From: Candidatus Ornithomonoglobus sp.
GTDB lineage: Bacteria; Bacillota; Clostridia; UBA1381
Reading direction: 5' to 3'
NCBI GenBank assembly: GCA_045539555.1
Contig: JAZQFP010000019.1
Span: 1-55,774, forward strand
DNA: 55,774 nt
Shown here: one piece after another, positions 1 to 55,774 of the stretch
Numbering within the stretch: position 1 is the first letter of the stretch
Layout of the letters: each line of letters starts with the position of its first letter
Notes under the pieces: model-generated
Told to the model about the DNA's origin: nothing
What the model saw: the letters and a program-made list of their open reading frames with translations, nothing else
Databases searched by the model: none
Made by a program: the position numbers and the translations under genes

Positions 1-842
1 CCAGCTGCTATGCAATAATTTTTAAGATTTTTTTCAACTGTCTGGGGTAAAATTCTCTTGCCGTTACGGCTTATGAAAAGCGGGTCAGTGTCTTTTGTAT
101 CCTCACTTGACAGCCTCTCCTCAACATATTTAAGCATTTCATTTTCAACCTGAATAGGCATAAAAATTTCCTGACGGTCTCCGCCCTTTCGGGTAATAAT
201 AAAGGATGATGCCTCAAAATCGACATCGGAGATGTTAAGGTTTACAAGCTCAGACACTCGGCAACCTGTACCAAGATATGCCGTAAAAAGTGCTACATCT
301 CTCTGTTTACGATTTAAGTATGACGCTTTATGTCTGCCCTCAAAATAATTTTCACCATTATAGATAACATCTATAAGTCCTACAACATCTTTTGTGTTAA
401 GTGGGCGTTTCATTTTCTGGTGAAGCTTCTTGAAATCAAGCTTGTCGGTTATATTATGGTCAAGGTAATCGTTCTTGTAAAGATACATAAACAAACCGCG
501 TATTCCCGAAAGCTTACGGTTAATGCCGTATTCGTTATTTGTACGAATACGCTTTATAACTCTGCCAGAAACAGATACATATTCCGTTTCATACTCCCTT
601 AAATATGCCTTAAACCCGTTAAGGTCCCGTAATGTTACCTCGTTTAGCATATCTGTTGTAATATCCTCAGGTGTTATCCCCTTAAACTTGAATTTAATTA
701 AATATTCAAAAAATGTTTTTATATCAATACTATATCCAATCTGAGTATTAACACTCTCACCGTCATAGGCCACCTCAATATAGTCAAAGACATAATCAGG
801 AAGCTTGGTAAGAATTTTTGTTAAATCAACATATTTACTCAT
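1..842 (-). CDS. Tyrosine-type site-specific recombinase (XerC/XerD/phage-integrase family); C-terminus runs off the window
   Basis: Absent from the ORF track because it is open at the window edge. My minus-strand translation from the ATG at 842 reads MSKYVDLTKILTKLPDYVFDYIE...NRKLSGIRGLFMYLYKN...RDVALFTAYLGTGCRVSELVNLNISDVDF...ITRKGGDRQEIFMP. The LGTGxRxSEL box (first catalytic Arg) followed by a TRKGG hairpin is typical of tyrosine recombinases. The ATG overlaps the cca stop (ATGA). Confidence 0.8.
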   Translation of the reverse strand, partial: MSKYVDLTKILTKLPDYVFDYIEVAYDGESVNTQIGYSIDIKTFFEYLIKFKFKGITPEDITTDMLNEVTLRDLNGFKAYLREYETEYVSVSGRVIKRIRTNNEYGINRKLSGIRGLFMYLYKNDYLDHNITDKLDFKKLHQKMKRPLNTKDVVGLIDVIYNGENYFEGRHKASYLNRKQRDVALFTAYLGTGCRVSELVNLNISDVDFEASSFIITRKGGDRQEIFMPIQVENEMLKYVEERLSSEDTKDTDPLFISRNGKRILPQTVEKNLKNYCIAA

Positions 843-2179
843 CTGTCCCTCTTCCTCATATCCTTAGCCCGTTTTATAAGATATGCTCTGTTATTAAGCT
901 CAGGCTTAATAATTACCTCGTCTAAAAGACTCCTTAATGTATCACCAATTTCTCTGCCCTGATGATAACCGATACTCATAAGGTCCCGCCCGTTTATCAT
1001 AAGATGTGAAACCTTATAGGGTTGTTTAAGGGATAAAATTTCCTTACGGATACGCAGACAACCCTCTATTCTCTTTAATTTTTCAGGCAAATGTCCAGGG
1101 TTTTTCGCAGTATTATCCGCCTTTTGCAAAATCAGTAGTTTTTCAAAAAGCTCTGCACCCGTTTTTGCCATCATTCGCTTTACTGCGGTTGGGTTTGCTT
1201 CCACTCTGTAATCGTGGTTTTCCACAAGTAATGCAATATCTTTGATTGACTCGGCGTCCATGTGGTATCTGTATAAAACATCAACAGTAATTCTTCGGCT
1301 TTCTCTGTGGTGGCCGTAAAAATGAATTATGCCGTTACTATCAACTGACGGACAACAGGGTTTTCCCGTATCATGAAGCAATGCCGCCCACCTTAAAATT
1401 AAATCACAGGGAGTGTTTATAACAGTGTGCATAATGTGCTCACCCACATCATAAATGTGATATTTGTTTCTCTGTGGCTCACCAAAACATCTGTCAAGCT
1501 CAGGCAAGATGTGCTTCAAAAGGCCCAGTTCATTCAAATCACGAAATGCATCAGGGTTATCTGAAAGCAAAATCTTATTAAGCTCGTCAAGTATCCTCTC
1601 ACGGCTGACTTTTTTAATAAGTACTGCACATTTCTTAATGGCATTTGCCGTATGTTGTTCGATTGAAAAGCCCAGTTGAGCCTTAAACCTTACGGCACGA
1701 AGCATCCTTAACGCATCTTCTTTGAAACGCTTTTCTGCATCTCCTACACAACGGATAATTCCCTTGCGGATATCTCGCTTTCCACAAAAGAAATCAAGCA
1801 CTCCCGATTTAGGGTTATACATCATTGCATTTATAGTAAAATCGCGTCTCAGGCAATCTTCCCGAGGTGCATTAACAAATTCCACATGAAGAGGGTGGCG
1901 ACCGTCAAGATAATCACCGTCGCGGCGGAAAGTGGTAATTTCATATCCGATTTTGTTGTAAATAACCGTTACTGTTCCGTGCTTTATGCCCGTTGCAATG
2001 GTCTTTTGAAACAGTTTTTCTACATCCTCAGGCCGTGCATTGGTGGCAATGTCATAATCATGGGGAGTTTTACCCATAATGGCGTCTCTCACCGCACCAC
2101 CAGCAATGTACGCTTCATATCCCGCATTGGTAAGAACTTCTAAAACCTTTATAGCGTCCTTTGAAATCTCTGGATGCAT
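839..2179 (-). CDS. cca: CCA-adding tRNA nucleotidyltransferase / poly(A) polymerase family with HD domain
   Basis: 446 aa. N-terminus AGGAVRDAIMGKTPHDYDIAT plus RRDFTINAM (class II nucleotidyltransferase motifs). C-terminal HD region (LLHDTGKP). AGGAGG lies 8 nt upstream of the ATG. Confidence 0.88.
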   Translation of the reverse strand: MHPEISKDAIKVLEVLTNAGYEAYIAGGAVRDAIMGKTPHDYDIATNARPEDVEKLFQKTIATGIKHGTVTVIYNKIGYEITTFRRDGDYLDGRHPLHVEFVNAPREDCLRRDFTINAMMYNPKSGVLDFFCGKRDIRKGIIRCVGDAEKRFKEDALRMLRAVRFKAQLGFSIEQHTANAIKKCAVLIKKVSRERILDELNKILLSDNPDAFRDLNELGLLKHILPELDRCFGEPQRNKYHIYDVGEHIMHTVINTPCDLILRWAALLHDTGKPCCPSVDSNGIIHFYGHHRESRRITVDVLYRYHMDAESIKDIALLVENHDYRVEANPTAVKRMMAKTGAELFEKLLILQKADNTAKNPGHLPEKLKRIEGCLRIRKEILSLKQPYKVSHLMINGRDLMSIGYHQGREIGDTLRSLLDEVIIKPELNNRAYLIKRAKDMRKRDR

Positions 2180-2270
2180 TTCCGCCCCCTCCTTTCATCT
2201 TATATTATCTCATACTAAGTATACCACAAATGCCCATTTCGGTCAACGGATAATATAATATTTTTGTCCA

Positions 2271-2299
2271 TTGACTTGAATATGTTTTAGTGGTATAAT
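2271..2299 (+). promoter_or_regulatory. SigA-type promoter for the PRTase gene
   Basis: TTGACT, 17-nt spacer, TATAAT, with TG at the extended -10 position (tggTATAAT). About 35 nt upstream of the ATG at 2334. Confidence 0.6.
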
Positions 2300-2333
2300 C
2301 AAGTTAGAAAACTATGGAAAGAGGTCTGATACA

Positions 2334-2873
2334 ATGAGTAACGGATACAAAATGAAAATAGCAGGTTTGGAAAGAGAACTTCCTTTCTGCCCCATTGATG
2401 ATAACTTGGATATTGCGGCTTTTATTATGTTCTCTGATGTGGAGCTGACAAAGGCGGTGGCAGAGGAATTGCTAAAAAAAGTTCCTGAATTTGATATCCT
2501 TTTAACAGCTGAATCAAAGGGTATTCCATTAGCTTATGAAATGGCTCGTCAATCGGGAAAAAACTATGTCGTTGCAAGAAAGTCCATTAAGCTTTATATG
2601 CAGGACCCCGTGTCTGTAACGGTTAAATCTATTACAACTGCATCGGTACAGACTCTTTACCTTTCACACGCTGATTTTGAGCTAATGCAGGGTAAGCGCA
2701 TACTTATTGTTGATGATGTTATAAGTACAGGTGAATCATTAACTGCACTTGAAAAACTATGCCACAAGGTAGACGGAACGATCTGCGGTAAGGCAGCAGT
2801 TTTAGCAGAAGGCGATGCGGCCGACAGAGAGGATATTATTTTCCTTGAAAAATTGCCCTTGTTCTTTAAGTAA
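2334..2873 (+). CDS. Phosphoribosyltransferase family protein (adenine/purine PRTase-like)
   Basis: 179 aa. PRPP-binding loop ILIVDDVISTGESL. GAAAGAGG RBS. Substrate specificity is not assignable by eye. Confidence 0.7.
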   Translation: MSNGYKMKIAGLERELPFCPIDDNLDIAAFIMFSDVELTKAVAEELLKKVPEFDILLTAESKGIPLAYEMARQSGKNYVVARKSIKLYMQDPVSVTVKSITTASVQTLYLSHADFELMQGKRILIVDDVISTGESLTALEKLCHKVDGTICGKAAVLAEGDAADREDIIFLEKLPLFFK

Positions 2874-2879
2874 ATAATT

Positions 2880-2913
2880 AAAAAGAGTTTAGCAAATGCT
2901 AAACTCTTTTTTT
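2880..2913. terminator. Bidirectional intrinsic terminator between the PRTase gene (+) and metG (-)
   Basis: AAAAAGAGTTTAGC-AAAT-GCTAAACTCTTTTTTT: a 10-bp perfect stem flanked by an A-run and a T-run. Confidence 0.85.
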
Positions 2914-2926
2914 AGTCAAGATGATT

Positions 2927-4855
2927 TTATACTATTTCTGCACCTGACTGTATATCTTTTAGTGTTGTTAGTACAGTTAGATTATCCTGATACTCCGCTG
3001 ATAAAATCATACCGCAGGAGTCATAACCCATCATCTTTCGGGGCTTTAAGTTGGCAATAAATACAACATTCTTGCCTATAAGCTCATCGGGGTTATGGAA
3101 CTGTGAAATACCCGATAAAATCTGGCGTTTCTCTGTACCTACTTCAAGAACAAATCTCAAAAGCTTCTTTGACTTGGGAACAGGCTCACATTCAATAACC
3201 TTACCCACTCTTATGTCAAGCTTCTCCCACTCGTCAAATTCAATATAGTCTTTATAAGGTGCAATCTCAATCTCAGGCTCCTGATTGGCTTCCATTTCTG
3301 CCGCCAATTCCTCTAACTTTTTCTCCATATCAATTCTTGCAAACAATACCTCAGCGGCACCTACCTTTGTACCTGCCACAGTTGTACCAAAGCTTGTAAC
3401 ATTCTCATAAGACAAATCTTCGGCACCAATCTGCTCTGCAATTCTCTTGGCAGTCTCTGGCATATATGATGATAACAGAGATGCAATAATTCTTATTGTT
3501 TCAATTAAGTTATACAATACTGTTCCAAGGCGTGGCATTGTTGCCTCATCCTTTGCAAGTATCCATGGGGTTGTCTCGTCAATATATTTATTGGCACGAT
3601 TTACAACTTTCCATATCTCGTCTAAACTGTCTGCTACGTGGAAAGTTGACATTTTCTTTTCCATTGCCGCCATTGCTGATGTTGCAACCCTGATTAAATC
3701 ATCATCAAACTCACCCTTAACATCACCTGACTGAATAACACCGTCAAAATACTTGTTTACCATTGAAACGGTTCTTGTAACAAGGTTACCTAATGTGTTT
3801 GCCAAATCACTGTTATAACGGCTTATAAATACCTCATAAGTGATTGTGCCGTCCTGGGCAAATGGCATTTCGTGAAGCATATAGTATCTTACTGCATCAA
3901 CACCGAAATGACGAACCAAGTCGTTGGCATATATAACATTACCGCGGGACTTACTCATCTTCTCCTCGCCAAACAACATCCACGGATGACCAAATACCTG
4001 CTTAGGTAACGGCTCTCCCAATGCCATTAACATAATGGGCCAGTAAATTGTGTGGAAACGCAAAATGTCCTTACCAATAATATGAACATTTGCGGGCCAG
4101 TATTTCTTATACAAATCTCCCTTTTCATCAACCGAATAACCAAGGGCGGTTATATAGTTTGAAAGGGCGTCTATCCATACATAAATTACATGTCCAGGGT
4201 CAAACTCAACAGGTATTCCCCATGTAAAGCTTGTACGGGAAACACACAAATCTTGAAGACCAGGCTTAATAAAGTTATTAAGCATTTCGTTCTTTCTTGA
4301 CTCGGGCTGGATAAATAAGGGGTTCTCCTCAATATAGTCCTCCAACTGCTTCTGGTACTTGGACATTTTGAAGAAATATGCCTCTTCCTTTGTTTTCTCA
4401 ACAGGACGGCCACAATCGGGACAACATCCGTCCTTTAACTGTGTCTGTGTCCAGAAAGACTCACAAGGAGTACAATACCATCCCTCATATTCACTCTTGT
4501 AAATATCGCCCTGGTCGTATAGTTTCTTAAATATTTTCTGTACTGCCTTTTCGTGATGCTCGTCAGTTGTTCTTATAAAGCCGTCATAGCTCACATTAAG
4601 CATATCTGCAATATCGCGGATTTCTCCTGCAATGTTATCAACATGCTGCTTGGGAGTAATACCTGCATTCTCGGCAATCTCCTGAATTTTCTGACCATGC
4701 TCGTCTGTACCTGTTAAAAAATACACATCCTTGCCGATATATCTGTTGTGTCTTGCAATAGCATCGGATAAAACAATTTCATAAGTATTACCTACATGAG
4801 GCGTCTTTGATGTGTATGCTATGGCAGTAGTCAAATAAAACTTTTCCTTCTCCAT
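2927..4855 (-). CDS. metG: Methionine--tRNA ligase with C-terminal tRNA-binding (Trbp111/EMAP-like) domain
   Basis: 642 aa. HVGNTYE (HIGH-type) and KMSKSRGN (KMSKS) motifs. Zn knuckle CTPCESF...CPDCGRP. C-terminal LDIRVGKVIECEPVPKSKKLL OB-fold. Confidence 0.95.
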   Translation of the reverse strand: MEKEKFYLTTAIAYTSKTPHVGNTYEIVLSDAIARHNRYIGKDVYFLTGTDEHGQKIQEIAENAGITPKQHVDNIAGEIRDIADMLNVSYDGFIRTTDEHHEKAVQKIFKKLYDQGDIYKSEYEGWYCTPCESFWTQTQLKDGCCPDCGRPVEKTKEEAYFFKMSKYQKQLEDYIEENPLFIQPESRKNEMLNNFIKPGLQDLCVSRTSFTWGIPVEFDPGHVIYVWIDALSNYITALGYSVDEKGDLYKKYWPANVHIIGKDILRFHTIYWPIMLMALGEPLPKQVFGHPWMLFGEEKMSKSRGNVIYANDLVRHFGVDAVRYYMLHEMPFAQDGTITYEVFISRYNSDLANTLGNLVTRTVSMVNKYFDGVIQSGDVKGEFDDDLIRVATSAMAAMEKKMSTFHVADSLDEIWKVVNRANKYIDETTPWILAKDEATMPRLGTVLYNLIETIRIIASLLSSYMPETAKRIAEQIGAEDLSYENVTSFGTTVAGTKVGAAEVLFARIDMEKKLEELAAEMEANQEPEIEIAPYKDYIEFDEWEKLDIRVGKVIECEPVPKSKKLLRFVLEVGTEKRQILSGISQFHNPDELIGKNVVFIANLKPRKMMGYDSCGMILSAEYQDNLTVLTTLKDIQSGAEIV

Positions 4856-4867
4856 TAGTTGTTCTCC

Positions 4868-6034
4868 TTATTTTGTAATCTCGTTGAGGTAAGCCCCAAA
4901 GATTTTAATTTCTTTCACAGTAAAAGCACTAAGCTGCTTAATTACTTTTATCGGGGCACGGAATAAGCCAACCTTGTATAAGCTTATAATAAGCATCAGC
5001 ACAAGGGGACCTGTAATAAGTCCGATAATTCCCCAGAACTTATAGCCAATATACATTGCAACAAGTGTAACAAGGGGGTTTACACCAAGTCTGTCGCTTA
5101 CAAGTTTCGGCTCAATAAATCTGCGAAGCAACATTATTGCAAAATATGTCGCTACATAAACTATGCCCAAAGTAATATTGCCGTCAATGAAATATATAAC
5201 TGCCATTGGCCATAACACAATTCCGCTGCCAAAGAACGGCAAAGCGTCAAGTACAGCCGTAACTGCCGCAACCAATACTGAATATGGTGCATTAAAAAGC
5301 GATAAAACCACAAGTATTACCATAAATACTATCATCATTAGTATTAACTGTGCTTTTACATACCCGCCAAGATACTCTACACATTGAGACTTTATCTCAT
5401 TGAGCTTTCTCACAGACTTCTCCCCTAATGTTTTGTGAACAAAGCCCGTTACTGTCTGCTTTTGTGTTACCATAAAATACAAAGACAACACAAACATTAC
5501 TACCCATATAAGACCAGGGGGCAACGCTTTTGCAACCGTTTGCGCCGTATCAACAACGGGAATATTATGAACAAAATCTACGCTTGTCTTATAGATATTT
5601 GCCCATGCATTGTCTATTACATTCTGCACCGCATCAGGCATTGCAATATACATTCCGCTGAAATTATCAACTATATTTGTCCAGTTGTCTTTGAGACTGC
5701 TTAATAGCTCAGGCCAGTTAGAAACCAAGTTTCTGATTTCATCGAAAAGTTTGTATCCTAACCATCCTACAAGGCCAAATATAACTGCAATAGTCAAAAT
5801 CATCACTACTACGGCAGAAATGCCACGGGGGATTTTAAGCCATTTCTGTAATCGGTCTGCTAATGGGTTTATAAGTCTTGCAAAAAGATAACCGAATACA
5901 AAGGGTGATAGAAGTCCAAAAAGATATACGATTGCTTTAATTACAGTCGGACCTGCGAAGTATATCAAAAGTATTGTGGCAAGTACTACGCCTGATACAA
6001 TCAATATCTTTTTGACATTATCTTTCATTTTCAT
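4868..6034 (-). CDS. AI-2E/PerM family integral membrane protein (YtvI-like)
   Basis: Multi-TM protein with the family-typical C-terminal half (ALPFFGSGIVLWP...RRFIEPKLVSDRLGVNPLVTL). The track ORF starts at TTG 6055. I prefer ATG 6034, which lies 5 nt behind GAGGTG. Confidence 0.75.
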   Translation of the reverse strand: MKMKDNVKKILIVSGVVLATILLIYFAGPTVIKAIVYLFGLLSPFVFGYLFARLINPLADRLQKWLKIPRGISAVVVMILTIAVIFGLVGWLGYKLFDEIRNLVSNWPELLSSLKDNWTNIVDNFSGMYIAMPDAVQNVIDNAWANIYKTSVDFVHNIPVVDTAQTVAKALPPGLIWVVMFVLSLYFMVTQKQTVTGFVHKTLGEKSVRKLNEIKSQCVEYLGGYVKAQLILMMIVFMVILVVLSLFNAPYSVLVAAVTAVLDALPFFGSGIVLWPMAVIYFIDGNITLGIVYVATYFAIMLLRRFIEPKLVSDRLGVNPLVTLVAMYIGYKFWGIIGLITGPLVLMLIISLYKVGLFRAPIKVIKQLSAFTVKEIKIFGAYLNEITK

Positions 6035-6057
6035 ATTCTCACCTCTGAGAAACAAAT

Positions 6058-7269
6058 TTATTTACCAAGGAATTTATCCATTAAAGTATAACCCTTTTCA
6101 ATATAAACTCCTGTGCTTTCGCCGTTTTTCTCTGTATATGTAAGGCCTGAACCTCCGTCTGTCTTTGTTGAGTCAAAGATTACATAAGGTACAGGGTCGC
6201 TTACATGTGTCTTTAATGAAATAGGTGTGGGGTGGTCGGGCATAATAAGCATTTTATAATCAATGCCACGTTTATCAAGCTCGTCTTTTAAGTATTTTAC
6301 AACTACCTCATCAATAGTCTCTACTGCTTCCTTTTTCTTTTCGGGTTTGCCCTGATGTCCCATTTCATCGGGAGCTTCCATGTGAAGATATAGAAAATCG
6401 TTTCCGTCAAGCAAAGCTTGTAGTCCTGCCTCTGCCTTGCCGACCCAGTTAGTCTCACAATTGCCCGTTGCACCCTCTACATCAATAGATGTCATTCCCG
6501 CACACTTGGCAATTCCCTTTATTAAATCAACCGCAGATATTACTGCGCCCTTTACTCCGTATTTCTCATAGAAATTATCAACTGAGGGTTTTGTTCCCTC
6601 GCCCCATACCCAGATTGAGTTTGCAGGGTTAAGGCCTTTTTCAATTCTTGCCTTATTTACGGGATGATTTTTAAGAATTGCCTCTGACTTCTTCATCATC
6701 TCATAAAGCTTGTCTGCACCTTCACCCTTAGGCAGATATTCACCTACACATCTATCGGAAATATCATGCGGAGGTGTAAGTTCAACATTTGTTGAGCCAC
6801 CGTCCCATACACATAGATGACGGTAACTGATACCAGGATAGAACTTAATAACGTCTGTATCAAGCTCCTGGGCAATTGCCTTAATAAGCTCTGTACTCTC
6901 CTCTGTTGTTATCTCTCCCGCAGAATAATCAAGCATTGTTTTCTTCTCATAGTCTGCCTCATCTGATAATGTAACAAGGTTTGTTCTGAAAGTTACATCA
7001 CTCTCTTTCATATCTACACCGATAGATGCAGCTTCAAGAGGTGAACGGCCTGTGTAACACTTTGTTGTGTCATAGCCCATAACTGATAGGTTTGCCACAT
7101 CTGAGCCTGGCTTCATTCCATCCTGAACGGTTTTGCACATTCCCAATTCACCGTGAGAGCACATATAGTCAATAGTAGGCTTATTTGCAACCTCCAAGAT
7201 TGTTTTGCCGTCAAAGTAGTCAACGGGGTAGTCCGCCATGCCGTCTCCTAAAATAACAATATACTTCAT
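6058..7269 (-). CDS. Cofactor-independent phosphoglycerate mutase family protein (ApgM type, alkaline-phosphatase superfamily)
   Basis: MKYIVILGDGMADYP... N-terminus and HMEAPDEMGH metal site are typical of the ApgM family. The second ATG (7269) has better RBS spacing than the track start at 7275. Confidence 0.8.
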   Translation of the reverse strand: MKYIVILGDGMADYPVDYFDGKTILEVANKPTIDYMCSHGELGMCKTVQDGMKPGSDVANLSVMGYDTTKCYTGRSPLEAASIGVDMKESDVTFRTNLVTLSDEADYEKKTMLDYSAGEITTEESTELIKAIAQELDTDVIKFYPGISYRHLCVWDGGSTNVELTPPHDISDRCVGEYLPKGEGADKLYEMMKKSEAILKNHPVNKARIEKGLNPANSIWVWGEGTKPSVDNFYEKYGVKGAVISAVDLIKGIAKCAGMTSIDVEGATGNCETNWVGKAEAGLQALLDGNDFLYLHMEAPDEMGHQGKPEKKKEAVETIDEVVVKYLKDELDKRGIDYKMLIMPDHPTPISLKTHVSDPVPYVIFDSTKTDGGSGLTYTEKNGESTGVYIEKGYTLMDKFLGK

Positions 7270-7285
7270 ATTCATCTTCCTTTCA

Positions 7286-7783
7286 TTACCAATGGAATTT
7301 TGTTAGCTGTCCCAGATTTTTGAGGTTTTCGAAACCTACCTGTCTCATTGCCTCATACACGATTATGGCAACGGAATTCGATAAATTCAGGCTTCTCGCT
7401 TCCTCTATCATTGGTATTCTTATACATCTTTCTTCATTTTTATATAACAACTCCTCGGGAAGACCCGCGTCTTCTCTGCCGAAGAGAATATAGTCATTAT
7501 CCTTATACTCCACCTCAGTATAAATATGTGGAGCCTTTGTTGTTGCATAATGATATCGTGCATTCTCAGACTTTGTCTTTTCAAAGAAATCATCTAAACC
7601 CTCATAGTACCGAACGTTAAGATACTGCCAGTAATCAAGACCTGCACGTTTTAGTTTTTTATCGTCTATCTCAAAAGCCGTGGGCTTTACAATATGTAAC
7701 CCGCACCCCGTCGCCGCACAAGTCCTTGCAATGTTACCTGTGTTCTGGGGTATTCTCGGCTCAACAAGAACAATATTGAACAT
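7286..7783 (-). CDS. trmL: tRNA (cytidine/uridine-2'-O)-methyltransferase TrmL (SpoU/TrmH family)
   Basis: FNIVLVEPRIPQNTGNIARTCAATG...LKRAGLDYW...LFGREDAGLP...NLSNSVAIIVYE. The track ORF begins 5 codons upstream at 7798. Confidence 0.85.
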   Translation of the reverse strand: MFNIVLVEPRIPQNTGNIARTCAATGCGLHIVKPTAFEIDDKKLKRAGLDYWQYLNVRYYEGLDDFFEKTKSENARYHYATTKAPHIYTEVEYKDNDYILFGREDAGLPEELLYKNEERCIRIPMIEEARSLNLSNSVAIIVYEAMRQVGFENLKNLGQLTKFHW

Positions 7784-7855
7784 TGTTTTCATCCTCATTG
7801 CTATAATTATACGATTTTATTGTATCACATTATGGAATGTTTTTCAACAACTAAA

Positions 7856-7888
7856 ATTAAAAAAACGGCGGAAATACCACCGTTTTTT
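7856..7888 (-). terminator. Intrinsic terminator after the GH13 gene
   Basis: Minus strand reads AAAAAACGGTGGTATTTCCGCCGTTTTTTT: an 8-bp stem with one mismatch, followed by a T-run. Confidence 0.7.
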
Positions 7889-7893
7889 GCATT

Positions 7894-9828
7894 TTAATCA
7901 CATTTATATACTGTTACGGAATATGGCTCTGTTTTAATATAGAATATTCCGTCATCCGATGAATGATTATTCTCATAACCTGTTGAAATCACAGATGAAA
8001 GTTTCCCTATATTATATCTTGCCACATCAAGACGAATATCACGGTGAACGCCCTCAGGGTTTACCACCACAAGATATTTGCTACTGTCTCCTTTTCGCAT
8101 ATATGCGTAAGCATGACCGAGCTTGTAAACCGCCTCAATCTCGCCTGTGGAAAACGCCTCATCCGACTTTCTAAGGGATATAAGGCTCTTCATCCAGTCT
8201 CTCATTTCACTCATGGGGTCAATTTGGTCCATTTTATCCCACGGGAAACACATACGGCAGAAGGGGTCGCCATAACCCTCTATCGCCAGTTCATCACCAT
8301 AGAATATACAGGGTACGCCTGGCATTGTCATTACCATGCCGTATGCAACCTTTGCGCGTTTTCTTGCAACTTCTTTTTGGTTATCATTAAGCTTAAACTG
8401 TGCCTGATAATCACGGTCAACCTCGTGGCGTGTTGGAGCGCCGCCCATAAGGGTTGTTATTCTCTCCGTATCATGAGATGAAAGCATATTAAGCAAAGAA
8501 TAATATGCAGGTACGGGATAATTCTCTTTGAGGCTCAATGTGCGGCGGTCAAACTCCTCCGCATCAATTCTGCATAATGCCAAATCAATTATTGCATTCT
8601 TCAAGGGATAATTCATTACAGAATCAAGCTCATCACCATAGAAATACTTTCGTCTCTCGCCGTATGCAACCTTGTTGGACGCATCCTCCCATACCTCGCC
8701 TATTATAACCGCGTCCTTATCAACTGACTTAACGGCTTTATTAAGCTCCTCAACAAAGAAATCAGGTAATTCGTCAACAACATCAAGTCTCCATCCTGAC
8801 GCGCCTAATCTTATCCATTTTTTGACTATGGAATTCTCACCGCTTAACAGATATTCTCTAAGCTCTTTGCTCTCCTCATTTACCTGTGGCAAGGTCGTCA
8901 TTCCCCACCATGACTCGTAAACCTCTGGATAGTCCATAAACCTGAACCACGGATAGAATTTTGAGTCCTTTGACTGATATGCACCAACTGTGGGGTATTT
9001 GCCGTACTTATTAAAGTACATACTGTCATCACCCGCGTGATTGAAAACGCCGTCAAGAATAATTCTTATACCGTGTTTTTTTGCCTCTTTACATAAACGG
9101 GAGAATGTCTTCTCATCGCCAAACATAGGGTCAATCTCTTCGTAACATCCCGTATCATATTTATGATTTGAAGACGCCTTAAATATGGGGTTAAGATATA
9201 TTACAGTTACACCAAGGTCTTCAAGATACGGCAATTTCTTTATAATTCCTTCAAGATTGCCACCGAAGAAATCATTGGCCTTGTACTCACCGCCAAACTG
9301 CTCTGCCTTATAGTAAGGGGTATCTCCCCACTCACGCTTTATGATGTCTGTGCGGTTACCGAGAAAACTGCTGTCAGGGTTTCCGTTATAAAATCTGTCA
9401 GGAAAAATCTGATAGGCTACGGCATTCTTAAACCATTCAGGAGTCTTATATTCCTCTTTGTAAACAGTTATCTGGAATGAATTGTTGGGCACAGTGTTAA
9501 CTGCCATTCCCTTGCCTCCAAGATTTTCCGCGTTGTTTCCATAGTAGACAACACCTGTATCTGTTACAACCTCAAAATAGTACCAGATAAGACACGCTTT
9601 TTCAGGCATTTCAAGAGTTGCCTCGTAAATACTGCTGTTATGAACAGAGAATACATACGGCATATCAAGATAATTATTTTCTCCCCCATCAGTCTTGTAT
9701 ATGACCCTTACAGAACGGGGCATACCTGCATCACGAAGGGACAGTCTTAACTTTACCTCACTCTTGCATACCACAGCACCATAAGGCTCTCGGTAAAAGC
9801 TTTCGCGGGAATTGTGCTCTAACTCCAT
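7894..9828 (-). CDS. Intracellular GH13 alpha-glycosidase (neopullulanase/cyclomaltodextrinase-like)
   Basis: GH13 conserved regions DGVFNH, GWRLDVVDE, EVWE and LSSHD. N-terminal E-set-like domain and no signal peptide. ATG 9828 lies behind AGAGGA; the track start is TTG 9843. Confidence 0.85.
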   Translation of the reverse strand: MELEHNSRESFYREPYGAVVCKSEVKLRLSLRDAGMPRSVRVIYKTDGGENNYLDMPYVFSVHNSSIYEATLEMPEKACLIWYYFEVVTDTGVVYYGNNAENLGGKGMAVNTVPNNSFQITVYKEEYKTPEWFKNAVAYQIFPDRFYNGNPDSSFLGNRTDIIKREWGDTPYYKAEQFGGEYKANDFFGGNLEGIIKKLPYLEDLGVTVIYLNPIFKASSNHKYDTGCYEEIDPMFGDEKTFSRLCKEAKKHGIRIILDGVFNHAGDDSMYFNKYGKYPTVGAYQSKDSKFYPWFRFMDYPEVYESWWGMTTLPQVNEESKELREYLLSGENSIVKKWIRLGASGWRLDVVDELPDFFVEELNKAVKSVDKDAVIIGEVWEDASNKVAYGERRKYFYGDELDSVMNYPLKNAIIDLALCRIDAEEFDRRTLSLKENYPVPAYYSLLNMLSSHDTERITTLMGGAPTRHEVDRDYQAQFKLNDNQKEVARKRAKVAYGMVMTMPGVPCIFYGDELAIEGYGDPFCRMCFPWDKMDQIDPMSEMRDWMKSLISLRKSDEAFSTGEIEAVYKLGHAYAYMRKGDSSKYLVVVNPEGVHRDIRLDVARYNIGKLSSVISTGYENNHSSDDGIFYIKTEPYSVTVYKCD

Positions 9829-9849
9829 TATAATTCCTCTCAATATATT

Positions 9850-9879
9850 GGAAAAATCCCTTCTAAAAGGGATTTTTCC
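9850..9879. other. Perfect 13-bp inverted repeat between glgP and the GH13 gene
   Basis: GGAAAAATCCCTT-CTAA-AAGGGATTTTTCC. No clean T-run follows on the minus strand, so this may be an attenuator, a processing site or a stabiliser rather than a full terminator. Confidence 0.45.
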
Positions 9880-9889
9880 AAATTAGTTT

Positions 9890-12367
9890 TTATTTAATAG
9901 GTGTCAAGTGCCAGATTTCATCATTGTACTGACTAATTGTACGGTCTGATGAGAAGAAACCTGCCATTGCAGTGTTCATAATCTGCTTTGCAATCCATGA
10001 CTTGCGGTCCTGATAGTCCTTTGAAATCTGCTCATGTGTATGCATATATGCCTCAAAATCACGAAGTACCATATATGTGTCAGCATAGCCGTAATCACCA
10101 AACAATAATGTGTTATACAAGTCCATAAAGATGTTTGTATTACCAGGAACAATGCTGCCGTTAATAAGCTGCTCCAACGCACCTCTCAGGTGTGCATTTG
10201 TAGCGTAGATGTTCTTAACCTCATCGTTAGTGTTAAGGCGAAGTCTTGCATCAACCTCATCTGAACGCAAACCGAAGATGTAAATATTATCATCGCCAAC
10301 CTGCTCATACATCTCAACGTTTGCACCGTCCATTGTACCGATTGTAACGGCACCATTAAGCATAAACTTCATATTACCTGTACCTGATGCTTCCTTACCT
10401 GCTGTTGAAATCTGCTCTGATACATCTGCCGCAGTTACAAGCTTTTCAGCTATTGATACGCCGTAGTTCTCTACAAATATTACTTTAATCTTGTCGTTAA
10501 TACGGGTATCATTATTTATCATATCACCAACTGAGTTAATAAGCTTGATAATAAGCTTTGCTTTCTTATAATCAGGAGCTGTCTTTGCACCAAAGATGTA
10601 TGTCTTGGGATAATAATTCTCTGCATAGGCGGGTTCTGTCAAAATTCTGTTATACTCAACAAGAATATGAAGAATATTCATCATCTGACGCTTGTACTCG
10701 TGAAGTCTCTTACACTGAATATCAAAGATAGAATCGGGGTTAATCTTAACACCATTATGCTCTAAGACATAATCTGCAACAACCTGCTTATTCTTACGCT
10801 TAATTGCGTCGTACTTCTTCTGGAAATCTTCGTCATTTGCAAACTTTGCAAGACCCTGTAATTTGTCTGCATCCTTTAACCAGCCTTTGCCTATTGTTGA
10901 ATCAATAAGCTTAGTAAGCTCAGGGTTACAGTTTGCTATCCAGCGACGGAACGTAATACCGTTTGTAATTGCATGGAAACGGTCCTTATCCATCATATAG
11001 TAATCTTTGAAAATATCCTGCTTCAAGATATCTGTGTGTAGCTTTGAAACGCCGTTTACTGCAAATACACTTGCAAGACATGTATTAGCCATTGAAACCT
11101 GACCGTTTGCAAGAATAGCCATATAATCATGCTTACCCTTATCACCTGGGTAGAACGCTTCTACTCTCTCCATAAGGCGTCTGTTCATTTCCTCTAAAAT
11201 CATATAAAGACGGGGAACAACGCGCTGGAACATATCCTGAGGCCATTTTTCAAGAGCTTCACTCATTACTGTATGGTTAGTGTATGCAAATACATGAGTT
11301 ACTATCTCCCATGCCTCTTCCCAGCCAAGACCCTTCTCATCCATAAGAATTCTCATAAGCTCGGGAATTGCCATTGTGGGATGAGTATCGTTAATATGTA
11401 TAACGATTTTCTCAGGTAGTAATGACCAGTTTGCACCGTTTCTCTGCTCAAATTCCTTTAATATCCACTGTAATGTCGCTGATACCAAGAAATACTGCTG
11501 CTTCAAACGAAGCTCCTTACCCTCTATATGATTATCTTCGGGATAAAGTACCTTTGAAATAACAGATGCAAGTTCTTTCTCCTCGATTGCACGTGAATAA
11601 TCACCAGCATTAAATGCATGCATATTAAAGTCAGATGATGACTGTGCATCCCATAATCTTAGCTTATTTACAATCTTTGAATCATAACCGCATAAGGGTA
11701 CATCATAAGGAACTGCAAGAACTGTTCTCTCATTTGAGTATGAAATCTTCATCTTGCCGTCTTCCCAATATGTGTTAACCTGACCGCCAAATGATACCTT
11801 AACAGCCTCCTCAGGACGGGCAACCTCCCATGCATTACCATGTTCAAGCCATGTATCAGGTAACTCTGTCTGGTAACCGTCAACAATCTTCTGGCGGAAC
11901 AGACCGTACTCATATCTTAGAGTACAACCATAAGCGGGTAGGTCAAGTGTTGTAAGTGAATCAATGAAACATGCGGCAAGACGGCCAAGACCGCCGTTAC
12001 CAAGTCCTGCATCGTTTTCAAGCTCTGCAACATCCTGTAATGAATAACCTAAATCGTTAAGGACTGCCTCGTAGTCCTTTGTCTGCATAAGATTTAGTAC
12101 GTTTGTGCAAAGCAGTCTTCCCATAAGGAACTCAAATGAAAGATAGTATAGCTTCTTTGAGCCCTCTTTCTTTACCTCACGGTGTGATTTTGCCCACTTC
12201 TCCATAATCTTATCGCGGACTGTCAAGGCACACGCTGCATAAACCATATGGGGTGTTGCCTCTTCAAGCACTTTACCGAAATGTCTGTTAATCTTTCCGA
12301 TAATCTCGCTTTTAAGCGCTTCCTGCTTAGCAGTAAGCTTCTTTGTTGCTGTCTTCTTTTCTGCCAT
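9890..12367 (-). CDS. glgP: Glycogen/alpha-glucan phosphorylase
   Basis: 825 aa. LGNGGLGRLAAC and the PLP-lysine region EASGTGNMKFMLNGA. Confidence 0.95.
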   Translation of the reverse strand: MAEKKTATKKLTAKQEALKSEIIGKINRHFGKVLEEATPHMVYAACALTVRDKIMEKWAKSHREVKKEGSKKLYYLSFEFLMGRLLCTNVLNLMQTKDYEAVLNDLGYSLQDVAELENDAGLGNGGLGRLAACFIDSLTTLDLPAYGCTLRYEYGLFRQKIVDGYQTELPDTWLEHGNAWEVARPEEAVKVSFGGQVNTYWEDGKMKISYSNERTVLAVPYDVPLCGYDSKIVNKLRLWDAQSSSDFNMHAFNAGDYSRAIEEKELASVISKVLYPEDNHIEGKELRLKQQYFLVSATLQWILKEFEQRNGANWSLLPEKIVIHINDTHPTMAIPELMRILMDEKGLGWEEAWEIVTHVFAYTNHTVMSEALEKWPQDMFQRVVPRLYMILEEMNRRLMERVEAFYPGDKGKHDYMAILANGQVSMANTCLASVFAVNGVSKLHTDILKQDIFKDYYMMDKDRFHAITNGITFRRWIANCNPELTKLIDSTIGKGWLKDADKLQGLAKFANDEDFQKKYDAIKRKNKQVVADYVLEHNGVKINPDSIFDIQCKRLHEYKRQMMNILHILVEYNRILTEPAYAENYYPKTYIFGAKTAPDYKKAKLIIKLINSVGDMINNDTRINDKIKVIFVENYGVSIAEKLVTAADVSEQISTAGKEASGTGNMKFMLNGAVTIGTMDGANVEMYEQVGDDNIYIFGLRSDEVDARLRLNTNDEVKNIYATNAHLRGALEQLINGSIVPGNTNIFMDLYNTLLFGDYGYADTYMVLRDFEAYMHTHEQISKDYQDRKSWIAKQIMNTAMAGFFSSDRTISQYNDEIWHLTPIK

Positions 12368-12423
12368 TATATATCCTCTTTTCCTTCGCCTGATATATCA
12401 GGCAATTTATCTATTAAAACAGA

Positions 12424-14109
12424 TTATTTTTTATCTGTTTTTGTCTTGGTTTTTGAAGCCACGGGCTTCTTTGCTGCTGCCTTCTTTGCAGGAGCTTTCT
12501 TTTCTTCCTTGAACGGATCCTCAACTTTCACAATTTCAGGCTCCTTGGCAACGGCTACTGCTGTTTTCTCTGACGCCTCAAAATCTTTGCGGATGGTCTC
12601 CTCAAAGTCAGGCTTCTTCTCTGCCTTTTTTGCGGGGGCTTTCTTTGGTGCAGGTTTTTGAGGTCTTTCCATGCCTGTTATCTCGCAGTACATATCAATG
12701 TATTTCTCTGCTGATACATTCCATGAATAGTCTGCCTCCATTGCCTGTTTCTGCAATTTATACCATGCATCCTTGTTATTGTAGTATACATCCATTGCCC
12801 TATAAATACATCCAAGCATTTCGTCTGCATTATAGTTTGCAAATGAGAAACCATAGCCCTCGCCTGTGTACTGGTTATAAGGAATAACTGTATCCTTTAA
12901 GCCACCCGTCTCCCGAACAATGGGTAATGTACCATACTTCATTGAGATAATCTGTGATAAACCGCAAGGCTCAAATGCTGACGGCATTAAGAATGCATCA
13001 CATGAAGCATATATCTTATGAGACATCTCATTTGAATATGTTATCCACGCCGCAAAGGTCTCGGGGTATTTCCATGAGTAATGACGGAACAAGTTCTCGT
13101 ACTTCTCATCGCCTGTGCCAAGCACTACTACCTGACATCCGCCACAGTTACATAACTCTTCAAGCTTGTATGCAATAAGGTCAAAGCCTTTCTGGTCAGT
13201 TAATCGTGATACGATACCAATAAGCATCTTGTCAGGATCTTCGGGAAGTCCTACCTCTCGCTGTAAAGCTGCCTTATTGGCTGCTTTGCCAGACTTGTAT
13301 GTTCTTGTTGTAAATTTCTTTACAATAAACTCATCCTTTGCAGGATTCCAGTCATCGTATGAGATACCATTTAATATGCCGACAACATCATTGTTTCTTG
13401 CACGCATAAGAGCATCGAGGCCCTCTCCATAATGAGGCGTCTTTATCTCTTCTGCATAAGTGTCAGATACTGTTGAAATCTTGTTAGCATAAACAAGTCC
13501 GCCTTTTAGAAGGTTGGCGTCCTCGTAATATTCAAGCTTATCAGGTGTAAAGTAATAATCGGAAATTCCCATTGCGTCCTTAATGCCCTTAAAGTCCCAA
13601 CGACCCTGGAATTTCAGGTTGTGAATTGTAACAACAGTCTTTATTCCCTGATAGAACGGGTTGTTCTGGAATGTGTCTAAAAATACAGGAATTGCACCTG
13701 TCTGCCAGTCGTTACAGTTAATTACATCAGGACGGAACCCGATTGTAGGTAGTATTGACAATGCTGCTTTTGAGAAGAATATAAACTTCTCACAATCAAG
13801 GTGGATATGATCATAGGGCTTATCGCCGCCAAAATAGAACTTATTGTCAATAAAATAATATGTTACGTTGTTATATTTAAGCTCAAAAATACCGCAGTAC
13901 TGCTTACGCCATGCCACATCAATATAGATGTTATCTATATACTTCATCTGGTCTTTGAACTTCTGGGGAATACAGTTGTATAGCGGAAGAATAACTCTCG
14001 CATCTACATTCTTCTCCACTAACGCCTGAGGAAGTGATCCTACTACGTCGCCCAGTCCGCCTGTCTTTACAAAAGGCGCACACTCGGATGTTGCAAATAA
14101 TATGTTCAT
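12424..14109 (-). CDS. glgA: Glycogen synthase (ADP-glucose type, GT5) with an ~82-aa Lys/Ala/Pro-rich C-terminal extension
   Basis: Starts MNILFATSECAPFVKTGGLGDV. Contains EPCGLSQ. The catalytic body ends near aa 479, followed by MERPQKPAPKKAPAKKAEKK...KKAPAKKAAAKKPVASKTKTKTDKK. Confidence 0.93.
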   Translation of the reverse strand: MNILFATSECAPFVKTGGLGDVVGSLPQALVEKNVDARVILPLYNCIPQKFKDQMKYIDNIYIDVAWRKQYCGIFELKYNNVTYYFIDNKFYFGGDKPYDHIHLDCEKFIFFSKAALSILPTIGFRPDVINCNDWQTGAIPVFLDTFQNNPFYQGIKTVVTIHNLKFQGRWDFKGIKDAMGISDYYFTPDKLEYYEDANLLKGGLVYANKISTVSDTYAEEIKTPHYGEGLDALMRARNNDVVGILNGISYDDWNPAKDEFIVKKFTTRTYKSGKAANKAALQREVGLPEDPDKMLIGIVSRLTDQKGFDLIAYKLEELCNCGGCQVVVLGTGDEKYENLFRHYSWKYPETFAAWITYSNEMSHKIYASCDAFLMPSAFEPCGLSQIISMKYGTLPIVRETGGLKDTVIPYNQYTGEGYGFSFANYNADEMLGCIYRAMDVYYNNKDAWYKLQKQAMEADYSWNVSAEKYIDMYCEITGMERPQKPAPKKAPAKKAEKKPDFEETIRKDFEASEKTAVAVAKEPEIVKVEDPFKEEKKAPAKKAAAKKPVASKTKTKTDKK

Positions 14110-14275
14110 AAAATCCTCCTTGCCAAATTCACCTTAGCATACATTACAACATTATAATTTTACTACTTTTAATGGTTTTTGTCAATTAAAGGGGGTAAAA
14201 ACAGTTGTTTTTTACTATTAACTCCTTTAATTTATCCTACTTATTATATACATTTTATAATAAAATAAGACTAAG

Positions 14276-14300
14276 AGAGCCTATCCACAGGACAGGCTCT
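14276..14300 (-). terminator. Hairpin downstream of glgD (possible partial terminator separating glgBCD from glgA-glgP-GH13)
   Basis: AGAGCCT...AGGCTCT stem. The T-run is strong on the plus strand and only T-rich on the minus strand. A 165-nt AT-rich spacer precedes glgA. Confidence 0.45.
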
Positions 14301-14308
14301 TTTTATTT

Positions 14309-15427
14309 TTATATAATTGTTCCCTTTGAGATTGCCAGAGGATAGCTTTCCTGGCCAAGAAGCTTTCTGCCCTTAGTGATAACTACTTCCTTGTCAAATA
14401 CAACGTGATTAACCTCAACGCCTTCTTCAACAACGCTATCCTGCATAATGATTGAGTTGCGGACAACCGCACCCTTTTCAACTCTTACACCGCGTGAAAG
14501 AATTGAATTTTCAACCGTACCCTCAATCACACAACCGTCTGAAATGAAGCTGTTCTTACATACTGCCTCATCACCGTACTTTGTGGGGCTCTGGTCCTTT
14601 GTCTTTGTGTAAATAGGACGCTCACGGTTAAAGAACTCTGCTCTTCTGTCAGCTTTTAAGAACTCCATACTTGTCTGGTAATATGACTTCATTGAGTCCA
14701 CCTTATAGAAGTGTCCCTCAAACTCGTATGCATACATTCTAAGACCATCCATTTTCTTAATGATTGCATCCTTAACAAAATCTATGTCCCCTCTTGCAGA
14801 ACACTCATCTACAACGCTTTCAAGCAATGCCTTTTCCATTACGAATATTTCAAGACAGGCATTTGTTGTCTTTGGATAGAAAGGCTGTACCTCAATATCC
14901 TTTATTGCGCCGTCTTTGTCAATGTCAAGCAAAGCATAATGTGATAAATCTGCATCCTCTGTACCGTTGATATTTTTGTAAATCATTGTAACATCGGCCT
15001 GTTTTTCAATATGCGCATCAATAACTTTATCAAAGTCAATATTATAAACCATATTTCCCAATGACAATATTACATATGTCTGTGGGCTACGGTGAATGTA
15101 ATCACGAATACCTGCTAACAAGTCAATATTGCCTTTGATTACGCCATACTGTTTGTTTTCAAGGTTAGGAGGCAATATGTTAAGTCCACTGTCTTTACGG
15201 TCCAAATCCCAGGGCTTGCCTGACTTTGTATGGTCCATAAGAGATGAATAGTTGGACTCTGTCGCAATACCTATATTTGTAATTCCTGCGTTTGCCATAT
15301 TTGACAAAACAAAATCTATAATTCTATATCTTCCGGCAATGGGAAGTGCGCTATTTGCTCTTATGTCAGTAAGAGGCGCTATCTTTTCGTCGCCGGTAAG
15401 AATAATACCCATAGTATCATTTCTCAT
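14309..15427 (-). CDS. glgD: Glucose-1-phosphate adenylyltransferase regulatory subunit GlgD
   Basis: 372 aa. GlgC paralog lacking the GGxGxRL loop (has LTDIRANSALPIAGRYRIIDFVLSNM). Sits directly after glgC, as in Firmicutes. Confidence 0.88.
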   Translation of the reverse strand: MRNDTMGIILTGDEKIAPLTDIRANSALPIAGRYRIIDFVLSNMANAGITNIGIATESNYSSLMDHTKSGKPWDLDRKDSGLNILPPNLENKQYGVIKGNIDLLAGIRDYIHRSPQTYVILSLGNMVYNIDFDKVIDAHIEKQADVTMIYKNINGTEDADLSHYALLDIDKDGAIKDIEVQPFYPKTTNACLEIFVMEKALLESVVDECSARGDIDFVKDAIIKKMDGLRMYAYEFEGHFYKVDSMKSYYQTSMEFLKADRRAEFFNRERPIYTKTKDQSPTKYGDEAVCKNSFISDGCVIEGTVENSILSRGVRVEKGAVVRNSIIMQDSVVEEGVEVNHVVFDKEVVITKGRKLLGQESYPLAISKGTII

Positions 15428-15464
15428 TTTATATTCATTCCTTTCAAGTTATAAGTCTTAATGT

Positions 15465-16670
15465 TTACGCCTGTACCATTGATTCCTTAGGTATATCTGC
15501 GCCGTCTGCTACCTTTGCGCCACCCTCAACAAGAACAATGCCGTGTGTGCAATATTCTGACTTATAGGGATTAGCATCTGTTGCATCACTTACGCCTACC
15601 TTTGCGCCTTCACCAATAATTGACTCTGTGCCAATAACTGACTTTTCAATTACTGCACCGTCGCCAATAACTGCGCCTGGCATAATTACTGAATCTTTTA
15701 CAACTGCATTCTTTCCGACCTTAACTCCGCTGAATATGACTGAATGGTCAACCTCACCGTCAATGTCGCATCCCTCGGTTATTGTTGACTGTGTTATCTT
15801 TGCATTCTCTCCCACAAAATGAGGCATCAATGCATAATTTCTTGAATAGATAACCCATTTTCTGTCCCCCAAATCAAACTTGGGCGGATTGTCGATAAGG
15901 TCCATATTCGCTTCCCACAATGACTGGATAGTACCTACATCCTTCCAGTATCCCTCAAAGCGATATGCCATCATCTTTTCGCCGTCTGCCAACATCTTGG
16001 GAATAATGTTTTTACCAAAGTCATTTGATGACTCAGGGTCTCTCTCATCATCTGTAAGATACTTTTTAAGCACCTCATACTTGAAGATATAAACACCCAT
16101 TGATGCAAGATTGCTCTTGGGGTTTGCGGGTTTCTCTTCAAATTCGATTATCTGTCCCTCTTCATTAGTGTTCATAATACCAAATCGCTTTGCTTCTTCC
16201 CAGTCAACAGGCATTACTGCGATAGTAACTGCTGCATCTGCGGCAACATGAGCTTTAAGCATCTTGCCGTAGTCCATCTTATAAATATGGTCTCCTGAAA
16301 GAATAAGAACATTCTCAGGGTTAAAACCATCAAGGAAGCTCAGGTTCTGGTAAATAGCATTAGCTGTACCCTTATACCACTCACCTGTTGCACCGCTCTG
16401 GTATGGCGGAAGAACAAACGCTCCGCCTCGTGAACGGTCAAGATCCCATGGGTTACCATTACCAATATATGTATTCAGCTCAAGAGGCTGATACTGTGTC
16501 AAAACACCTACTGTATCAATTCCTGAGTGAATGCAGTTTGATAGAGGGAAGTCAATAATTCTGTACTTTCCTCCAAAGGGTACTGCAGGTTTTGCCACAT
16601 TCTTTGTCAATGCGCCAAGTCTTGAACCCTGACCTCCGGCAAGTATCATTGCAACACATTTCTTTGCCAT
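15465..16670 (-). CDS. glgC: Glucose-1-phosphate adenylyltransferase
   Basis: [31 protein letters not shown], and a C-terminal left-handed beta-helix region. Confidence 0.95.
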
Positions 16671-16686
16671 GTTTAATCATCTCCTA

Positions 16687-18591
16687 TTATTTCTTTCTTT
16701 TTAATACTATCGCGCTGTTGCCGTCTATGGGAAGTGTAATGGTGTATTCCATATCACTAAACGGCTCTTTTTTTGCTATATAGGTCATTTTGTTTATTTT
16801 TCTGTCCCCACCAAATTCTGTTGAGTTGGAGTGAAGAACGACCTCGTATTCTCCGCCATTAGGAACCCCAAGCTTATATGTCCCACGGTCTATGGCAGTA
16901 AAGTTTGCCGCAACGACTACTATGTCCTCGGGCTTTTTACCTTTTCTGATGTAGGAAACAACTGAGTTTTCGTTGTCGGCTTCGTTTATCCACCTGAACC
17001 CTTCCCAGCTTTGTTCAAGTTCCCACAAGGCTTTATTTCCCTTATAAAACGCATTAAGCGCTTTAACATATTTGTGTAAATTCTTATGGGCATCAAGTTC
17101 TAATACATTCCATTCAAGCTGATCATCATATCGCCATTCAAGGAATTGTCCTATCTCTCCACCCATAAACATAAGTTTCTTGCCAGGCATTGTCATATAG
17201 TAAGTTAAAAATGTCTTATAGGCATTAAACTTATCCTCATAAGTTCCAAACATTTTATCAAGCAGTGATTTCTTTCCGTGAACAACCTCATCGTGAGACA
17301 AGGGCAGAATGAAATTCTCTGAAAATGCATACATCATAAGGAAAGTAAGCAACGAATGATTGTCTTTCCTGAAATACGGGTCCATTGAAACATATCTCAA
17401 CGTATCGTTCATCCAGCCCATATTCCATTTGAAATGGAAGCCCAATCCGTCATTCTCTGGTGGTGCTGTAACTAACGGCCATGCCGTAGATTCCTCTGCA
17501 ACCATTATAAATCCTGGTTTTTCCGTTCCCATTGTGATGTTTATGCGTTTTAGAAGCTCAACCGCCTCTAAGTTGCCATTACCGCCGTACTTATTAGCGA
17601 CCCATTCACCATCATTTCGGGAATAGTCTCGGTATAACATTGACGATACCGCATCGACACGAAGTCCGTCGATATGGTACTCCTCCGCCCAGAAATACGC
17701 CGATGACATAAGGAAGGATATTACCTCACCCTTGGCAAAGTCAAACACCATCGTTCCCCAGTCTTTATGCTCTCCCTCTCGCCAGTCTGCATATTCATAA
17801 CACGGCGTTCCGTCAAACATTCTGAGTCCATGTCCGTCTCGGGGGAAATGAGCAGGTACCCAGTCCATAATAACACTTATTCCTGCACTGTGGCATTTAT
17901 CAATGAGTTTTTTAAGTTGTTCAGGTGTTCCGTATCGGGATGTCGCCGCGAAATAACCTGTTACCTGATATCCCCATGAGCCGTCAAACGGAAACTCCGT
18001 AAGGGGCATAAGCTCTAAATGAGTATAACCCATTTCCACAAGGTAAGGAACAAGCTCATCCGCTACCTCTTCATAATTGTAGAAGCTACCGTCCTCATGA
18101 ATTCTCCACGAGCCAATGTTACACTCATAAATATTCATAGGAGAATGGATATTGTCCTTTTTGCTCCTGCTTTCCATCCATTTCTTATCAGTCCATTTAT
18201 AAGGCGCTTCACCGTATACCACCGATGCCGTTCCTGGTCGAAGCTCTGCGTGTCTTGCATAGGGGTCTGCTCTCATAAATGTTTCGCCATCGGGTGCAGT
18301 TATTGCATATTTGTAATAATCACCACGGTTAAAGTCTGAGAAAAAGCCTATCCAGATACCCGTTTGGCCAAAGGGCATAAGGTCCTTTCCCTCGCCTGTC
18401 CATTCGTTTTTATCACAAGCTACTTTTACTGATCTCGCATTAGGTGCCCACACGGCAAATCTCCATCCGTCATAGCCATCAAAATGCGCTTTATGACACC
18501 CCAGGAATTCGTACGATCTGAAATTGTTGCCTGAGTTAAACAAGTATGCTTGAAAATCGCTTACCCCGTACAACTCCTTAGTGTTGTCCAT
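16687..18591 (-). CDS. glgB: 1,4-alpha-glucan branching enzyme
   Basis: GH13 branching-enzyme motifs (DWVPAHF, GLRVDAVSSM, AEESTAWP, SHDEVVHGK). ATG 18591 lies 8 nt behind GAGGTG. The 19 extra N-terminal codons in the track ORF (to 18648) lack an RBS. Confidence 0.93.
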   Translation of the reverse strand: MDNTKELYGVSDFQAYLFNSGNNFRSYEFLGCHKAHFDGYDGWRFAVWAPNARSVKVACDKNEWTGEGKDLMPFGQTGIWIGFFSDFNRGDYYKYAITAPDGETFMRADPYARHAELRPGTASVVYGEAPYKWTDKKWMESRSKKDNIHSPMNIYECNIGSWRIHEDGSFYNYEEVADELVPYLVEMGYTHLELMPLTEFPFDGSWGYQVTGYFAATSRYGTPEQLKKLIDKCHSAGISVIMDWVPAHFPRDGHGLRMFDGTPCYEYADWREGEHKDWGTMVFDFAKGEVISFLMSSAYFWAEEYHIDGLRVDAVSSMLYRDYSRNDGEWVANKYGGNGNLEAVELLKRINITMGTEKPGFIMVAEESTAWPLVTAPPENDGLGFHFKWNMGWMNDTLRYVSMDPYFRKDNHSLLTFLMMYAFSENFILPLSHDEVVHGKKSLLDKMFGTYEDKFNAYKTFLTYYMTMPGKKLMFMGGEIGQFLEWRYDDQLEWNVLELDAHKNLHKYVKALNAFYKGNKALWELEQSWEGFRWINEADNENSVVSYIRKGKKPEDIVVVAANFTAIDRGTYKLGVPNGGEYEVVLHSNSTEFGGDRKINKMTYIAKKEPFSDMEYTITLPIDGNSAIVLKRKK

Positions 18592-18763
18592 CCGTTTTTC
18601 ACCTCTTTTGTTGCTTTGAATACTTAATATAGAGATAACAGTAACCACTCTATATTATAATTTGTTATCCATCATTATATCACATTTAAGTTTGTGAGTA
18701 AATACCATAATTGAATAAAAATATACCGTTTTTTTATACATTTTTACCAAAAATAACTTTTTA

Positions 18764-18792
18764 TTGCAATTTATTCCTATTTATGCTATTAT
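18764..18792 (+). promoter_or_regulatory. SigA-type promoter for the serine hydrolase gene
   Basis: TTGCAA, 17-nt spacer, TATTAT. Confidence 0.5.
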
Positions 18793-18825
18793 TGTTTGTG
18801 AAAAACAATGGGAGAGGTAATTAAA

Positions 18826-19995
18826 ATGGACTTTTCAAAGGTTAAAGAATTTATGGACTTTATGGCAGAAGAGCACACAGTCGGAAACTCAATCTGCATA
18901 TATAAAGATAATGCCAAAGTTTTTGAATATTCATCAGGATATAGCGATATGGAAAACCAGACTCCTCTTACAGGGAATGAAATGTTTTATATATACTCCT
19001 GTTCAAAGGTTGCAACAGTAACGGCAATGCTCCAACTTGTTGAGTCTGGAAAAATACGCCTTTCTGACCCTGTGTCAATGTATATTCCTGAATATGAAAC
19101 AATGTATATAAAGAAAGATAACGGGGAGATTGTAAAGGCTACAACTCCCATTACCATTGAACATCTTTTCTCAATGACTGCTGGACTTACATATAATTTC
19201 AGCGACGAAGCATTTGAAAAGGCAAAAACGCTTACCGACGGGCATTTTGATACCCTTACAACAATAAAATGCCTTGCAGAGACACCCCTTATATATAACC
19301 CTGGCGAAGGATGGGGGTATAGTCTGGCTCACGATGTTCTTGCAGCAGTAATCGAAGTTGTTACGGGTAAAAAGTTTAGTCAGTATATGGAAGAAAATAT
19401 TTTTGCTCCCCTTGAAATCGAGGCAGGATACGACTGTGATAAATACAAAGATGACCTTGCCCAATTATACGAATTTATTCCTCTTAGCGGCAAAATAGAA
19501 GATTTAATAGAAGCACAGAAGAAAAATGATTCTATTGAGGGCAACTTCGTAAATATGAACAAGAAAAACTGGCTTGTCTATGGCGACAGATACGAAAGCG
19601 GAGGCGCAGGAATTATAACAAAAGTTAACAGCTACGCAAAACTGGCTTCTGCCCTTGCCAATAATGGTGTTGGTCCGAACGGCGCAAGAATTCTTAAATC
19701 TGATACCATCAAGCTTATGTGTACAAACAGGTTTCCTTATGAAGATCTGGGTTGCTATGGTTGGACACACCTTGCAGGTTACGGTTACGGTTTAGGCGTC
19801 CGTGTTCATTTAGATAATGAAAAATCGGGCTCTCTAAGTAACATAGGCGAATTTGGCTGGTGTGGCGCGGCAGGGGCTGCATTAATCGCAGATCCCAAGG
19901 CTAAACTTGGTGTATTCTACGCCCAGCATACCCTTAACCCCCGCGAAAACTATTATTTCCCTCGCCTTAAAGATGCAATCTATAAATGTATATAA
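18826..19995 (+). CDS. Serine hydrolase, beta-lactamase/transpeptidase fold (class C / EstB-like)
   Basis: S-x-x-K motif in YSCSKVATV. No signal peptide. ATG 18826 follows GGAGAGG; the track start is 18808. Confidence 0.75.
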   Translation: MDFSKVKEFMDFMAEEHTVGNSICIYKDNAKVFEYSSGYSDMENQTPLTGNEMFYIYSCSKVATVTAMLQLVESGKIRLSDPVSMYIPEYETMYIKKDNGEIVKATTPITIEHLFSMTAGLTYNFSDEAFEKAKTLTDGHFDTLTTIKCLAETPLIYNPGEGWGYSLAHDVLAAVIEVVTGKKFSQYMEENIFAPLEIEAGYDCDKYKDDLAQLYEFIPLSGKIEDLIEAQKKNDSIEGNFVNMNKKNWLVYGDRYESGGAGIITKVNSYAKLASALANNGVGPNGARILKSDTIKLMCTNRFPYEDLGCYGWTHLAGYGYGLGVRVHLDNEKSGSLSNIGEFGWCGAAGAALIADPKAKLGVFYAQHTLNPRENYYFPRLKDAIYKCI

Positions 19996-19996
19996 T

Positions 19997-20031
19997 AAAA
20001 GGCTATCGCTTTTGCGATAGCCTTTATTTTT
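19997..20031. terminator. Bidirectional terminator between convergent genes
   Basis: AAAAGGCTATCGC-TTTT-GCGATAGCCTTTATTTTT: a 9-bp perfect stem. Confidence 0.85.
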
Positions 20032-20800
20032 AGTCCTCAAAAGGGAATATGTTACTTAGAAAATCTTTTGCTTTATTTCCTGCCTTTGCGCTGGCTTTTG
20101 TTATTGTATTTAACTTTGAACGGATAGGTGATGCACCCTCTTCTTCCTCGTCCTCAAATTCAATACCTGACATTGCACGGGTAGGGGCATAGGCGCGTCT
20201 TGATGCTCTTTCATCCTCCGCCTTTATTTCATTCATAGCCGCACGGCGTGTGTCCCATCTGCCAAGAATTTCTCTTTCCTCATCGTTTATATCAACTGTG
20301 GGTCTGTTTTCGGGCATTTCAATGCTTTCTTCATTACGGGCATAATTCTCATTTGTGTTTACAACCTCTGTTACAGGTTCATTTATGTCCTTTAATGTTG
20401 ATGCAAATTTCTCTTCTATGTCCTTTCTCAAAGCTCTTATTTCGGATGAGCTCTGGGCACTTCTACGGGCAAGACGATAGAAGCGATTTCCTACCCAACA
20501 TGCAACAAAGAAGTTAACCACAACTGATGCTAAGAACCAGAAGAAGCCACCCCACTTTGACAAATACTTGCTTGATGTGCCTGTTGCCTGTGTTGTTACG
20601 CTTGTAGGCTCTGATGCACCGCCTGTTGTTGATGTTGTATTGTCTTCATTTGATGATGCTGTTACTGTATCTGTTACTGATGTATCAGCTCCCGGGCCTG
20701 AACGAAACTCATCTGTTGCAAAAACAGTTGCTGCACTCATTGTTACCACAGTAGATACTGCACATAATGTAATTATAAATTTTCTCATAATGCTTTTCAT
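20030..20800 (-). CDS. Hypothetical single-pass membrane protein (signal peptide, Thr/Ser-rich ectodomain, TM helix, charged cytoplasmic tail)
   Basis: ATG 20800 lies behind GAAAGGGA, 16 nt after the stop of the 713-aa gene. The sequence runs MKSIMRKFIITLCAVSTVVTMSAATVFA, then TDTVTASSNEDNTTSTTGGASEPTSVTTQATGTSS, then the TM helix GGFFWFLASVVVNFFVACWVG, then about 130 aa of E/R/K-rich tail. No recognisable family. Confidence 0.6.
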   Translation of the reverse strand: MKSIMRKFIITLCAVSTVVTMSAATVFATDEFRSGPGADTSVTDTVTASSNEDNTTSTTGGASEPTSVTTQATGTSSKYLSKWGGFFWFLASVVVNFFVACWVGNRFYRLARRSAQSSSEIRALRKDIEEKFASTLKDINEPVTEVVNTNENYARNEESIEMPENRPTVDINDEEREILGRWDTRRAAMNEIKAEDERASRRAYAPTRAMSGIEFEDEEEEGASPIRSKLNTITKASAKAGNKAKDFLSNIFPFED

Positions 20801-20816
20801 ATCATTATTCCCTTTC

Positions 20817-22958
20817 TCAATCTCTTTCATCTTTGAAAACCTTGCGAAGTTCTGCCTTGATGTCAAGTCTGCTAAGTTTAATCTTGTTTGCTTCATATAT
20901 ACGTATATATGCTATCATCTTTTTATCATCACGCTTTGCTTTCATTGCACCAATAAGGAACCAGTTCCAGAAGCTTTCGGGAACAGTCTCCATATTTACC
21001 ATAATGTCATGATAATGTCCCGGTGATTCTATAATCTCTATTGCAAGTTTTGCAATCATATAATGATAACACTGAGGCTCTTTTCTCTTTAATTCAAGAA
21101 TAAGTCTCTTTGTCTTTTCTGCAAGACGCTTTGCCTCACGCTGATCACCGTATGCCCCCTGCCACATATAGAATGTGCTAAGCAATCTTGAAATCATATA
21201 TGGAGATGAATTGTATTCCATATCCGCCATAACTTCTCGCTTAATGGCCTCGTATGTCCCACGCTTAAAAGGCTCGTAGCCTACCCTTGTAAGCATTCTT
21301 TTGATTTTCTTTGCATCCTCTTCCGCCTCATGTGGAAGTTTCTTTCTACGGGCAATATTAACTCCGTAGTTTTCCCATTTAACGTCATCGTGTTCTAATA
21401 TGTATCTGATACAGCCCACTGATAAATGCTTGTCCTCTGTTGATGCTTCAATGTATGCGACAAGCTCGTGAACTTCCTCGGGAGTCCATCCCTTTGGAAC
21501 GGAGAACATATTATTGCCATAGCCCGTTATAATTCCACACATGGCAAGTTCTGTCAAAGCTGAAAGGTATTTCTTCTTTCTACCCATCATATGTGCCCAG
21601 CTGTCAAATACACCGCTGTGCTTTAATCTGGCAATAAAGTTAAGAATTAAAATCTTGTTCTTATCACCCATTGTGTCAAAGTTATCACAAATACAATCCA
21701 TATAGGATGTAAGGTTTTCAAGCATTACCTCTATCTGCGCCTTTGTTCCAACGCCAAAAATGCTCTCTATGTCGTAGTTCTCACCCTTACATAGCTTTTC
21801 TACACATTCTGCAACATACATCTCTGTAAGCTTTTTTGCCTCGTCTTCAAAAAGGTCAATGTTGTCATACATTACCTTGGTAACCTCAAAACGAACCTCA
21901 GCCATATCCTCACTATCAAGCATAGCAAAAAGTTCCCTTGCGCGAATGGCAAACGCCTCGTCTCCCGCTGAACGCTTAAACTTCAAAAGCTTACCACCCA
22001 TACCACTGAATGTAATATTCTGTGTCAATGAGAACCAGTCAAGGTATGCGCTAATTGATGAAAGCTTGTATTTTGCATATTCTTTTCTTATCTCATCTAC
22101 TGTGAACTTAAACAGGCTTGACTCGGAAACCGCTGAGAAATCAATGGCATTAAAGTCAATGTATATGCAATTTTCTCTTGCCTCAATAGCTTCTCGGGTA
22201 ATGTTGTTTCTTCCGTCTACGGTTCCGTGGAACACTATCTTGTCCTGCTTATCCGATGGCAAATATACATTATGTGTAGAAATGCCTGTGTTAAGAGATA
22301 CGTCTCTTGGAAGCATCCATTTAAGTGCTACAAGATACTTATCCGTATCCTCCGAAGATGCTGTGGAAATACAAATATTTTTCAGGTTTTCAGAGGTAAG
22401 CATTGTAACTGCATGGTTTACAATATATGTCAGCTCTTTCTTATGCTCGTCTATAAAAGCCTTGATTTCTTCCTCTGTGTCCTTAGGACGCTGAGGATCA
22501 ATAAGGGTTGGCATATATCTTACAAGGGGAGTATTATATTCCTCTTTTGTAAGGTATGTTCTGAACAATTCTGAGCCGTAATACTGCTCAGGGAAAAAGT
22601 CATCCCCGAACTCATCAAATACCAGTGCATGAGCAAAAACATTGCCCTCTTCTCCGTTTATATCAACCCCTGCATACACCGTCTGTATTGCCGCCATTCT
22701 TCCGTCTGAAAGACGCAAAGTGCGGAACGCTTTCGGGAACGCCTGTCCCACTGACGGGTCGCCAAATTCATGAGAATATTCTATGGTATTGTCCTTTGGC
22801 AGTCTGTAACTGCAAAATCTCATCAGTTCTGCAATATTTTCCTTAGTAATTCCCTGTGAGCAGGAATATACCCGCTGACCCGCCTGATTTTCCAAACCTA
22901 AATCTGGGTCTGCAATGCTATACTGCACCGAAGTGTATATCATCTGGTATACCTTCAT
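20817..22958 (-). CDS. Hypothetical 713-aa cytoplasmic protein; N-terminal domain possibly GAP1-N2-like, remainder alpha-helical
   Basis: Long intact ORF with a GGAAGGAG RBS, 26 nt after the ABC exporter stop. N-terminus MKVYQMIYTSVQ...GLENQAGQRVYSCSQGIT. I found no P-loop, HExxH, CxxC or other catalytic motif. The family assignment is from memory only. Confidence 0.55.
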   Translation of the reverse strand: MKVYQMIYTSVQYSIADPDLGLENQAGQRVYSCSQGITKENIAELMRFCSYRLPKDNTIEYSHEFGDPSVGQAFPKAFRTLRLSDGRMAAIQTVYAGVDINGEEGNVFAHALVFDEFGDDFFPEQYYGSELFRTYLTKEEYNTPLVRYMPTLIDPQRPKDTEEEIKAFIDEHKKELTYIVNHAVTMLTSENLKNICISTASSEDTDKYLVALKWMLPRDVSLNTGISTHNVYLPSDKQDKIVFHGTVDGRNNITREAIEARENCIYIDFNAIDFSAVSESSLFKFTVDEIRKEYAKYKLSSISAYLDWFSLTQNITFSGMGGKLLKFKRSAGDEAFAIRARELFAMLDSEDMAEVRFEVTKVMYDNIDLFEDEAKKLTEMYVAECVEKLCKGENYDIESIFGVGTKAQIEVMLENLTSYMDCICDNFDTMGDKNKILILNFIARLKHSGVFDSWAHMMGRKKKYLSALTELAMCGIITGYGNNMFSVPKGWTPEEVHELVAYIEASTEDKHLSVGCIRYILEHDDVKWENYGVNIARRKKLPHEAEEDAKKIKRMLTRVGYEPFKRGTYEAIKREVMADMEYNSSPYMISRLLSTFYMWQGAYGDQREAKRLAEKTKRLILELKRKEPQCYHYMIAKLAIEIIESPGHYHDIMVNMETVPESFWNWFLIGAMKAKRDDKKMIAYIRIYEANKIKLSRLDIKAELRKVFKDERD

Positions 22959-22984
22959 TTGTTTTCTCCTTCCACCTGTGTTTT

Positions 22985-24826
22985 TTATTGGAGTTCCTTG
23001 ATTCCTGTGTGTAACTCGTAATATCTGCCCTTTAATTCAAGTAACTCATCGTGTGTTCCTCGCTCGATTATTTCGCCGTTTTCCAGTACCATTATTGCGT
23101 TGGCATTACGAATGGTTGATAATCTGTGAGCAATGACAAAAGTTGTTCTGTTTTCCATCAGCGCATCCATACCACGATTAATGTTTTGCTCCGTTTTCGT
23201 GTCAACTGACGAGGTCGCCTCATCAAGTATCAATATGGGTGCTTTTGATAATGCGGCACGGGCAATGTTAAGAAGCTGTCGCTGTCCCTGAGACAGATTT
23301 GCTCCATCGCCGTCAAGAACGGTATCATACCCTTCTGGCATATTTTTTATAAAACTATGCGCACATGAGGTATGTGCAGCCGCAATTACCTCTTCATCCG
23401 TTGCATCAAGTCTTCCATAACGGATGTTTTCCATAACCGTGCCAGTAAACAAATGGGTATCCTGTAATACCATTGCTATGTTTTCCCTTAAACTGTTACG
23501 GTCAATGTCTTTAATATCAATACCATCAATGGTTATCTTTCCATTATCCACATCATAAAACCTTGTAATAAGATTAGTTATTGTGGTTTTTCCCGCACCT
23601 GTTGAGCCAACTAAGGCTATCTTTTGTCCTGGATGGGCGTACATGGAAATATTTTTAAGTATTGTTTTATCGGGGTTGTAGCCAAATGTAACATTCTCAA
23701 TTACAACATCTCCCCGAATATTTTCCAACTTAACCTTGTTGTTATCATCTGCCGACTCGGGCTTCTCATCCATTACGGCAAAAACCCTCTCGGCACCAGC
23801 CAAAGCTGACATAACAACATTTATCTGGTTTGAAATCTCGTTTATGGGTCTTGAAAACTGTCTTGAATAGTTTACAAAAACCGTCAGGCCTCCAATATCC
23901 AAAGCTGCAAAATTTTCAAGCCCGATTTTTCCTATTCTTGTGAACAACGTTAAAGTTGAGCCAACAAACGCCGTTACTGTATAACTTACCTGAGACATTG
24001 CATTCATGCACGGGCCCATTATTCCACCAAGGAAATTGGCCTTAATCTGAATATCTTTCAAGGTATTGTTCATTGAATTAAAGTCTTTTTTGACCTTATC
24101 TTCATGGTTAAAGACTTTAACAACTTTCTGTCCGCTTACGGTTTCTTCAATAAAACCGTTAACTGCACCAAGCTGTGCCTGTTGTTTGCCAAAGTACTTT
24201 CTTGTATGCTTAGCAATAGTACCTGATACCAACGCCATAAGTGGTGTCAGGGTCAGGGTTACCAATGCAAGTGGTACATTTGTAACAAACATAAGAACTA
24301 TTGAACCAATAAGAGTCAATATCCCCGACAGCATATGCAATATTGTTGAATCGAACATCTGCCCGATATTATCAATATCATTAGTAAATCGGCTCATTAT
24401 GTCGCCAGCACTGTTTGTATCATAATACTTTACGCTAAGGCTTTGTAACTTGTCAAACAAACTTGCACGAATGCGCTTAATGGCATCCTGTGAGACTTGT
24501 ATCATTGTTCTCGCCTGAATAAAGGAAGCAATAATACCAATTAAATAAATAAGTCCCATTATGACAAGACCTATAATAAGCTTTTTTAGCTTTATATCCC
24601 CTGGCTCGTCAAGAGCAAGATTTCCCATAATGGGTCTTAGCATATATGTTCCGCCAAGGTTTGCAGCGGTGCTTATAACAACACAAATTACGGCAAAAAG
24701 TACTTTATATTTATCTCTGCCAATATATGAGAATAGTCTGTTTATAGCACCCGTTAAGTTTTTAGGCTTTGCCTGTTTTTGAAATCTTGCATTTCTGTTA
24801 TTGTTGTGTCCCATCTGTGGAGGCAT
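22985..24826 (-). CDS. ABC exporter, fused permease/ATPase (heterodimer partner 2)
   Basis: Six-TM domain plus an NBD with GSTGAGKTT (Walker A), LSQGQRQ (signature) and ILILDEATS (Walker B). ATG 24826 lies 1 nt after the upstream stop and behind GGAGGTG. The 44-codon N-terminal extension in the track (to 24958) overlaps the upstream gene. Confidence 0.9.
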   Translation of the reverse strand: MPPQMGHNNNRNARFQKQAKPKNLTGAINRLFSYIGRDKYKVLFAVICVVISTAANLGGTYMLRPIMGNLALDEPGDIKLKKLIIGLVIMGLIYLIGIIASFIQARTMIQVSQDAIKRIRASLFDKLQSLSVKYYDTNSAGDIMSRFTNDIDNIGQMFDSTILHMLSGILTLIGSIVLMFVTNVPLALVTLTLTPLMALVSGTIAKHTRKYFGKQQAQLGAVNGFIEETVSGQKVVKVFNHEDKVKKDFNSMNNTLKDIQIKANFLGGIMGPCMNAMSQVSYTVTAFVGSTLTLFTRIGKIGLENFAALDIGGLTVFVNYSRQFSRPINEISNQINVVMSALAGAERVFAVMDEKPESADDNNKVKLENIRGDVVIENVTFGYNPDKTILKNISMYAHPGQKIALVGSTGAGKTTITNLITRFYDVDNGKITIDGIDIKDIDRNSLRENIAMVLQDTHLFTGTVMENIRYGRLDATDEEVIAAAHTSCAHSFIKNMPEGYDTVLDGDGANLSQGQRQLLNIARAALSKAPILILDEATSSVDTKTEQNINRGMDALMENRTTFVIAHRLSTIRNANAIMVLENGEIIERGTHDELLELKGRYYELHTGIKELQ

Positions 24827-24827
24827 A

Positions 24828-26561
24828 TTACGACACCTCCCTTTCCATCTGGGAATAGTATATATCCTTGTACTCTTCACACTCGTTGATAAGTGTATTA
24901 TGAGTACCCTCGCCAACAATTCTACCATCATCAAGAACGATAATGTTGTCAGCATCAATCACGGATGAAATTCTCTGTGCAATGATTATCTTTGTTGTAT
25001 CCTTTAATTCTCCATAAAGCATATTACGGATATTTGCCTCTGTTGCAGTATCAACCGCACTTGTTGAGTCATCAAGGATAAGAATTTTCGGGTTTTTAAG
25101 CAATGCTCTTGCAATACACAATCTCTGCTTCTGGCCACCTGAAACATTTGAGCCGCCGCGGCCAAGCTCTGTATTATACCCATCTGCAAAGGCTTCTATA
25201 AATTTATCTGCCTGTGCTGCACTTGTTACCTTTTTAATCGCAGACATATCCGCGTTCTCATCGCCCCATCTGAGATTATCCTCAATGGTTCCTGAAAACA
25301 AAACGTTTTTCTGCAATACCATACCAACGCCGTCTCGTAAATTCTTTAAGCTATATTCCTTTACATTAACGCCGTCAACTAATACATCGCCCTCGGTAGT
25401 ATCATACAGTCTCGGAATAAGCTGAACAAGGGAGCTTTTTCCTGAACCTGTAACACCTACAATGCCAAGGGTTGTTCCCCCTGACACCTTAAAGGATATG
25501 TTCTCTAAAACATTCTCCTCTCTGTTCTTATGATACTTAAAGGATACATTTCTAAACTCAATGTCTCCCTTTTCTACCTTTCTGTCTTTTTCTGTGGCAT
25601 ATATATCTGTTAAATCTATCTCAGTATCCAGCACCTCTCCCACACGACGGAATGACATTATTGCTCTTGAAGAGTTTATTATCATCATTGAAACCATCAT
25701 AAGTGAGCTTAAAATCTGTGTGATGTACTGAACAATAGAGTTTAGAGCACCTACCTCAATACCACCTGATATTACAATCTGTCCACCATTTACAAGGGTA
25801 ACAATAGTTGCAATATTCATAGCAAGTGTCATTATTGGCATAGTGCAGATAATGATTTTAAGAGCACTGTATGTTGCATCTCTTAAATCGGAGTTTGCCT
25901 TATCAAACTTCTTTATTTCATGGTCCTGTCTTACAAAAGACTTTATAACCCTTACATTAGTTATATTCTCTTGTGTATGAGAGTTAAGGTTGTCAAGGCT
26001 CTTCTGCATTCTGCCAAATCTGGGCATTGCCGTTCTCATAATAAAGAATATAGTCGTTGCTAAAAGTGGCAACATTACAATAAGGATGGATGCAAGGCTC
26101 TTGTTAATGGAAAACGCCATTATAACGCCACCAATAAGCATACCTGGCGAACGCACCGCCATAATAAGCATCATTCGGGTAATGTTCATTATCTGGGTAA
26201 TATCGTTAGTTAATCGGGTTATTATTGAGCCTGTGGAGAAACTGTCAATGTTCTTAAAGGAAAATTCCTGAACCTTGTTAAATACTGCGCCTCTTAAATC
26301 GGTACTGAAACTTACAGCGGCCTTTATTGAAAAATAGTGTCCTCCGATTCCGCCGCAAATCATTATAGCTATACAGCTAAGCATCTTTAACGCCTGTGCT
26401 ATAATAAAACTCTCTCCTGCACCGCCGATAATTCCCGTATCAATCATTTCGCCCATAAGTCTTGGCAAAACAATTTCACCCGCTACCTCTGTGAGCATCA
26501 GGAGCGGACCTAATATGAAATATAGGGTGTAGGGTTTTATATAACGGAGATATTTTCTCAC
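24828..26561 (-). CDS. ABC exporter, fused permease/ATPase (heterodimer partner 1)
   Basis: GVTGSGKSS, VSGGQKQR, ILILDDSTS. GTG start behind AGAGGGA. Confidence 0.9.
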   Translation of the reverse strand: MRKYLRYIKPYTLYFILGPLLMLTEVAGEIVLPRLMGEMIDTGIIGGAGESFIIAQALKMLSCIAIMICGGIGGHYFSIKAAVSFSTDLRGAVFNKVQEFSFKNIDSFSTGSIITRLTNDITQIMNITRMMLIMAVRSPGMLIGGVIMAFSINKSLASILIVMLPLLATTIFFIMRTAMPRFGRMQKSLDNLNSHTQENITNVRVIKSFVRQDHEIKKFDKANSDLRDATYSALKIIICTMPIMTLAMNIATIVTLVNGGQIVISGGIEVGALNSIVQYITQILSSLMMVSMMIINSSRAIMSFRRVGEVLDTEIDLTDIYATEKDRKVEKGDIEFRNVSFKYHKNREENVLENISFKVSGGTTLGIVGVTGSGKSSLVQLIPRLYDTTEGDVLVDGVNVKEYSLKNLRDGVGMVLQKNVLFSGTIEDNLRWGDENADMSAIKKVTSAAQADKFIEAFADGYNTELGRGGSNVSGGQKQRLCIARALLKNPKILILDDSTSAVDTATEANIRNMLYGELKDTTKIIIAQRISSVIDADNIIVLDDGRIVGEGTHNTLINECEEYKDIYYSQMEREVS

Positions 26562-26611
26562 GCAAATTCCCTCTTTCCAAAATGGAGTATAAGGGCAAAC
26601 CCTGTCCTCAA

Positions 26612-27787
26612 TTACTCTTTAATATACTTTTTAACAAATCTTGCAATTCTCTTTAATGCCTCTTCGATACTTTCAACGGAATATGCATATGAGCATCGGA
26701 TAAAGCCCTCACCGCAATCACCGAATGCAGTACCCGGAACAACCGCAACTTTTTCCTCTTCAAGAAGACGATTACAAAATTCTTCACTTGTCATTCCGGT
26801 TTTTGCAATACATGGGAAAACGTAAAACGCGCCATAAGGCTCAAAACATGATAGCCCCATATTGCGAAAACCGTCAACAATAATACGACGGCGGCGGTTA
26901 TACTCATCGCACATAGTTTGCACATCGTTGTCGCATGAGCGAAGCGCCTCTATTGCCGCGTACTGACTGGTTGTAGGTGATGACATAATTCCATACTGAT
27001 GAATTTTTGTCATTAGCTTTATCAGTCTCTCGGGGCCTACTGCATAACCAAGTCTCCAACCTGTCATGGCAAAAGCCTTTGAGAAACCGTTTACTACAAC
27101 TGTTCTTTCATACATTCCATCTATCTTTGAGAATGGAACATGTTTTTCATCGCTGTATCTTAACTCGCCGTAAATCTCATCTGATAAAACAAGTATATCA
27201 GTATCGCGAATTACATCGGCAATAGCCTCTAAGTCTGCCTTTGACATAACCGCACCTGTGGGGTTATTGGGGAAAGGCAGGATAAGAAGCTTAGTTTTAT
27301 CTGTTATCTTCTCTTTTAACTGCTCAGGTGTAAGGCGGAAGTTGTCCTCCTCCTTTGTTTCAATTATAACGGGTACGCCACCTGCCATAATTGTAAGGGG
27401 TTTATAGCACACAAAACTTGGCTCAGGTATAAGCACCTCATCCCCAGGGTTTACAACGGCTCTTATCATGGCATCAATAGCCTCAGAGCCACCAACTGTT
27501 ACAAGCACCTGTGTTGCGGCGTCATACTTAACGCCATACTTACGCTTGTTATATGTACAAATCTCCTCACGAAGTTCTATTAAGCCGCTGTTTGCGGTGT
27601 AGTATGTCTGTCCTTTTTCAAGACTCGCAATACCTGCCTCGCGAATTGCCCAGGGAGTAACAAAGTCAGGCTCACCTACGCCCAGAGATATTGCTCCCTT
27701 CATTGTTCCTACTACATCAAAAAATTTTCTTATTCCTGACGGGGGTAATGCGTCCACCGTGGAATTTATCAGTTTATCTAAATTCAT
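26612..27787 (-). CDS. Class I/II PLP-dependent aminotransferase (AspC/PatA-like)
   Basis: 391 aa. NPTGAVM and the PLP-lysine region NGFSKAFAMTGWRLGY. The start overlaps the Lrp stop (ATGA). Confidence 0.85.
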   Translation of the reverse strand: MNLDKLINSTVDALPPSGIRKFFDVVGTMKGAISLGVGEPDFVTPWAIREAGIASLEKGQTYYTANSGLIELREEICTYNKRKYGVKYDAATQVLVTVGGSEAIDAMIRAVVNPGDEVLIPEPSFVCYKPLTIMAGGVPVIIETKEEDNFRLTPEQLKEKITDKTKLLILPFPNNPTGAVMSKADLEAIADVIRDTDILVLSDEIYGELRYSDEKHVPFSKIDGMYERTVVVNGFSKAFAMTGWRLGYAVGPERLIKLMTKIHQYGIMSSPTTSQYAAIEALRSCDNDVQTMCDEYNRRRRIIVDGFRNMGLSCFEPYGAFYVFPCIAKTGMTSEEFCNRLLEEEKVAVVPGTAFGDCGEGFIRCSYAYSVESIEEALKRIARFVKKYIKE

Positions 27788-28272
27788 AAAGTAATCACCT
27801 GTCTCGAATCTTTCTTGTCGTCTTTGAATATAATACCCTCTGCCTTGTATTTTTTAAGCATAAAATGAGTAGCGGTTGATACAACCGACTCCATGGGTGC
27901 AAGTTTCTGCGCAACAAAAAGTGCAACTTCTTTCATACTTGTTCCCTCTATCATAACTGATAGGTCATATGCTCCTGACATCAGGTACACGGCTCGTACC
28001 TGAGGATATTTATAAATACGGGCGGCTACTTTATCAAAGCCCTCTCCACGCTGTGGAGTAACTTTAAGGTCAATAAGCGCCATTACCACGTCTCTGTCTG
28101 TTTTGTCCCAGTTAACAATGGTTTTGTAACCTGCGATTATATGATTATCTTCAAGCTCTTTTAGCGTCTTTGACACTTCCTCTTCGGTTTTTCCAAGCTT
28201 TTTTGAGATTTTTGCCACATCTATACGGCCCTGCTCTTCATCAAGAATTTTCAATAAATCTTCCATTCTCAA
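27784..28272 (-). CDS. Lrp/AsnC family transcriptional regulator
   Basis: 162 aa. N-terminal wHTH and a C-terminal RAM/AsnC-type ligand domain (VMALIDLKVTP...VRAVYLMSGAYDLSVMIEG). Confidence 0.85.
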   Translation of the reverse strand: MRMEDLLKILDEEQGRIDVAKISKKLGKTEEEVSKTLKELEDNHIIAGYKTIVNWDKTDRDVVMALIDLKVTPQRGEGFDKVAARIYKYPQVRAVYLMSGAYDLSVMIEGTSMKEVALFVAQKLAPMESVVSTATHFMLKKYKAEGIIFKDDKKDSRQVITL

Positions 28273-28367
28273 AACCTCCTGTGTACGATTTTTGAATATA
28301 CCTCTTCCATTGTATATACATAATAATTATTATACACTAATTTAATTAAAAAAGCTATACCTTTTAA

Positions 28368-28406
28368 GTAAAAAAATAAAAAAATCAGCGGAAAATTTTC
28401 CGCCGA
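28368..28406 (-). terminator. Intrinsic terminator after dapB
   Basis: Minus strand reads TCGGCGGAAAATTTTCCGCTGA followed by TTTTTTTATTTTTTT. Confidence 0.8.
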
Positions 28407-28412
28407 TTTCTA

Positions 28413-29174
28413 TTATACTGTTGCTTCTACCAACATGTTCATATCATATAGTCCCTGGGGTTTGTTTTTCATAAACTTAGCCGCCTTAATAGCGCCTACC
28501 GCAAAGACTTCTTTTGACGCAGCATGGTGGGATAATTCAATTACTTCATCATTACCTGCAAAGATAATTTCATGGTCGCCAACTATTGTTCCGCCGCGAA
28601 CTGCACTTATTCCAATCTCTGTTGTCTTTCTCTTGCGTCGTACACTATGACGGTCAAACACATATTCCGCGGGATATGACAAAGTCTCGTCTATTGCATC
28701 GGCTATTGTCAATGCAGTACCGCTTGGTGCATCAATTTTCTTATTATGATGTCTCTCAACTATCTCTATGTCAAAATTGCCCTCTAAAAGTTTTGCCGCC
28801 TGTTTTGCAAGAGATATTAATAGATTAATTCCAAGGCTCATATTGGCTGAAAAAAACACAGGAATTTCTTTTGATGCCGCTATAAACGTTTCCTTATCCT
28901 CCACAGAATAGCCTGTTGTTGCAAGAATTACGGGAGTCTTTGTTCTCTTACAATAGTTAAGAATACTGCCAAGACATGAGGGGTGTGAGAAGTCAATTAC
29001 TACATCTGCCTCACCACTGAATTCCTCAATAGATTTAACAACAGGATAGGAATTATTTATCTCTGTGTTTATATCAACACCACAAACAATTTCCGCATCG
29101 CTATCTTCTGCAACAAGACGGGATATAACCTGACCCATCTTACCGTTACAGCCGTTCATGATTATTCTTGTCAT
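28413..29174 (-). CDS. dapB: 4-hydroxy-tetrahydrodipicolinate reductase
   Basis: 253 aa. MNGCNGKMGQ NAD(P) loop and ERHHNKKIDAPSGTA. Confidence 0.93.
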   Translation of the reverse strand: MTRIIMNGCNGKMGQVISRLVAEDSDAEIVCGVDINTEINNSYPVVKSIEEFSGEADVVIDFSHPSCLGSILNYCKRTKTPVILATTGYSVEDKETFIAASKEIPVFFSANMSLGINLLISLAKQAAKLLEGNFDIEIVERHHNKKIDAPSGTALTIADAIDETLSYPAEYVFDRHSVRRKRKTTEIGISAVRGGTIVGDHEIIFAGNDEVIELSHHAASKEVFAVGAIKAAKFMKNKPQGLYDMNMLVEATV

Positions 29175-29194
29175 GATGTAAAATTCCTTTCTTA

Positions 29195-30079
29195 TCAGAT
29201 AAGATTGTGCTTTTTAAGTGTGGCTTTAAGCTTGTTTAGGTTGCCCTCTTCCATATCTGTTAAAGGCAAACGCAAGTTGCCCACTTTCTTGCCCATAAGG
29301 TTCAGAGCTGTCTTTACGGGAATGGGGTTAACTTCAATAAACAGGTTGTTTACAAGTTCAAGATACTCCAACTGCATTTTTGTAGCAGTCTTACAGTCGC
29401 CGTCAAGGTATGCCTGACACATATCATGAGTTTCCTTGGGGCAAACATTTGCAAGAACTGAAATAACACCCTTGCCTCCCAATGACATAACGGGAATTAT
29501 CATATCATCATTACCTGAATAAATATAAAGCTCGGGCACCTCTGCTGCAACCTGTGCAGTATAGCTTATGTTACCACTTGCCTCTTTAATAGCAACGATG
29601 TTATCAATCTTTGCAAGTTCTTTCAATGCACCGATTGAAATATTAAGACCTGTTCTTGAAGGAACATTGTAAAGGATAATGGGAACATTAACTGCATTTG
29701 CAATAGCTGAGAAATGTTCAACCAAACCCTTTTGTGTTGTCTTATTGTAGTACGGTGTTACTTGAAGCAAACCGTCAACGCCTAACTTTTCTGCCTCTTT
29801 TGAAAGCTCGATTGAATGAGCTGTCTCATTTGAGCCTGTTCCTGCAATTACGGGTACACGACCTGCAACCTTCTTAACTGTATATTCTATTGCTGCTAAA
29901 TGCTCTGCATCAGGCATTGTTGACGCCTCGCCTGTTGTACCGCAGATAATAATAGCGTCTGTCTTGTTTTCTATATGCCAGTCAATTAACTCGCCCAAAA
30001 CATCGTAGTTTGTCTTCTGTCCGTCAAAGGGTGTTACTATCGCAACGCCTGAACCTGTAAAGGGTAATGTCTTTGCCAT
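29195..30079 (-). CDS. dapA: 4-hydroxy-tetrahydrodipicolinate synthase
   Basis: 294 aa. [17 protein letters not shown] and the active-site Lys in VAIKEASG. Confidence 0.95.
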
Positions 30080-30111
30080 AACTATCTTTCCTTTCTATAT
30101 GAAATCACATA

Positions 30112-31212
30112 TTAGTCCATGTAACCCTTTGCTGTAAGCAATTCTGCAAGAAGTACTGCACCACCTGCGGCACCTCTTAGGGTATTATGGCTCATTGAAA
30201 CCATTTTATAATCATACTGTGTTGACTCTCTTAAACGTCCGCAAGAAATTGCCATTCCGCCGTCTATCTCACGAGCTGTTTTAATCTGGGGCTGTGTGGG
30301 CTCCTCTGCCTCTGTATGAACGTATAAGAACTGCTTGGGAGCATGGGGAAGTTCAAGCTTCTGGGGCTCACCCTTAAACTCACGCCACATTGCTTCAATC
30401 TCCTCAACTGAGGGCTTATTAACGCCATCCTTAAATGAGAAGAATATAGCCGCTGTATGTCCGTCAGATACGGGTACACGATATGTCTGACACTCAATCT
30501 GTAACTCTGTTGAGGGAACGATTTCTTTGCCGTCTACCTTACCTAAAATCTTGTTAGGCTCAACCTCTGACTTCATTTCCTCGCCACCAATGTAGGGAAT
30601 CAGGTTATCTACCATCTCGGGCCATGTCTCAAATGTCTTACCTGCACCTGAAATTGCCTGATATGTTGTAACTAAGGCATGGTCAATGGGATATTTAGCG
30701 TTAACTACTGCCATTGCAGGTAGGTATGACTGCAATGAACAGTTTGACTTAACCGCAACAAAGCCACGCTTTGTGCCAAGTCTTTCTCTCTGTGCAGGAA
30801 TAATCTCCAAGTGCTCGGGGTTAATCTCAGGGATAATCATAGGAACATCAGGAGTATGACGGTGTGCACTGTTGTTTGAAACAACAGGACATTCTGCCTT
30901 TGCATATCTCTCTTCAAGAGCCTTAATCTCATCCTTTTTCATATCAACTGCACAGAAAACAAAATCTACCATTCCAGCAATTTTCTCAACATCTTCTGTT
31001 GCATTCATAACTATCATATCTTTAACATTTGCAGGGATATCCATATCCATACACCACTTTGCTCCAACCGCTTCTGTGTATGTCTTACCCGCACTTCTGG
31101 GAGATGCTGCAAGAACTGTGATGTCATACCAGGGATGATCAAACAATAATGTAATAAATCTCTGGCCAACCATTCCTGTTGCACCGATAATACCAACCTT
31201 ATACTTTTTCAT
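30112..31212 (-). CDS. asd: Aspartate-semialdehyde dehydrogenase
   Basis: 366 aa. IIGATGMVGQ and the active-site Cys in KSNCSLQS. Confidence 0.92.
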   Translation of the reverse strand: MKKYKVGIIGATGMVGQRFITLLFDHPWYDITVLAASPRSAGKTYTEAVGAKWCMDMDIPANVKDMIVMNATEDVEKIAGMVDFVFCAVDMKKDEIKALEERYAKAECPVVSNNSAHRHTPDVPMIIPEINPEHLEIIPAQRERLGTKRGFVAVKSNCSLQSYLPAMAVVNAKYPIDHALVTTYQAISGAGKTFETWPEMVDNLIPYIGGEEMKSEVEPNKILGKVDGKEIVPSTELQIECQTYRVPVSDGHTAAIFFSFKDGVNKPSVEEIEAMWREFKGEPQKLELPHAPKQFLYVHTEAEEPTQPQIKTAREIDGGMAISCGRLRESTQYDYKMVSMSHNTLRGAAGGAVLLAELLTAKGYMD

Positions 31213-31227
31213 TTTTCCGTACCTCTT

Positions 31228-31294
31228 TTCTAAAAAATAAAAGCAACAGCTTAGTGCTATTGCCTCTTAATAAACAATGTTTAAGGATAGCACT
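31228..31294 (-). terminator. Expression platform / terminator of the lysine riboswitch
   Basis: AGTGCTAT...ATAGCACT 8-bp stem plus a small AAGC-TGTT-GCTT hairpin, followed by TTTTATTTTTT. The 5' arm is a second copy of GGAGTGCTATC, which also closes the aptamer, so the two pairings are mutually exclusive. Confidence 0.65.
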
Positions 31295-31299
31295 CCACT

Positions 31300-31470
31300 T
31301 TTGGTGAAGATAGCACTCCACCTTTTAGTGACAGTCATACTGTTATTAGCAGCATAACCAGCATAACTTTTGCGAAAAGTTACACTTCGGCGTTTTCCCC
31401 TTTCTCTGTGCTTCAACGATTACGCATCTCTCCCCACAGGTACTCTTGAATTACGCGCCTCTACCTGAAT
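31300..31470 (-). promoter_or_regulatory. Lysine riboswitch (L-box) aptamer
   Basis: The minus-strand RNA carries the L-box landmarks in order: GGTAGAGGCGCG, TTCAAGAGTA, GGGGAGAGA, GAAAGGGGAAAACGCCGAAG, GCTGG, ACTGTCAC, GGTGGAGTGCT. It sits upstream of asd-dapA-dapB. Confidence 0.85.
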
Positions 31471-31494
31471 AGATAATATTCACTTGTTACTATA

Positions 31495-31522
31495 ATATTA
31501 ACACGGTTTATGGTTTGTGTCA
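31495..31522 (-). promoter_or_regulatory. Candidate promoter of the L-box / asd operon
   Basis: TTGACA, 16-nt spacer, TAATAT, about 25 nt upstream of the aptamer. Confidence 0.5.
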
Positions 31523-31634
31523 AGAGTTTTGGTAATATTTCTCCCTTGTGTGCAAAAAACTGTGTACCTTGTATTGATTTTAATAGCAAATTGCATTATA
31601 ATATTTATAAAAACTTTACAAAGGATAAAATTTA

Positions 31635-33941
31635 ATGAAAATAACCCCTATAAAAGTTGCAATATCGGTAGTGTTGGGCGTGGTGCTGACCGAGACTTTT
31701 AATATAAATATTATAGCCTTTGCTGTTGCGACTGCAATAATTCTTAGTATTATTTATTCCATAAAGGTGAAGCGCATTGAGATAAGCTTTTTGCTTCTTG
31801 CCGCTGCATTCTCCCTTTCGTCTTTGTCATACGCTTACTGCGTAGGCAACATCCATCACCCATCCATAGATTTTATCGGTCATGAGGTTACCCTGTCAGG
31901 AGAAATTATATCTCCTTCACAGGAAAACGCTTATAGCGATAATTACAAGTATCAGCTTAAATTAAGCTCTATAACTAACGAGACCCGCGAAGTTAAATCT
32001 ATGGAAACAATTCTTGTTACCAGTCCCCAGTTAATTCCCTGTGGAGCTAATGTTTCATTAACTGGTGAAATTAAAAACTTCCCGACACAAATGAACGAAA
32101 ACGGTTTTGACACAGAAAAATATTATAAATCCTGCGATATTTTTACCAAGATTTATAGCGAGGACATTTCTGTAATCTCAACGGATAGTCCCAGCATTTA
32201 TTCTCTTAAAGGAAGAATATCAGAATTTATTGACGGTATAATCCATAAACACTATTCGGGGGACAATGCCGCTATTTTGTCAGCTCTCTTAACAGGAAAC
32301 AAGCACCATTTCAGTGCAGAGTATGAAGATGTCCTTGACCATACGACTTTTGAGAGATTCTTTCATCCTGCATACTTGCATATCTGGTTAATTCTCGCCC
32401 TTGTGGGACTTGTTAAGAGATTTGTTCCCCGTAAGGTCCGCGATATATTTATTGTTTTAATTTTCCTTGTCTATGCAATGATGCAATCAGGGGGAATAGG
32501 GTTTTCCAGATGCCTTATTTGTGCCGCTTTTGCCATACTTTTCAGGCTTCGCTATGGTAGCGCGTATTATCCCGACACCATGGCAACTGTGGTAACCTTA
32601 GCTATTTTAACAATGCCTACAATTATCCACAATGCAGGTTTTGTACTGTCAATACTTGGCGGAATGCTTGTATGGGCTTTTGCTCCTTTTCTTGCGAGAA
32701 AACTGATGATTTTACCTAAGTTTATCCGTCATGCAGTTGCGGTAATTATTGTTTGTGCAGTTTTATATACACCCTTTTCAATGATTTATTTTAATGGTTT
32801 GTGTATATATTCATTTATTGTTCCCCTTATAGTCGCACCGCTGATTGTATGTGTGCTTATAACGGGACCGCTGACACTATTACTTATGGAAGTGTTTGGT
32901 GGTGCACCCATTTTCTCATGGTTAACGAATATAGTAATATCGGTGTTCTACAAGCTGCCTTATTTTATATGGAAACTACCCCTTTCTCATATAAATGTCC
33001 GCACTCCCACAATCATTGAAATAATTGCATATCTATCGGGAGTGTTTTTACTCTATTACATAATTCGTAAGCGCAAAAATCATATAAAGTTCTTTTCTGC
33101 CATTCTTTCAGGAACTGTACTGACTTTAATAATTTTGGCTTTTACGCGTATAGGAACGGCAGAATTCACTTTTGTTAATGTGGACCACGGCGATGGAGCA
33201 ATTATTCATACGCCCTACCACGAAACAATCGTTATTGACGGTGGCGGCGGTAACTCCTGGTCGAGTTATAACCCTGGTAAGCTTTATTTTGTTCCTTATG
33301 TTGAGTCCAATGGCTATAATCACATTGATACGGCGATTGTTTCCCACTATCATCAGGACCATATTGAGGGAATTATAAACATGCTTAAAAGTGTCAGGGT
33401 TGACAGAATTATTGCACCCGCTATCTGTGATTATTATAGCGAGTCTATGATGGAATGGGTCCAGAAACTTAAATCTGCCGCCAAGGATAACGGAGCAGAA
33501 ATCTGCTATATCTCCGAAAATACCCGTTTTACATTCGATAGCGGTCTTGTCATTGATGTCTACGCGTCAGATAATTCATTAGGCGAACTTAACGAAAATG
33601 ATACCACCATGCCCGTCAAGGTAACATATGGAAGCTTCTCTTCTCTATATACGGGCGACTTATCTATGGAGGGAGAGAAGTCCCTTGTTAAACGCGCCGA
33701 TGTGGACACAGATGTATTAAAGGTTTCTCATCACGGCTCACGAAATTCTTCCTGCGAAGAGTTTATTTCTGCCGTAAGCCCTGAAATAGCAGTAATCAGT
33801 TGCGGTACTGATAATGTCTACGGACATCCCCACAAAGAAACTCTCGAAAGGTTACAGAGTGCAGAGGTTCTACGTACAGATTTAATGAAAGATATAAAGA
33901 TAACCGTAAAAAAAGACGGCTCTTATAAAGTAAAAAGGTGA
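31635..33941 (+). CDS. comEC: DNA internalisation competence protein ComEC/Rec2 (membrane channel plus metallo-beta-lactamase domain)
   Basis: 768 aa. Many TM helices. C-terminal MBL motif VSHYHQDHIEG ... KVSHHGS. Confidence 0.88.
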   Translation: MKITPIKVAISVVLGVVLTETFNINIIAFAVATAIILSIIYSIKVKRIEISFLLLAAAFSLSSLSYAYCVGNIHHPSIDFIGHEVTLSGEIISPSQENAYSDNYKYQLKLSSITNETREVKSMETILVTSPQLIPCGANVSLTGEIKNFPTQMNENGFDTEKYYKSCDIFTKIYSEDISVISTDSPSIYSLKGRISEFIDGIIHKHYSGDNAAILSALLTGNKHHFSAEYEDVLDHTTFERFFHPAYLHIWLILALVGLVKRFVPRKVRDIFIVLIFLVYAMMQSGGIGFSRCLICAAFAILFRLRYGSAYYPDTMATVVTLAILTMPTIIHNAGFVLSILGGMLVWAFAPFLARKLMILPKFIRHAVAVIIVCAVLYTPFSMIYFNGLCIYSFIVPLIVAPLIVCVLITGPLTLLLMEVFGGAPIFSWLTNIVISVFYKLPYFIWKLPLSHINVRTPTIIEIIAYLSGVFLLYYIIRKRKNHIKFFSAILSGTVLTLIILAFTRIGTAEFTFVNVDHGDGAIIHTPYHETIVIDGGGGNSWSSYNPGKLYFVPYVESNGYNHIDTAIVSHYHQDHIEGIINMLKSVRVDRIIAPAICDYYSESMMEWVQKLKSAAKDNGAEICYISENTRFTFDSGLVIDVYASDNSLGELNENDTTMPVKVTYGSFSSLYTGDLSMEGEKSLVKRADVDTDVLKVSHHGSRNSSCEEFISAVSPEIAVISCGTDNVYGHPHKETLERLQSAEVLRTDLMKDIKITVKKDGSYKVKR

Positions 33942-33975
33942 AAGGTCCCATAAGGTCCTTCCACCTTTATTTTAT
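33934..33975. terminator. Imperfect bidirectional hairpin between convergent comEC and the isochorismatase gene
   Basis: AAAGGTGAAAGGTCC...GGTCCTTCCACCTTT followed by ATTTTA. It overlaps the comEC stop. Confidence 0.5.
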
Positions 33976-34493
33976 ACCAAAACCTGACATGATGCCAGAA
34001 CTTCAAGTGCCGCGTTATGCTTTTCGGGTGTTACACCTGCACAGCAATTTTTATCAACTGAAATCGTAATTTCAGGAAAATTCGCTTTAAGCAGTAAGGC
34101 ATTTGAAATAACACAAATGTCTGTGCATAAGCCTATAAGCTCAATCTCCATATCCTCTATATTATGATTATCCGCTATAATCTCGGGCAAATCTACCGAG
34201 CCAAAGGTTGGTTTTTTAACAGATATATATTCTTTATCTTCAAGAGCCTTAGCAATTTCACAATCAAGCTCCCATCCGTCAGTACCCATTATACAATGGG
34301 GCACGGGCAATTTTTTGCCCTCCGCCGTTTCCATATAGTCCTCATCGTGAGTATCGTATGTTACATAAATTGTTCCGTTAAAATTCCTGATTTTCTCGAC
34401 TGCATTTGGAATTATAGCCTGGGCCTCAGGAGTGCCAAGACTACCGTCAACAAAGTCCTTTTGCATGTCAACAACTATAAGTATCTTTTCCAT
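33972..34493 (-). CDS. Isochorismatase-family cysteine hydrolase (nicotinamidase-like)
   Basis: ILIVVDMQKDFVDGSLG and the catalytic Cys in GLCTDICV. ATG 34493 lies behind AAGGAGAG. The track start at 34517 overlaps rodA. Confidence 0.82.
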   Translation of the reverse strand: MEKILIVVDMQKDFVDGSLGTPEAQAIIPNAVEKIRNFNGTIYVTYDTHDEDYMETAEGKKLPVPHCIMGTDGWELDCEIAKALEDKEYISVKKPTFGSVDLPEIIADNHNIEDMEIELIGLCTDICVISNALLLKANFPEITISVDKNCCAGVTPEKHNAALEVLASCQVLV

Positions 34494-34503
34494 TTTTCTC
34501 TCC

Positions 34504-35652
34504 TTAGTACACGTCAACGCGAAGTCGCGGTTTATTATGATAAGTTACACTCAGTACCAGTCCTATTGCCGTCATATTCGTTACCAACGATGTACCGCCG
34601 TAGCTTATAAATGGTAAAGGAATTCCCGTTACAGGCATAAGACCAATACACATTCCCACATTCTCAAATACGTGGAACAACAGCATTGCACCAACACCCG
34701 TACAAATATATCTGCCAAAAGCATTGTCCGCTTTTCTTGCCGCCGTAAAACATCTCCATATAACTGCAAAAAGAAGACATACAACTAAGATTGAGCCGAT
34801 AAACCCAAACTCCTCCGATAAAACGCTAAATATAAAGTCCGTGCTTTTTGTAGGAAGATATCCCATCTGGTTCTGCGTTCCCTGCAAATATCCTCTGCCC
34901 CAAAGCTCACCTGAGCCCACGGCAATCTTTGACTGAATAACATTGTATCCGTCACCCAGGGGATCTATCATAGGATCAATAAATACGTTTATTCTCTGTC
35001 TTTGATAATCACTCAAAACAAAATTATATATTAAAGGCAGGGATATCACGCCCAGACCTAAGACCGCCAAAACATATTTATATGAAATCTTTGCCACAAA
35101 CACCATACAGGCAAACATAAACATAAATACCAAAGCAGACCCAAGGTCAGGCTCCATCATAATAAGAATAAGCAAAATTCCTACATGGACCAATAACCCC
35201 AACACTACTTTTATATCGTTTATTTTATCCTCAACCTTTTGCAAATGGTATGAAAAAGTTAAAATAAAGCAAATTTTTGCCAATTCCGCTGGTTGCACTC
35301 CAATGGGGCCAAATCTGATCCAGCTCTTTGCACCCCAATCACCCGCAGTACCAAATATAAGAACTATTATAAGTATTGCAACGGCAAAAATATAAATATA
35401 TTTTACTGCGTTAGAAAACTGCTCGTAATCGAAGAAGCACAGGAATAGCATTAGGCCAAGTCCTATTATAAAAGCACCCGACTGTACTATTACATTTGTG
35501 TTTGTACCAGTTGTTCTTGTTGCAGAATAGATTATTACAATGCCTATAACCGCAATAAGAATGGTAAGTCCAAAAAGCAACCAGTCAAATTCCTTTGACA
35601 CGACACCTCTTGACCCGTAGCTTTTCATTTTTCGTCTGCTCAATTTAATCAA
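34504..35652 (-). CDS. FtsW/RodA/SpoVE family peptidoglycan glycosyltransferase
   Basis: 382 aa, about 10 TM helices. SEDS motifs (GAKSWIRFGPIGVQPAELAK, PTKSTDFIFSVLSEEFGF, GIPLPFISYGGTS). Confidence 0.9.
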   Translation of the reverse strand: MIKLSRRKMKSYGSRGVVSKEFDWLLFGLTILIAVIGIVIIYSATRTTGTNTNVIVQSGAFIIGLGLMLFLCFFDYEQFSNAVKYIYIFAVAILIIVLIFGTAGDWGAKSWIRFGPIGVQPAELAKICFILTFSYHLQKVEDKINDIKVVLGLLVHVGILLILIMMEPDLGSALVFMFMFACMVFVAKISYKYVLAVLGLGVISLPLIYNFVLSDYQRQRINVFIDPMIDPLGDGYNVIQSKIAVGSGELWGRGYLQGTQNQMGYLPTKSTDFIFSVLSEEFGFIGSILVVCLLFAVIWRCFTAARKADNAFGRYICTGVGAMLLFHVFENVGMCIGLMPVTGIPLPFISYGGTSLVTNMTAIGLVLSVTYHNKPRLRVDVY

Positions 35653-35660
35653 CCTCTGTT

Positions 35661-36188
35661 TTAATCTTTGCAGTAGCTCACAAGTTCAGCTATTGCATTT
35701 TTATCCGTAAAATCTCCGTTTGCATCACATAGCTCAACCAACAACTTCTCCATCTCTGTGGGGTTTTCTTTTCCCTGCATAAGCTTTTTAAGAGATTTTA
35801 TGGCCGTTCTATGTACTATTGAAAGCTCATCAAGTATCATTTTGCCTACAAAATTATAAATCTTCATATTGTCAGGTACGCCTGACTTGAAGTTTTTTTC
35901 TATAACTAATTTGTCATAGTATTCCCTGTACTCCATAGGGGTAATTCCTGTTGTATAGACCACAAGCTTTTTATCTTTGAGCTTATCTATATTCTTTGTT
36001 ATAAGGGTAATACCGTTTATGACCTCAGCATACAAGCCCCCGCCGTAAATTATAGTGTCATATTGCACCAAATCGTCTATTTTAACGGTCTTTGCATCCA
36101 CCGCCTGACAGCCCAGTTCCTCTGCTATCCATTGTGCATAGGTCTTTGTTGAGCCATATTTTGTTTTATAAACTACAATTATGCTCAT
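35661..36188 (-). CDS. Flavodoxin-domain protein
   Basis: MSIIVVYKTKYGSTKTYAQWIA (FMN phosphate loop), 175 aa. Confidence 0.7.
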   Translation of the reverse strand: MSIIVVYKTKYGSTKTYAQWIAEELGCQAVDAKTVKIDDLVQYDTIIYGGGLYAEVINGITLITKNIDKLKDKKLVVYTTGITPMEYREYYDKLVIEKNFKSGVPDNMKIYNFVGKMILDELSIVHRTAIKSLKKLMQGKENPTEMEKLLVELCDANGDFTDKNAIAELVSYCKD

Positions 36189-36248
36189 ATTCTGTCCTCC
36201 AATTTAATTTTCTAATTAAATTATATGATGAGATCTGCAAAATTTTAA

Positions 36249-37607
36249 CTATACTCTCTCCAAAGAACACACAGCCTCTATATGAGATGTATGGGGGAAC
36301 ATATCAACGCCAATGCATTTGGTGGGGGTATATCCTAATTCACTTAAAAACTTCGCATCTCTTGCCAATGTCGCCACATTACATGATACATATACTATTC
36401 TCTTTGGCTCTGCACTTGCAATTGCTTTTAATGTCGCCTCATCGCTGCCTTTTCTCGGTGGGTCAAGTATTACAATGTCTGGCTTTAACCCCTCGTAAAT
36501 CAGCTTAGGGACGGCATTTTCTGCACTGTCGGCAAAAAACTTTGCATTTGTTATATCGTTATTTTTTGCATTCTTTTTCGCGTCCTCAATAGCTTGTTCT
36601 ACTATCTCAACACCTGTTACAACTTTCGCTTTTTTTGCCGCCGCAAGAGAAATTGTGCCTATTCCGCAGTACACGTCAAGAACATTGTCATTCTCTGTAA
36701 TCTCTGCAAACTCCAATGCCTTGCCATATAATTTCTCTGTCATAACAGGGTTTATTTGATAAAAACTATGGGGTGAAATCTCGAATTCTATTCCACACAA
36801 TGTATCCGTAATTACGCTTTTGCCATAAACTAACTTGTTTTCAAGCCCCAAAACCGAATTTCCACGGCTCTCATTTATGTTTATATAAATTGATACAATT
36901 TTCTCTGAAACTTCTCTCAATTTCTCCACTAAAATTTCTATGCTCGGCAATGATTTTCCGTTAATTGAGATTACCACCATAATCTCACCTGAAACCTTAC
37001 CATCACGGATAAATACACGACGAACTAAACCTTTATGTTTTTCCTCGTCATAAACGGTTACATTAGCCTCGGCCATATATTCTTTTACCGCGTCTACAAT
37101 TTTACTATTTATCTCACTTCCCACCATACAGTCATCCACAGGGATAATCTCATGGGAACGCTTTGCATAAAAACCGCTCTGCACCTCGCCATTTTTACCA
37201 AGACCAATGGGAAAAATGCACTTGTTTCGATATCTCTCGGGGGTATCCATTCCTATAACGTCATCACACACTATGCCCTTAAACCCACCAATTCTCTCCA
37301 TAGCAGATACTATAAAGCCCTTTTTTATATCAAGTTGAGAATTATAGTCTATATGTTGAAGATGACATCCGCCACATCTCTTGTAAACGGGGCACACGGG
37401 TTCTATACGCATAGGAGAGGGAGTAATAATATTGAGAACTCGTCCTATTGCATACCGCGAAAGAACTTTCACTACCACAATTTCTACAATATCACCTGTA
37501 ACGGACATAGGAACAAAAACAGTAAACCCGTCAACTGTGCCGATGCCGTTTCCATCCGAGGATACGCCTGTTATTTCAATTTTATAATGTGCATTTTTCT
37601 CAACCAT
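36249..37607 (-). CDS. rlmD: 23S rRNA (uracil-5-)-methyltransferase RlmD/RumA family (TRAM, Fe-S Cys cluster, SAM MTase)
   Basis: N-terminal TRAM domain. Cys cluster CPVYKRCGGCHLQH. SAM motif VLDVYCGIGT. Catalytic Cys in VYVSCN. Confidence 0.88.
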   Translation of the reverse strand: MVEKNAHYKIEITGVSSDGNGIGTVDGFTVFVPMSVTGDIVEIVVVKVLSRYAIGRVLNIITPSPMRIEPVCPVYKRCGGCHLQHIDYNSQLDIKKGFIVSAMERIGGFKGIVCDDVIGMDTPERYRNKCIFPIGLGKNGEVQSGFYAKRSHEIIPVDDCMVGSEINSKIVDAVKEYMAEANVTVYDEEKHKGLVRRVFIRDGKVSGEIMVVISINGKSLPSIEILVEKLREVSEKIVSIYININESRGNSVLGLENKLVYGKSVITDTLCGIEFEISPHSFYQINPVMTEKLYGKALEFAEITENDNVLDVYCGIGTISLAAAKKAKVVTGVEIVEQAIEDAKKNAKNNDITNAKFFADSAENAVPKLIYEGLKPDIVILDPPRKGSDEATLKAIASAEPKRIVYVSCNVATLARDAKFLSELGYTPTKCIGVDMFPHTSHIEAVCSLERV

Positions 37608-37639
37608 AGCTATCCTCCCTCAAAATTTTCTATACATAT

Positions 37640-37668
37640 ATTTTACACCATACAGGAGATTTTTTCAA
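37640..37668 (-). promoter_or_regulatory. SigA-type promoter for the rlmD string
   Basis: TTGAAA, 17-nt spacer, TAAAAT, about 30 nt upstream of the rlmD ATG. Confidence 0.55.
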
Positions 37669-37718
37669 TATAAAACTACATCTTTTCCGTTCTAAGGGAT
37701 GAAAAAAAGGGATGCAGA

Positions 37719-37797
37719 ACAACCGAAACGAAGCAAAACTCTGTTTTGCCTTGCCCGATGGTGTATGTTTATACTCCGAGCGGTTCGTTTCGTTTGT
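37719..37797. other. Long imperfect hairpin of unknown function in the pduT-rlmD spacer
   Basis: ACAACCGAAACGAA (37719-37732) pairs with TTCGTTTCGTTTGT (37784-37797), 14 bp with one mismatch. It encloses a 7-bp hairpin GCAAAAC-TCT-GTTTTGC (37733-37749). Confidence 0.4.
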
Positions 37798-37805
37798 AGC
37801 CCAAC

Positions 37806-37833
37806 AAAAAAACTGCACTAAGTGCAGTTTTTT
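37806..37833. terminator. Bidirectional intrinsic terminator ending the BMC operon
   Basis: AAAAAAACTGCAC-TAA-GTGCAGTTTTTT, 30 nt after the pduT-like stop. Confidence 0.85.
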
Positions 37834-37864
37834 CAGGCGTTCTGCGCCCTTTTTACATTCCGTA

Positions 37865-38410
37865 TTAAAGCACGGCTTCCCATAATTCTTCATGAGGATT
37901 TGCAATAACCTCTGTGTTAATCAAAACACCCTGCTCTGCTGCAAGTAGACCACCTGCATCAACTGCTGCGCGGACATCACTTACATCACCTGTTAGTGTT
38001 ACAAAGCACTTTCCTGCAAGGCCTCGTGCTACACGAACTTCAATTAGCTCGATATAGCCCGACTTAACTGCCGCATCAGCAGCCTCAATGGCACTTGCTG
38101 CTGTAAATGTCTCAATTATACCCAAAGCTCGTTTTTTCTTTACATCAACTGCACCATGGATAGCCTCAAATACATTCTTGCTCAGGTTTCCTATTACAAA
38201 TGTATCAATCAACGCGTCCTCTGCAACAACCTTTGCACGATCAACTGACGCTTTAATCGCTGACAACTCACCGCCAACGATTGTAACGAACTTACCGGGA
38301 CAAACTGAACCGGAGCTTAGAAGTGTTATTCCTGCACTCTTTAGCATTTCGTCGGTTACAACAATACCTTTTGATACATTTTTAACCTCGACTAATCCTA
38401 TTGAATTCAT
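37865..38410 (-). CDS. pduT: BMC-T shell protein (tandem BMC domains, PduT-like, with Fe-S-ligand Cys)
   Basis: 181 aa. Two BMC repeats (IGLVEV... and LGIIETFTAASAIEAADAAVK...). Cys in SSGSVCPGKF, at the position PduT uses for its pore 4Fe-4S. Confidence 0.85.
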   Translation of the reverse strand: MNSIGLVEVKNVSKGIVVTDEMLKSAGITLLSSGSVCPGKFVTIVGGELSAIKASVDRAKVVAEDALIDTFVIGNLSKNVFEAIHGAVDVKKKRALGIIETFTAASAIEAADAAVKSGYIELIEVRVARGLAGKCFVTLTGDVSDVRAAVDAGGLLAAEQGVLINTEVIANPHEELWEAVL

Positions 38411-38423
38411 TACATCTCACCTC

Positions 38424-39758
38424 TTACTTTCCGATAACGACAAATCTGTCGGTAATATCCCTTACAGTACCGTCTATGCTTGTATGCATTGTTGTGCCAA
38501 GGTCCTCATAGGCAGTTGCTGCTACAACCTGACCGCGCTTAACCTTATCACCAATGTTTACAACTGCACTGGCAGGTTTTCCTACATGCTGTTTTAATTC
38601 AATGTATACACAATCAGGTATGAACACATTGTCCTTTTTCTCTACGTGGCTCTTTACGTACTTTCTTATGCCAAGGCGATCAATAAGCTTATCTGATGAA
38701 ATAAGTCTTGATGCACGAACATCGCGTACCTTTTCAGGTGCAATGTTGTTCTCTCGTCTTAGACCGTACTTGCCAAGATTTCCCTTAATTTCCATTGATA
38801 ACTTTGAGGGGAATAGTCCCTGCTGGCAAGCTATTACTGAACAAATACCACAGCCACAGCATAAAGCATTCTGCAAGAATGCCTCTGTGTTCTTTACCTC
38901 ACCATGAGATGCTGCACGAACAGTCTTATGTACCTCCAAGTTATAGCCCAAAAGGTATCTGGGACACATATCAGTACACATTGTGCAGTTACAACATGCA
39001 GCTGATGCGCGTTTCATTGAAACGCCGATAGGCTGTTTCATTCTTTGAACTATGCCATGTGTTATGGGGAATATTAAAAGTCCCTTTGTTGTCTTTGTAA
39101 CAACATCATTCTCCAAATCAACAAGCTTACCCATCATAGGTCCGCCGTTTACAACGGCCTTGCCATCAAGATTACCATAGCCTACTGCTTTTAATAAGTC
39201 CTTGATTTTCATACCCATGGGAGCAACTATTGTTATGTCCTCGGGTACATCGCCACCGATTGTAATATATTTGTCAATTACAGGCTTTCTGTTATTTACT
39301 GCATTGTAAATGTTATAAACTGTCTCAACATTTATAACCATAACGCCTACCATAACGGGAATTGCACCCTCAGGGATAATCTTACCCGTTGTCTCGTATG
39401 TAAGCATTACCTCATCACCTGCGGGGTAAACATCAGGAATTTCCTTAATCTTTACTCTTGTGCCCTTTAAGGATGCTACAATTCTCTCGTTGAGAAGGTG
39501 CATATTCTTGCCCTTTATACCGATAATTGCCTCTTTGGCATCCATTGCATCGCACAACAGGTTAAGAGTTTCAACAAGCTCACCTAAATGATACTCCAAC
39601 AAATGATGGTCTACCATCATAAGCGGCTCACATTCTGCGGCGTTTACAACTATTTGCTCTACATTGGCAGAAAACTTTCTGTGTGTAGGGAATCCGGCAC
39701 CACCTGCACCAACAATTCCGGCATCATATACCAGCTTTTGAAGCTCTTCTAATTTCAT
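38424..39758 (-). CDS. pduS: PduS/RnfC-like flavo-iron-sulfur oxidoreductase (NADH-binding 51K-type, SLBB, 2x[4Fe-4S])
   Basis: GIVGAGGAGFPTHRKF. CCNCTMCTDMCP and CCGCGICSVIAC ferredoxin motifs. ATG 39758 lies behind GGAGGAAG; the track start is 39788. Confidence 0.8.
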   Translation of the reverse strand: MKLEELQKLVYDAGIVGAGGAGFPTHRKFSANVEQIVVNAAECEPLMMVDHHLLEYHLGELVETLNLLCDAMDAKEAIIGIKGKNMHLLNERIVASLKGTRVKIKEIPDVYPAGDEVMLTYETTGKIIPEGAIPVMVGVMVINVETVYNIYNAVNNRKPVIDKYITIGGDVPEDITIVAPMGMKIKDLLKAVGYGNLDGKAVVNGGPMMGKLVDLENDVVTKTTKGLLIFPITHGIVQRMKQPIGVSMKRASAACCNCTMCTDMCPRYLLGYNLEVHKTVRAASHGEVKNTEAFLQNALCCGCGICSVIACQQGLFPSKLSMEIKGNLGKYGLRRENNIAPEKVRDVRASRLISSDKLIDRLGIRKYVKSHVEKKDNVFIPDCVYIELKQHVGKPASAVVNIGDKVKRGQVVAATAYEDLGTTMHTSIDGTVRDITDRFVVIGK

Positions 39759-39814
39759 TACCGCTTCCTCCAATTTTTGAATTTGCACTCAAAAAAGATG
39801 TTATGTAATACAGG

Positions 39815-40075
39815 TTATACCTGTTTTTTGTCTAAAATACCAACTATCAATGCATCAATGGGTACATTTTCCTTGCCCATGCCAACTCTTGCGCCTGAGC
39901 CCTGAGTTATAATAACATCTTCGCCTATTCCAGCACCAACACCGTCAACGGCTACTAAGAACTTGTCAACAAGTTCACCCTTCTCTATGCACTGAACAAG
40001 CATAAATTTACTACCCACAAGTGAATCTAACTTATGAGTTGAAACTACGCTTCCATATACTCTACCTAAAATCAT
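39815..40075 (-). CDS. BMC-P pentameric vertex protein (EutN/CcmL/PduN family)
   Basis: 86 aa. MILGRVYGSVVSTHKLDSLVGSKFMLVQ... Confidence 0.88.
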   Translation of the reverse strand: MILGRVYGSVVSTHKLDSLVGSKFMLVQCIEKGELVDKFLVAVDGVGAGIGEDVIITQGSGARVGMGKENVPIDALIVGILDKKQV

Positions 40076-40114
40076 AATATCAATCCTTTCTGCAACCTTT
40101 GTTACAGACAGTTT

Positions 40115-40750
40115 TTATTTAGTCAAAATCTTGATTATGTCGCCTGTCTTTAATGCACAAGCATTCGCATCATCTGTATCGATATGCATTTCAGGAGTAA
40201 AGCTCTCGTGAACTCGTACCTGAACATTGTAAAATCTTGTCGGTTTGCCGGTCTCAACCTCAACATCAACAAGGTCATTATCCTTTACACCGTACTTCTC
40301 CGCAAGATACGGGGGTAGGTGAATGTGTCTGTTAGCAATAATACAACACTCGTTAAGGAAAATACTTCCCTTAGGTCCTACCATTGCCATGGGCGCTGAG
40401 CCCTTTAACTCTCCTGAGGGACGTACAGGGGGACTGATTTTTAATTTGAATGTGTCTGTTCTTGACACTTCAATCTGGCTCTCTTTTCTAAGAGGGCCTA
40501 ATACTCTTACATTTTCAATTGAGCGTAGGTTGGGGCTTACGATTGTAACGCACTCCTCCGCTGCGAACTGGCCACCCATTAGCTCCTTTTTCTTAGTTAG
40601 CTTGTAGCCCTCGCCAAAAAGAGCATATAAATCTTTCTCTGAAAGATGAACATGTCTCGCGGAAACTCCTATCTTTATTACGTCATCACTTTCTTGCTTT
40701 TTAAGGGTATCAATTACCGCATTAGCAATAAGCTCTTCTAATGATGCCAC
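40115..40750 (-). CDS. pduL: Phosphate acyltransferase PduL
   Basis: Two PduL repeats (GVSARHVHLSEKDLYALFG and IIANRHIHLPPYLAEKYG). N-terminal amphipathic helix SLEELIANAVIDTLKK. GTG start behind TAGGAGGGA. Confidence 0.88.
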   Translation of the reverse strand: MASLEELIANAVIDTLKKQESDDVIKIGVSARHVHLSEKDLYALFGEGYKLTKKKELMGGQFAAEECVTIVSPNLRSIENVRVLGPLRKESQIEVSRTDTFKLKISPPVRPSGELKGSAPMAMVGPKGSIFLNECCIIANRHIHLPPYLAEKYGVKDNDLVDVEVETGKPTRFYNVQVRVHESFTPEMHIDTDDANACALKTGDIIKILTK

Positions 40751-40845
40751 TCAAAATCCCTCCTATGTACCGATTAGTTTTAATAGATGGTACATATACG
40801 CCACAATGGGCGTATATGTACTCTATGGAATATGTATTCTATCTA

Positions 40846-41121
40846 TTAAACTGTGGGTAGAATCTTCTCAACGTCGCCGTGGGGACGAGGAATAACGTGA
40901 ACTGATACTAGCTCACCAAGTCTAGCGCCTGCAGCTGAACCTGCATCTGTTGCAGCCTGAACAGCACCTACATCGCCTCTAACCATAACTGTAACTAGAC
41001 CTGAACCGATTCTCTCTGTTCCGATTAGCTGTACGTTAGCTGCCTTTACCATTGCATCTGCTGCCTCGATTGCTGCTACAAGACCTCTTGTCTCTACCAT
41101 TCCTAATGCCTCTACTGCCAT
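40846..41121 (-). CDS. BMC-H hexameric shell protein (PduA/EutM type)
   Basis: 91 aa. [26 protein letters not shown]...[18 protein letters not shown]. Confidence 0.92.
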
Positions 41122-41215
41122 TTTATTTTCCTCCTATTTCTTTCCGGGGTCTTGCCCCTAAAATTTACTTTGTTAATATTGTTTTATATCTTAAAACGCT
41201 TAGCGTTTTAATTCA

Positions 41216-41626
41216 TTATTTTTTTGTTCCCGTCTTTTTTACAGGAGCCTTGCTTTTAGCTGTTGTAGTTGTTTTTGCCTTTTTCTCAGCTACGGGGCCA
41301 ACATGTGTTGCCGCGGTCTCTGAATTAGGCTTCTTTGTAACCTTTTTGTCTAAGTGCAAGTAGGGAAGAATCTCCTTGTGAGGTCTTGCAATTACCTGTG
41401 AAGCCTTGAAGCTTCCAAGCTCCCTTGCTCTTGCCTCACCTGCATCAACTGATGCCTTTACCGCTGTCAGCTCACCTTTTACTACAATAGTAACAAGTCT
41501 GCCGCCCAGCTTTCTTTCTGTTGCTACAAACTCAACGTCTGCTGCCTTACACATATCGTCAAGCATAATGATTGCATCGCCAAGTCCGCTTACTTCAACC
41601 AATCCTATTGAGAATTCTTTTGCCAT
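41216..41626 (-). CDS. BMC-H shell protein with a divergent pore loop and a 46-aa Lys/Thr/Ala-rich C-terminal tail
   Basis: SIGLVEVSGLGDAIIMLDDMCKAADV...ERKLGGRLVTIVVKGELTAV, followed by the tail HLDKKVTKKPNSETAATHVGPVAEKKAKTTTTAKSKAPVKKTGTKK. Confidence 0.85.
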   Translation of the reverse strand: MAKEFSIGLVEVSGLGDAIIMLDDMCKAADVEFVATERKLGGRLVTIVVKGELTAVKASVDAGEARARELGSFKASQVIARPHKEILPYLHLDKKVTKKPNSETAATHVGPVAEKKAKTTTTAKSKAPVKKTGTKK

Positions 41627-41639
41627 AGCTCAATCCTCC

Positions 41640-41912
41640 TTAATAGAATGAGGGAAGTATTTTTGCTATCGCGTCATCCGGCTGAGGAATAACGTGAGTT
41701 GCATAAACTTCGCCTACGGCTTCCGCCGCTGCCTTACCTGCGGCTACTGCGGCACGAACTGCGGCTACCTGACCTGTAACTACTACGTTAACAAGTCCCG
41801 AACCAATTTTTACTGTGCCGACAAGTTTTACCTCCGCCGCTTTTGTCATAGCGTCTGTGGCGTCAATTGCTCCTGTAAGGCTTCTTGTTTCAATTAGTCC
41901 TAATGCCTGCAT
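41640..41912 (-). CDS. BMC-H hexameric shell protein (PduA/PduJ type)
   Basis: MQALGLIETRSLTGAIDATDAMTKAAEV...KIGSGLVNVVVTGQVAAV. ATG 41912 lies 9 nt behind AGGAGG; the track start is TTG 41918. Confidence 0.9.
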   Translation of the reverse strand: MQALGLIETRSLTGAIDATDAMTKAAEVKLVGTVKIGSGLVNVVVTGQVAAVRAAVAAGKAAAEAVGEVYATHVIPQPDDAIAKILPSFY

Positions 41913-41927
41913 GGGCAATCTCCTCCT

Positions 41928-42266
41928 TTACGCTCCGTTTTTAATCTGACCGACTATGTCCCGACCAACAGATGTTCTCTTTGCCATTTTAACGGCATCA
42001 TCTGTGGGGCCTGTAAGTACGTGACTGCAAATTACTCCTGAAACAGACTCTGCTGCGTTAACCGCTGCATCAACTGCCGCCTTTACGGCTGAAACCTCAC
42101 CCTCTACCTTGATTGCCATAATTACTGGCACATCAACAGTGGGGTCTGCGGGTTTATTTGAGTCAATTGCTATAACCTTTACGTCTGCCGCTTTCGCTGC
42201 TGCGTCTGCCGCAGTAATTGCAGTTACAAAGCCGAACATTTCTACTATACCAATAGCTTTATTCAT
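41928..42266 (-). CDS. Divergent BMC-domain shell protein with an enlarged pore-loop region and a C-terminal extension
   Basis: MNKAIGIVEMFGFVTAITAADAAAKAADVKVIAIDSNKPADPTVDVPVIMAIKVEGEVSAV... ATG 42266 lies behind AAGGAG; the track start is GTG 42275. Confidence 0.75.
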   Translation of the reverse strand: MNKAIGIVEMFGFVTAITAADAAAKAADVKVIAIDSNKPADPTVDVPVIMAIKVEGEVSAVKAAVDAAVNAAESVSGVICSHVLTGPTDDAVKMAKRTSVGRDIVGQIKNGA

Positions 42267-42289
42267 ACTCTGCACTCCTTACTGACGTA

Positions 42290-43510
42290 TTAGTCTTGGT
42301 TTACGATTGCTATCTTCAAGCCCTTCTGTGCAAGGTTTGTTTCAAGCGCCTCGTTGATTTCTTCAAGAGGATACTTATGTGTGATAAGGTCCTTCATGGG
42401 AAGCCCTATTGCCTGTGCCCTCTTTAAGAAGTCAAATGTTCTTGCATAATCCCTTAGGGTATATACCCATGTGCCAACAAGTGTGATTTCCTTTGCACAC
42501 AAGTCAAAGTGGGGGTTAATTGTTGCATCACCGCCGTTGATGAAGAAACCAAGCTCACATAGACCGCCGCCGTTTCTGATAAACTTGTAGATATTACCAT
42601 GTGCAACAGGTGCGCCTGTACACTGGAAAGCAAAATCTGCAAGATATCCGCCGAATGCATCCTTAACCGCCTCTGTAAGAGCTTCAATTCCCTTATGGTT
42701 CATAAAGTTTACAGTGTTTGTTGCACCCATACGCTTCGCGAATTCAAGTCTCTGCTCGTTTCCGTCAACTGCTACAATGTTTTCAATTCCCATTGTGCGA
42801 AGAACTGCTATACAGATTAGACCGATAGGTCCGCAACCCTGCACAACAACTCTTGAATTAAATCTCAAAATGTTTGTAAGCTTTGCTCTCTCTACGGCAT
42901 GGATAAGTACCGCACAGGGCTCTATCAAAATTCTTGAATCAAGGTCAAGGTCGCTTACATTAAATACTGTTGAGCCACCTCTGATTATCATATAATCTGA
43001 GAACCAACCGTTTAGGTGAACATCATCATCAGGAAGCAAACCATAAACGTCTGCACCGCCGACATTCTGCTTGTTAAGGTCAAACATTGTAATGTCAGGG
43101 TTATCCTTAAATATCATACAAGTAACAACCTTGTCGCCGATATTAAGGGGCTTTCCTGCACTGTCAAGCTTAACATTCTTACCCATCTTTACGATTTCAC
43201 CTGTTCCCTCGTGTCCAAGAACAACGGGAATTAGTGAGAAGGGGTCAACTTTGTATTCGTGAGCATCTGTACCACAAACGCCACAACCCTCAACCTTAAC
43301 TAAGATATCGTCATCGCCAAGCTCGGGAATTGGATATTCCTGAATCTCAAACTTTTTAAGGTCTGTAAGCATTGCAACCTTTGCAGTCTTGGGGATTGCA
43401 CCGCCGCCTGTGTTTCCTGATCTTACAGGAGTAGGTGCGGGGGCTCCGCCTGTCATTTCTTTAAGTACCTGCTGCACCAATGCAGCAATCTCATTTTCAT
43501 TTATTGCCAA
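42290..43510 (-). CDS. Zn-dependent medium-chain alcohol dehydrogenase with an N-terminal encapsulation-peptide-like helix
   Basis: GCGVCGTDAHE and GHEGTGEIV Zn motifs. Rossmann VVVQGCGPIGL. N-terminal extension MAINENEIAALVQQVLKEMTGGAPAPTPVRSGNTGGG. TTG start 9 nt behind AAGGAG. Confidence 0.85.
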   Translation of the reverse strand: MAINENEIAALVQQVLKEMTGGAPAPTPVRSGNTGGGAIPKTAKVAMLTDLKKFEIQEYPIPELGDDDILVKVEGCGVCGTDAHEYKVDPFSLIPVVLGHEGTGEIVKMGKNVKLDSAGKPLNIGDKVVTCMIFKDNPDITMFDLNKQNVGGADVYGLLPDDDVHLNGWFSDYMIIRGGSTVFNVSDLDLDSRILIEPCAVLIHAVERAKLTNILRFNSRVVVQGCGPIGLICIAVLRTMGIENIVAVDGNEQRLEFAKRMGATNTVNFMNHKGIEALTEAVKDAFGGYLADFAFQCTGAPVAHGNIYKFIRNGGGLCELGFFINGGDATINPHFDLCAKEITLVGTWVYTLRDYARTFDFLKRAQAIGLPMKDLITHKYPLEEINEALETNLAQKGLKIAIVNQD

Positions 43511-43528
43511 ACCGTATCACTCCTTTTC

Positions 43529-44953
43529 TTATATAATGTATAATGCATCTGATAGTACGCATCGTCTTAATCTTGTGAAGCTTCTGGGAGATGTGATACC
43601 CTCGCCCGTAGGACCTGCAATAGTAAATGTAGTCCAACCCTCAGCATTGAAACCAATACCAGCATAACTGGGTGCGTTCTTTACAAAGATTGTTGTCTCT
43701 ATTGCCTTAGCGTACTGAGTCATATGGTCAACATTCTTGGAATGAAGATGAGCTGTATGACGGTTGCCGTGCTCTGCCTTAACTGCCATTTCAACAGCCT
43801 CGTCAAAGGTGTTTACTCTTACAATAGGTAGGATGGGCATCATAAGCTCTGTCTGCACAAATGCCTGAGAAAAATCTGTTTCACAGATGATACATCTTAT
43901 ATCGTCTGACGCCTTAACGCCAATCTGTGCCAAAATCTTCTTAGCATCACGGCCAACCCAGTCCTTATTGATTGTGCGGACTCTCTGGCCTTTCTTGTTC
44001 TCTGTCCAGACAAGAACAACATCTTCAAGTTCCTTTATCTGTCTGTCATTAAGAAGATAGCATCCATTTTTAACCATATGATGAATAAGCTCGTCTGCAA
44101 TCTCTCTTAGTGCAAACACTTCCTTCTCTGCAATACAGGGAAGGTTGTTATCAAATGTACATCCGTCAACGATATCCTTTGCAGCTTTCTTAATGTCTGC
44201 CGTCTCGTCAACGATTACGGGCGGGTTACCAGCACCTGCGCCAATTGCTTTCTTTCCTGATGAAAGCAACATTCTTACAACTCCTGGACCACCTGTTGCA
44301 ACCAACATCTTAACTGACGGATGATTAACCATCATATTTGATGTTTCCATTGTGGGATTAGCCACAGTTACAACCACGTTTTCCGGGCCACCCGCTGCAA
44401 GAACTGCTCTGTTTACCAAATCAACAGCGTATGCAGAAATTCTCTTCGCGTGGGGGTGGGGGTTAAATACAACCGCGTTACCACCTGCAAGCATACAGAT
44501 ACTGTTACAGATAACTGTACAGCTGGGGTTTGTTGAAGGTGTTATTGCACCGATAATGCCGTAGGGCGCCATCTCTACAAGTGTAAGACCACCGTCTCCT
44601 GAGAATGCTCTTGTATCAAGATCCTCTGTACCCAAGGTCTTGTCTGCCACAAGATGATGCTTTAATATCTTGTGATAAACATTACCCATTCCTGTATCCT
44701 CAACGGCAAGTTTTGCCATTGTCTCGGCTTCTGCATGAGTGAGCTTTCTGATTTCGCTTATAATGTTTTCTCTTTGCTGTTTATTGTACTTTCTAAACTC
44801 TGTATAAGCCTTGTTTACCGCATCAAGAGCTTCCTCCATTGTGTCGAAGACGCCTATCTGTTTACGGTTGTTGCTCGGCTTTTGTATTGTTGATAAGTCC
44901 ATTTCTGAAAGCACGTCTTTAACCAGCTGAGTAACTTTTTTCTCGTCTATCAC
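43529..44953 (-). CDS. CoA-acylating aldehyde dehydrogenase (PduP/EutE family) with an N-terminal encapsulation peptide
   Basis: 474 aa. Catalytic Cys in FDNNLPCIAEKE. N-terminus MIDEKKVTQLVKDVLSEMDL. GTG start behind AAGGAGG. Confidence 0.88.
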   Translation of the reverse strand: MIDEKKVTQLVKDVLSEMDLSTIQKPSNNRKQIGVFDTMEEALDAVNKAYTEFRKYNKQQRENIISEIRKLTHAEAETMAKLAVEDTGMGNVYHKILKHHLVADKTLGTEDLDTRAFSGDGGLTLVEMAPYGIIGAITPSTNPSCTVICNSICMLAGGNAVVFNPHPHAKRISAYAVDLVNRAVLAAGGPENVVVTVANPTMETSNMMVNHPSVKMLVATGGPGVVRMLLSSGKKAIGAGAGNPPVIVDETADIKKAAKDIVDGCTFDNNLPCIAEKEVFALREIADELIHHMVKNGCYLLNDRQIKELEDVVLVWTENKKGQRVRTINKDWVGRDAKKILAQIGVKASDDIRCIICETDFSQAFVQTELMMPILPIVRVNTFDEAVEMAVKAEHGNRHTAHLHSKNVDHMTQYAKAIETTIFVKNAPSYAGIGFNAEGWTTFTIAGPTGEGITSPRSFTRLRRCVLSDALYII

Positions 44954-44971
44954 TGTTCTGCCTCCTTTGAC

Positions 44972-45514
44972 TTATTGAGTTAATTTCGCATCAAGGTAAC
45001 GGACACCGATTTCTGCCAATATGATATCCTCCTCCTTAGTGCCACCCGAAACACCAATGGCTCCGATAACTTCGCCGTTTACTGTTAAGGGCTTACCTCC
45101 GCCAAGAAGTAAAATGCCATCTCCATTGGAGAGACCATCAAAGGCACCTCCGCGAGACTCTTCCAGGGCAATCTCGGTAGGCATCTTTAATGCCGCCGCC
45201 GTGTATGCCTTATCCTGAGCAGCCTTTATTGATGCAACATAGGAATTATCCATTGCCTCTAAGGCAACTAATCTGCCGTCGCCGTTCACAACGGCAATAA
45301 CAGCATTGAGTCCCATCATCTTTGCACCTTTTTCAACACAGTAGATAATCTCTTTCGCAAGATCAAGTCCTACGGAATGTTTTGTTATAAGTCCCAACTT
45401 GTCAGGCTTAATGTTATGTACTGCAACAGGTTTTTTTATCTCTTTTGGCGGTTTTGGGGGAGTTGAGCCTGTGATTTTCGCAACTTGCGATAACATATCG
45501 TCAATTGTCATCAT
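44972..45514 (-). CDS. GlcG/DUF336 (PduO C-terminal-domain-like, heme-binding-type) protein with an N-terminal targeting-like helix and Pro/Lys linker
   Basis: Core AVIAVVNGDGRLVALEAMDNS...AAQDKAYTAAALK...GAIGVSGGTKEEDIILAE is typical of DUF336. N-terminus MMTIDDMLSQVAKITGSTPPKPPKEIKKP. Confidence 0.72.
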   Translation of the reverse strand: MMTIDDMLSQVAKITGSTPPKPPKEIKKPVAVHNIKPDKLGLITKHSVGLDLAKEIIYCVEKGAKMMGLNAVIAVVNGDGRLVALEAMDNSYVASIKAAQDKAYTAAALKMPTEIALEESRGGAFDGLSNGDGILLLGGGKPLTVNGEVIGAIGVSGGTKEEDIILAEIGVRYLDAKLTQ

Positions 45515-45542
45515 TGGCCCATCAGCTCCTATCCGTTAGAAT

Positions 45543-46430
45543 TTATTTGTTGTACTTTTCAAGTACTCTCTTTGTAACCTCTGCTACTATCTTCTCAATG
45601 TCATTGTTGCCACAGCTGCATGACTTGTCGTCTTTGCAAACCTGTGAGGGTAGGGGCTGGAAGCCGTGGTATGCTGCGCTTGACTCCTTGCCGTACTTCT
45701 CGTTTGCGTCTGTGGGAGACATTGAACATGTGTCATCCTCGTAACATCCTGGGCAAAGCTTCTCCATGGGGTGCTTACCAGGAACACCAAACTGCTTTCT
45801 AAGGTCAATTAGCTTCTTAACCTCACCGCAGGGGATTTCCTTTTCGCCACCAAGTAGTCTTGAATACATCAATAGCTTAGCATAGAACTCTGTTGACTCC
45901 ATTCTGAAGAACGCTGTGTTCAGGTCGCAACCAAATGACAATGCACCATGGTTTGCAAGTAGAACTGCGTCGTAATCCTGAAGATACGGCTCCAATGACT
46001 CAGGAATCTCCATTGTTGACGGTGTTCCGTACTGTGCAATGGGTACTGCGCCAAGGAAGATGATAGCCTCAGGCATAATTAGCTTATCAAGTGCGATACC
46101 TGCGATAGCAAATGATGTTGCAATCGGGGGATGCGCATGAACTACTGCCTTAACGTCAGGTCTCTGCTCATACACCTTTAAGTGCATCTTAAACTCTGAT
46201 GACGGTCTCCACTGACCATTGGGTTTCTTTAAGTTACCCTTTCCGTCAACCTCACAAATCATATCAGGAGTCATATAACCCTTTGATACGCCTGTGGGAG
46301 TAACGAAATATGTGTTGTCATCAATCTTAACTGAGAAGTTACCGTCGTTAGCGGCTACGAAACCGTCGTTGTAAATACGTCTACCGATTTCGCAAAGTTC
46401 TTTTTTGATTTCGTAATCTGACTTATACAT
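45543..46430 (-). CDS. Class II (FucA/RhaD/adducin-family) aldolase with a 74-aa Cys-rich C-terminal extension ending in an amphipathic helix
   Basis: NDGNFSV, VVHAHPP and LLANHGALSFG are metal-binding His motifs of class II aldolases. The tail reads MEKLCPGCYEDDTC...VCKDDKSCSCGNNDIEKIVAEVTKRVLEKYNK. ATG 46430 lies behind AGAGGG; the track start is 46448. Confidence 0.85.
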   Translation of the reverse strand: MYKSDYEIKKELCEIGRRIYNDGFVAANDGNFSVKIDDNTYFVTPTGVSKGYMTPDMICEVDGKGNLKKPNGQWRPSSEFKMHLKVYEQRPDVKAVVHAHPPIATSFAIAGIALDKLIMPEAIIFLGAVPIAQYGTPSTMEIPESLEPYLQDYDAVLLANHGALSFGCDLNTAFFRMESTEFYAKLLMYSRLLGGEKEIPCGEVKKLIDLRKQFGVPGKHPMEKLCPGCYEDDTCSMSPTDANEKYGKESSAAYHGFQPLPSQVCKDDKSCSCGNNDIEKIVAEVTKRVLEKYNK

Positions 46431-46483
46431 ATTTCTGCCCTCTTTCATTTTTTGATTTTTTTGTTTTATTTGGTTTTGTTTTT

Positions 46484-46512
46484 ATTATACACGATTTTTT
46501 TGGTTTTGTAAA
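46484..46512 (-). promoter_or_regulatory. Proximal SigA-type promoter of the BMC operon
   Basis: TTTACA, 17-nt spacer, TATAAT, about 50 nt upstream of the aldolase ATG. Confidence 0.55.
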
Positions 46513-46558
46513 GCCTTTTTCCTAAAAAAACCGTCAAAGTTTTGGGGTTTTTGACCTC

Positions 46559-46575
46559 AAAATGTGTACACTTTT
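46559..46575. promoter_or_regulatory. Palindromic candidate operator
   Basis: AAAATGTGTACACTTTT with a perfect 8-bp palindromic core GTGTACAC (46564-46571). It lies between the two promoter-like elements. Confidence 0.35.
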
Positions 46576-46586
46576 AACATATTATC

Positions 46587-46615
46587 ATTCTACCACATTT
46601 TCCTTGATATTTCAA
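46587..46615 (-). promoter_or_regulatory. Distal SigA-type promoter-like element upstream of the BMC operon
   Basis: TTGAAA, 17-nt spacer, TAGAAT, with extended -10 TG (TGgTAGAAT). Confidence 0.45.
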
Positions 46616-46634
46616 GGGTTTTTTGTAAAAAATA

Positions 46635-46668
46635 AGGGGTAAATACCACATTTTGTGGTACTACCCCT
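46635..46668 (-). terminator. Intrinsic terminator after argH
   Basis: Minus strand reads AGGGGTAGTACCACAAAATGTGGTATTTACCCCT followed by TATTTTTT. Confidence 0.85.
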
Positions 46669-46677
46669 GACTTGTTA

Positions 46678-48060
46678 TTACTTTATACTATTTATGTACT
46701 TTTCTGCCTCGTTTATAGCCCTTAAAGTTACCGCTTTTGCAGGTCCGCCGATTACTGCTCTGTCATTTACACAAGTTTCCATTGAAACCGCCTCATAGAT
46801 GTCTTCCTCTATAATATCGGAGAAAGATTTCATTTCATCCATTGTAAGGTCATCTATCGACTTGTTATGCTCAATACAATAAAATACCATATTGCCGATA
46901 ACTGAATGTGCATCACGGAAAGGCAAACCTTTTTTAACAAGATAGTCCGCCGCATCAGTAGCGTTTGTAAAGCCACCCTTTGCACCTTCGTACATATTTA
47001 CCTTATTGACTTTCATTGTGCTTATCATATCACAGAATACGGGCAGACATAACTTAACTGTATCAATACTGTCAAAAATCTGCTCCTTATCCTCCTGCAT
47101 ATCCTTATTATATGCCAGAGGAATACCCTTCATCATTGTGAGAAGACCCATAAGGTTTCCATAAACTCTGCCCGTCTTGCCACGGATAAGCTCCGCAACA
47201 TCAGGGTTCTTTTTCTGGGGCATAATTGATGAGCCTGTTGAAAAAGCATCGTCCATCTCAACAAAAGAAAACTCGTTGCTTGACCACAAAATAAGTTCCT
47301 CAGAAAATCTGCTCATGTGCATCATAAGAATTGACAGACATGACGCAAGTTCCAAAACAAAATCTCGGTCAGAAACGCCATCTAATGAGTTCATTGTAAC
47401 TGCGTCAAAGCCAAGCTCCTTTGCAACAAACTCACGGTCAAGGGGATATGTTGTTCCCGCCAAAGCACCAGAGCCCAAGGGCATTACATTTGTTCTCTTA
47501 CGGCAATCGCAAAGTCTTTCGTAATCACGCTTGAACATTTCATAATATGCCATTGCGTGATGTGCAAAAGTTATAGGCTGAGCCTTTTGTAAATGTGTGT
47601 AACCTGGCATAATGGTATCTGTATTCTCTTTTGCAAGGTCGCAGAACACTTCCATTGTATGAACAAGCATTTCACAGATTTCCTGTGTTTCGTCCATAAG
47701 GTACATTCTTATGTCCAAAGCTACCTGGTCATTACGGCTTCTGCCTGTATGTAAACGCTTACCCGCATCTCCAATTCTATCGGTAAGAATTTTCTCTATG
47801 TTCATATGGATATCCTCGGCGTCAATAAGGAACTCCACCTTGCCGTTATCAATATCCTTTAATATATTTTTAAGCTCTGCCACAATTTTATCGGCATCTG
47901 CTTTTGGAATAATTCCCTGTTTTCCAAGCATTGTAGCGTGGGCAACAGAGCCTTTAATGTCCTGTTTATACATACGCTTATCAAAGCGAATGGATGAGTT
48001 GAAATCATCAACCTTTGTATCGGTGGACTTCCTGAATCGTCCGCCCCATAGTTTAGCCAT
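46678..48060 (-). CDS. argH: Argininosuccinate lyase
   Basis: 460 aa. MAKLWGGRF start, [10 protein letters not shown], and the signature [12 protein letters not shown]. Confidence 0.95.
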
Positions 48061-48096
48061 TTAATATTTTCCTCCGTTTCGGATAGTATATGTAAT

Positions 48097-48125
48097 ATAA
48101 TACCATAGGTTTTGAAAAAATGCAA
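48097..48125 (-). promoter_or_regulatory. Candidate argH promoter
   Basis: TTGCAT, 17-nt spacer, TATTAT, with TGg at the extended -10. Confidence 0.5.
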
Positions 48126-48137
48126 TAGTTTACTCTA

Positions 48138-48416
48138 TTACCCACCTACACAACAGGCTATGCTCCCGCCTACGATAAATATAATCAATCCTACAATCGC
48201 AAAGGATAGCGGGACATAAAATGCCTTATTGGAAACTCCCTTGAAATATTTTATTATCAACAAGGCAATTACCATAATAATTGCAATGACAATTGGAATT
48301 ATTGCATATTCCCCATAGCCAAGATGATTTTTAACACGATTTTCAATGATTGTCATACAGTAAATCAACCATGCAACAGGCAGGACAAATGATATTGTAT
48401 AAATCGTTTTCTTCAT
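48138..48416 (-). CDS. Hypothetical small membrane protein (about 3 TM)
   Basis: 92 aa from ATG 48416, behind GGGAGG. The start is 1 nt after the upstream stop (TAAAATG). Ends in CCVGG. No family recognised. Confidence 0.55.
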   Translation of the reverse strand: MKKTIYTISFVLPVAWLIYCMTIIENRVKNHLGYGEYAIIPIVIAIIMVIALLIIKYFKGVSNKAFYVPLSFAIVGLIIFIVGGSIACCVGG

Positions 48417-48417
48417 T

Positions 48418-48810
48418 TTAACCTCCCACATTTCTGTTTCTCGTTTTGTTAACAGTAAATTTTATCAAATAAGCAGTAACAGTAATCACTATTCCACATA
48501 AAATATGATCTATCGTGATAGCGGCTACTGCATAATGTTCGTCAGACATGTGGGAACCAGTTTCCAGATACATCTGTCCGCTTATAAAAATTCCACACGC
48601 CAATGATGTCGTTAAAATCAGATTTCTCATAAGAAATTCTTTTATCTGCTTTGAAAAAAGATTATATATTGTAAAAACAACAAAAATTAACAATGTTATC
48701 CATGTGTCTAAATCAACAAGAAAAATATCCTTTTGGGACATTGTAATATAATAATATGTAACCCAAACAAAAAGAGGTAAAATATTGATTATTACGTGTT
48801 TTGGTTTCAT
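48418..48810 (-). CDS. Hypothetical small membrane protein (about 4 TM)
   Basis: 130 aa from ATG 48810, behind AGGAGG; the track start is 48840. No family recognised. Confidence 0.55.
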   Translation of the reverse strand: MKPKHVIINILPLFVWVTYYYITMSQKDIFLVDLDTWITLLIFVVFTIYNLFSKQIKEFLMRNLILTTSLACGIFISGQMYLETGSHMSDEHYAVAAITIDHILCGIVITVTAYLIKFTVNKTRNRNVGG

Positions 48811-48852
48811 TTTTTCCTCCTGCCAAGCCCTCATTTTCAAAGCTTACTATCT

Positions 48853-49200
48853 TTATTCAATTGGTTCAAATCGGAATTCTTCGTTCAGATATTCCTCCAA
48901 AGTCCCATCAATTCTGTTAAATCTATGTGTTCCTGATGATAATTTCAAGTTGTTAGCCTTCATATATAATGAAATGGTTTTTCTTATGGGCTCTTCGATT
49001 TGACTTAAAGCCTCATATCTTTCAGGAACATCTATAAATACTGTATGGTCTGCAATTTCATTTTCATCTACTACTATCTCATTATAATCTTTTGACATTT
49101 CATGTTCCATTGTTGATGACCAATGATAAATCATTCCGACATAAAACGAAAAAACAAGTGTTATACACCACACAATTCCAACAACTATATTTTTCTTCAC
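48853..49200 (-). CDS. Hypothetical N-terminally anchored small protein
   Basis: One TM helix (IVVGIVWCITLVFSFYVGMIY) followed by an acidic ~85-aa domain. GTG 49200 lies 6 nt behind GAGGTG; the track start is GTG 49209. Confidence 0.5.
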   Translation of the reverse strand: MKKNIVVGIVWCITLVFSFYVGMIYHWSSTMEHEMSKDYNEIVVDENEIADHTVFIDVPERYEALSQIEEPIRKTISLYMKANNLKLSSGTHRFNRIDGTLEEYLNEEFRFEPIE

Positions 49201-49230
49201 AATGTTCACCTCACAACACCATATATTTCA

Positions 49231-49259
49231 ATTATATCATACCAACAAACTTATTTCAA
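49231..49259 (-). promoter_or_regulatory. Near-consensus SigA promoter for the three small membrane-protein genes
   Basis: TTGAAA, 17-nt spacer, TATAAT, with extended -10 (TGaTATAAT). Confidence 0.6.
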
Positions 49260-49261
49260 CT

Positions 49262-49300
49262 AAAAACCCGATGGAGTTATTCCATCGGGTTTTATTTTTT
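49262..49300. terminator. Terminator hairpin after the GH127-like gene (copy 1 of a duplicated hairpin)
   Basis: AAACCCGATGGA-GTTAT-TCCATCGGGTTT: a 12-bp perfect stem flanked by A and T runs. Confidence 0.8.
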
Positions 49301-50585
49301 AATTAAATACAATCTGCATTTTAATGTTCTGTGCTACATCGCGGGGTATTTTCCAGAAAGGAAGAATGGGACATAGCTTATGTCCATCACATTCTACAAC
49401 CGTCTCTGCATACTCTAAATACTTGTCCTCTACCTCTCCATATATAATGTCTCCATCAAAGTAGATGTTATTCTCATTCTTTGTAAGCTTTCCCGTAGTC
49501 TCTGCATAAAGCAAATCTGAGTTTTCCTTTATATACCAAAGTCCTTCTGCAAGGCGCATTGAACAGCAAAACTCTGCCTCAAACATTGTCCCGCCAAGGT
49601 AGTCGACACCGCCCTCGCAAACAAGGGTGTCTGGACCTGCACCGCCGTTATCCCTCTGCATACTCTTAACTGCATTATGATAAATTCGAGCCGTAACCTT
49701 TCGTGTCATTTCATCCTTTGTTGCCTTAAATATTTCACTTCCAAGCATAACTGAGTCAACAATAGCACAGGGCTCTGACCATGAATCAGGTCTGCCCCAC
49801 CAGTTAAGGTTGTGATATGTATATGACATTCCGCCGTGATTTACATATAAATCAAAGATTGTTTTTGCTCCGTCAAGATACTTTTTATCCTGAGTTACAC
49901 TATACATTCTCATCATACCTCTTGCAGATGTCAATGTACAATGGGTCTGAACTCTCAACTTTAACTTGTCAATAGAAAGATATATTTCTATCATCTCATC
50001 AAGAAGCTTTTTTACTTTGTCATTCTTTGTTACCTCATAAGCATGAGACAAACCGTCAATGCTCATAAATGCACAACCTACATCACTTGACAACACCCAG
50101 CCGTTTATGTTGCCTAAGCTTTCGCCACTTACATCTCCCACTTTTGACGCCTCGCGGTCCACGGGATATGTGTTGATTTTTCCCAATAAGGGAAGATATA
50201 GATTTTCTACTACATTATTTATATGTTCTAATGCACGGTTATCATCAAATGCCTCATAATACTCACACAAACCGCGCAACAACCATGAATGACCTGATAA
50301 CTGCTGTTCATGGATAATATCGTCAAATATTTCACCGATATAACCTTTACTGTTTATCTTTTCAGGCATCAGTGCCATCATCTCTTCCATACAGGGAATT
50401 TTTCTGCCACTCATTTTATAATGAGATACAAAAGCAAGAAGTGCTCGTCCCTCTTTATCTCCGTACCAGTCGTAGTCTGCGGGAGGGAATACCTCATCTA
50501 TCATATAGTATTTATCATTGCTAAGTCTGTTAAAATTAAGCTCAATACGATCTTTAAGCTCTGTTTCATTTATGTTAATTCTCAT
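49299..50585 (-). CDS. Hypothetical protein, possibly a GH127/DUF1680-like (beta-L-arabinofuranosidase family) catalytic domain without C-terminal domains
   Basis: 428 aa, no signal peptide. E-x-C (WSEPCA) and a C-C pair (AEFCCSMR) lie 67 aa apart, resembling the Glu-Cys...Cys-Cys Zn/nucleophile arrangement I recall for GH127. The helical-repeat character fits an alpha/alpha barrel. Assignment is by eye only. Confidence 0.4.
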   Translation of the reverse strand: MRININETELKDRIELNFNRLSNDKYYMIDEVFPPADYDWYGDKEGRALLAFVSHYKMSGRKIPCMEEMMALMPEKINSKGYIGEIFDDIIHEQQLSGHSWLLRGLCEYYEAFDDNRALEHINNVVENLYLPLLGKINTYPVDREASKVGDVSGESLGNINGWVLSSDVGCAFMSIDGLSHAYEVTKNDKVKKLLDEMIEIYLSIDKLKLRVQTHCTLTSARGMMRMYSVTQDKKYLDGAKTIFDLYVNHGGMSYTYHNLNWWGRPDSWSEPCAIVDSVMLGSEIFKATKDEMTRKVTARIYHNAVKSMQRDNGGAGPDTLVCEGGVDYLGGTMFEAEFCCSMRLAEGLWYIKENSDLLYAETTGKLTKNENNIYFDGDIIYGEVEDKYLEYAETVVECDGHKLCPILPFWKIPRDVAQNIKMQIVFN

Positions 50586-50668
50586 GACTTCTGTCTCCTG
50601 ACAATTACTTTTTAGTATAAGTAGATTATAACATGATTATCCTTAAAAAACAACCCCATTTTAACAGA

Positions 50669-50700
50669 AAACCCGATGGAATTATTCTTCCATCGGGTTT
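50669..50700. repeat. Copy 2 of the AAACCCGATGGA...TCCATCGGGTTT hairpin; likely terminator of the CDF gene
   Basis: AAACCCGATGGA-ATTATTCT-TCCATCGGGTTT. On the minus-strand transcript its 5' arm and part of the loop encode the last residues and stop of the CDF protein (..NPMEE*). Confidence 0.7.
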
Positions 50701-51548
50701 ACATGTACCATACAATGTTTTACATTGTCTATTTTATTTTCTATATTGTCATGAACCTGCTCTGCAATTTTGTGAGCTTCAAGCAAACTGATGTTTCCGT
50801 CCTCGGCAATTTCCAAATCAACATATATTTTTGAGCCAAAACGGCGCGTCATAAGTGAGTCAATTCTCTTAACTCCCTCAATTTCCATTATACAATTTTT
50901 AATTTCTTCAACCTCTTCATCGCTACAAGCTCTGTCAACTAATCGGTTAACTGCATCCATAAATATGTCATAGGCTGCCTTTGCAATAAAGATACATATT
51001 ACAATACTTGCAATTGGCTCACAAATTTTATAGCCTAATAATGCACCACCGATACCAATAAGTGAGCCCACTGACGATAGCGCGTCAGAGCGATGATGCC
51101 ACGCGTCTGCCATCATAGATGATGAATCAATCTTAATGGCTGTTCTTTTAGTATAATGATACATCAATTCCTTAACAACAATGGATAATCCTGCAATATA
51201 CAGGGTTATTTTTGAGGGGATTTCAATCTCCGCACCTGTTATAATAATCTTAACGGCAGAAATACCTATTCCTATACCCGTTGCAAAAAGCATAATGGCA
51301 AGAATAATCGAAAAAATACATTCTATTCTCTCGTGGCCGTAGGGATGGTCATCATCTGACTTCTTCGCAGACATATTTATTCCAATCATAACCGCAACGG
51401 TTGAAACCACATCCGATGCAGAGTGTACCGCGTCCGATACCAACGCCTGAGAGTTTCCTATAAAACCCACTACAAATTTTAACGCCGATAGTATGAGATT
51501 TACAATTATTGTGGTTATTGAAACCTTGTTTGCAAGTTTTTTATCCAT
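50682..51548 (-). CDS. Cation diffusion facilitator (CDF) family divalent-metal efflux transporter
   Basis: 288 aa. Six TM helices with HSASDVVS and DAWHHRSDALSS metal-site motifs. C-terminal cytoplasmic domain. Confidence 0.88.
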   Translation of the reverse strand: MDKKLANKVSITTIIVNLILSALKFVVGFIGNSQALVSDAVHSASDVVSTVAVMIGINMSAKKSDDDHPYGHERIECIFSIILAIMLFATGIGIGISAVKIIITGAEIEIPSKITLYIAGLSIVVKELMYHYTKRTAIKIDSSSMMADAWHHRSDALSSVGSLIGIGGALLGYKICEPIASIVICIFIAKAAYDIFMDAVNRLVDRACSDEEVEEIKNCIMEIEGVKRIDSLMTRRFGSKIYVDLEIAEDGNISLLEAHKIAEQVHDNIENKIDNVKHCMVHVNPMEE

Positions 51549-51700
51549 ATAAAAATCCTCCTTGTCTTACGGGAATAGTGCGTTTTCCACCGTCCCGCAA
51601 AAGCCAAAGAGGATTTTTGCTGTTGTTTTCACAACCCGACCACACGCTTTCGCGCTGTCTGTTCAGTATATTCCGCTTTTTTAGTATGGGTGGAATTACC
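51549..51700 (-). promoter_or_regulatory. Structured 5' leader with an SD-sequestering helix (candidate metal-responsive riboswitch; class unassigned)
   Basis: In the minus-strand RNA, AAAAAUCCUCUUUG (51618-51605) can pair over 14 positions (one G-U) with CAAGGAGGAUUUUU (51564-51551), which contains the SD. Upstream are two GAAA-capped hairpins (CGC-GAAA-GCG at 51645-51654 and GUUGU-GAAA-ACAAC at 51622-51635). A CGGGA...UCCCG stem lies between the two arms. Confidence 0.45.
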
Positions 51701-51753
51701 CATAATTATCCCTGTGTTATATTACGTAACATCAAGAATTTTTGTTAACGCTA

Positions 51754-53211
51754 TTATTTCTCAACAGAAATTGTCTGTGTCTCGTGGATGTAGCCAACCT
51801 TTGCACCAAGCTGCTCTGAGATAAATCTTAGAGGAATCATTGTAAAACCGTTCTCTGTTAGCTCGGGAGCCTCTTCAAGAGCCATTTCCTTACCGTTAAC
51901 AGTTGCAGTCTTTGAGTCAATTGTTACAACGATTGTCTTGTCGCCAAGAACAACTGTTACTGTCTTTGTGTCGCCATCCCAGTTAACCTCTGCACCAAAT
52001 GCCTCTGAGATTACTCTCATGGGAACAAGAGTTACACCAACACCTGCGATGTAAGGCTTCTCAACCTCGATAACCTCGCCGTTTACATTGATTGCGCTGT
52101 CGCCAATGTTAAACTTAACGCTTACACTGTCTGTTGCCTCGGGAAGTACCTCTGCAACCTCAACAACCTTAATGGGTGCTGTCTGTGCAGGAATGCTCAT
52201 TGTCATCATATTGTAGAATACAAGAAGCTTCTTACCTGCATACTCCTCTGCCTTCTCCATATTTAGAACAAGGTCGCCGTCTGCTGATAGTAGCTGACCC
52301 TCTACCATGTTAAATGTATCAAGATATACTGATGTCTGTGCATCCTCGTTTGTAACAACGATTACAGCTGCTTCCTTAATGTCTCTTGACATAAGGGGTG
52401 ATTTTGACATAACGATTACCATATCGTCTGCTTTAACTGCCTCTGCCTTCTCACCGTCAATTGTGTAAAGAAGAGTTGCATCTGTTGTTGCAAAAGTAAC
52501 TGTCATCTCATCGATTACAACATCAACTGAACCCTCGTTAACTGCTGCAACCTTACCTGCATGTCTGTAATATGAAGGAATAACCTCCTCGGGAGTTGCA
52601 ATGTCCTCAACGGGCTCCCCTGCTTCTGTCTCTTCAACAACTACAACCTTAAAAGCTACTGCCTGAGCAGGAATGCTCATTGTCATCATATCATAGAATA
52701 CAAGTAGCTTTTTACCTGCATACTCTTCTGCATTCTCAACATTCAGAACAAGTTCGCCGTCTGCTGATAGCAGCTGATCTTCGTCCATATTGAATGTGTC
52801 AAGATATATTGAAGCTTGTGCTTCTGCATTTGTGATAACGATTGCCTCTGCCGTTTTAATGTCTCTTGACATAAGGGGTGACTGTGATGCAACGATTACC
52901 ATATCACCTGCCTTAACTTCCTCTACTTCTTCGCCGTCAATTGTGTAAACAAGAGTAGAATCTGTTGTTGCAAATGTAACTGTCATGCCATCAATTGTAA
53001 CATCAATTAAGTTCTCCGCTACCGCCTCAACTGTTCCTTTGTGCTGATAGTATGAGGGAATTGCCAACTCATCAGTTGTAGCCACATCCTCAACTACGGG
53101 CTCTGAAATCATCATAATGTCGCCCTGGATAATACCCTCTGTTGTTGCCATTGCGGGTACTGCTGCTGCAAACATTGATGCAGCCATTAGAATTGAAATA
53201 ATCTTCTTCAT
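51754..53211 (-). CDS. Secreted protein: signal peptide, two ~160-aa tandem repeats, C-terminal copper-amine-oxidase-N-terminal-like (stalk) domain
   Basis: MKKIISILMAASMFAAAVPAMA signal. Repeats each begin IPSYY(Q/R)H.G.V. C-terminal VTLVPMRVISEAFGAEVNWDGDTKTVTV ... FTMIPLRFISEQLGAKVGY. Confidence 0.75.
   Translation of the reverse strand: MKKIISILMAASMFAAAVPAMATTEGIIQGDIMMISEPVVEDVATTDELAIPSYYQHKGTVEAVAENLIDVTIDGMTVTFATTDSTLVYTIDGEEVEEVKAGDMVIVASQSPLMSRDIKTAEAIVITNAEAQASIYLDTFNMDEDQLLSADGELVLNVENAEEYAGKKLLVFYDMMTMSIPAQAVAFKVVVVEETEAGEPVEDIATPEEVIPSYYRHAGKVAAVNEGSVDVVIDEMTVTFATTDATLLYTIDGEKAEAVKADDMVIVMSKSPLMSRDIKEAAVIVVTNEDAQTSVYLDTFNMVEGQLLSADGDLVLNMEKAEEYAGKKLLVFYNMMTMSIPAQTAPIKVVEVAEVLPEATDSVSVKFNIGDSAINVNGEVIEVEKPYIAGVGVTLVPMRVISEAFGAEVNWDGDTKTVTVVLGDKTIVVTIDSKTATVNGKEMALEEAPELTENGFTMIPLRFISEQLGAKVGYIHETQTISVEK
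52144..53103. repeat. Two-copy tandem duplication, 480-bp period, inside the secreted-protein gene
   Basis: Example: 52188-52250 (gcaggaatgctcattgtcatcatattgtagaatacaag...) recurs at 52668-52730 with few substitutions. Long identical blocks such as gtctcttgacataaggggtga and cgccgtctgctgatag sit at a +480 offset. Confidence 0.85.
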
Positions 53212-53334
53212 ATTAGTATCTCCTTTATGTTTTTCTTTGCGCTTCTTTGGCGCTTACATACTTAATACGATTGAACATCGCAAAAGGTTGCATAAAATTA
53301 AAAATTTTTTATATATTTTATAGAGGTGATTATT

Positions 53335-54150
53335 TTGAAATATGATTACACCTATTTTTTCAGAGAAATGAGCCTGTTTACCTCCGTTTTTTCCCTCGGA
53401 CATTCACACGAACACAGAGAGATTTTTTGCATAAAACAGGGAAGCGGTAAAAGAAAAATTGTTTTCTCCGCGGCTTTTCACGGTCTTGAATACCTTACTG
53501 GCGTTGCCTTGCTTGACTTTGCCCGTAAATTTCAGGATATGAAAGAATATCACAAAAATGTTACTGTTTATTTTGTTCCGCTGGTTAACCCTGATGGAGT
53601 GGATATTGCAATTCACGGCATTAACCCTAAAAATGTTTACCATCAGGAGCTGATTTCTCATACAGGAATATTAGATTTTAAGAATTTATGGCAATCAAAC
53701 GCCCAAGGTGTAGATATAAATCACAACTTTAACGCATTATGGGATAAAGTTTGCGATAGCCCCTCTCCTACAAAATATGGCGGACCGTTTCCCGAGTCCG
53801 AGCCTGAAACAAGGGCAATTACACATTTACTTAAAATAATACGTCCTGATATTTTTGTTGCATTTCATTCTCAGGGGAGAGAAATTTATTATGATTTTAA
53901 CGGTCTGGAAAATAAAACATCCAAAGAAACCGCCCTTAACATCGCCAAAACCTGTGGTTACACCGTTACCAAGCCAAACGGTACCGCAACCTTTGGTGGT
54001 GCAAAGGACTGGTATATTCAGGAATTTCATAAGGAAGCTTTTACAATAGAATTGGGGCAGGGGAAAAACCCGTTGCCCCATTCTCAGCTATCGGATATGA
54101 AAAAAGATGTTTTCGAAATTTGTTCCTATATAATAGGAAGAAATTACTGA
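53335..54150 (+). CDS. M14-family zinc carboxypeptidase (gamma-D-glutamyl-diamino-acid peptidase-like)
   Basis: HxxE Zn motif in AAFHGLEYLT. VPLVNPDGV, DINHNF and FHSQG fit M14. The start is uncertain: TTG 53335 lies 6 nt behind AGAGGTG, and the track start is GTG 53326. Confidence 0.72.
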   Translation: MKYDYTYFFREMSLFTSVFSLGHSHEHREIFCIKQGSGKRKIVFSAAFHGLEYLTGVALLDFARKFQDMKEYHKNVTVYFVPLVNPDGVDIAIHGINPKNVYHQELISHTGILDFKNLWQSNAQGVDINHNFNALWDKVCDSPSPTKYGGPFPESEPETRAITHLLKIIRPDIFVAFHSQGREIYYDFNGLENKTSKETALNIAKTCGYTVTKPNGTATFGGAKDWYIQEFHKEAFTIELGQGKNPLPHSQLSDMKKDVFEICSYIIGRNY

Positions 54151-54506
54151 TTGTTCATTAACTGGTCGTAAAGAACCATTGCTTCGTTTCGCACTTCTTC
54201 ATTGTCGCCTGAATTTATTGCAACGGTAAGATATGTCATTGCCATTTCTGCATCTCCACCATCAATAAGTTGCTTTGCAGCCTCTAAGGCATACTTCTGC
54301 GCCAACACATCAGAATCTTTATAATTTATATCATAAAGACCTCTTGTCGCAAGGGCATATTCACCCTTCTCTGCATTGTTTATGGCAACATTGTATTTCC
54401 AAACGGGCAAAGCTGTAAAACGGAAAATTACTGCGAGAAGTGCAACTCCTGCAATAATTCCCAGCACAATTCCTGTTACTTTTAGACCAATTCTTTTGTT
54501 TTCCAT
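54144..54506 (-). CDS. Hypothetical membrane-anchored helical-repeat (TPR-like) protein
   Basis: 120 aa. One N-terminal TM helix (VTGIVLGIIAGVALLAVIF) followed by a helical-repeat region. The 3' end overlaps the convergent M14 gene by 7 nt. Confidence 0.55.
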   Translation of the reverse strand: MENKRIGLKVTGIVLGIIAGVALLAVIFRFTALPVWKYNVAINNAEKGEYALATRGLYDINYKDSDVLAQKYALEAAKQLIDGGDAEMAMTYLTVAINSGDNEEVRNEAMVLYDQLMNNQ

Positions 54507-54540
54507 ATACTTCTCCTGTTTTTCAAATCCTGTTTGTTAG

Positions 54541-54573
54541 AAAAAAGTACGGTCATTGCGACCGTACTTTTTG
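54541..54573 (-). terminator. Intrinsic terminator after tuf
   Basis: Minus strand reads AAAAAGTACGGTC-GCAAT-GACCGTACTTTTTT. Confidence 0.85.
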
Positions 54574-54588
54574 AAAGTTCATTTATAA

Positions 54589-55774
54589 TTATTCAGCGAT
54601 CTCTGAAACTACGCCTGAACCAACTGTTCTACCACCCTCACGGATAGCGAAACGAAGACCCTTCTCGATAGCGATAGGAGTGATTAGCTCAACATCCATC
54701 TTTACGTTATCGCCAGGCATACACATCTCTACACCAGCGGGTAGGTTGATAACGCCTGTAACGTCTGTTGTTCTGAAATAGAACTGGGGTCTGTAGTTGT
54801 TGAAGAACGGTGTATGACGGCCGCCCTCGTCCTTTGTCAATACGTAAACCTCAGCACTGAACTTTGTATGGGGGTTAACTGAACCGGGCTTTGCAAGAAC
54901 CTGACCACGCTCGATCTCTGTTCTAGCAACACCACGAAGAAGTGCACCAACGTTGTCACCAGCCTCAGCGTAGTCAAGAGTCTTTCTGAACATTTCAAGA
55001 CCTGTAACTACTACCTTACGGCTCTCGTCTGTAAGACCAACGATTTCAACTTCGTCGTTTGTATTAACCTGACCACGCTCAACTCTACCAGTAGCAACTG
55101 TACCACGGCCTGAGATTGAGAATACGTCCTCGACGGGCATTAGGAAGGGTAGGTCTGCCTTTCTCTCCGGTGTGGGGATGTAAGCATCTACCTGATCCAT
55201 TAGGTCAAGGATACACTTGTAAGCGGGATCATTAACATCATCTGATGAACACTCAAGAACACCAAGAGCTGTACCTGCAACGATAGGTGTATCGTCGCCG
55301 GGGAAATCATACTCTGATAGTAGATCACGGATCTCCATCTCTACTAGCTCAAGAAGCTCGGGATCGTCAACCTGATCTGACTTGTTCATGAATACAACGA
55401 TATAGGGAACGCCAACCTGTCTTGATAGAAGGATGTGCTCTCTTGTCTGAGGCATGGGACCATCAGCAGCTGATACAACAAGGATAGCGCCGTCCATCTG
55501 AGCAGCACCTGTGATCATGTTCTTAACGTAGTCAGCATGTCCAGGACAGTCAACGTGAGCATAGTGACGTGTGTCTGTCTCGTACTCAACGTGAGCTGTT
55601 GAAATGGTGATACCTCTTTCTCTCTCTTCGGGAGCCTTATCGATGTTATCGTAAGCTGAGAACTCAGCCTGGCCCTTAAGTGCCAATACCTTTGTGTTAG
55701 CTGCCGTAAGAGTTGTCTTACCGTGGTCAACGTGACCGGTTTTACCGAAGTTAACATGCAGCTTGGTTCTTTCG
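54589..55774 (-). CDS. tuf: Elongation factor Tu (N-terminal ~6 codons lie beyond the window)
   Basis: The reading frame is open to the window edge. My translation from the edge reads [25 protein letters not shown]..., followed by DCPGHADY and NKSD. The track lists only the part from an internal Met (55686). Confidence 0.97.

Follow-up and report, generated by a model that had tools for sequence, protein, structure and literature searches.

The GAP1 family, known from a single computational survey, is predicted to act in conflict systems (PMC7159879). In that survey (Kaur, Burroughs, Iyer and Aravind, eLife 2020; PMC7159879), canonical GAP1 genes immediately follow those of paired P-loop GTPases, which are often anchored in the membrane; the DO-GTPase–GAP1 pair is shown as an inseparable core, and GAP1-N2 systems are typically membrane-proximal. 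Two other kinds of regulator bear on the locus described here. The FLCN-FNIP2 and C9orf72-SMCR8 complexes carry a catalytic Arg in a longin domain (PMC12290439). In type VI secretion of Acinetobacter, membrane-bound TagZ recruits cytosolic TagF via a short conserved cytosolic peptide, while the periplasmic domain of TagZ is variable, unstructured and dispensable (bioRxiv 10.64898/2025.12.08.692957; TagF-TagZ, PDB 9t0n). We analyzed a GAP1-like gene and its neighbors in a contig of Candidatus Ornithomonoglobus sp., where the window refers to the whole stretch of DNA analyzed (55,774 nucleotides).

The locus in the window and across its clade

The unit comprises two genes on the minus strand. 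The first (20817..22958) encodes a 713-aa cytoplasmic protein, recognized as GAP1-like from its open reading frame and a Pfam GAP1-N2 match, with no DO-GTPase gene nearby; the second (20030..20800) encodes a 256-aa single-pass membrane partner of an unannotated, clade-restricted family. The N-termini of homologues back the partner start at the ATG at 20800; a 288-aa reading from 20896 was rejected, being unconserved and overlapping the upstream gene. The two genes are separated by 16 nt, with GAGAAAGGG preceding the partner ATG, and 26 nt separate the stop of the ABC2 gene (22985) from the ATG of the large gene, whose ribosome-binding site is GGAAGGAG. The original prediction had placed both intact frames, their spacers and their ribosome-binding sites in the same way. 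The unit ends at a bidirectional intrinsic-terminator hairpin (19998..20025, either strand; 12 pairs, 6 G-C, T-rich tails on both strands), which it has in common with a convergent PF00144 gene.

Upstream, also on the minus strand, lie two half-transporters identified by Pfam: ABC2, the usual upstream neighbor, which is TM288-like (22985..24826; PDB 3qf4_B, E 6.9e-158; consensus Walker B LDEAT), and ABC1, which is TM287-like (24828..26561; PDB 3qf4_A, E 7.5e-132; degenerate Walker B LILDDS). A class I/II aminotransferase (26612-27787, minus strand) stands near the head of the conserved syntenic block, and an AsnC-type regulator (27784-28272, minus strand) opens it; both may hold the same places in the transcript. 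The earlier proposal of a single four-gene ABC-ABC-713-256 transcript stands in part: co-transcription of the pair with the ABC genes is plausible, given a median ABC2–GAP1 spacer of 39 nt (n=75 loci) and the lack of a terminator there in the window, but upstream there is no further strong minus-strand terminator until 28380-28411, ahead of the AsnC-type gene, and thus the possible transcript spans six genes rather than four.

About 75 species, all in one clade of Clostridia (Ornithomonoglobus/Hominilimicola), have the locus in a single copy and in conserved synteny, and both frames are intact at full length in more than 70 species. Within this clade the order is AsnC-aminotransferase-(pyrG)-ABC-ABC-GAP1-partner, and species differ only in whether they have pyrG and the ABC pair at this site. 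Of 78 informative loci, 76 have a TM287/288-type exporter immediately before the large gene (ABC2 in 73/74 loci of one count, plus L081, L083 and L084). In the remaining two, L007 and L080, the aminotransferase is followed at once by the pair, the ABC genes being absent there, so that the ABC link, while likely, is not obligatory. The two lineages are independent, their large proteins being 77% and 33% identical to that of the window, and L007 retains the ribosome-binding site of the GAP1 gene. The description of the pair as appended to an ABC exporter is overstated, since the whole block is syntenic, two lineages lack the ABC genes between and co-variation with the exporter is weak.

Besides the two ABC halves, no Walker-A proteins are encoded in the window, and across 74 loci no GTPase family keeps a constant position within 10 kb of the pair, in agreement with the earlier statement that no GTPase is encoded nearby. 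A PduV/EutP-type GTPase-like gene occurs about 3 kb downstream of the pair in one subclade only. Precomputed Pfam matches for the genes from the AsnC regulator to the partner, in the loci examined, include no fn3 family; no EAD was found in the neighborhoods examined, and no variable effector genes lie near the pair, the gene order being the same in about 75 species. A TM-containing component, the single-pass partner, always adjoins the GAP1-like gene, which points to a membrane-proximal role. Against PADLOC-DB 2.0 the 713-aa protein had no match, and the sole match of the partner was DzbA (E 0.011, 13 bits). The nearest canonical relatives, in contrast to this arrangement, are found among GrpE-HSP70-vWA-ZnR/FN3 genes and are directly preceded by a DO-GTPase-like gene, which fits the published survey (PMC7159879).

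The 713-aa protein and its altered signature loop

Residues 4-140 of the 713-aa protein (22539..22949, minus strand) match Pfam GAP1-N2 (PF20013) with a score of 67.9 bits, where 24 is the cut-off (E 1.2e-18; the match covers positions 3-130 of the 139 in the profile), as do all 20/20 aligned family members; the resemblance to GAP1-N2 proposed in the original prediction was correct. The domain has a predicted longin-like beta-beta-alpha-beta-beta-beta-alpha-alpha order and holds the YTS and GN-F-H motifs as well as loop residues 99-106. Furthermore, comparison by hhalign with a profile of 22 canonical GAP1 proteins aligned residues 1-404 over about 390 columns (99.9%, E 1e-33). The profiles indicate that the protein is homologous to canonical GAP1 from N2 through M into the beginning of the helical part, and it can no longer be regarded as wholly undescribed. 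The GAP1-M-like alpha/beta middle domain (residues ~160-270; 22149..22481, minus strand; hhalign) carries the motifs ISTYNVYLPSDKQ and FHGT--NNIT. A direct Pfam match to GAP1-M (PF20014) was returned for 5/20 family members (best E 1.5e-5), the window protein not among them; by profile, GAP1-M is present in the family in divergent form, and canonical relatives have N2 plus M.

The AlphaFold2 model (mean pLDDT 85.5) gives the region from residue ~280 to 713 (20820..22121, minus strand) an all-alpha secondary structure, and we propose this region as a docking surface for the partner tail. The alignment to canonical GAP1 ends at residue ~404 of 713, versus 418 of ~890 in the canonical profile; residues 405-713 appear lineage-specific, with conserved GHYHE and SFWNWFLIG motifs, and profile-profile comparison detected no canonical counterpart (GAP1-C) for them. 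Foldseek matches of the helical region are weak, to HEAT/ARM-type solenoids. The family numbers 208 homologues, nearly all ~710-720 aa among 120 listed, and length is kept at 695-727 aa. A Walker A motif is absent from the 713-aa protein, and beyond GAP1-N2 and weak GAP1-M neither this protein nor the partner matched Pfam, NCBIfam, PADLOC or PDB sequences. The profile and structure searches that the original prediction proposed thus returned no characterized housekeeping family.

From 106 canonical sequences we derived a signature loop, D-Y-S-G-R-x-G-N, in which the Arg is present in 104/106 proteins and the Tyr in 102/106. In the 713-aa family the Tyr position holds I/F/V/Y, and the aligned Arg position, 103, is E/Q/D/H in 126/126 members, with Glu103 in the window protein. 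Other N2 signature residues (Q5, Y8, T9, G27, Y51, G86, D99, G105, N106 and H110) are retained. The invariant polar residues of the family, among them Y8, T9, N106, H110 and the GHYHE motif, may leave space for an unrecognized catalytic activity.

For both models the Foldseek top match was FLCN-FNIP2 (best E 8e-3), and the top matches as a group (FLCN-FNIP2, TagF and C9orf72-SMCR8; E 8e-3 to 7e-2, TM-score <=0.34) lie far below significance. TagF ranked second for the N-terminal 290-aa model (267 columns, E 0.04, TM-score 0.31-0.34). No sequence-profile link to longin-DENN was found.

The membrane partner and its co-variation with the large protein

The four-part anatomy earlier assigned to the partner was recovered with different segment lengths: a hydrophobic, signal-like N-terminal segment (residues ~1-29); a Ser/Thr-rich extracytoplasmic segment (residues 30-83; 20552..20713, minus strand) of 54 aa rather than ~70, 43% Ser/Thr and hypervariable; a TM helix (residues 84-104) with the juxtamembrane motif GNRFY (together 20477..20551, minus strand); and a charged cytoplasmic tail (residues 105-256; 20033..20476, minus strand) of 152 aa rather than ~130, 38% charged. 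The TM helix has a conserved polar Asn96 and, in most members, a Ser at position 100. Among 70 sequences the ectodomain has no conserved columns, and it is missing altogether in the L059 homologue; conserved positions are confined to the TM helix, its flanks and the cytoplasmic tail. The short tail motifs EIRALRxDIEEKF (120-132), W182, YxPxR (204-208) and KAKxxLxxIFPF[D/K]E (243-256) are 70-100% conserved across the 70 sequences, with variable linkers between them. All 134 partner homologues are 216-314 aa long; the family has no Pfam match, and no homologue was found outside the Ornithomonoglobus/Hominilimicola clade.

The question of whether the pair always travels together can be answered in the affirmative, as the partner lies downstream of the large gene in 71/71 informative loci, 0-74 nt apart or overlapping. 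Comparison with the closest relative gave dN/dS values of ~0.03 (large gene) and ~0.06 (partner), with dS near saturation, and these estimates point to purifying selection on both genes. A mirror-tree analysis of 51 species gave a partial correlation of 0.71-0.75 for the 713-aa protein with the partner, comparable in tightness to the ABC1-ABC2 positive control (0.76-0.79); partial correlations of this kind can be inflated when both proteins evolve fast and hence track phylogeny better than slow control proteins. The large protein gave 0.02-0.33 with ABC1, dropping to 0.02 with ABC2 controlled for, and 0.25-0.40 with ABC2. Mean distances were 0.70 for the large protein, 1.18 for the partner, 0.35 for the ABC proteins and 0.21 for the aminotransferase, the pair evolving 2-5 times faster than its neighbors. 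Together, the 71/71 co-occurrence and the co-variation support the earlier suggestion of a membrane anchor or receptor, and the 256-aa protein is probably the membrane anchor of the 713-aa protein.

Possible roles and comparison with known systems

Our leading reading, to which we assign a probability of roughly 0.45, is that the pair is a membrane-tethered two-protein module derived from the GAP1 of GAP1-N2/DO-GTPase systems, fixed in the chromosome with no dedicated DO-GTPase beside it. The partner would cross the membrane once, exposing a dispensable, variable Ser/Thr segment outside and a largely unstructured, charged tail of about 150 aa inside. Docking on the 713-aa protein, likely at its lineage-specific C-terminal helical region, would involve GNRFY, the EIRALRxDIEEKF helix and, at the C-terminus, KAKxxLxxIFPF[D/K]E, and would keep the N2-M core of GAP1 on the cytoplasmic surface of the membrane. 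The recruitment of TagF by TagZ is a precedent for such tethering. The 713-aa protein would act as a non-enzymatic adaptor or regulator, with the co-transcribed TM287/288-type exporter as the likeliest client in most lineages. We infer the physical interaction, the assignment of motifs to sites, the non-enzymatic role and the client from these comparative data.

A closer tie to the exporter can also be envisaged, in which the two proteins are accessory or regulatory subunits of the heterodimer, the GAP1-like protein sitting on the NBD dimer in the place of a DO-GTPase dimer and the partner contacting the TMDs through polar TM residues. The frequency of ABC2 upstream, the short terminator-free spacer, the status of the ABC halves as the only P-loop NTPases in the window, the large protein–ABC2 correlation, and the conserved Asn and Ser of the partner helix all argue for this arrangement, as does a position analogous to that of canonical GAP1 genes downstream of paired P-loop GTPases (PMC7159879). 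Nevertheless, L007 and L080 retain the aminotransferase-GAP1-partner order without the ABC genes between, the block includes the unrelated AsnC, aminotransferase and pyrG genes, so that adjacency may be inherited rather than functional, and the ABC1 correlation all but vanishes after control for ABC2. To our knowledge, no accessory subunits have been described for TM287/288-type exporters, which are generally known to work without accessory proteins, and we regard the subunit arrangement as doubtful. A bolder version, in which N2-M is a bacterial counterpart of longin-DENN, the canonical Arg is an arginine finger for the paired DO-GTPases, and the Arg-less tethered scaffold now engages the NBDs of the co-transcribed TM287/288-type exporter, is a long shot; if true, it would be an instance of NTPase-partner swapping and would give such exporters their first dedicated cytoplasmic regulator.

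Homology to a family predicted for conflict systems, the hypervariable ectodomain, the accelerated evolution of both proteins and the membrane proximity typical of GAP1-N2 systems would suit a minimal GAP1 conflict system, whose variable ectodomain senses an envelope insult and whose GTPase and/or effector gene would be located in another part of the genome. The fixed single-copy locus of constant content in about 75 species, free of variable effectors, FNIII proteins and EADs, speaks against it, together with the missing PADLOC match, the lost Arg, the ectodomain-less L059 homologue and the low dN/dS, which makes such a system unlikely here. Improbable, too, is a 713-aa protein that still regulates a housekeeping or unlinked GTPase at a place set by the partner: the N2-M core does retain most signature residues and weakly resembles the longin/DENN-type regulators FLCN-FNIP2 (E 8e-3) and C9orf72-SMCR8, but Arg, the charged residue that the canonical domain conserves most strongly, has given way to Glu/Gln, the neighborhoods hold no recurring GTPase at a fixed position, and the structural hits fall far short of significance (TM-score <=0.34). 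The lack of database matches beyond GAP1-N2 and weak GAP1-M could be taken to mean that the frames are functionless, decaying remnants or products of chance; this is effectively refuted by the conservation data (dN/dS 0.03-0.06, more than 70 species with intact frames and dozens of invariant columns, alongside a pLDDT of 85.5) and has a negligible likelihood.

On the leading reading, the pair exemplifies a conflict-system component turned fixed chromosomal gene in abundant gut Clostridia. It could also prove to be the first accessory module of TM287/288-type exporters, and its partner belongs to a family entirely without annotation. An Arg-less GAP1 N2-M under selection with no adjacent GTPase gene offers a natural separation-of-function variant for dissecting GAP1. 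There are relatives in culture (Hominilimicola fabiformis; strain MD329, from which locus L036 comes), which makes these predictions testable.

Among known systems, ABC1 and ABC2 are clear homologues of TM287/288 (PDB 3qf4) with the same degenerate/consensus Walker B asymmetry, whereas the 713/256 pair lies outside the exporter fold and is separable from the exporter in two lineages. TagF-TagZ offers a likeness in working principle, as a two-domain cytosolic regulator (alpha+beta, then alpha/beta) with a single-pass recruiter, but the fold match is weak, sequence similarity is absent, and the locus in these Gram-positive genomes has no type VI secretion genes. The TagZ motif is N-terminal and ~26 aa long, whereas the partner tail is C-terminal, 150 aa long and bears several motifs; the 713-aa protein, moreover, has an additional 430-aa helical region. 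The predicted order of its longin-like, alpha/beta and all-alpha parts resembles that of the DENN module, and canonical GAP1-N2 resembles those complexes in its near-invariant Arg (104/106) in a beta-hairpin loop; however, the 713-aa family lacks this Arg, no GTPase partner was identified, and the matches to FLCN-FNIP2 and C9orf72-SMCR8 (E 8e-3 to 6e-2, TM-score <=0.22) are all below significance.

The closest likeness is to canonical GAP1 itself, with N2 above the Pfam threshold, a homologous M and early helical region, most N2 signature residues kept and, as in GAP1-N2 systems, a membrane-proximal context with a TM-containing partner. Canonical proteins are, in contrast, ~840-900 aa long and keep the DYSGRxGN Arg and Tyr, both lost in the 713-aa family, whose C-terminal 300 aa show no detectable relation to canonical GAP1. 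The DO-GTPase, the FNIII-repeat protein, the tubulin/HSP70/kinase theme and the variable effectors of those systems give way here to a fixed, vertically inherited chromosomal site adjoining housekeeping genes, and the partner is a new single-pass protein confined to the clade. The unit is thus unlike all described GAP1 systems, and its lineage combines a kept N2-M core and a lost Arg with the gain of a new membrane partner.

Anatomy of the locus and the GAP1-like protein

The GAP1-like gene, which encodes the 713-aa large protein, occupies positions 20817-22958 of the minus strand, its ATG lying 26 nt past the stop of ABC2 (the second ABC half-transporter gene; 22985-24826, minus strand) and preceded by GGAAGGAG. 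The 256-aa partner ORF (20030-20800, minus strand) begins 16 nt after it, with GAGAAAGGG preceding the partner ATG. The ORF table and the sequence bore out this two-ORF anatomy as originally predicted, and a 288-aa version of the partner ORF was rejected because its extension is not conserved. A 12-bp terminator hairpin flanked by T-rich tails in both directions (19998-20025) is common to the pair and a convergent PF00144 gene (beta-lactamase family; 18808-19995, plus strand, E 3.7e-49); L006, L009, L010 and L026 have relatives of this gene in the neighborhood, at varying distance. The next strong minus-strand terminator upstream of the pair is found only at 28380-28411, ahead of an AsnC-type gene; therefore, the transcript, previously proposed to carry the two ABC genes and the pair, could instead span six genes. 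Directly upstream of this terminator are dapB-, dapA- and asd-like genes (28413-31212, minus strand; translations read by eye), and the region around the AsnC-aminotransferase block is housekeeping in character. Elsewhere in the window, an apparent glgB-glgC-glgD-glgA cluster (12424-18648) holds the gene for a 561-aa glycogen-synthase-like protein (12424-14109, minus strand; identified by eye from its N-terminal MNILFATSECAPFVKTGGLGDV) with an unusual ~90-aa Lys/Ala/Pro/Glu-rich C-terminal tail, PQKPAPKKAPAKKAEKK...KTKTKTDKK.

GAP1-N2 (PF20013) was the sole significant Pfam match of the large protein (residues 4-140, E 1.2e-18, 67.9 bits; cut-off 24 bits), confirming the resemblance named in the original prediction; NCBIfam and PADLOC scans gave no useful match for either protein. 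A profile from 20 homologues, run against 1.8 billion representative proteins, recovered no more than about eight clusters of full length (695-727 aa), and the next-ranked proteins (~840-900 aa) matched profile positions 1-230 only. In a Pfam scan of ten proteins, two of them full-length clusters, GAP1-N2 and GAP1-M were both present in all eight longer or outlying proteins (712-1596 aa). Furthermore, profile-profile comparison with 22 longer, canonical proteins aligned residues 1-404 of the GAP1-like protein to canonical profile positions 1-418 (99.9% probability, E 1e-33), and residues 405-713 had no counterpart in the canonical profile. AlphaFold2 modelled the full-length protein confidently (mean pLDDT 85.5), predicting a beta-beta-alpha-beta-beta-beta-alpha-alpha domain at residues 1-145, an alpha/beta domain at residues 160-270 and an all-alpha region at residues 280-713.

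Alignment of 126 family members with 106 canonical GAP1 N-termini revealed that nearly all canonical signature residues are retained in the family (Q5, Y8, T9, S10, G21, G27, Y51, P54, F74, P75, L83, G86, G97, D99, G105, N106, H110, P123, E140 and P217), the exceptions sitting in the DYSGRxGN loop. The arginine of this loop, present in 104 of the 106 canonical sequences, is replaced by E, Q, D or H in 126/126 family members, and the tyrosine (102/106 canonical) is I, F, V or Y in the family. At position 229, within the motif ISTYNVY, the window protein carries His (about nt 22272-22274), the residue being Tyr in 119/126 family members and 92/106 canonical proteins.

Conservation of the pair and its link to the exporter

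Scanning one genome per species yielded 74 loci, one per assembly, all from Clostridia, either isolates or metagenome-assembled genomes, that carry the labels Ornithomonoglobus, Hominilimicola, Oscillospiraceae or 'Clostridia bacterium'. The recurring gene order, AsnC regulator, aminotransferase, (pyrG), ABC1 (the first half-transporter), ABC2, GAP1-like and partner, is kept in more divergent lineages with 35-36% identity. A partner ORF, or its start at the contig end, lies downstream of the large gene in 71/71 informative loci, so the two genes do travel together. Their association with an ABC exporter holds for most loci only: ABC2 is directly upstream of the GAP1-like gene in 73/74 informative loci (76/78 when L080, L081, L083 and L084 are included), with a median spacer of 39 nt, but is absent there in two. 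In L007 (77% identity), 38 nt separate the aminotransferase gene from the GAP1-like gene, which keeps its usual RBS; in L080 (33% identity), the start of the GAP1-like gene overlaps the stop of the aminotransferase gene. Neither locus has ABC genes in between. Mis-assembly of L007 was rejected, since the RBS is kept in the spacer and the distant lineage L080 is arranged alike. In L081 (7824-9633; P0126 lineage), ABC2 is called as two ORFs of 462 and 149 aa with a ~370-nt gap ahead of the GAP1-like gene, which reflects a frameshift in the exporter gene or else an error in the assembly; a real frameshift would be a third case of the pair outliving an intact exporter. One species (L043, 7201-8128) has a 922-nt highly structured, repeat-rich insert between ABC2 and the GAP1-like gene (predicted folding energy -265 kcal/mol), and several other loci have hairpin-rich spacers of 100-200 nt there. 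The two ABC genes encode ordinary homologues of TM287/288, and one of their Walker B motifs is degenerate: ABC1 (24828-26561, minus strand) reads LILDDS, with Asp replacing the catalytic Glu, and ABC2 reads LDEAT, the degenerate/consensus site pattern of TM287/288-type exporters.

Across 51 species, mean protein distances were 0.21 for the aminotransferase, 0.24 for the AsnC regulator, 0.35 for the ABC halves, 0.70 for the GAP1-like protein and 1.18 for the partner. Partial Mantel correlations, controlled for the aminotransferase and AsnC and, in the second figure of each range, additionally for the ABC halves, the other ABC half or the GAP1-like protein, were 0.71-0.75 between GAP1-like and partner, 0.76-0.79 between ABC1 and ABC2 (a known heterodimer, used as control), 0.25-0.40 between GAP1-like and ABC2, and 0.02-0.33 between GAP1-like and ABC1; fast-evolving proteins can inflate such values, but the contrast between protein pairs is still informative.

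The partner opens with a hydrophobic, signal-like N-terminal segment (residues ~1-29), followed by a 54-aa ectodomain that is 43% Ser/Thr (30-83), a single TM helix (84-104) and a tail of 152 aa (105-256) in which 38% of residues are charged. A lipoprotein lipobox was rejected, because in ITLC the residue at position -1 is Leu and conservation of the Cys does not extend over the clade. Among 70 partner sequences, conservation is limited to a few places in the TM helix (W88, F89, N96, S100), the juxtamembrane region (GNRFY) and the tail (the helix motif EIRALRxDIEEKF, W182, YxPxR and the C-terminal KAKxxLxxIFPF[D/K]E), with no conserved columns in the ectodomain. The ectodomain is missing altogether in L059 (12149-12604), where a homologue of just 151 aa, without signal peptide, begins at the TM helix and retains RFYKL and the C-terminal KAKEILGDIFPFDE. 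Searching 5.8 billion proteins with the TM-plus-tail region returned only 134 matches; the 120 listed were 216-314 aa long without Pfam domains, and the few given a source name came from the same clade.

GTPase context

Canonical GAP1 (GTPase-associated protein 1), known from purely computational description, has its gene downstream of a DO-GTPase gene or fused with it; N2-type systems additionally contain an FNIII-repeat protein and a varying set of tubulin, HSP70 or kinase modules (PMC7159879). In agreement, the nearest canonical relatives (P0147, P0198) lie in GrpE-HSP70-(vWA)-ZnR/FN3 contexts, directly downstream of a zinc-ribbon P-loop gene that matches DO-GTPase2 and DO-GTPase1 best among Pfam models, in most cases close to the threshold or under it. 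At the canonical loci L085 (8626-9834) and L087 (8864-9991), these genes scored 21.2 and 27.5 bits against DO-GTPase2 (threshold 27 bits); Pfam annotation may therefore under-call DO-GTPases, which bears on any genome-wide absence test. A partner HMM run against all ORFs found no homologue at three canonical loci, and thus the partner does not derive from the canonical systems sampled.

A regular-expression search of the 55.8-kb window found no Walker-A proteins besides the two ABC halves; two further matches were dismissed by eye, their N-termini resembling aspartate-semialdehyde dehydrogenase and argininosuccinate lyase. At the 74 further loci, the P-loop proteins that recurred within 10 kb of the gene comprised the ABC halves, an AAA-type ATPase in 20 loci and a PduV/EutP-type protein in 13. 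None of them kept a constant place next to the pair, and none matched DO-GTPase models; the AsnC regulator, a fourth recurrent match, was dismissed as a chance motif match.

Interpretation and comparison with known systems

We favor, with a probability of about 0.45, the reading that the pair branched off from GAP1-N2 systems and became domesticated, without a linked DO-GTPase. We infer that the partner would bind the large protein and anchor it at the membrane through linear tail motifs, and that the complex may act as an adaptor or regulator whose most likely, though not obligatory, client would be the predicted co-transcribed exporter. That the pair is a dedicated accessory of this exporter agrees with the usual position of ABC2 and sits poorly with L007, L080 and the lower GAP1-like/ABC correlations, and we consider it unlikely. 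A still-active minimal conflict system, to which the homology with GAP1 and the unconserved ectodomain would point, is rather improbable with the gene order fixed across the clade and the loop arginine replaced throughout. Regulation of an unlinked GTPase by the GAP1-like protein would suit the retained signature residues, yet with the same arginine lost it appears more doubtful again. A non-functional remnant can practically be dismissed: dN/dS against the closest relative, the sole comparison usable because dS is saturated beyond it, is about 0.03 (large gene) and 0.06 (partner), values that are rough with dS near saturation.

Beyond the 2020 paper (PMC7159879), one passing mention of DO-GTPase/GAP1-N2 was found, and the searchable literature holds no description of a fixed-locus GAP1 lineage that lacks both a neighboring GTPase and the canonical Arg but has a new membrane partner. 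PDB sequence-profile searches with the family, the N-terminal 290 aa or canonical GAP1 returned just noise or designed helical repeats. Full-model Foldseek was swamped by non-specific HEAT/ARM solenoid matches, and residues 1-290 were therefore re-modelled alone (mean pLDDT 83.6, pTM 0.86); neither model had a significant PDB match. Below significance, FLCN-FNIP2 was top for the N-terminal model (E 8e-3), FLCN also ranking first in the full-length search, and was accompanied by A. baylyi TagF in second rank (E 0.04, TM-score 0.31-0.34, 267 columns), C9orf72-SMCR8 and P. aeruginosa TagF. The predicted element order fits both the longin-plus-DENN proteins FLCN-FNIP2 and C9orf72-SMCR8 and the two domains of TagF, alpha+beta then alpha/beta; we regard this possible resemblance as a lead, not a result. 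In longin-type GAP complexes, the catalytic Arg lies within the longin domain (PMC12290439). The single-pass protein TagZ recruits TagF to the membrane via a short conserved cytosolic motif, its variable periplasmic part being dispensable (bioRxiv 10.64898/2025.12.08.692957), an arrangement that the GAP1-like protein and its partner would closely parallel.

Follow-up and report, generated by a model that had tools for sequence, protein, structure and literature searches.

What does a bacterial microcompartment (BMC) process when an aldolase is the sole candidate signature enzyme of its operon, and from what kind of locus does such an operon descend? We considered this question for a chromosomal operon whose host, an uncultured Clostridium of the gut, stands close to Candidatus Ornithomonoglobus. 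The operon lies within a stretch of 55.8 kb that was analysed as a whole and is referred to here as the window. The operon comprises 12 co-directional genes on the minus strand (37865–46448), and each gene assignment is backed by Pfam and NCBIfam profile matches. A first-pass annotation of this DNA had claimed a 12-gene BMC operon, which we confirm as genuine and intact: all 12 ORFs lie where it had placed them and their Pfam/NCBIfam identities agree, but the aldolase probably starts at 46430 rather than 46448. The features, in the direction of transcription of the operon, are as follows.

46678–48060: argH, flanking the operon
46484–46615, minus strand: promoter region (motif scan, alignment of 14 relatives, sequence)
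45543–46448, minus strand: class II (Zn, DHAP-dependent) aldolase (Pfam PF00596, Aldolase_II, 161 bits)
44972–45514, minus strand: DUF336/HbpS-like protein (Pfam PF03928)
43529–44953, minus strand: CoA-acylating aldehyde dehydrogenase (AldDH), PduP/EutE type, Aldedh domain (NF011927, 694 bits against a cutoff of 403)
42290–43510, minus strand: medium-chain Zn alcohol dehydrogenase (Zn-ADH; Pfam PF08240/PF00107, ADH_N and ADH_zinc_N)
41928–42275, minus strand: BMC-H 1 (PF00936, single domain)
41640–41918, minus strand: BMC-H 2 (PF00936, single domain)
41216–41626, minus strand: BMC-H 3 (PF00936 over residues 6–82 of 136, single domain)
40846–41121, minus strand: BMC-H 4, EutM/PduA-like (PF00936, 106 bits; NF012018, 136.8 bits against a cutoff of 133)
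40115–40750, minus strand: PduL-type phosphotransacylase (PTAC; PF06130, 236 bits; NF011652, 240 bits against a cutoff of 209)
39815–40075, minus strand: BMC-P pentamer (vertex) protein, EutN_CcmL (PF03319, 98 bits)
38424–39788, minus strand: PduS-like flavoprotein/[4Fe-4S] protein (Complex1_51K, SLBB, Fer4 and RnfC_N)
37865–38410, minus strand: PduT-like tandem-domain BMC-T (two PF00936 domains)
37806–37833, minus strand: intrinsic terminator AAAAAACTGCAC-TTA-GTGCAGTTTTTTT (read directly from the sequence)
36249–37607: rlmD-like methyltransferase, flanking the operon downstream

Both of the boundaries proposed in the first pass, a promoter region and a terminator, could be located. Scanning revealed a distal promoter-like site, TTGAAA-17-TAGAAT (46615–46587, TG-extended), and a strong proximal one, CTTTACAA-17-TATAAT (TTTACA-17-TATAAT, 46512–46484). 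Between them lies a conserved palindrome, GTGTACAC, followed by a hairpin with a T-run, and an A/C-rich leader follows the proximal site. Both promoters and the palindrome are kept across 14 aligned relatives, irrespective of the upstream gene. The terminator, a hairpin with T7, follows BMC-T at about 37833–37806, and the rlmD-like gene downstream of it has its own promoter-like site in the scan (37668–37640).

The more probable start codon of the aldolase is the ATG at 46430 (Met7), with GAGGG ahead of it; relatives do not conserve the ATG further upstream, at 46448. The enzyme retains the FucA Zn ligands His104, His106 and His167, the catalytic Glu85 and the phosphate pocket. Hydrophobic moments indicate terminal amphipathic helices on five enzymes, through which these would be encapsulated. 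In the aldolase the encapsulation-peptide-like helix DIEKIVAEVTKRVLEKY is C-terminal and accompanied by a Cys-rich linker, whilst the N-terminal encapsulation peptide of AldDH is a helix with the top-ranked hydrophobic moment; that of Zn-ADH, together with a Gly/Pro linker, takes up the roughly 45 aa ahead of the ADH_N domain, and that of PduL is predicted from its helix. Among the shell genes, BMC-H 4 is the most conserved gene of the operon (93–100% identity across the clade), and BMC-H 3 has a C-terminal tail that reads as Lys/Thr-rich in translation. BMC-T resembles TIGR02526 (eut_PduT-like), with a score below cutoff, and its translation places the pore residue Cys37 within SVCPGKF, which we take to be the position ligating a [4Fe-4S] cluster in PduT. 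The PduS-like protein combines an NADH-FMN domain, SLBB, a two-cluster ferredoxin domain and an RnfC_N barrel. This domain content agrees with the earlier description of a full metabolosome in which the class II aldolase is the only candidate signature enzyme.

Equally borne out was the earlier statement that no sugar pathway, kinase or regulator accompanies the operon, and it holds likewise for the surroundings (about 10 kb, as far as the contigs reach) of 80 related loci. Pfam annotation covered most window ORFs of at least 60 aa (all but an ABC gene, 24828–26561, and some small ones), and among the annotated ORFs there was no sugar isomerase, FGGY kinase, permease, DeoR regulator, acetate kinase, diol dehydratase or DHAP-shunt enzyme of the IF-2B/APH type. 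By annotation only, the Pfam families of glycyl-radical enzymes, their activases and ethanolamine ammonia-lyase were also absent from these ORFs. When E. coli FucI/K/P/U and RhaA/B/T/M, PduC/D/E/G and a DeoR of the clade were used as tblastn queries against the window, none gave a match. We consider it rather probable that the locus is an intact PVM-like/GRM5-like catabolic BMC operon, which handles fuculose/rhamnulose-1-P by lactaldehyde disproportionation and which descended by loss of a dehydratase module.

In a set of 80 species-level genomes of uncultured Clostridia from the gut, Ca. Ornithomonoglobus and Hominilimicola among them, about 70 complete loci have the identical 12-gene order, and since the related loci are flanked by differing housekeeping genes, the operon behaves as an autonomous module. 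Some relatives, L059 and L080, also lack Zn-ADH and two BMC-H genes, and there are orphan aldolases with no BMC (L090 and L091). Together with the progressive loss of PduO parts described below, such cases could suggest that loss of the dehydratase left behind an operon that is non-functional and decaying. We regard this as extremely improbable, given the 12 intact ORFs, the gene order held across about 80 species, the conserved promoters and dN/dS values of 0.02–0.2 for every operon gene (several relatives, dS 0.2–3); purifying selection effectively refutes it. The PduS-like gene is kept under such selection even where the locus has lost all trace of PduO.

The second gene bears on the origin of the operon. 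The DUF336 protein has an encapsulation-peptide-like helix, TIDDMLSQVAKITG, at its N-terminus, which a Pro/Lys linker joins to the DUF336 domain. It evolves at dN/dS 0.06–0.2 and shares homology with the PduO C-terminal domain of the sister loci (43.6% identity to residues 200–339 of PduO in L083); its PDB relatives are OrfY (2A2L), EfgA and PduO-C. We read the protein as a lumen-targeted remnant of the C-terminal half of PduO; binding of a small molecule or an aldehyde is a possible role. The first-pass annotation had not recognised this relationship. As the surviving half of PduO, the protein points to a B12-dependent ancestor of the locus. In the dehydratase-less clade the slot 3′ of the aldolase holds full PduO in 8 loci, ATR only in 8, DUF336 only in 59 (including the window) and nothing in 6, a four-state pattern which suggests loss of a B12 module. 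These states fit coherently on the aldolase and AldDH tree, where the dehydratase-less, DUF336-only and ATR-plus-none clades each have bootstrap support of 200/200. In a FucA-rooted tree the dehydratase-less clade is nested among pduCDE-bearing clades; all trees are neighbour-joining and the outgroup branch is long. The five sampled sister clades (L083, L086–L089), which are possibly part of the ‘GRM5like’ type of Sutter et al., all share with the window the frame of aldolase, AldDH, Zn-ADH and four BMC-H genes, but they carry pduC-D-E, pduG(H) and full pduO between aldolase and AldDH (ald-pduCDE-pduG(H)-pduO-AldDH-ZnADH-BMC-H x4), all of which the window lacks. The locus therefore appears, from these comparisons, to be a streamlined descendant of an aldolase plus B12 diol-dehydratase (pduCDE-GH-O) BMC from which the dehydratase module was deleted.

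In one alternative, the same shell and core still serve a full fucose/rhamnose-to-propionate route, with the diol dehydratase (PduCDE or glycyl-radical) encoded elsewhere in the genome but targeted to this BMC, and propionaldehyde as the aldehyde handled. AldDH and PduL are closest to enzymes of propionaldehyde-processing loci, and AldDH, Zn-ADH and PduL are 54–68% identical to those of pduCDE-containing loci (AldDH 63–68%; Zn-ADH, whose place in the gene order is unchanged in every sister locus, 54–56%). Basal clade members retain an intact PduO adenosyltransferase, sensible only if it serves a B12 enzyme, and of 13 gut genomes with this BMC, 10 were found to encode a dehydratase somewhere, but only 6 adjacent to the BMC (Ravcheev 2019). 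We nevertheless judge this alternative unlikely, as neither the window nor any of the 80 related loci (about 10 kb around each) contains a PduC/D/E/G homologue, and the decay of PduO took three different courses in the clade, as expected after dehydratase loss. Moreover, the adenosyltransferase domain is gone from the window's lineage, which also lacks a reactivase; a B12 enzyme would therefore be without cofactor repair inside the organelle.

As to the substrate, fucose/rhamnose genes were not found by tblastn within about 10 kb (contig permitting) of the 80 close relatives, and with none in the window either, the assignment rests on orthology, at 56–61% identity, to aldolases of sister loci (56–68% over the five sampled lineages). 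Three of the five sampled sister lineages directly adjoin fucose/rhamnose genes, with an FGGY kinase in all three and an isomerase in two: an FGGY kinase, fucose isomerase, FucU and DeoR lie immediately upstream in L086; upstream in L089 are a GH29 fucosidase, DeoR, RhaA, FGGY kinase and acetate kinase, and upstream in L088 an FGGY kinase, two MFS transporters and DeoR. Upstream fucI/fucK/fucU or rhaA/rhaB, DeoR and ackA are frequent in sister loci, whereas the window has none of them. In L092, which is basal among the dehydratase-less loci, FucU is encoded 3 kb upstream. The substrate is accordingly less wide open than the first-pass annotation had held.

That annotation had also entertained a DHAP-shunt substrate. 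More broadly, the aldolase could have shifted to 5-deoxyribulose-1-P or methylthioribulose-1-P (acetaldehyde-type products) or to D-ribulose-1-P or L-xylulose-1-P (glycolaldehyde), the BMC detoxifying the aldehyde. The lack of deoxyhexose genes around the window and its 80 close relatives would fit such a shift, as would the adjacency of two basal BMC-less relatives to an ABC transporter of the Bmp/CUT2 type, a type whose binding proteins include nucleoside binders. The enzyme reached no NCBIfam equivalog cutoff and is about equally close, at ~30% identity, to FucA structures (77 bits) and to the 5-deoxyribulose-1-P aldolase DrdA (6BTD, 75 bits), so that sequence similarity alone cannot separate the two. 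Its aldehyde pocket also differs from that of E. coli FucA, Tyr113, Phe131 and Phe206 being Met, Pro and Arg throughout the BMC clade; however, these replacements occur without exception in the sister aldolases whose genes directly adjoin fucI/fucK or rhaA/rhaB. In 10 clade members a DeoR orthologous to that of fucose/rhamnose-linked loci lies 3′ of BMC-T, and neither the annotated window ORFs nor the 20 flank-gene clusters that are commonest around the 80 loci include a DHAP-shunt kinase or isomerase (APH or IF-2B families). DrdA/Ald2 enzymes share the Aldolase_II fold and DHAP chemistry, but lack shell genes and an encapsulation peptide, and they are described from three-gene kinase-isomerase-aldolase clusters, neighbours that the window lacks (Beaudoin 2018; PDB 6BTD). 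Salvage of 5′-deoxyadenosine, being low-flux housekeeping, would hardly justify a 12-gene organelle. The DHAP shunt therefore has no support from context, and we hold a shifted substrate to be quite improbable.

For fuculose/rhamnulose-1-P cleavage, the most likely function by analogy with PVM organelles, we infer the following scheme for the window's lineage. Cytosolic enzymes encoded elsewhere would isomerise and phosphorylate L-fucose and/or L-rhamnose, and L-fuculose-1-P or L-rhamnulose-1-P would pass into the shell, where the encapsulated Zn aldolase would release DHAP, which exits to glycolysis, and L-lactaldehyde. As a diol dehydratase is lacking, the confined aldehyde would be lactaldehyde itself. 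Half of it would be converted by AldDH to lactoyl-CoA, making NADH, and then by PduL to lactoyl-phosphate, recycling CoA, from which a cytosolic kinase would form lactate and ATP; the other half would be reduced to 1,2-propanediol by Zn-ADH, regenerating NAD+. PduS and PduT could form an Fe-S/flavin electron conduit across the shell, able to trim the NADH balance.

The best functional analogue is the PVM BMC of Planctomycetes and Verrucomicrobia (Erbilgin 2014), which likewise has an aldolase signature and no dehydratase and is proposed to convert lactaldehyde to 1,2-propanediol and lactate via lactoyl-CoA/lactoyl-P. It differs in its three distinct BMC-P and two BMC-H proteins, LDH-family alcohol dehydrogenase, acetate kinase and DeoR in the locus, gene order and phyla. 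The GRM5 locus of Clostridium phytofermentans, a fucose/rhamnose BMC (Petit 2013), shares the class II aldolase, Zn-ADH, AldDH and PduL, but its defining enzymes are a glycyl-radical 1,2-propanediol dehydratase and the cognate activase, with domains absent from the annotated window ORFs. As GRM5 and all sister loci have a Zn-ADH, this enzyme is normal for the locus family, contrary to the first-pass view that it was atypical.

Aldolase-only BMC loci of Firmicutes have been catalogued as PVM-like (Axen 2014, cluster 4.2; Sutter 2021, ‘PVMlike’), and a previous study discussed dehydratase-less ‘Pvm’ BMCs in Firmicutes of the gut (Ravcheev 2019). The first pass had rightly named PVM-like as the nearest class but considered a new locus type, an idea that it would have given up for an aldolase within the FucA/RhaD clade of catalogued PVM-like loci with the same gene order, together with co-regulated fucose/rhamnose uptake and kinase genes elsewhere in the genome. 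The sister loci beside fucose/rhamnose genes go most of the way towards this. The locus is not of a new type: its gene order corresponds to that of Firmicutes aldolase loci already in the catalogue as PVM-like/GRM5-like. With PVM-like loci it shares the class II aldolase as sole signature enzyme, a clostridial host, synteny with GRM5, an association with DeoR in relatives and the predicted fuculose/rhamnulose-1-P to lactaldehyde chemistry. It differs in its full core including Zn-ADH (AlcDH occurs in only one PVM-like locus; Axen 2014), in a stand-alone DUF336 gene with an encapsulation peptide and in lacking a nearby DeoR gene. The label, PVMlike or GRM5like, is provisional; a GRM5like entry for Firmicutes bacterium CAG:41 matches the window in shell-gene spacing and lengths.

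Twelve tightly packed open reading frames, all on the minus strand, occupy positions 37865-46448 of the window, and annotation of these ORF calls with Pfam and NCBIfam profiles confirmed the gene list and gene order proposed in the first-pass annotation.

Genes of the operon, in order from the aldolase
ORF to 46448 (-): class II aldolase (PF00596, 161 bits)
after the aldolase (-): HbpS-like/DUF336 protein (Pfam)
(-): CoA-acylating aldehyde dehydrogenase, AldDH (NF011927, 694 bits)
(-): Zn medium-chain (MDR) alcohol dehydrogenase, Zn-ADH (PF08240/PF00107)
(-): four BMC-H shell proteins (PF00936, single-domain)
(-): PduL phosphotransacylase (PF06130 and NF011652, above cutoff)
(-): one BMC-P pentamer protein (EutN/CcmL, PF03319)
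38424-39788 (-): PduS-like flavo-Fe-S protein (Pfam)
last gene (-): PduT-like tandem-domain BMC-T (tandem PF00936), with the pore cysteine kept

The operon lies between argH upstream and an rlmD-like methyltransferase gene downstream. Both parts of a metabolosome are encoded, namely a shell with BMC-H and BMC-P genes (four single-domain and one tandem PF00936 protein, one PF03319 protein) and, judging from profile scores, a core consisting of a CoA-acylating AldDH, a phosphotransacylase and an alcohol dehydrogenase. Outside their Pfam domains, the aldolase (at its C-terminus) and AldDH, Zn-ADH, PduL and the DUF336 protein (at their N-termini) carry an amphipathic helix and a linker, and these terminal extensions of five enzymes would be typical of encapsulation peptides.

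The aldolase had been regarded as the sole candidate signature enzyme of a locus with no adjacent sugar pathway, kinase or regulator, and annotation and tblastn searches of the window agree on both points. The annotation, which covered most ORFs of at least 60 aa using Pfam, revealed housekeeping genes in the rest of the window (e.g. glycogen genes, metG, asd-dapA-dapB, comEC, ftsW and tuf), and no sugar isomerase, FGGY kinase, permease, DeoR regulator, acetate kinase or diol dehydratase among the annotated ORFs. Searching the window by tblastn with fucose/rhamnose genes, PduCDE/G and DeoR gave no matches. No glycyl-radical enzyme, activase or EutBC domain was present among the Pfam-annotated ORFs of the window.

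Homologues of the aldolase number in the thousands. The closest are found in 80 species-level genomes, all from uncultured gut Clostridia (chicken, ruminant, rabbit, mouse and human samples), among them Candidatus Ornithomonoglobus (98% and 94% identity), Hominilimicola and one isolate, MD329. Gene order was constant in nearly every complete locus while the flanking housekeeping genes varied by lineage, so that the operon acts as a self-contained module. Each of the 12 genes showed a dN/dS of 0.02-0.2, indicative of strong purifying selection. The operon is real, functional and conserved, and belongs, as an unremarkable member, to a BMC family already catalogued. Within the fetched flanks of the 80 loci (up to 10 kb on each side) there were no fucose/rhamnose genes, and tblastn with PduC/D/E/G returned no matches in these loci; it is possible that a dehydratase encoded elsewhere in the genome acts in trans.

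A few relatives are further reduced variants: L059 and L080 lack Zn-ADH and have two BMC-H genes instead of four, with PduS/PduT kept, and L076 has matches to the aldolase, one BMC-H and PduL only. Two basal aldolase relatives, L090 (3833-4600) and L091 (9393-11599), are without any BMC genes. One adjoins a CUT2-type ABC transporter (with a Bmp-family binding protein in L091), and the other is an aldolase - adenosyltransferase - DeoR remnant; in both, the whole BMC seems to have been lost and the aldolase retained.

The origin of the dehydratase-less operon can be approached through the next-closest aldolases (56-68% identity), which form five clades. One locus was sampled per clade, and all five had the order aldolase - PduC - PduD - PduE - PduG(H) - PduO (adenosyltransferase + DUF336) - AldDH - Zn-ADH - BMC-H x4. 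Sugar genes were found directly upstream in three of these sister loci.

Genes upstream in three sampled sister loci
L086: FGGY kinase, fucose isomerase, FucU, DeoR
L089: GH29 fucosidase, DeoR, RhaA, FGGY kinase, acetate kinase
L088: FGGY kinase, two MFS transporters, DeoR

Across the dehydratase-less clade, the slot between aldolase and AldDH was scored in four states.

Content of the slot between aldolase and AldDH
8 loci (basal lineages): full PduO, ~310 aa; DeoR after BMC-T in L058 and in the basal loci L092-L094
8 loci: adenosyltransferase half only
59 loci, window included: only the DUF336 half, which has gained an amphipathic N-terminus and a Pro/Lys linker
6 loci: slot empty

In a neighbour-joining tree of aldolase and AldDH, the dehydratase-less clade, the DUF336-only clade and the clade joining adenosyltransferase-only and empty slots were each recovered in 200/200 bootstrap replicates, with full PduO as a paraphyletic basal state. 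A FucA-rooted aldolase tree placed the window clade nested among pduCDE-bearing clades. Most simply, the pattern is read as one loss event that removed the B12 dehydratase module, after which PduO decayed separately in individual lineages. The DUF336 protein of the window shares 43.6% identity with the C-terminal domain of PduO in one sister locus. Selection still acts on it (dN/dS 0.06-0.2), which marks it as a part that was kept and not a pseudogene. Possibly new for this type of locus are the series of PduO decay states and a stand-alone DUF336 protein that appears to be targeted to the lumen.

The aldolase retains the Zn ligands (three His), the catalytic Glu and the phosphate pocket (Asn/Thr-Gly/Ser-Ser) of E. 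coli FucA, and at least 115 of the 117 clade sequences share His104, His106, His167, Glu85, Asn37, Thr52-Gly53 and Ser83-Ser84. It falls short of the FucA/RhaD equivalogs, the best NCBIfam scores being 100-115 bits against cutoffs of 250-400. We could not tell FucA from DrdA by sequence, as PDB and NCBIfam scores were nearly equal and all below cutoffs. The aldehyde-pocket residues are unlike those of E. coli FucA, yet identical to those of aldolases encoded beside fucI/fucK or rhaA/rhaB, and from the sister loci we infer that the substrate would be fuculose-1-P or rhamnulose-1-P. The question of the substrate, which the first-pass annotation had considered open, is largely answered by comparative context. 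In the DHAP shunt (DrdA/Ald2) kinase and isomerase genes are clustered with the aldolase, whereas neither lies beside the aldolase of the window; moreover, no APH or IF-2B genes (5-deoxyribose/MTR kinase and isomerase) were present among the annotated ORFs of the window or in the 20 flank-gene clusters that occur most often around the 80 loci.

Because no dehydratase is present, a PVM-type lactaldehyde scheme is the best-supported for this operon, a scheme also preferred for gut Firmicutes by Ravcheev et al. Fuculose-1-P or rhamnulose-1-P would be cleaved to DHAP and lactaldehyde, half of which would be converted by AldDH and PduL to lactoyl-CoA and then lactoyl-phosphate, while the remaining half would be reduced to 1,2-propanediol by Zn-ADH, so that CoA and NAD+ would be recycled within the shell. 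PduS and PduT are kept under selection even without any trace of PduO, and their retention where PduO is wholly gone argues for a role in B12-independent electron transfer. Loci in which PduS/PduT are kept with no adenosyltransferase, DUF336 or dehydratase are L071, L073, L074 and L077-L079.

Among the members of the DUF336 family are the formaldehyde sensor EfgA and the PduO-C domain, which binds heme/cobalamin. A more radical alternative, which we regard as improbable, is that the organelle was re-purposed after loss of the dehydratase, the PduO remnant becoming a stand-alone lumen-targeted DUF336 protein that, by its kinship with EfgA, could bind or sense aldehydes within the shell, and/or the aldolase now acting on another ketose-1-phosphate. 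Were this so, PduS/PduT in lineages free of B12 genes would constitute a natural experiment showing a B12-independent redox conduit.

The PVM-like loci defined by Axen 2014 and Sutter 2021 have a class II aldolase as sole signature candidate, as does the window, and in most members a DeoR gene, which the window locus lacks. PVM loci sensu stricto have a BMC-P triplet, an LDH-type ADH, an acetate kinase and a host among Planctomycetes/Verrucomicrobia, whereas the window locus has a single BMC-P, an ADH of the Zn-MDR type and no kinase, and its relatives are Clostridia. The shell complement equals that described for GRM5; however, GRM5 requires a glycyl-radical diol dehydratase and its activating enzyme, and neither domain occurs in the Pfam-annotated ORFs of the window, nor either gene in the gene tables of the basal dehydratase-less loci L092-L094. 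PDU requires PduCDE, the PduGH reactivase and an adenosyltransferase, whereas the window keeps only the DUF336 half of PduO. In the GRM5like entry of Firmicutes bacterium CAG:41, the locus-tag spacing and lengths of the shell genes fit the order in the window (H 113 aa, H 152 aa, P 86 aa), and the Paramaledivibacter PVMlike entry matches in gene order and protein lengths, compared via locus tags rather than sequences. The kind of BMC is known; going by spacing and length, its label would be GRM5like or PVMlike. We found no other paper that uses the term 'GRM5like', and our search for literature on Monoglobus or Hominilimicola BMCs yielded nothing relevant. The PVM-like placement made at first pass was roughly the right class, but the accompanying suggestion of novelty is largely answered by catalogued aldolase BMC loci, and the known picture of BMC types is unchanged.

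Expression signals of the operon
46550-46590 (-): contains the GTGTACAC palindrome, just 3' of the distal promoter and followed by a hairpin and T-run before the proximal promoter
46512-46484 (-): TTTACA-17-TATAAT, the better of two promoter-like sites preceding the operon
46448 (-): longest-ORF ATG of the aldolase, not kept in relatives
46430 (-): ATG with GAGGG ahead, kept in relatives
~37833-37806 (-): hairpin and T7 run after BMC-T

Given the preceding GAGGG and its conservation, ATG 46430 is most likely the true aldolase start. The tandem promoters, the palindrome they enclose and an A/C-rich leader are kept regardless of the upstream gene, the palindrome/hairpin layout being conserved in 14 relatives with differing upstream genes. 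The palindrome region may serve a trans-acting regulator as operator or attenuator; a DeoR gene directly follows BMC-T in 10 related loci and is missing from the window lineage, no homologue being detected anywhere in the window by tblastn or annotation. Upstream of the operon, an Rfam search found no riboswitch, whether for AdoCbl or another ligand.

Mucin and pectin deoxyhexoses are major gut substrates, and the presence of the dehydratase decides whether their fate is propionate or 1,2-propanediol and lactate, a cross-feeding currency. The clade, found widely across gut metagenomes of humans, ruminants, rabbits and chickens, seems to have moved to the 1,2-propanediol and lactate route by deleting the B12 module. 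The stepwise decay of PduO offers a natural deletion series for the roles of DUF336 and PduS/PduT without a B12 enzyme.

Elsewhere in the window, we observed the only Rfam matches and two further gene groups.

31303-31471 (-): Lysine riboswitch (109 bits), upstream of the asd-dapA-dapB operon (28413-31212)
51588-51676 (-): NiCo (nickel/cobalt) riboswitch (54 bits), directly upstream of a cation-diffusion-facilitator efflux gene (50682-51548)
7894-18648 (-): complete glycogen cluster with a glgB-like branching enzyme gene, glgC, glgD, glgA, glgP and an alpha-amylase-family gene
20817-26561 (-): region with a 713-aa GAP1-N2 (GTPase-associated protein) domain protein that adjoins an ABC exporter pair (22985-24958 and 24828-26561)
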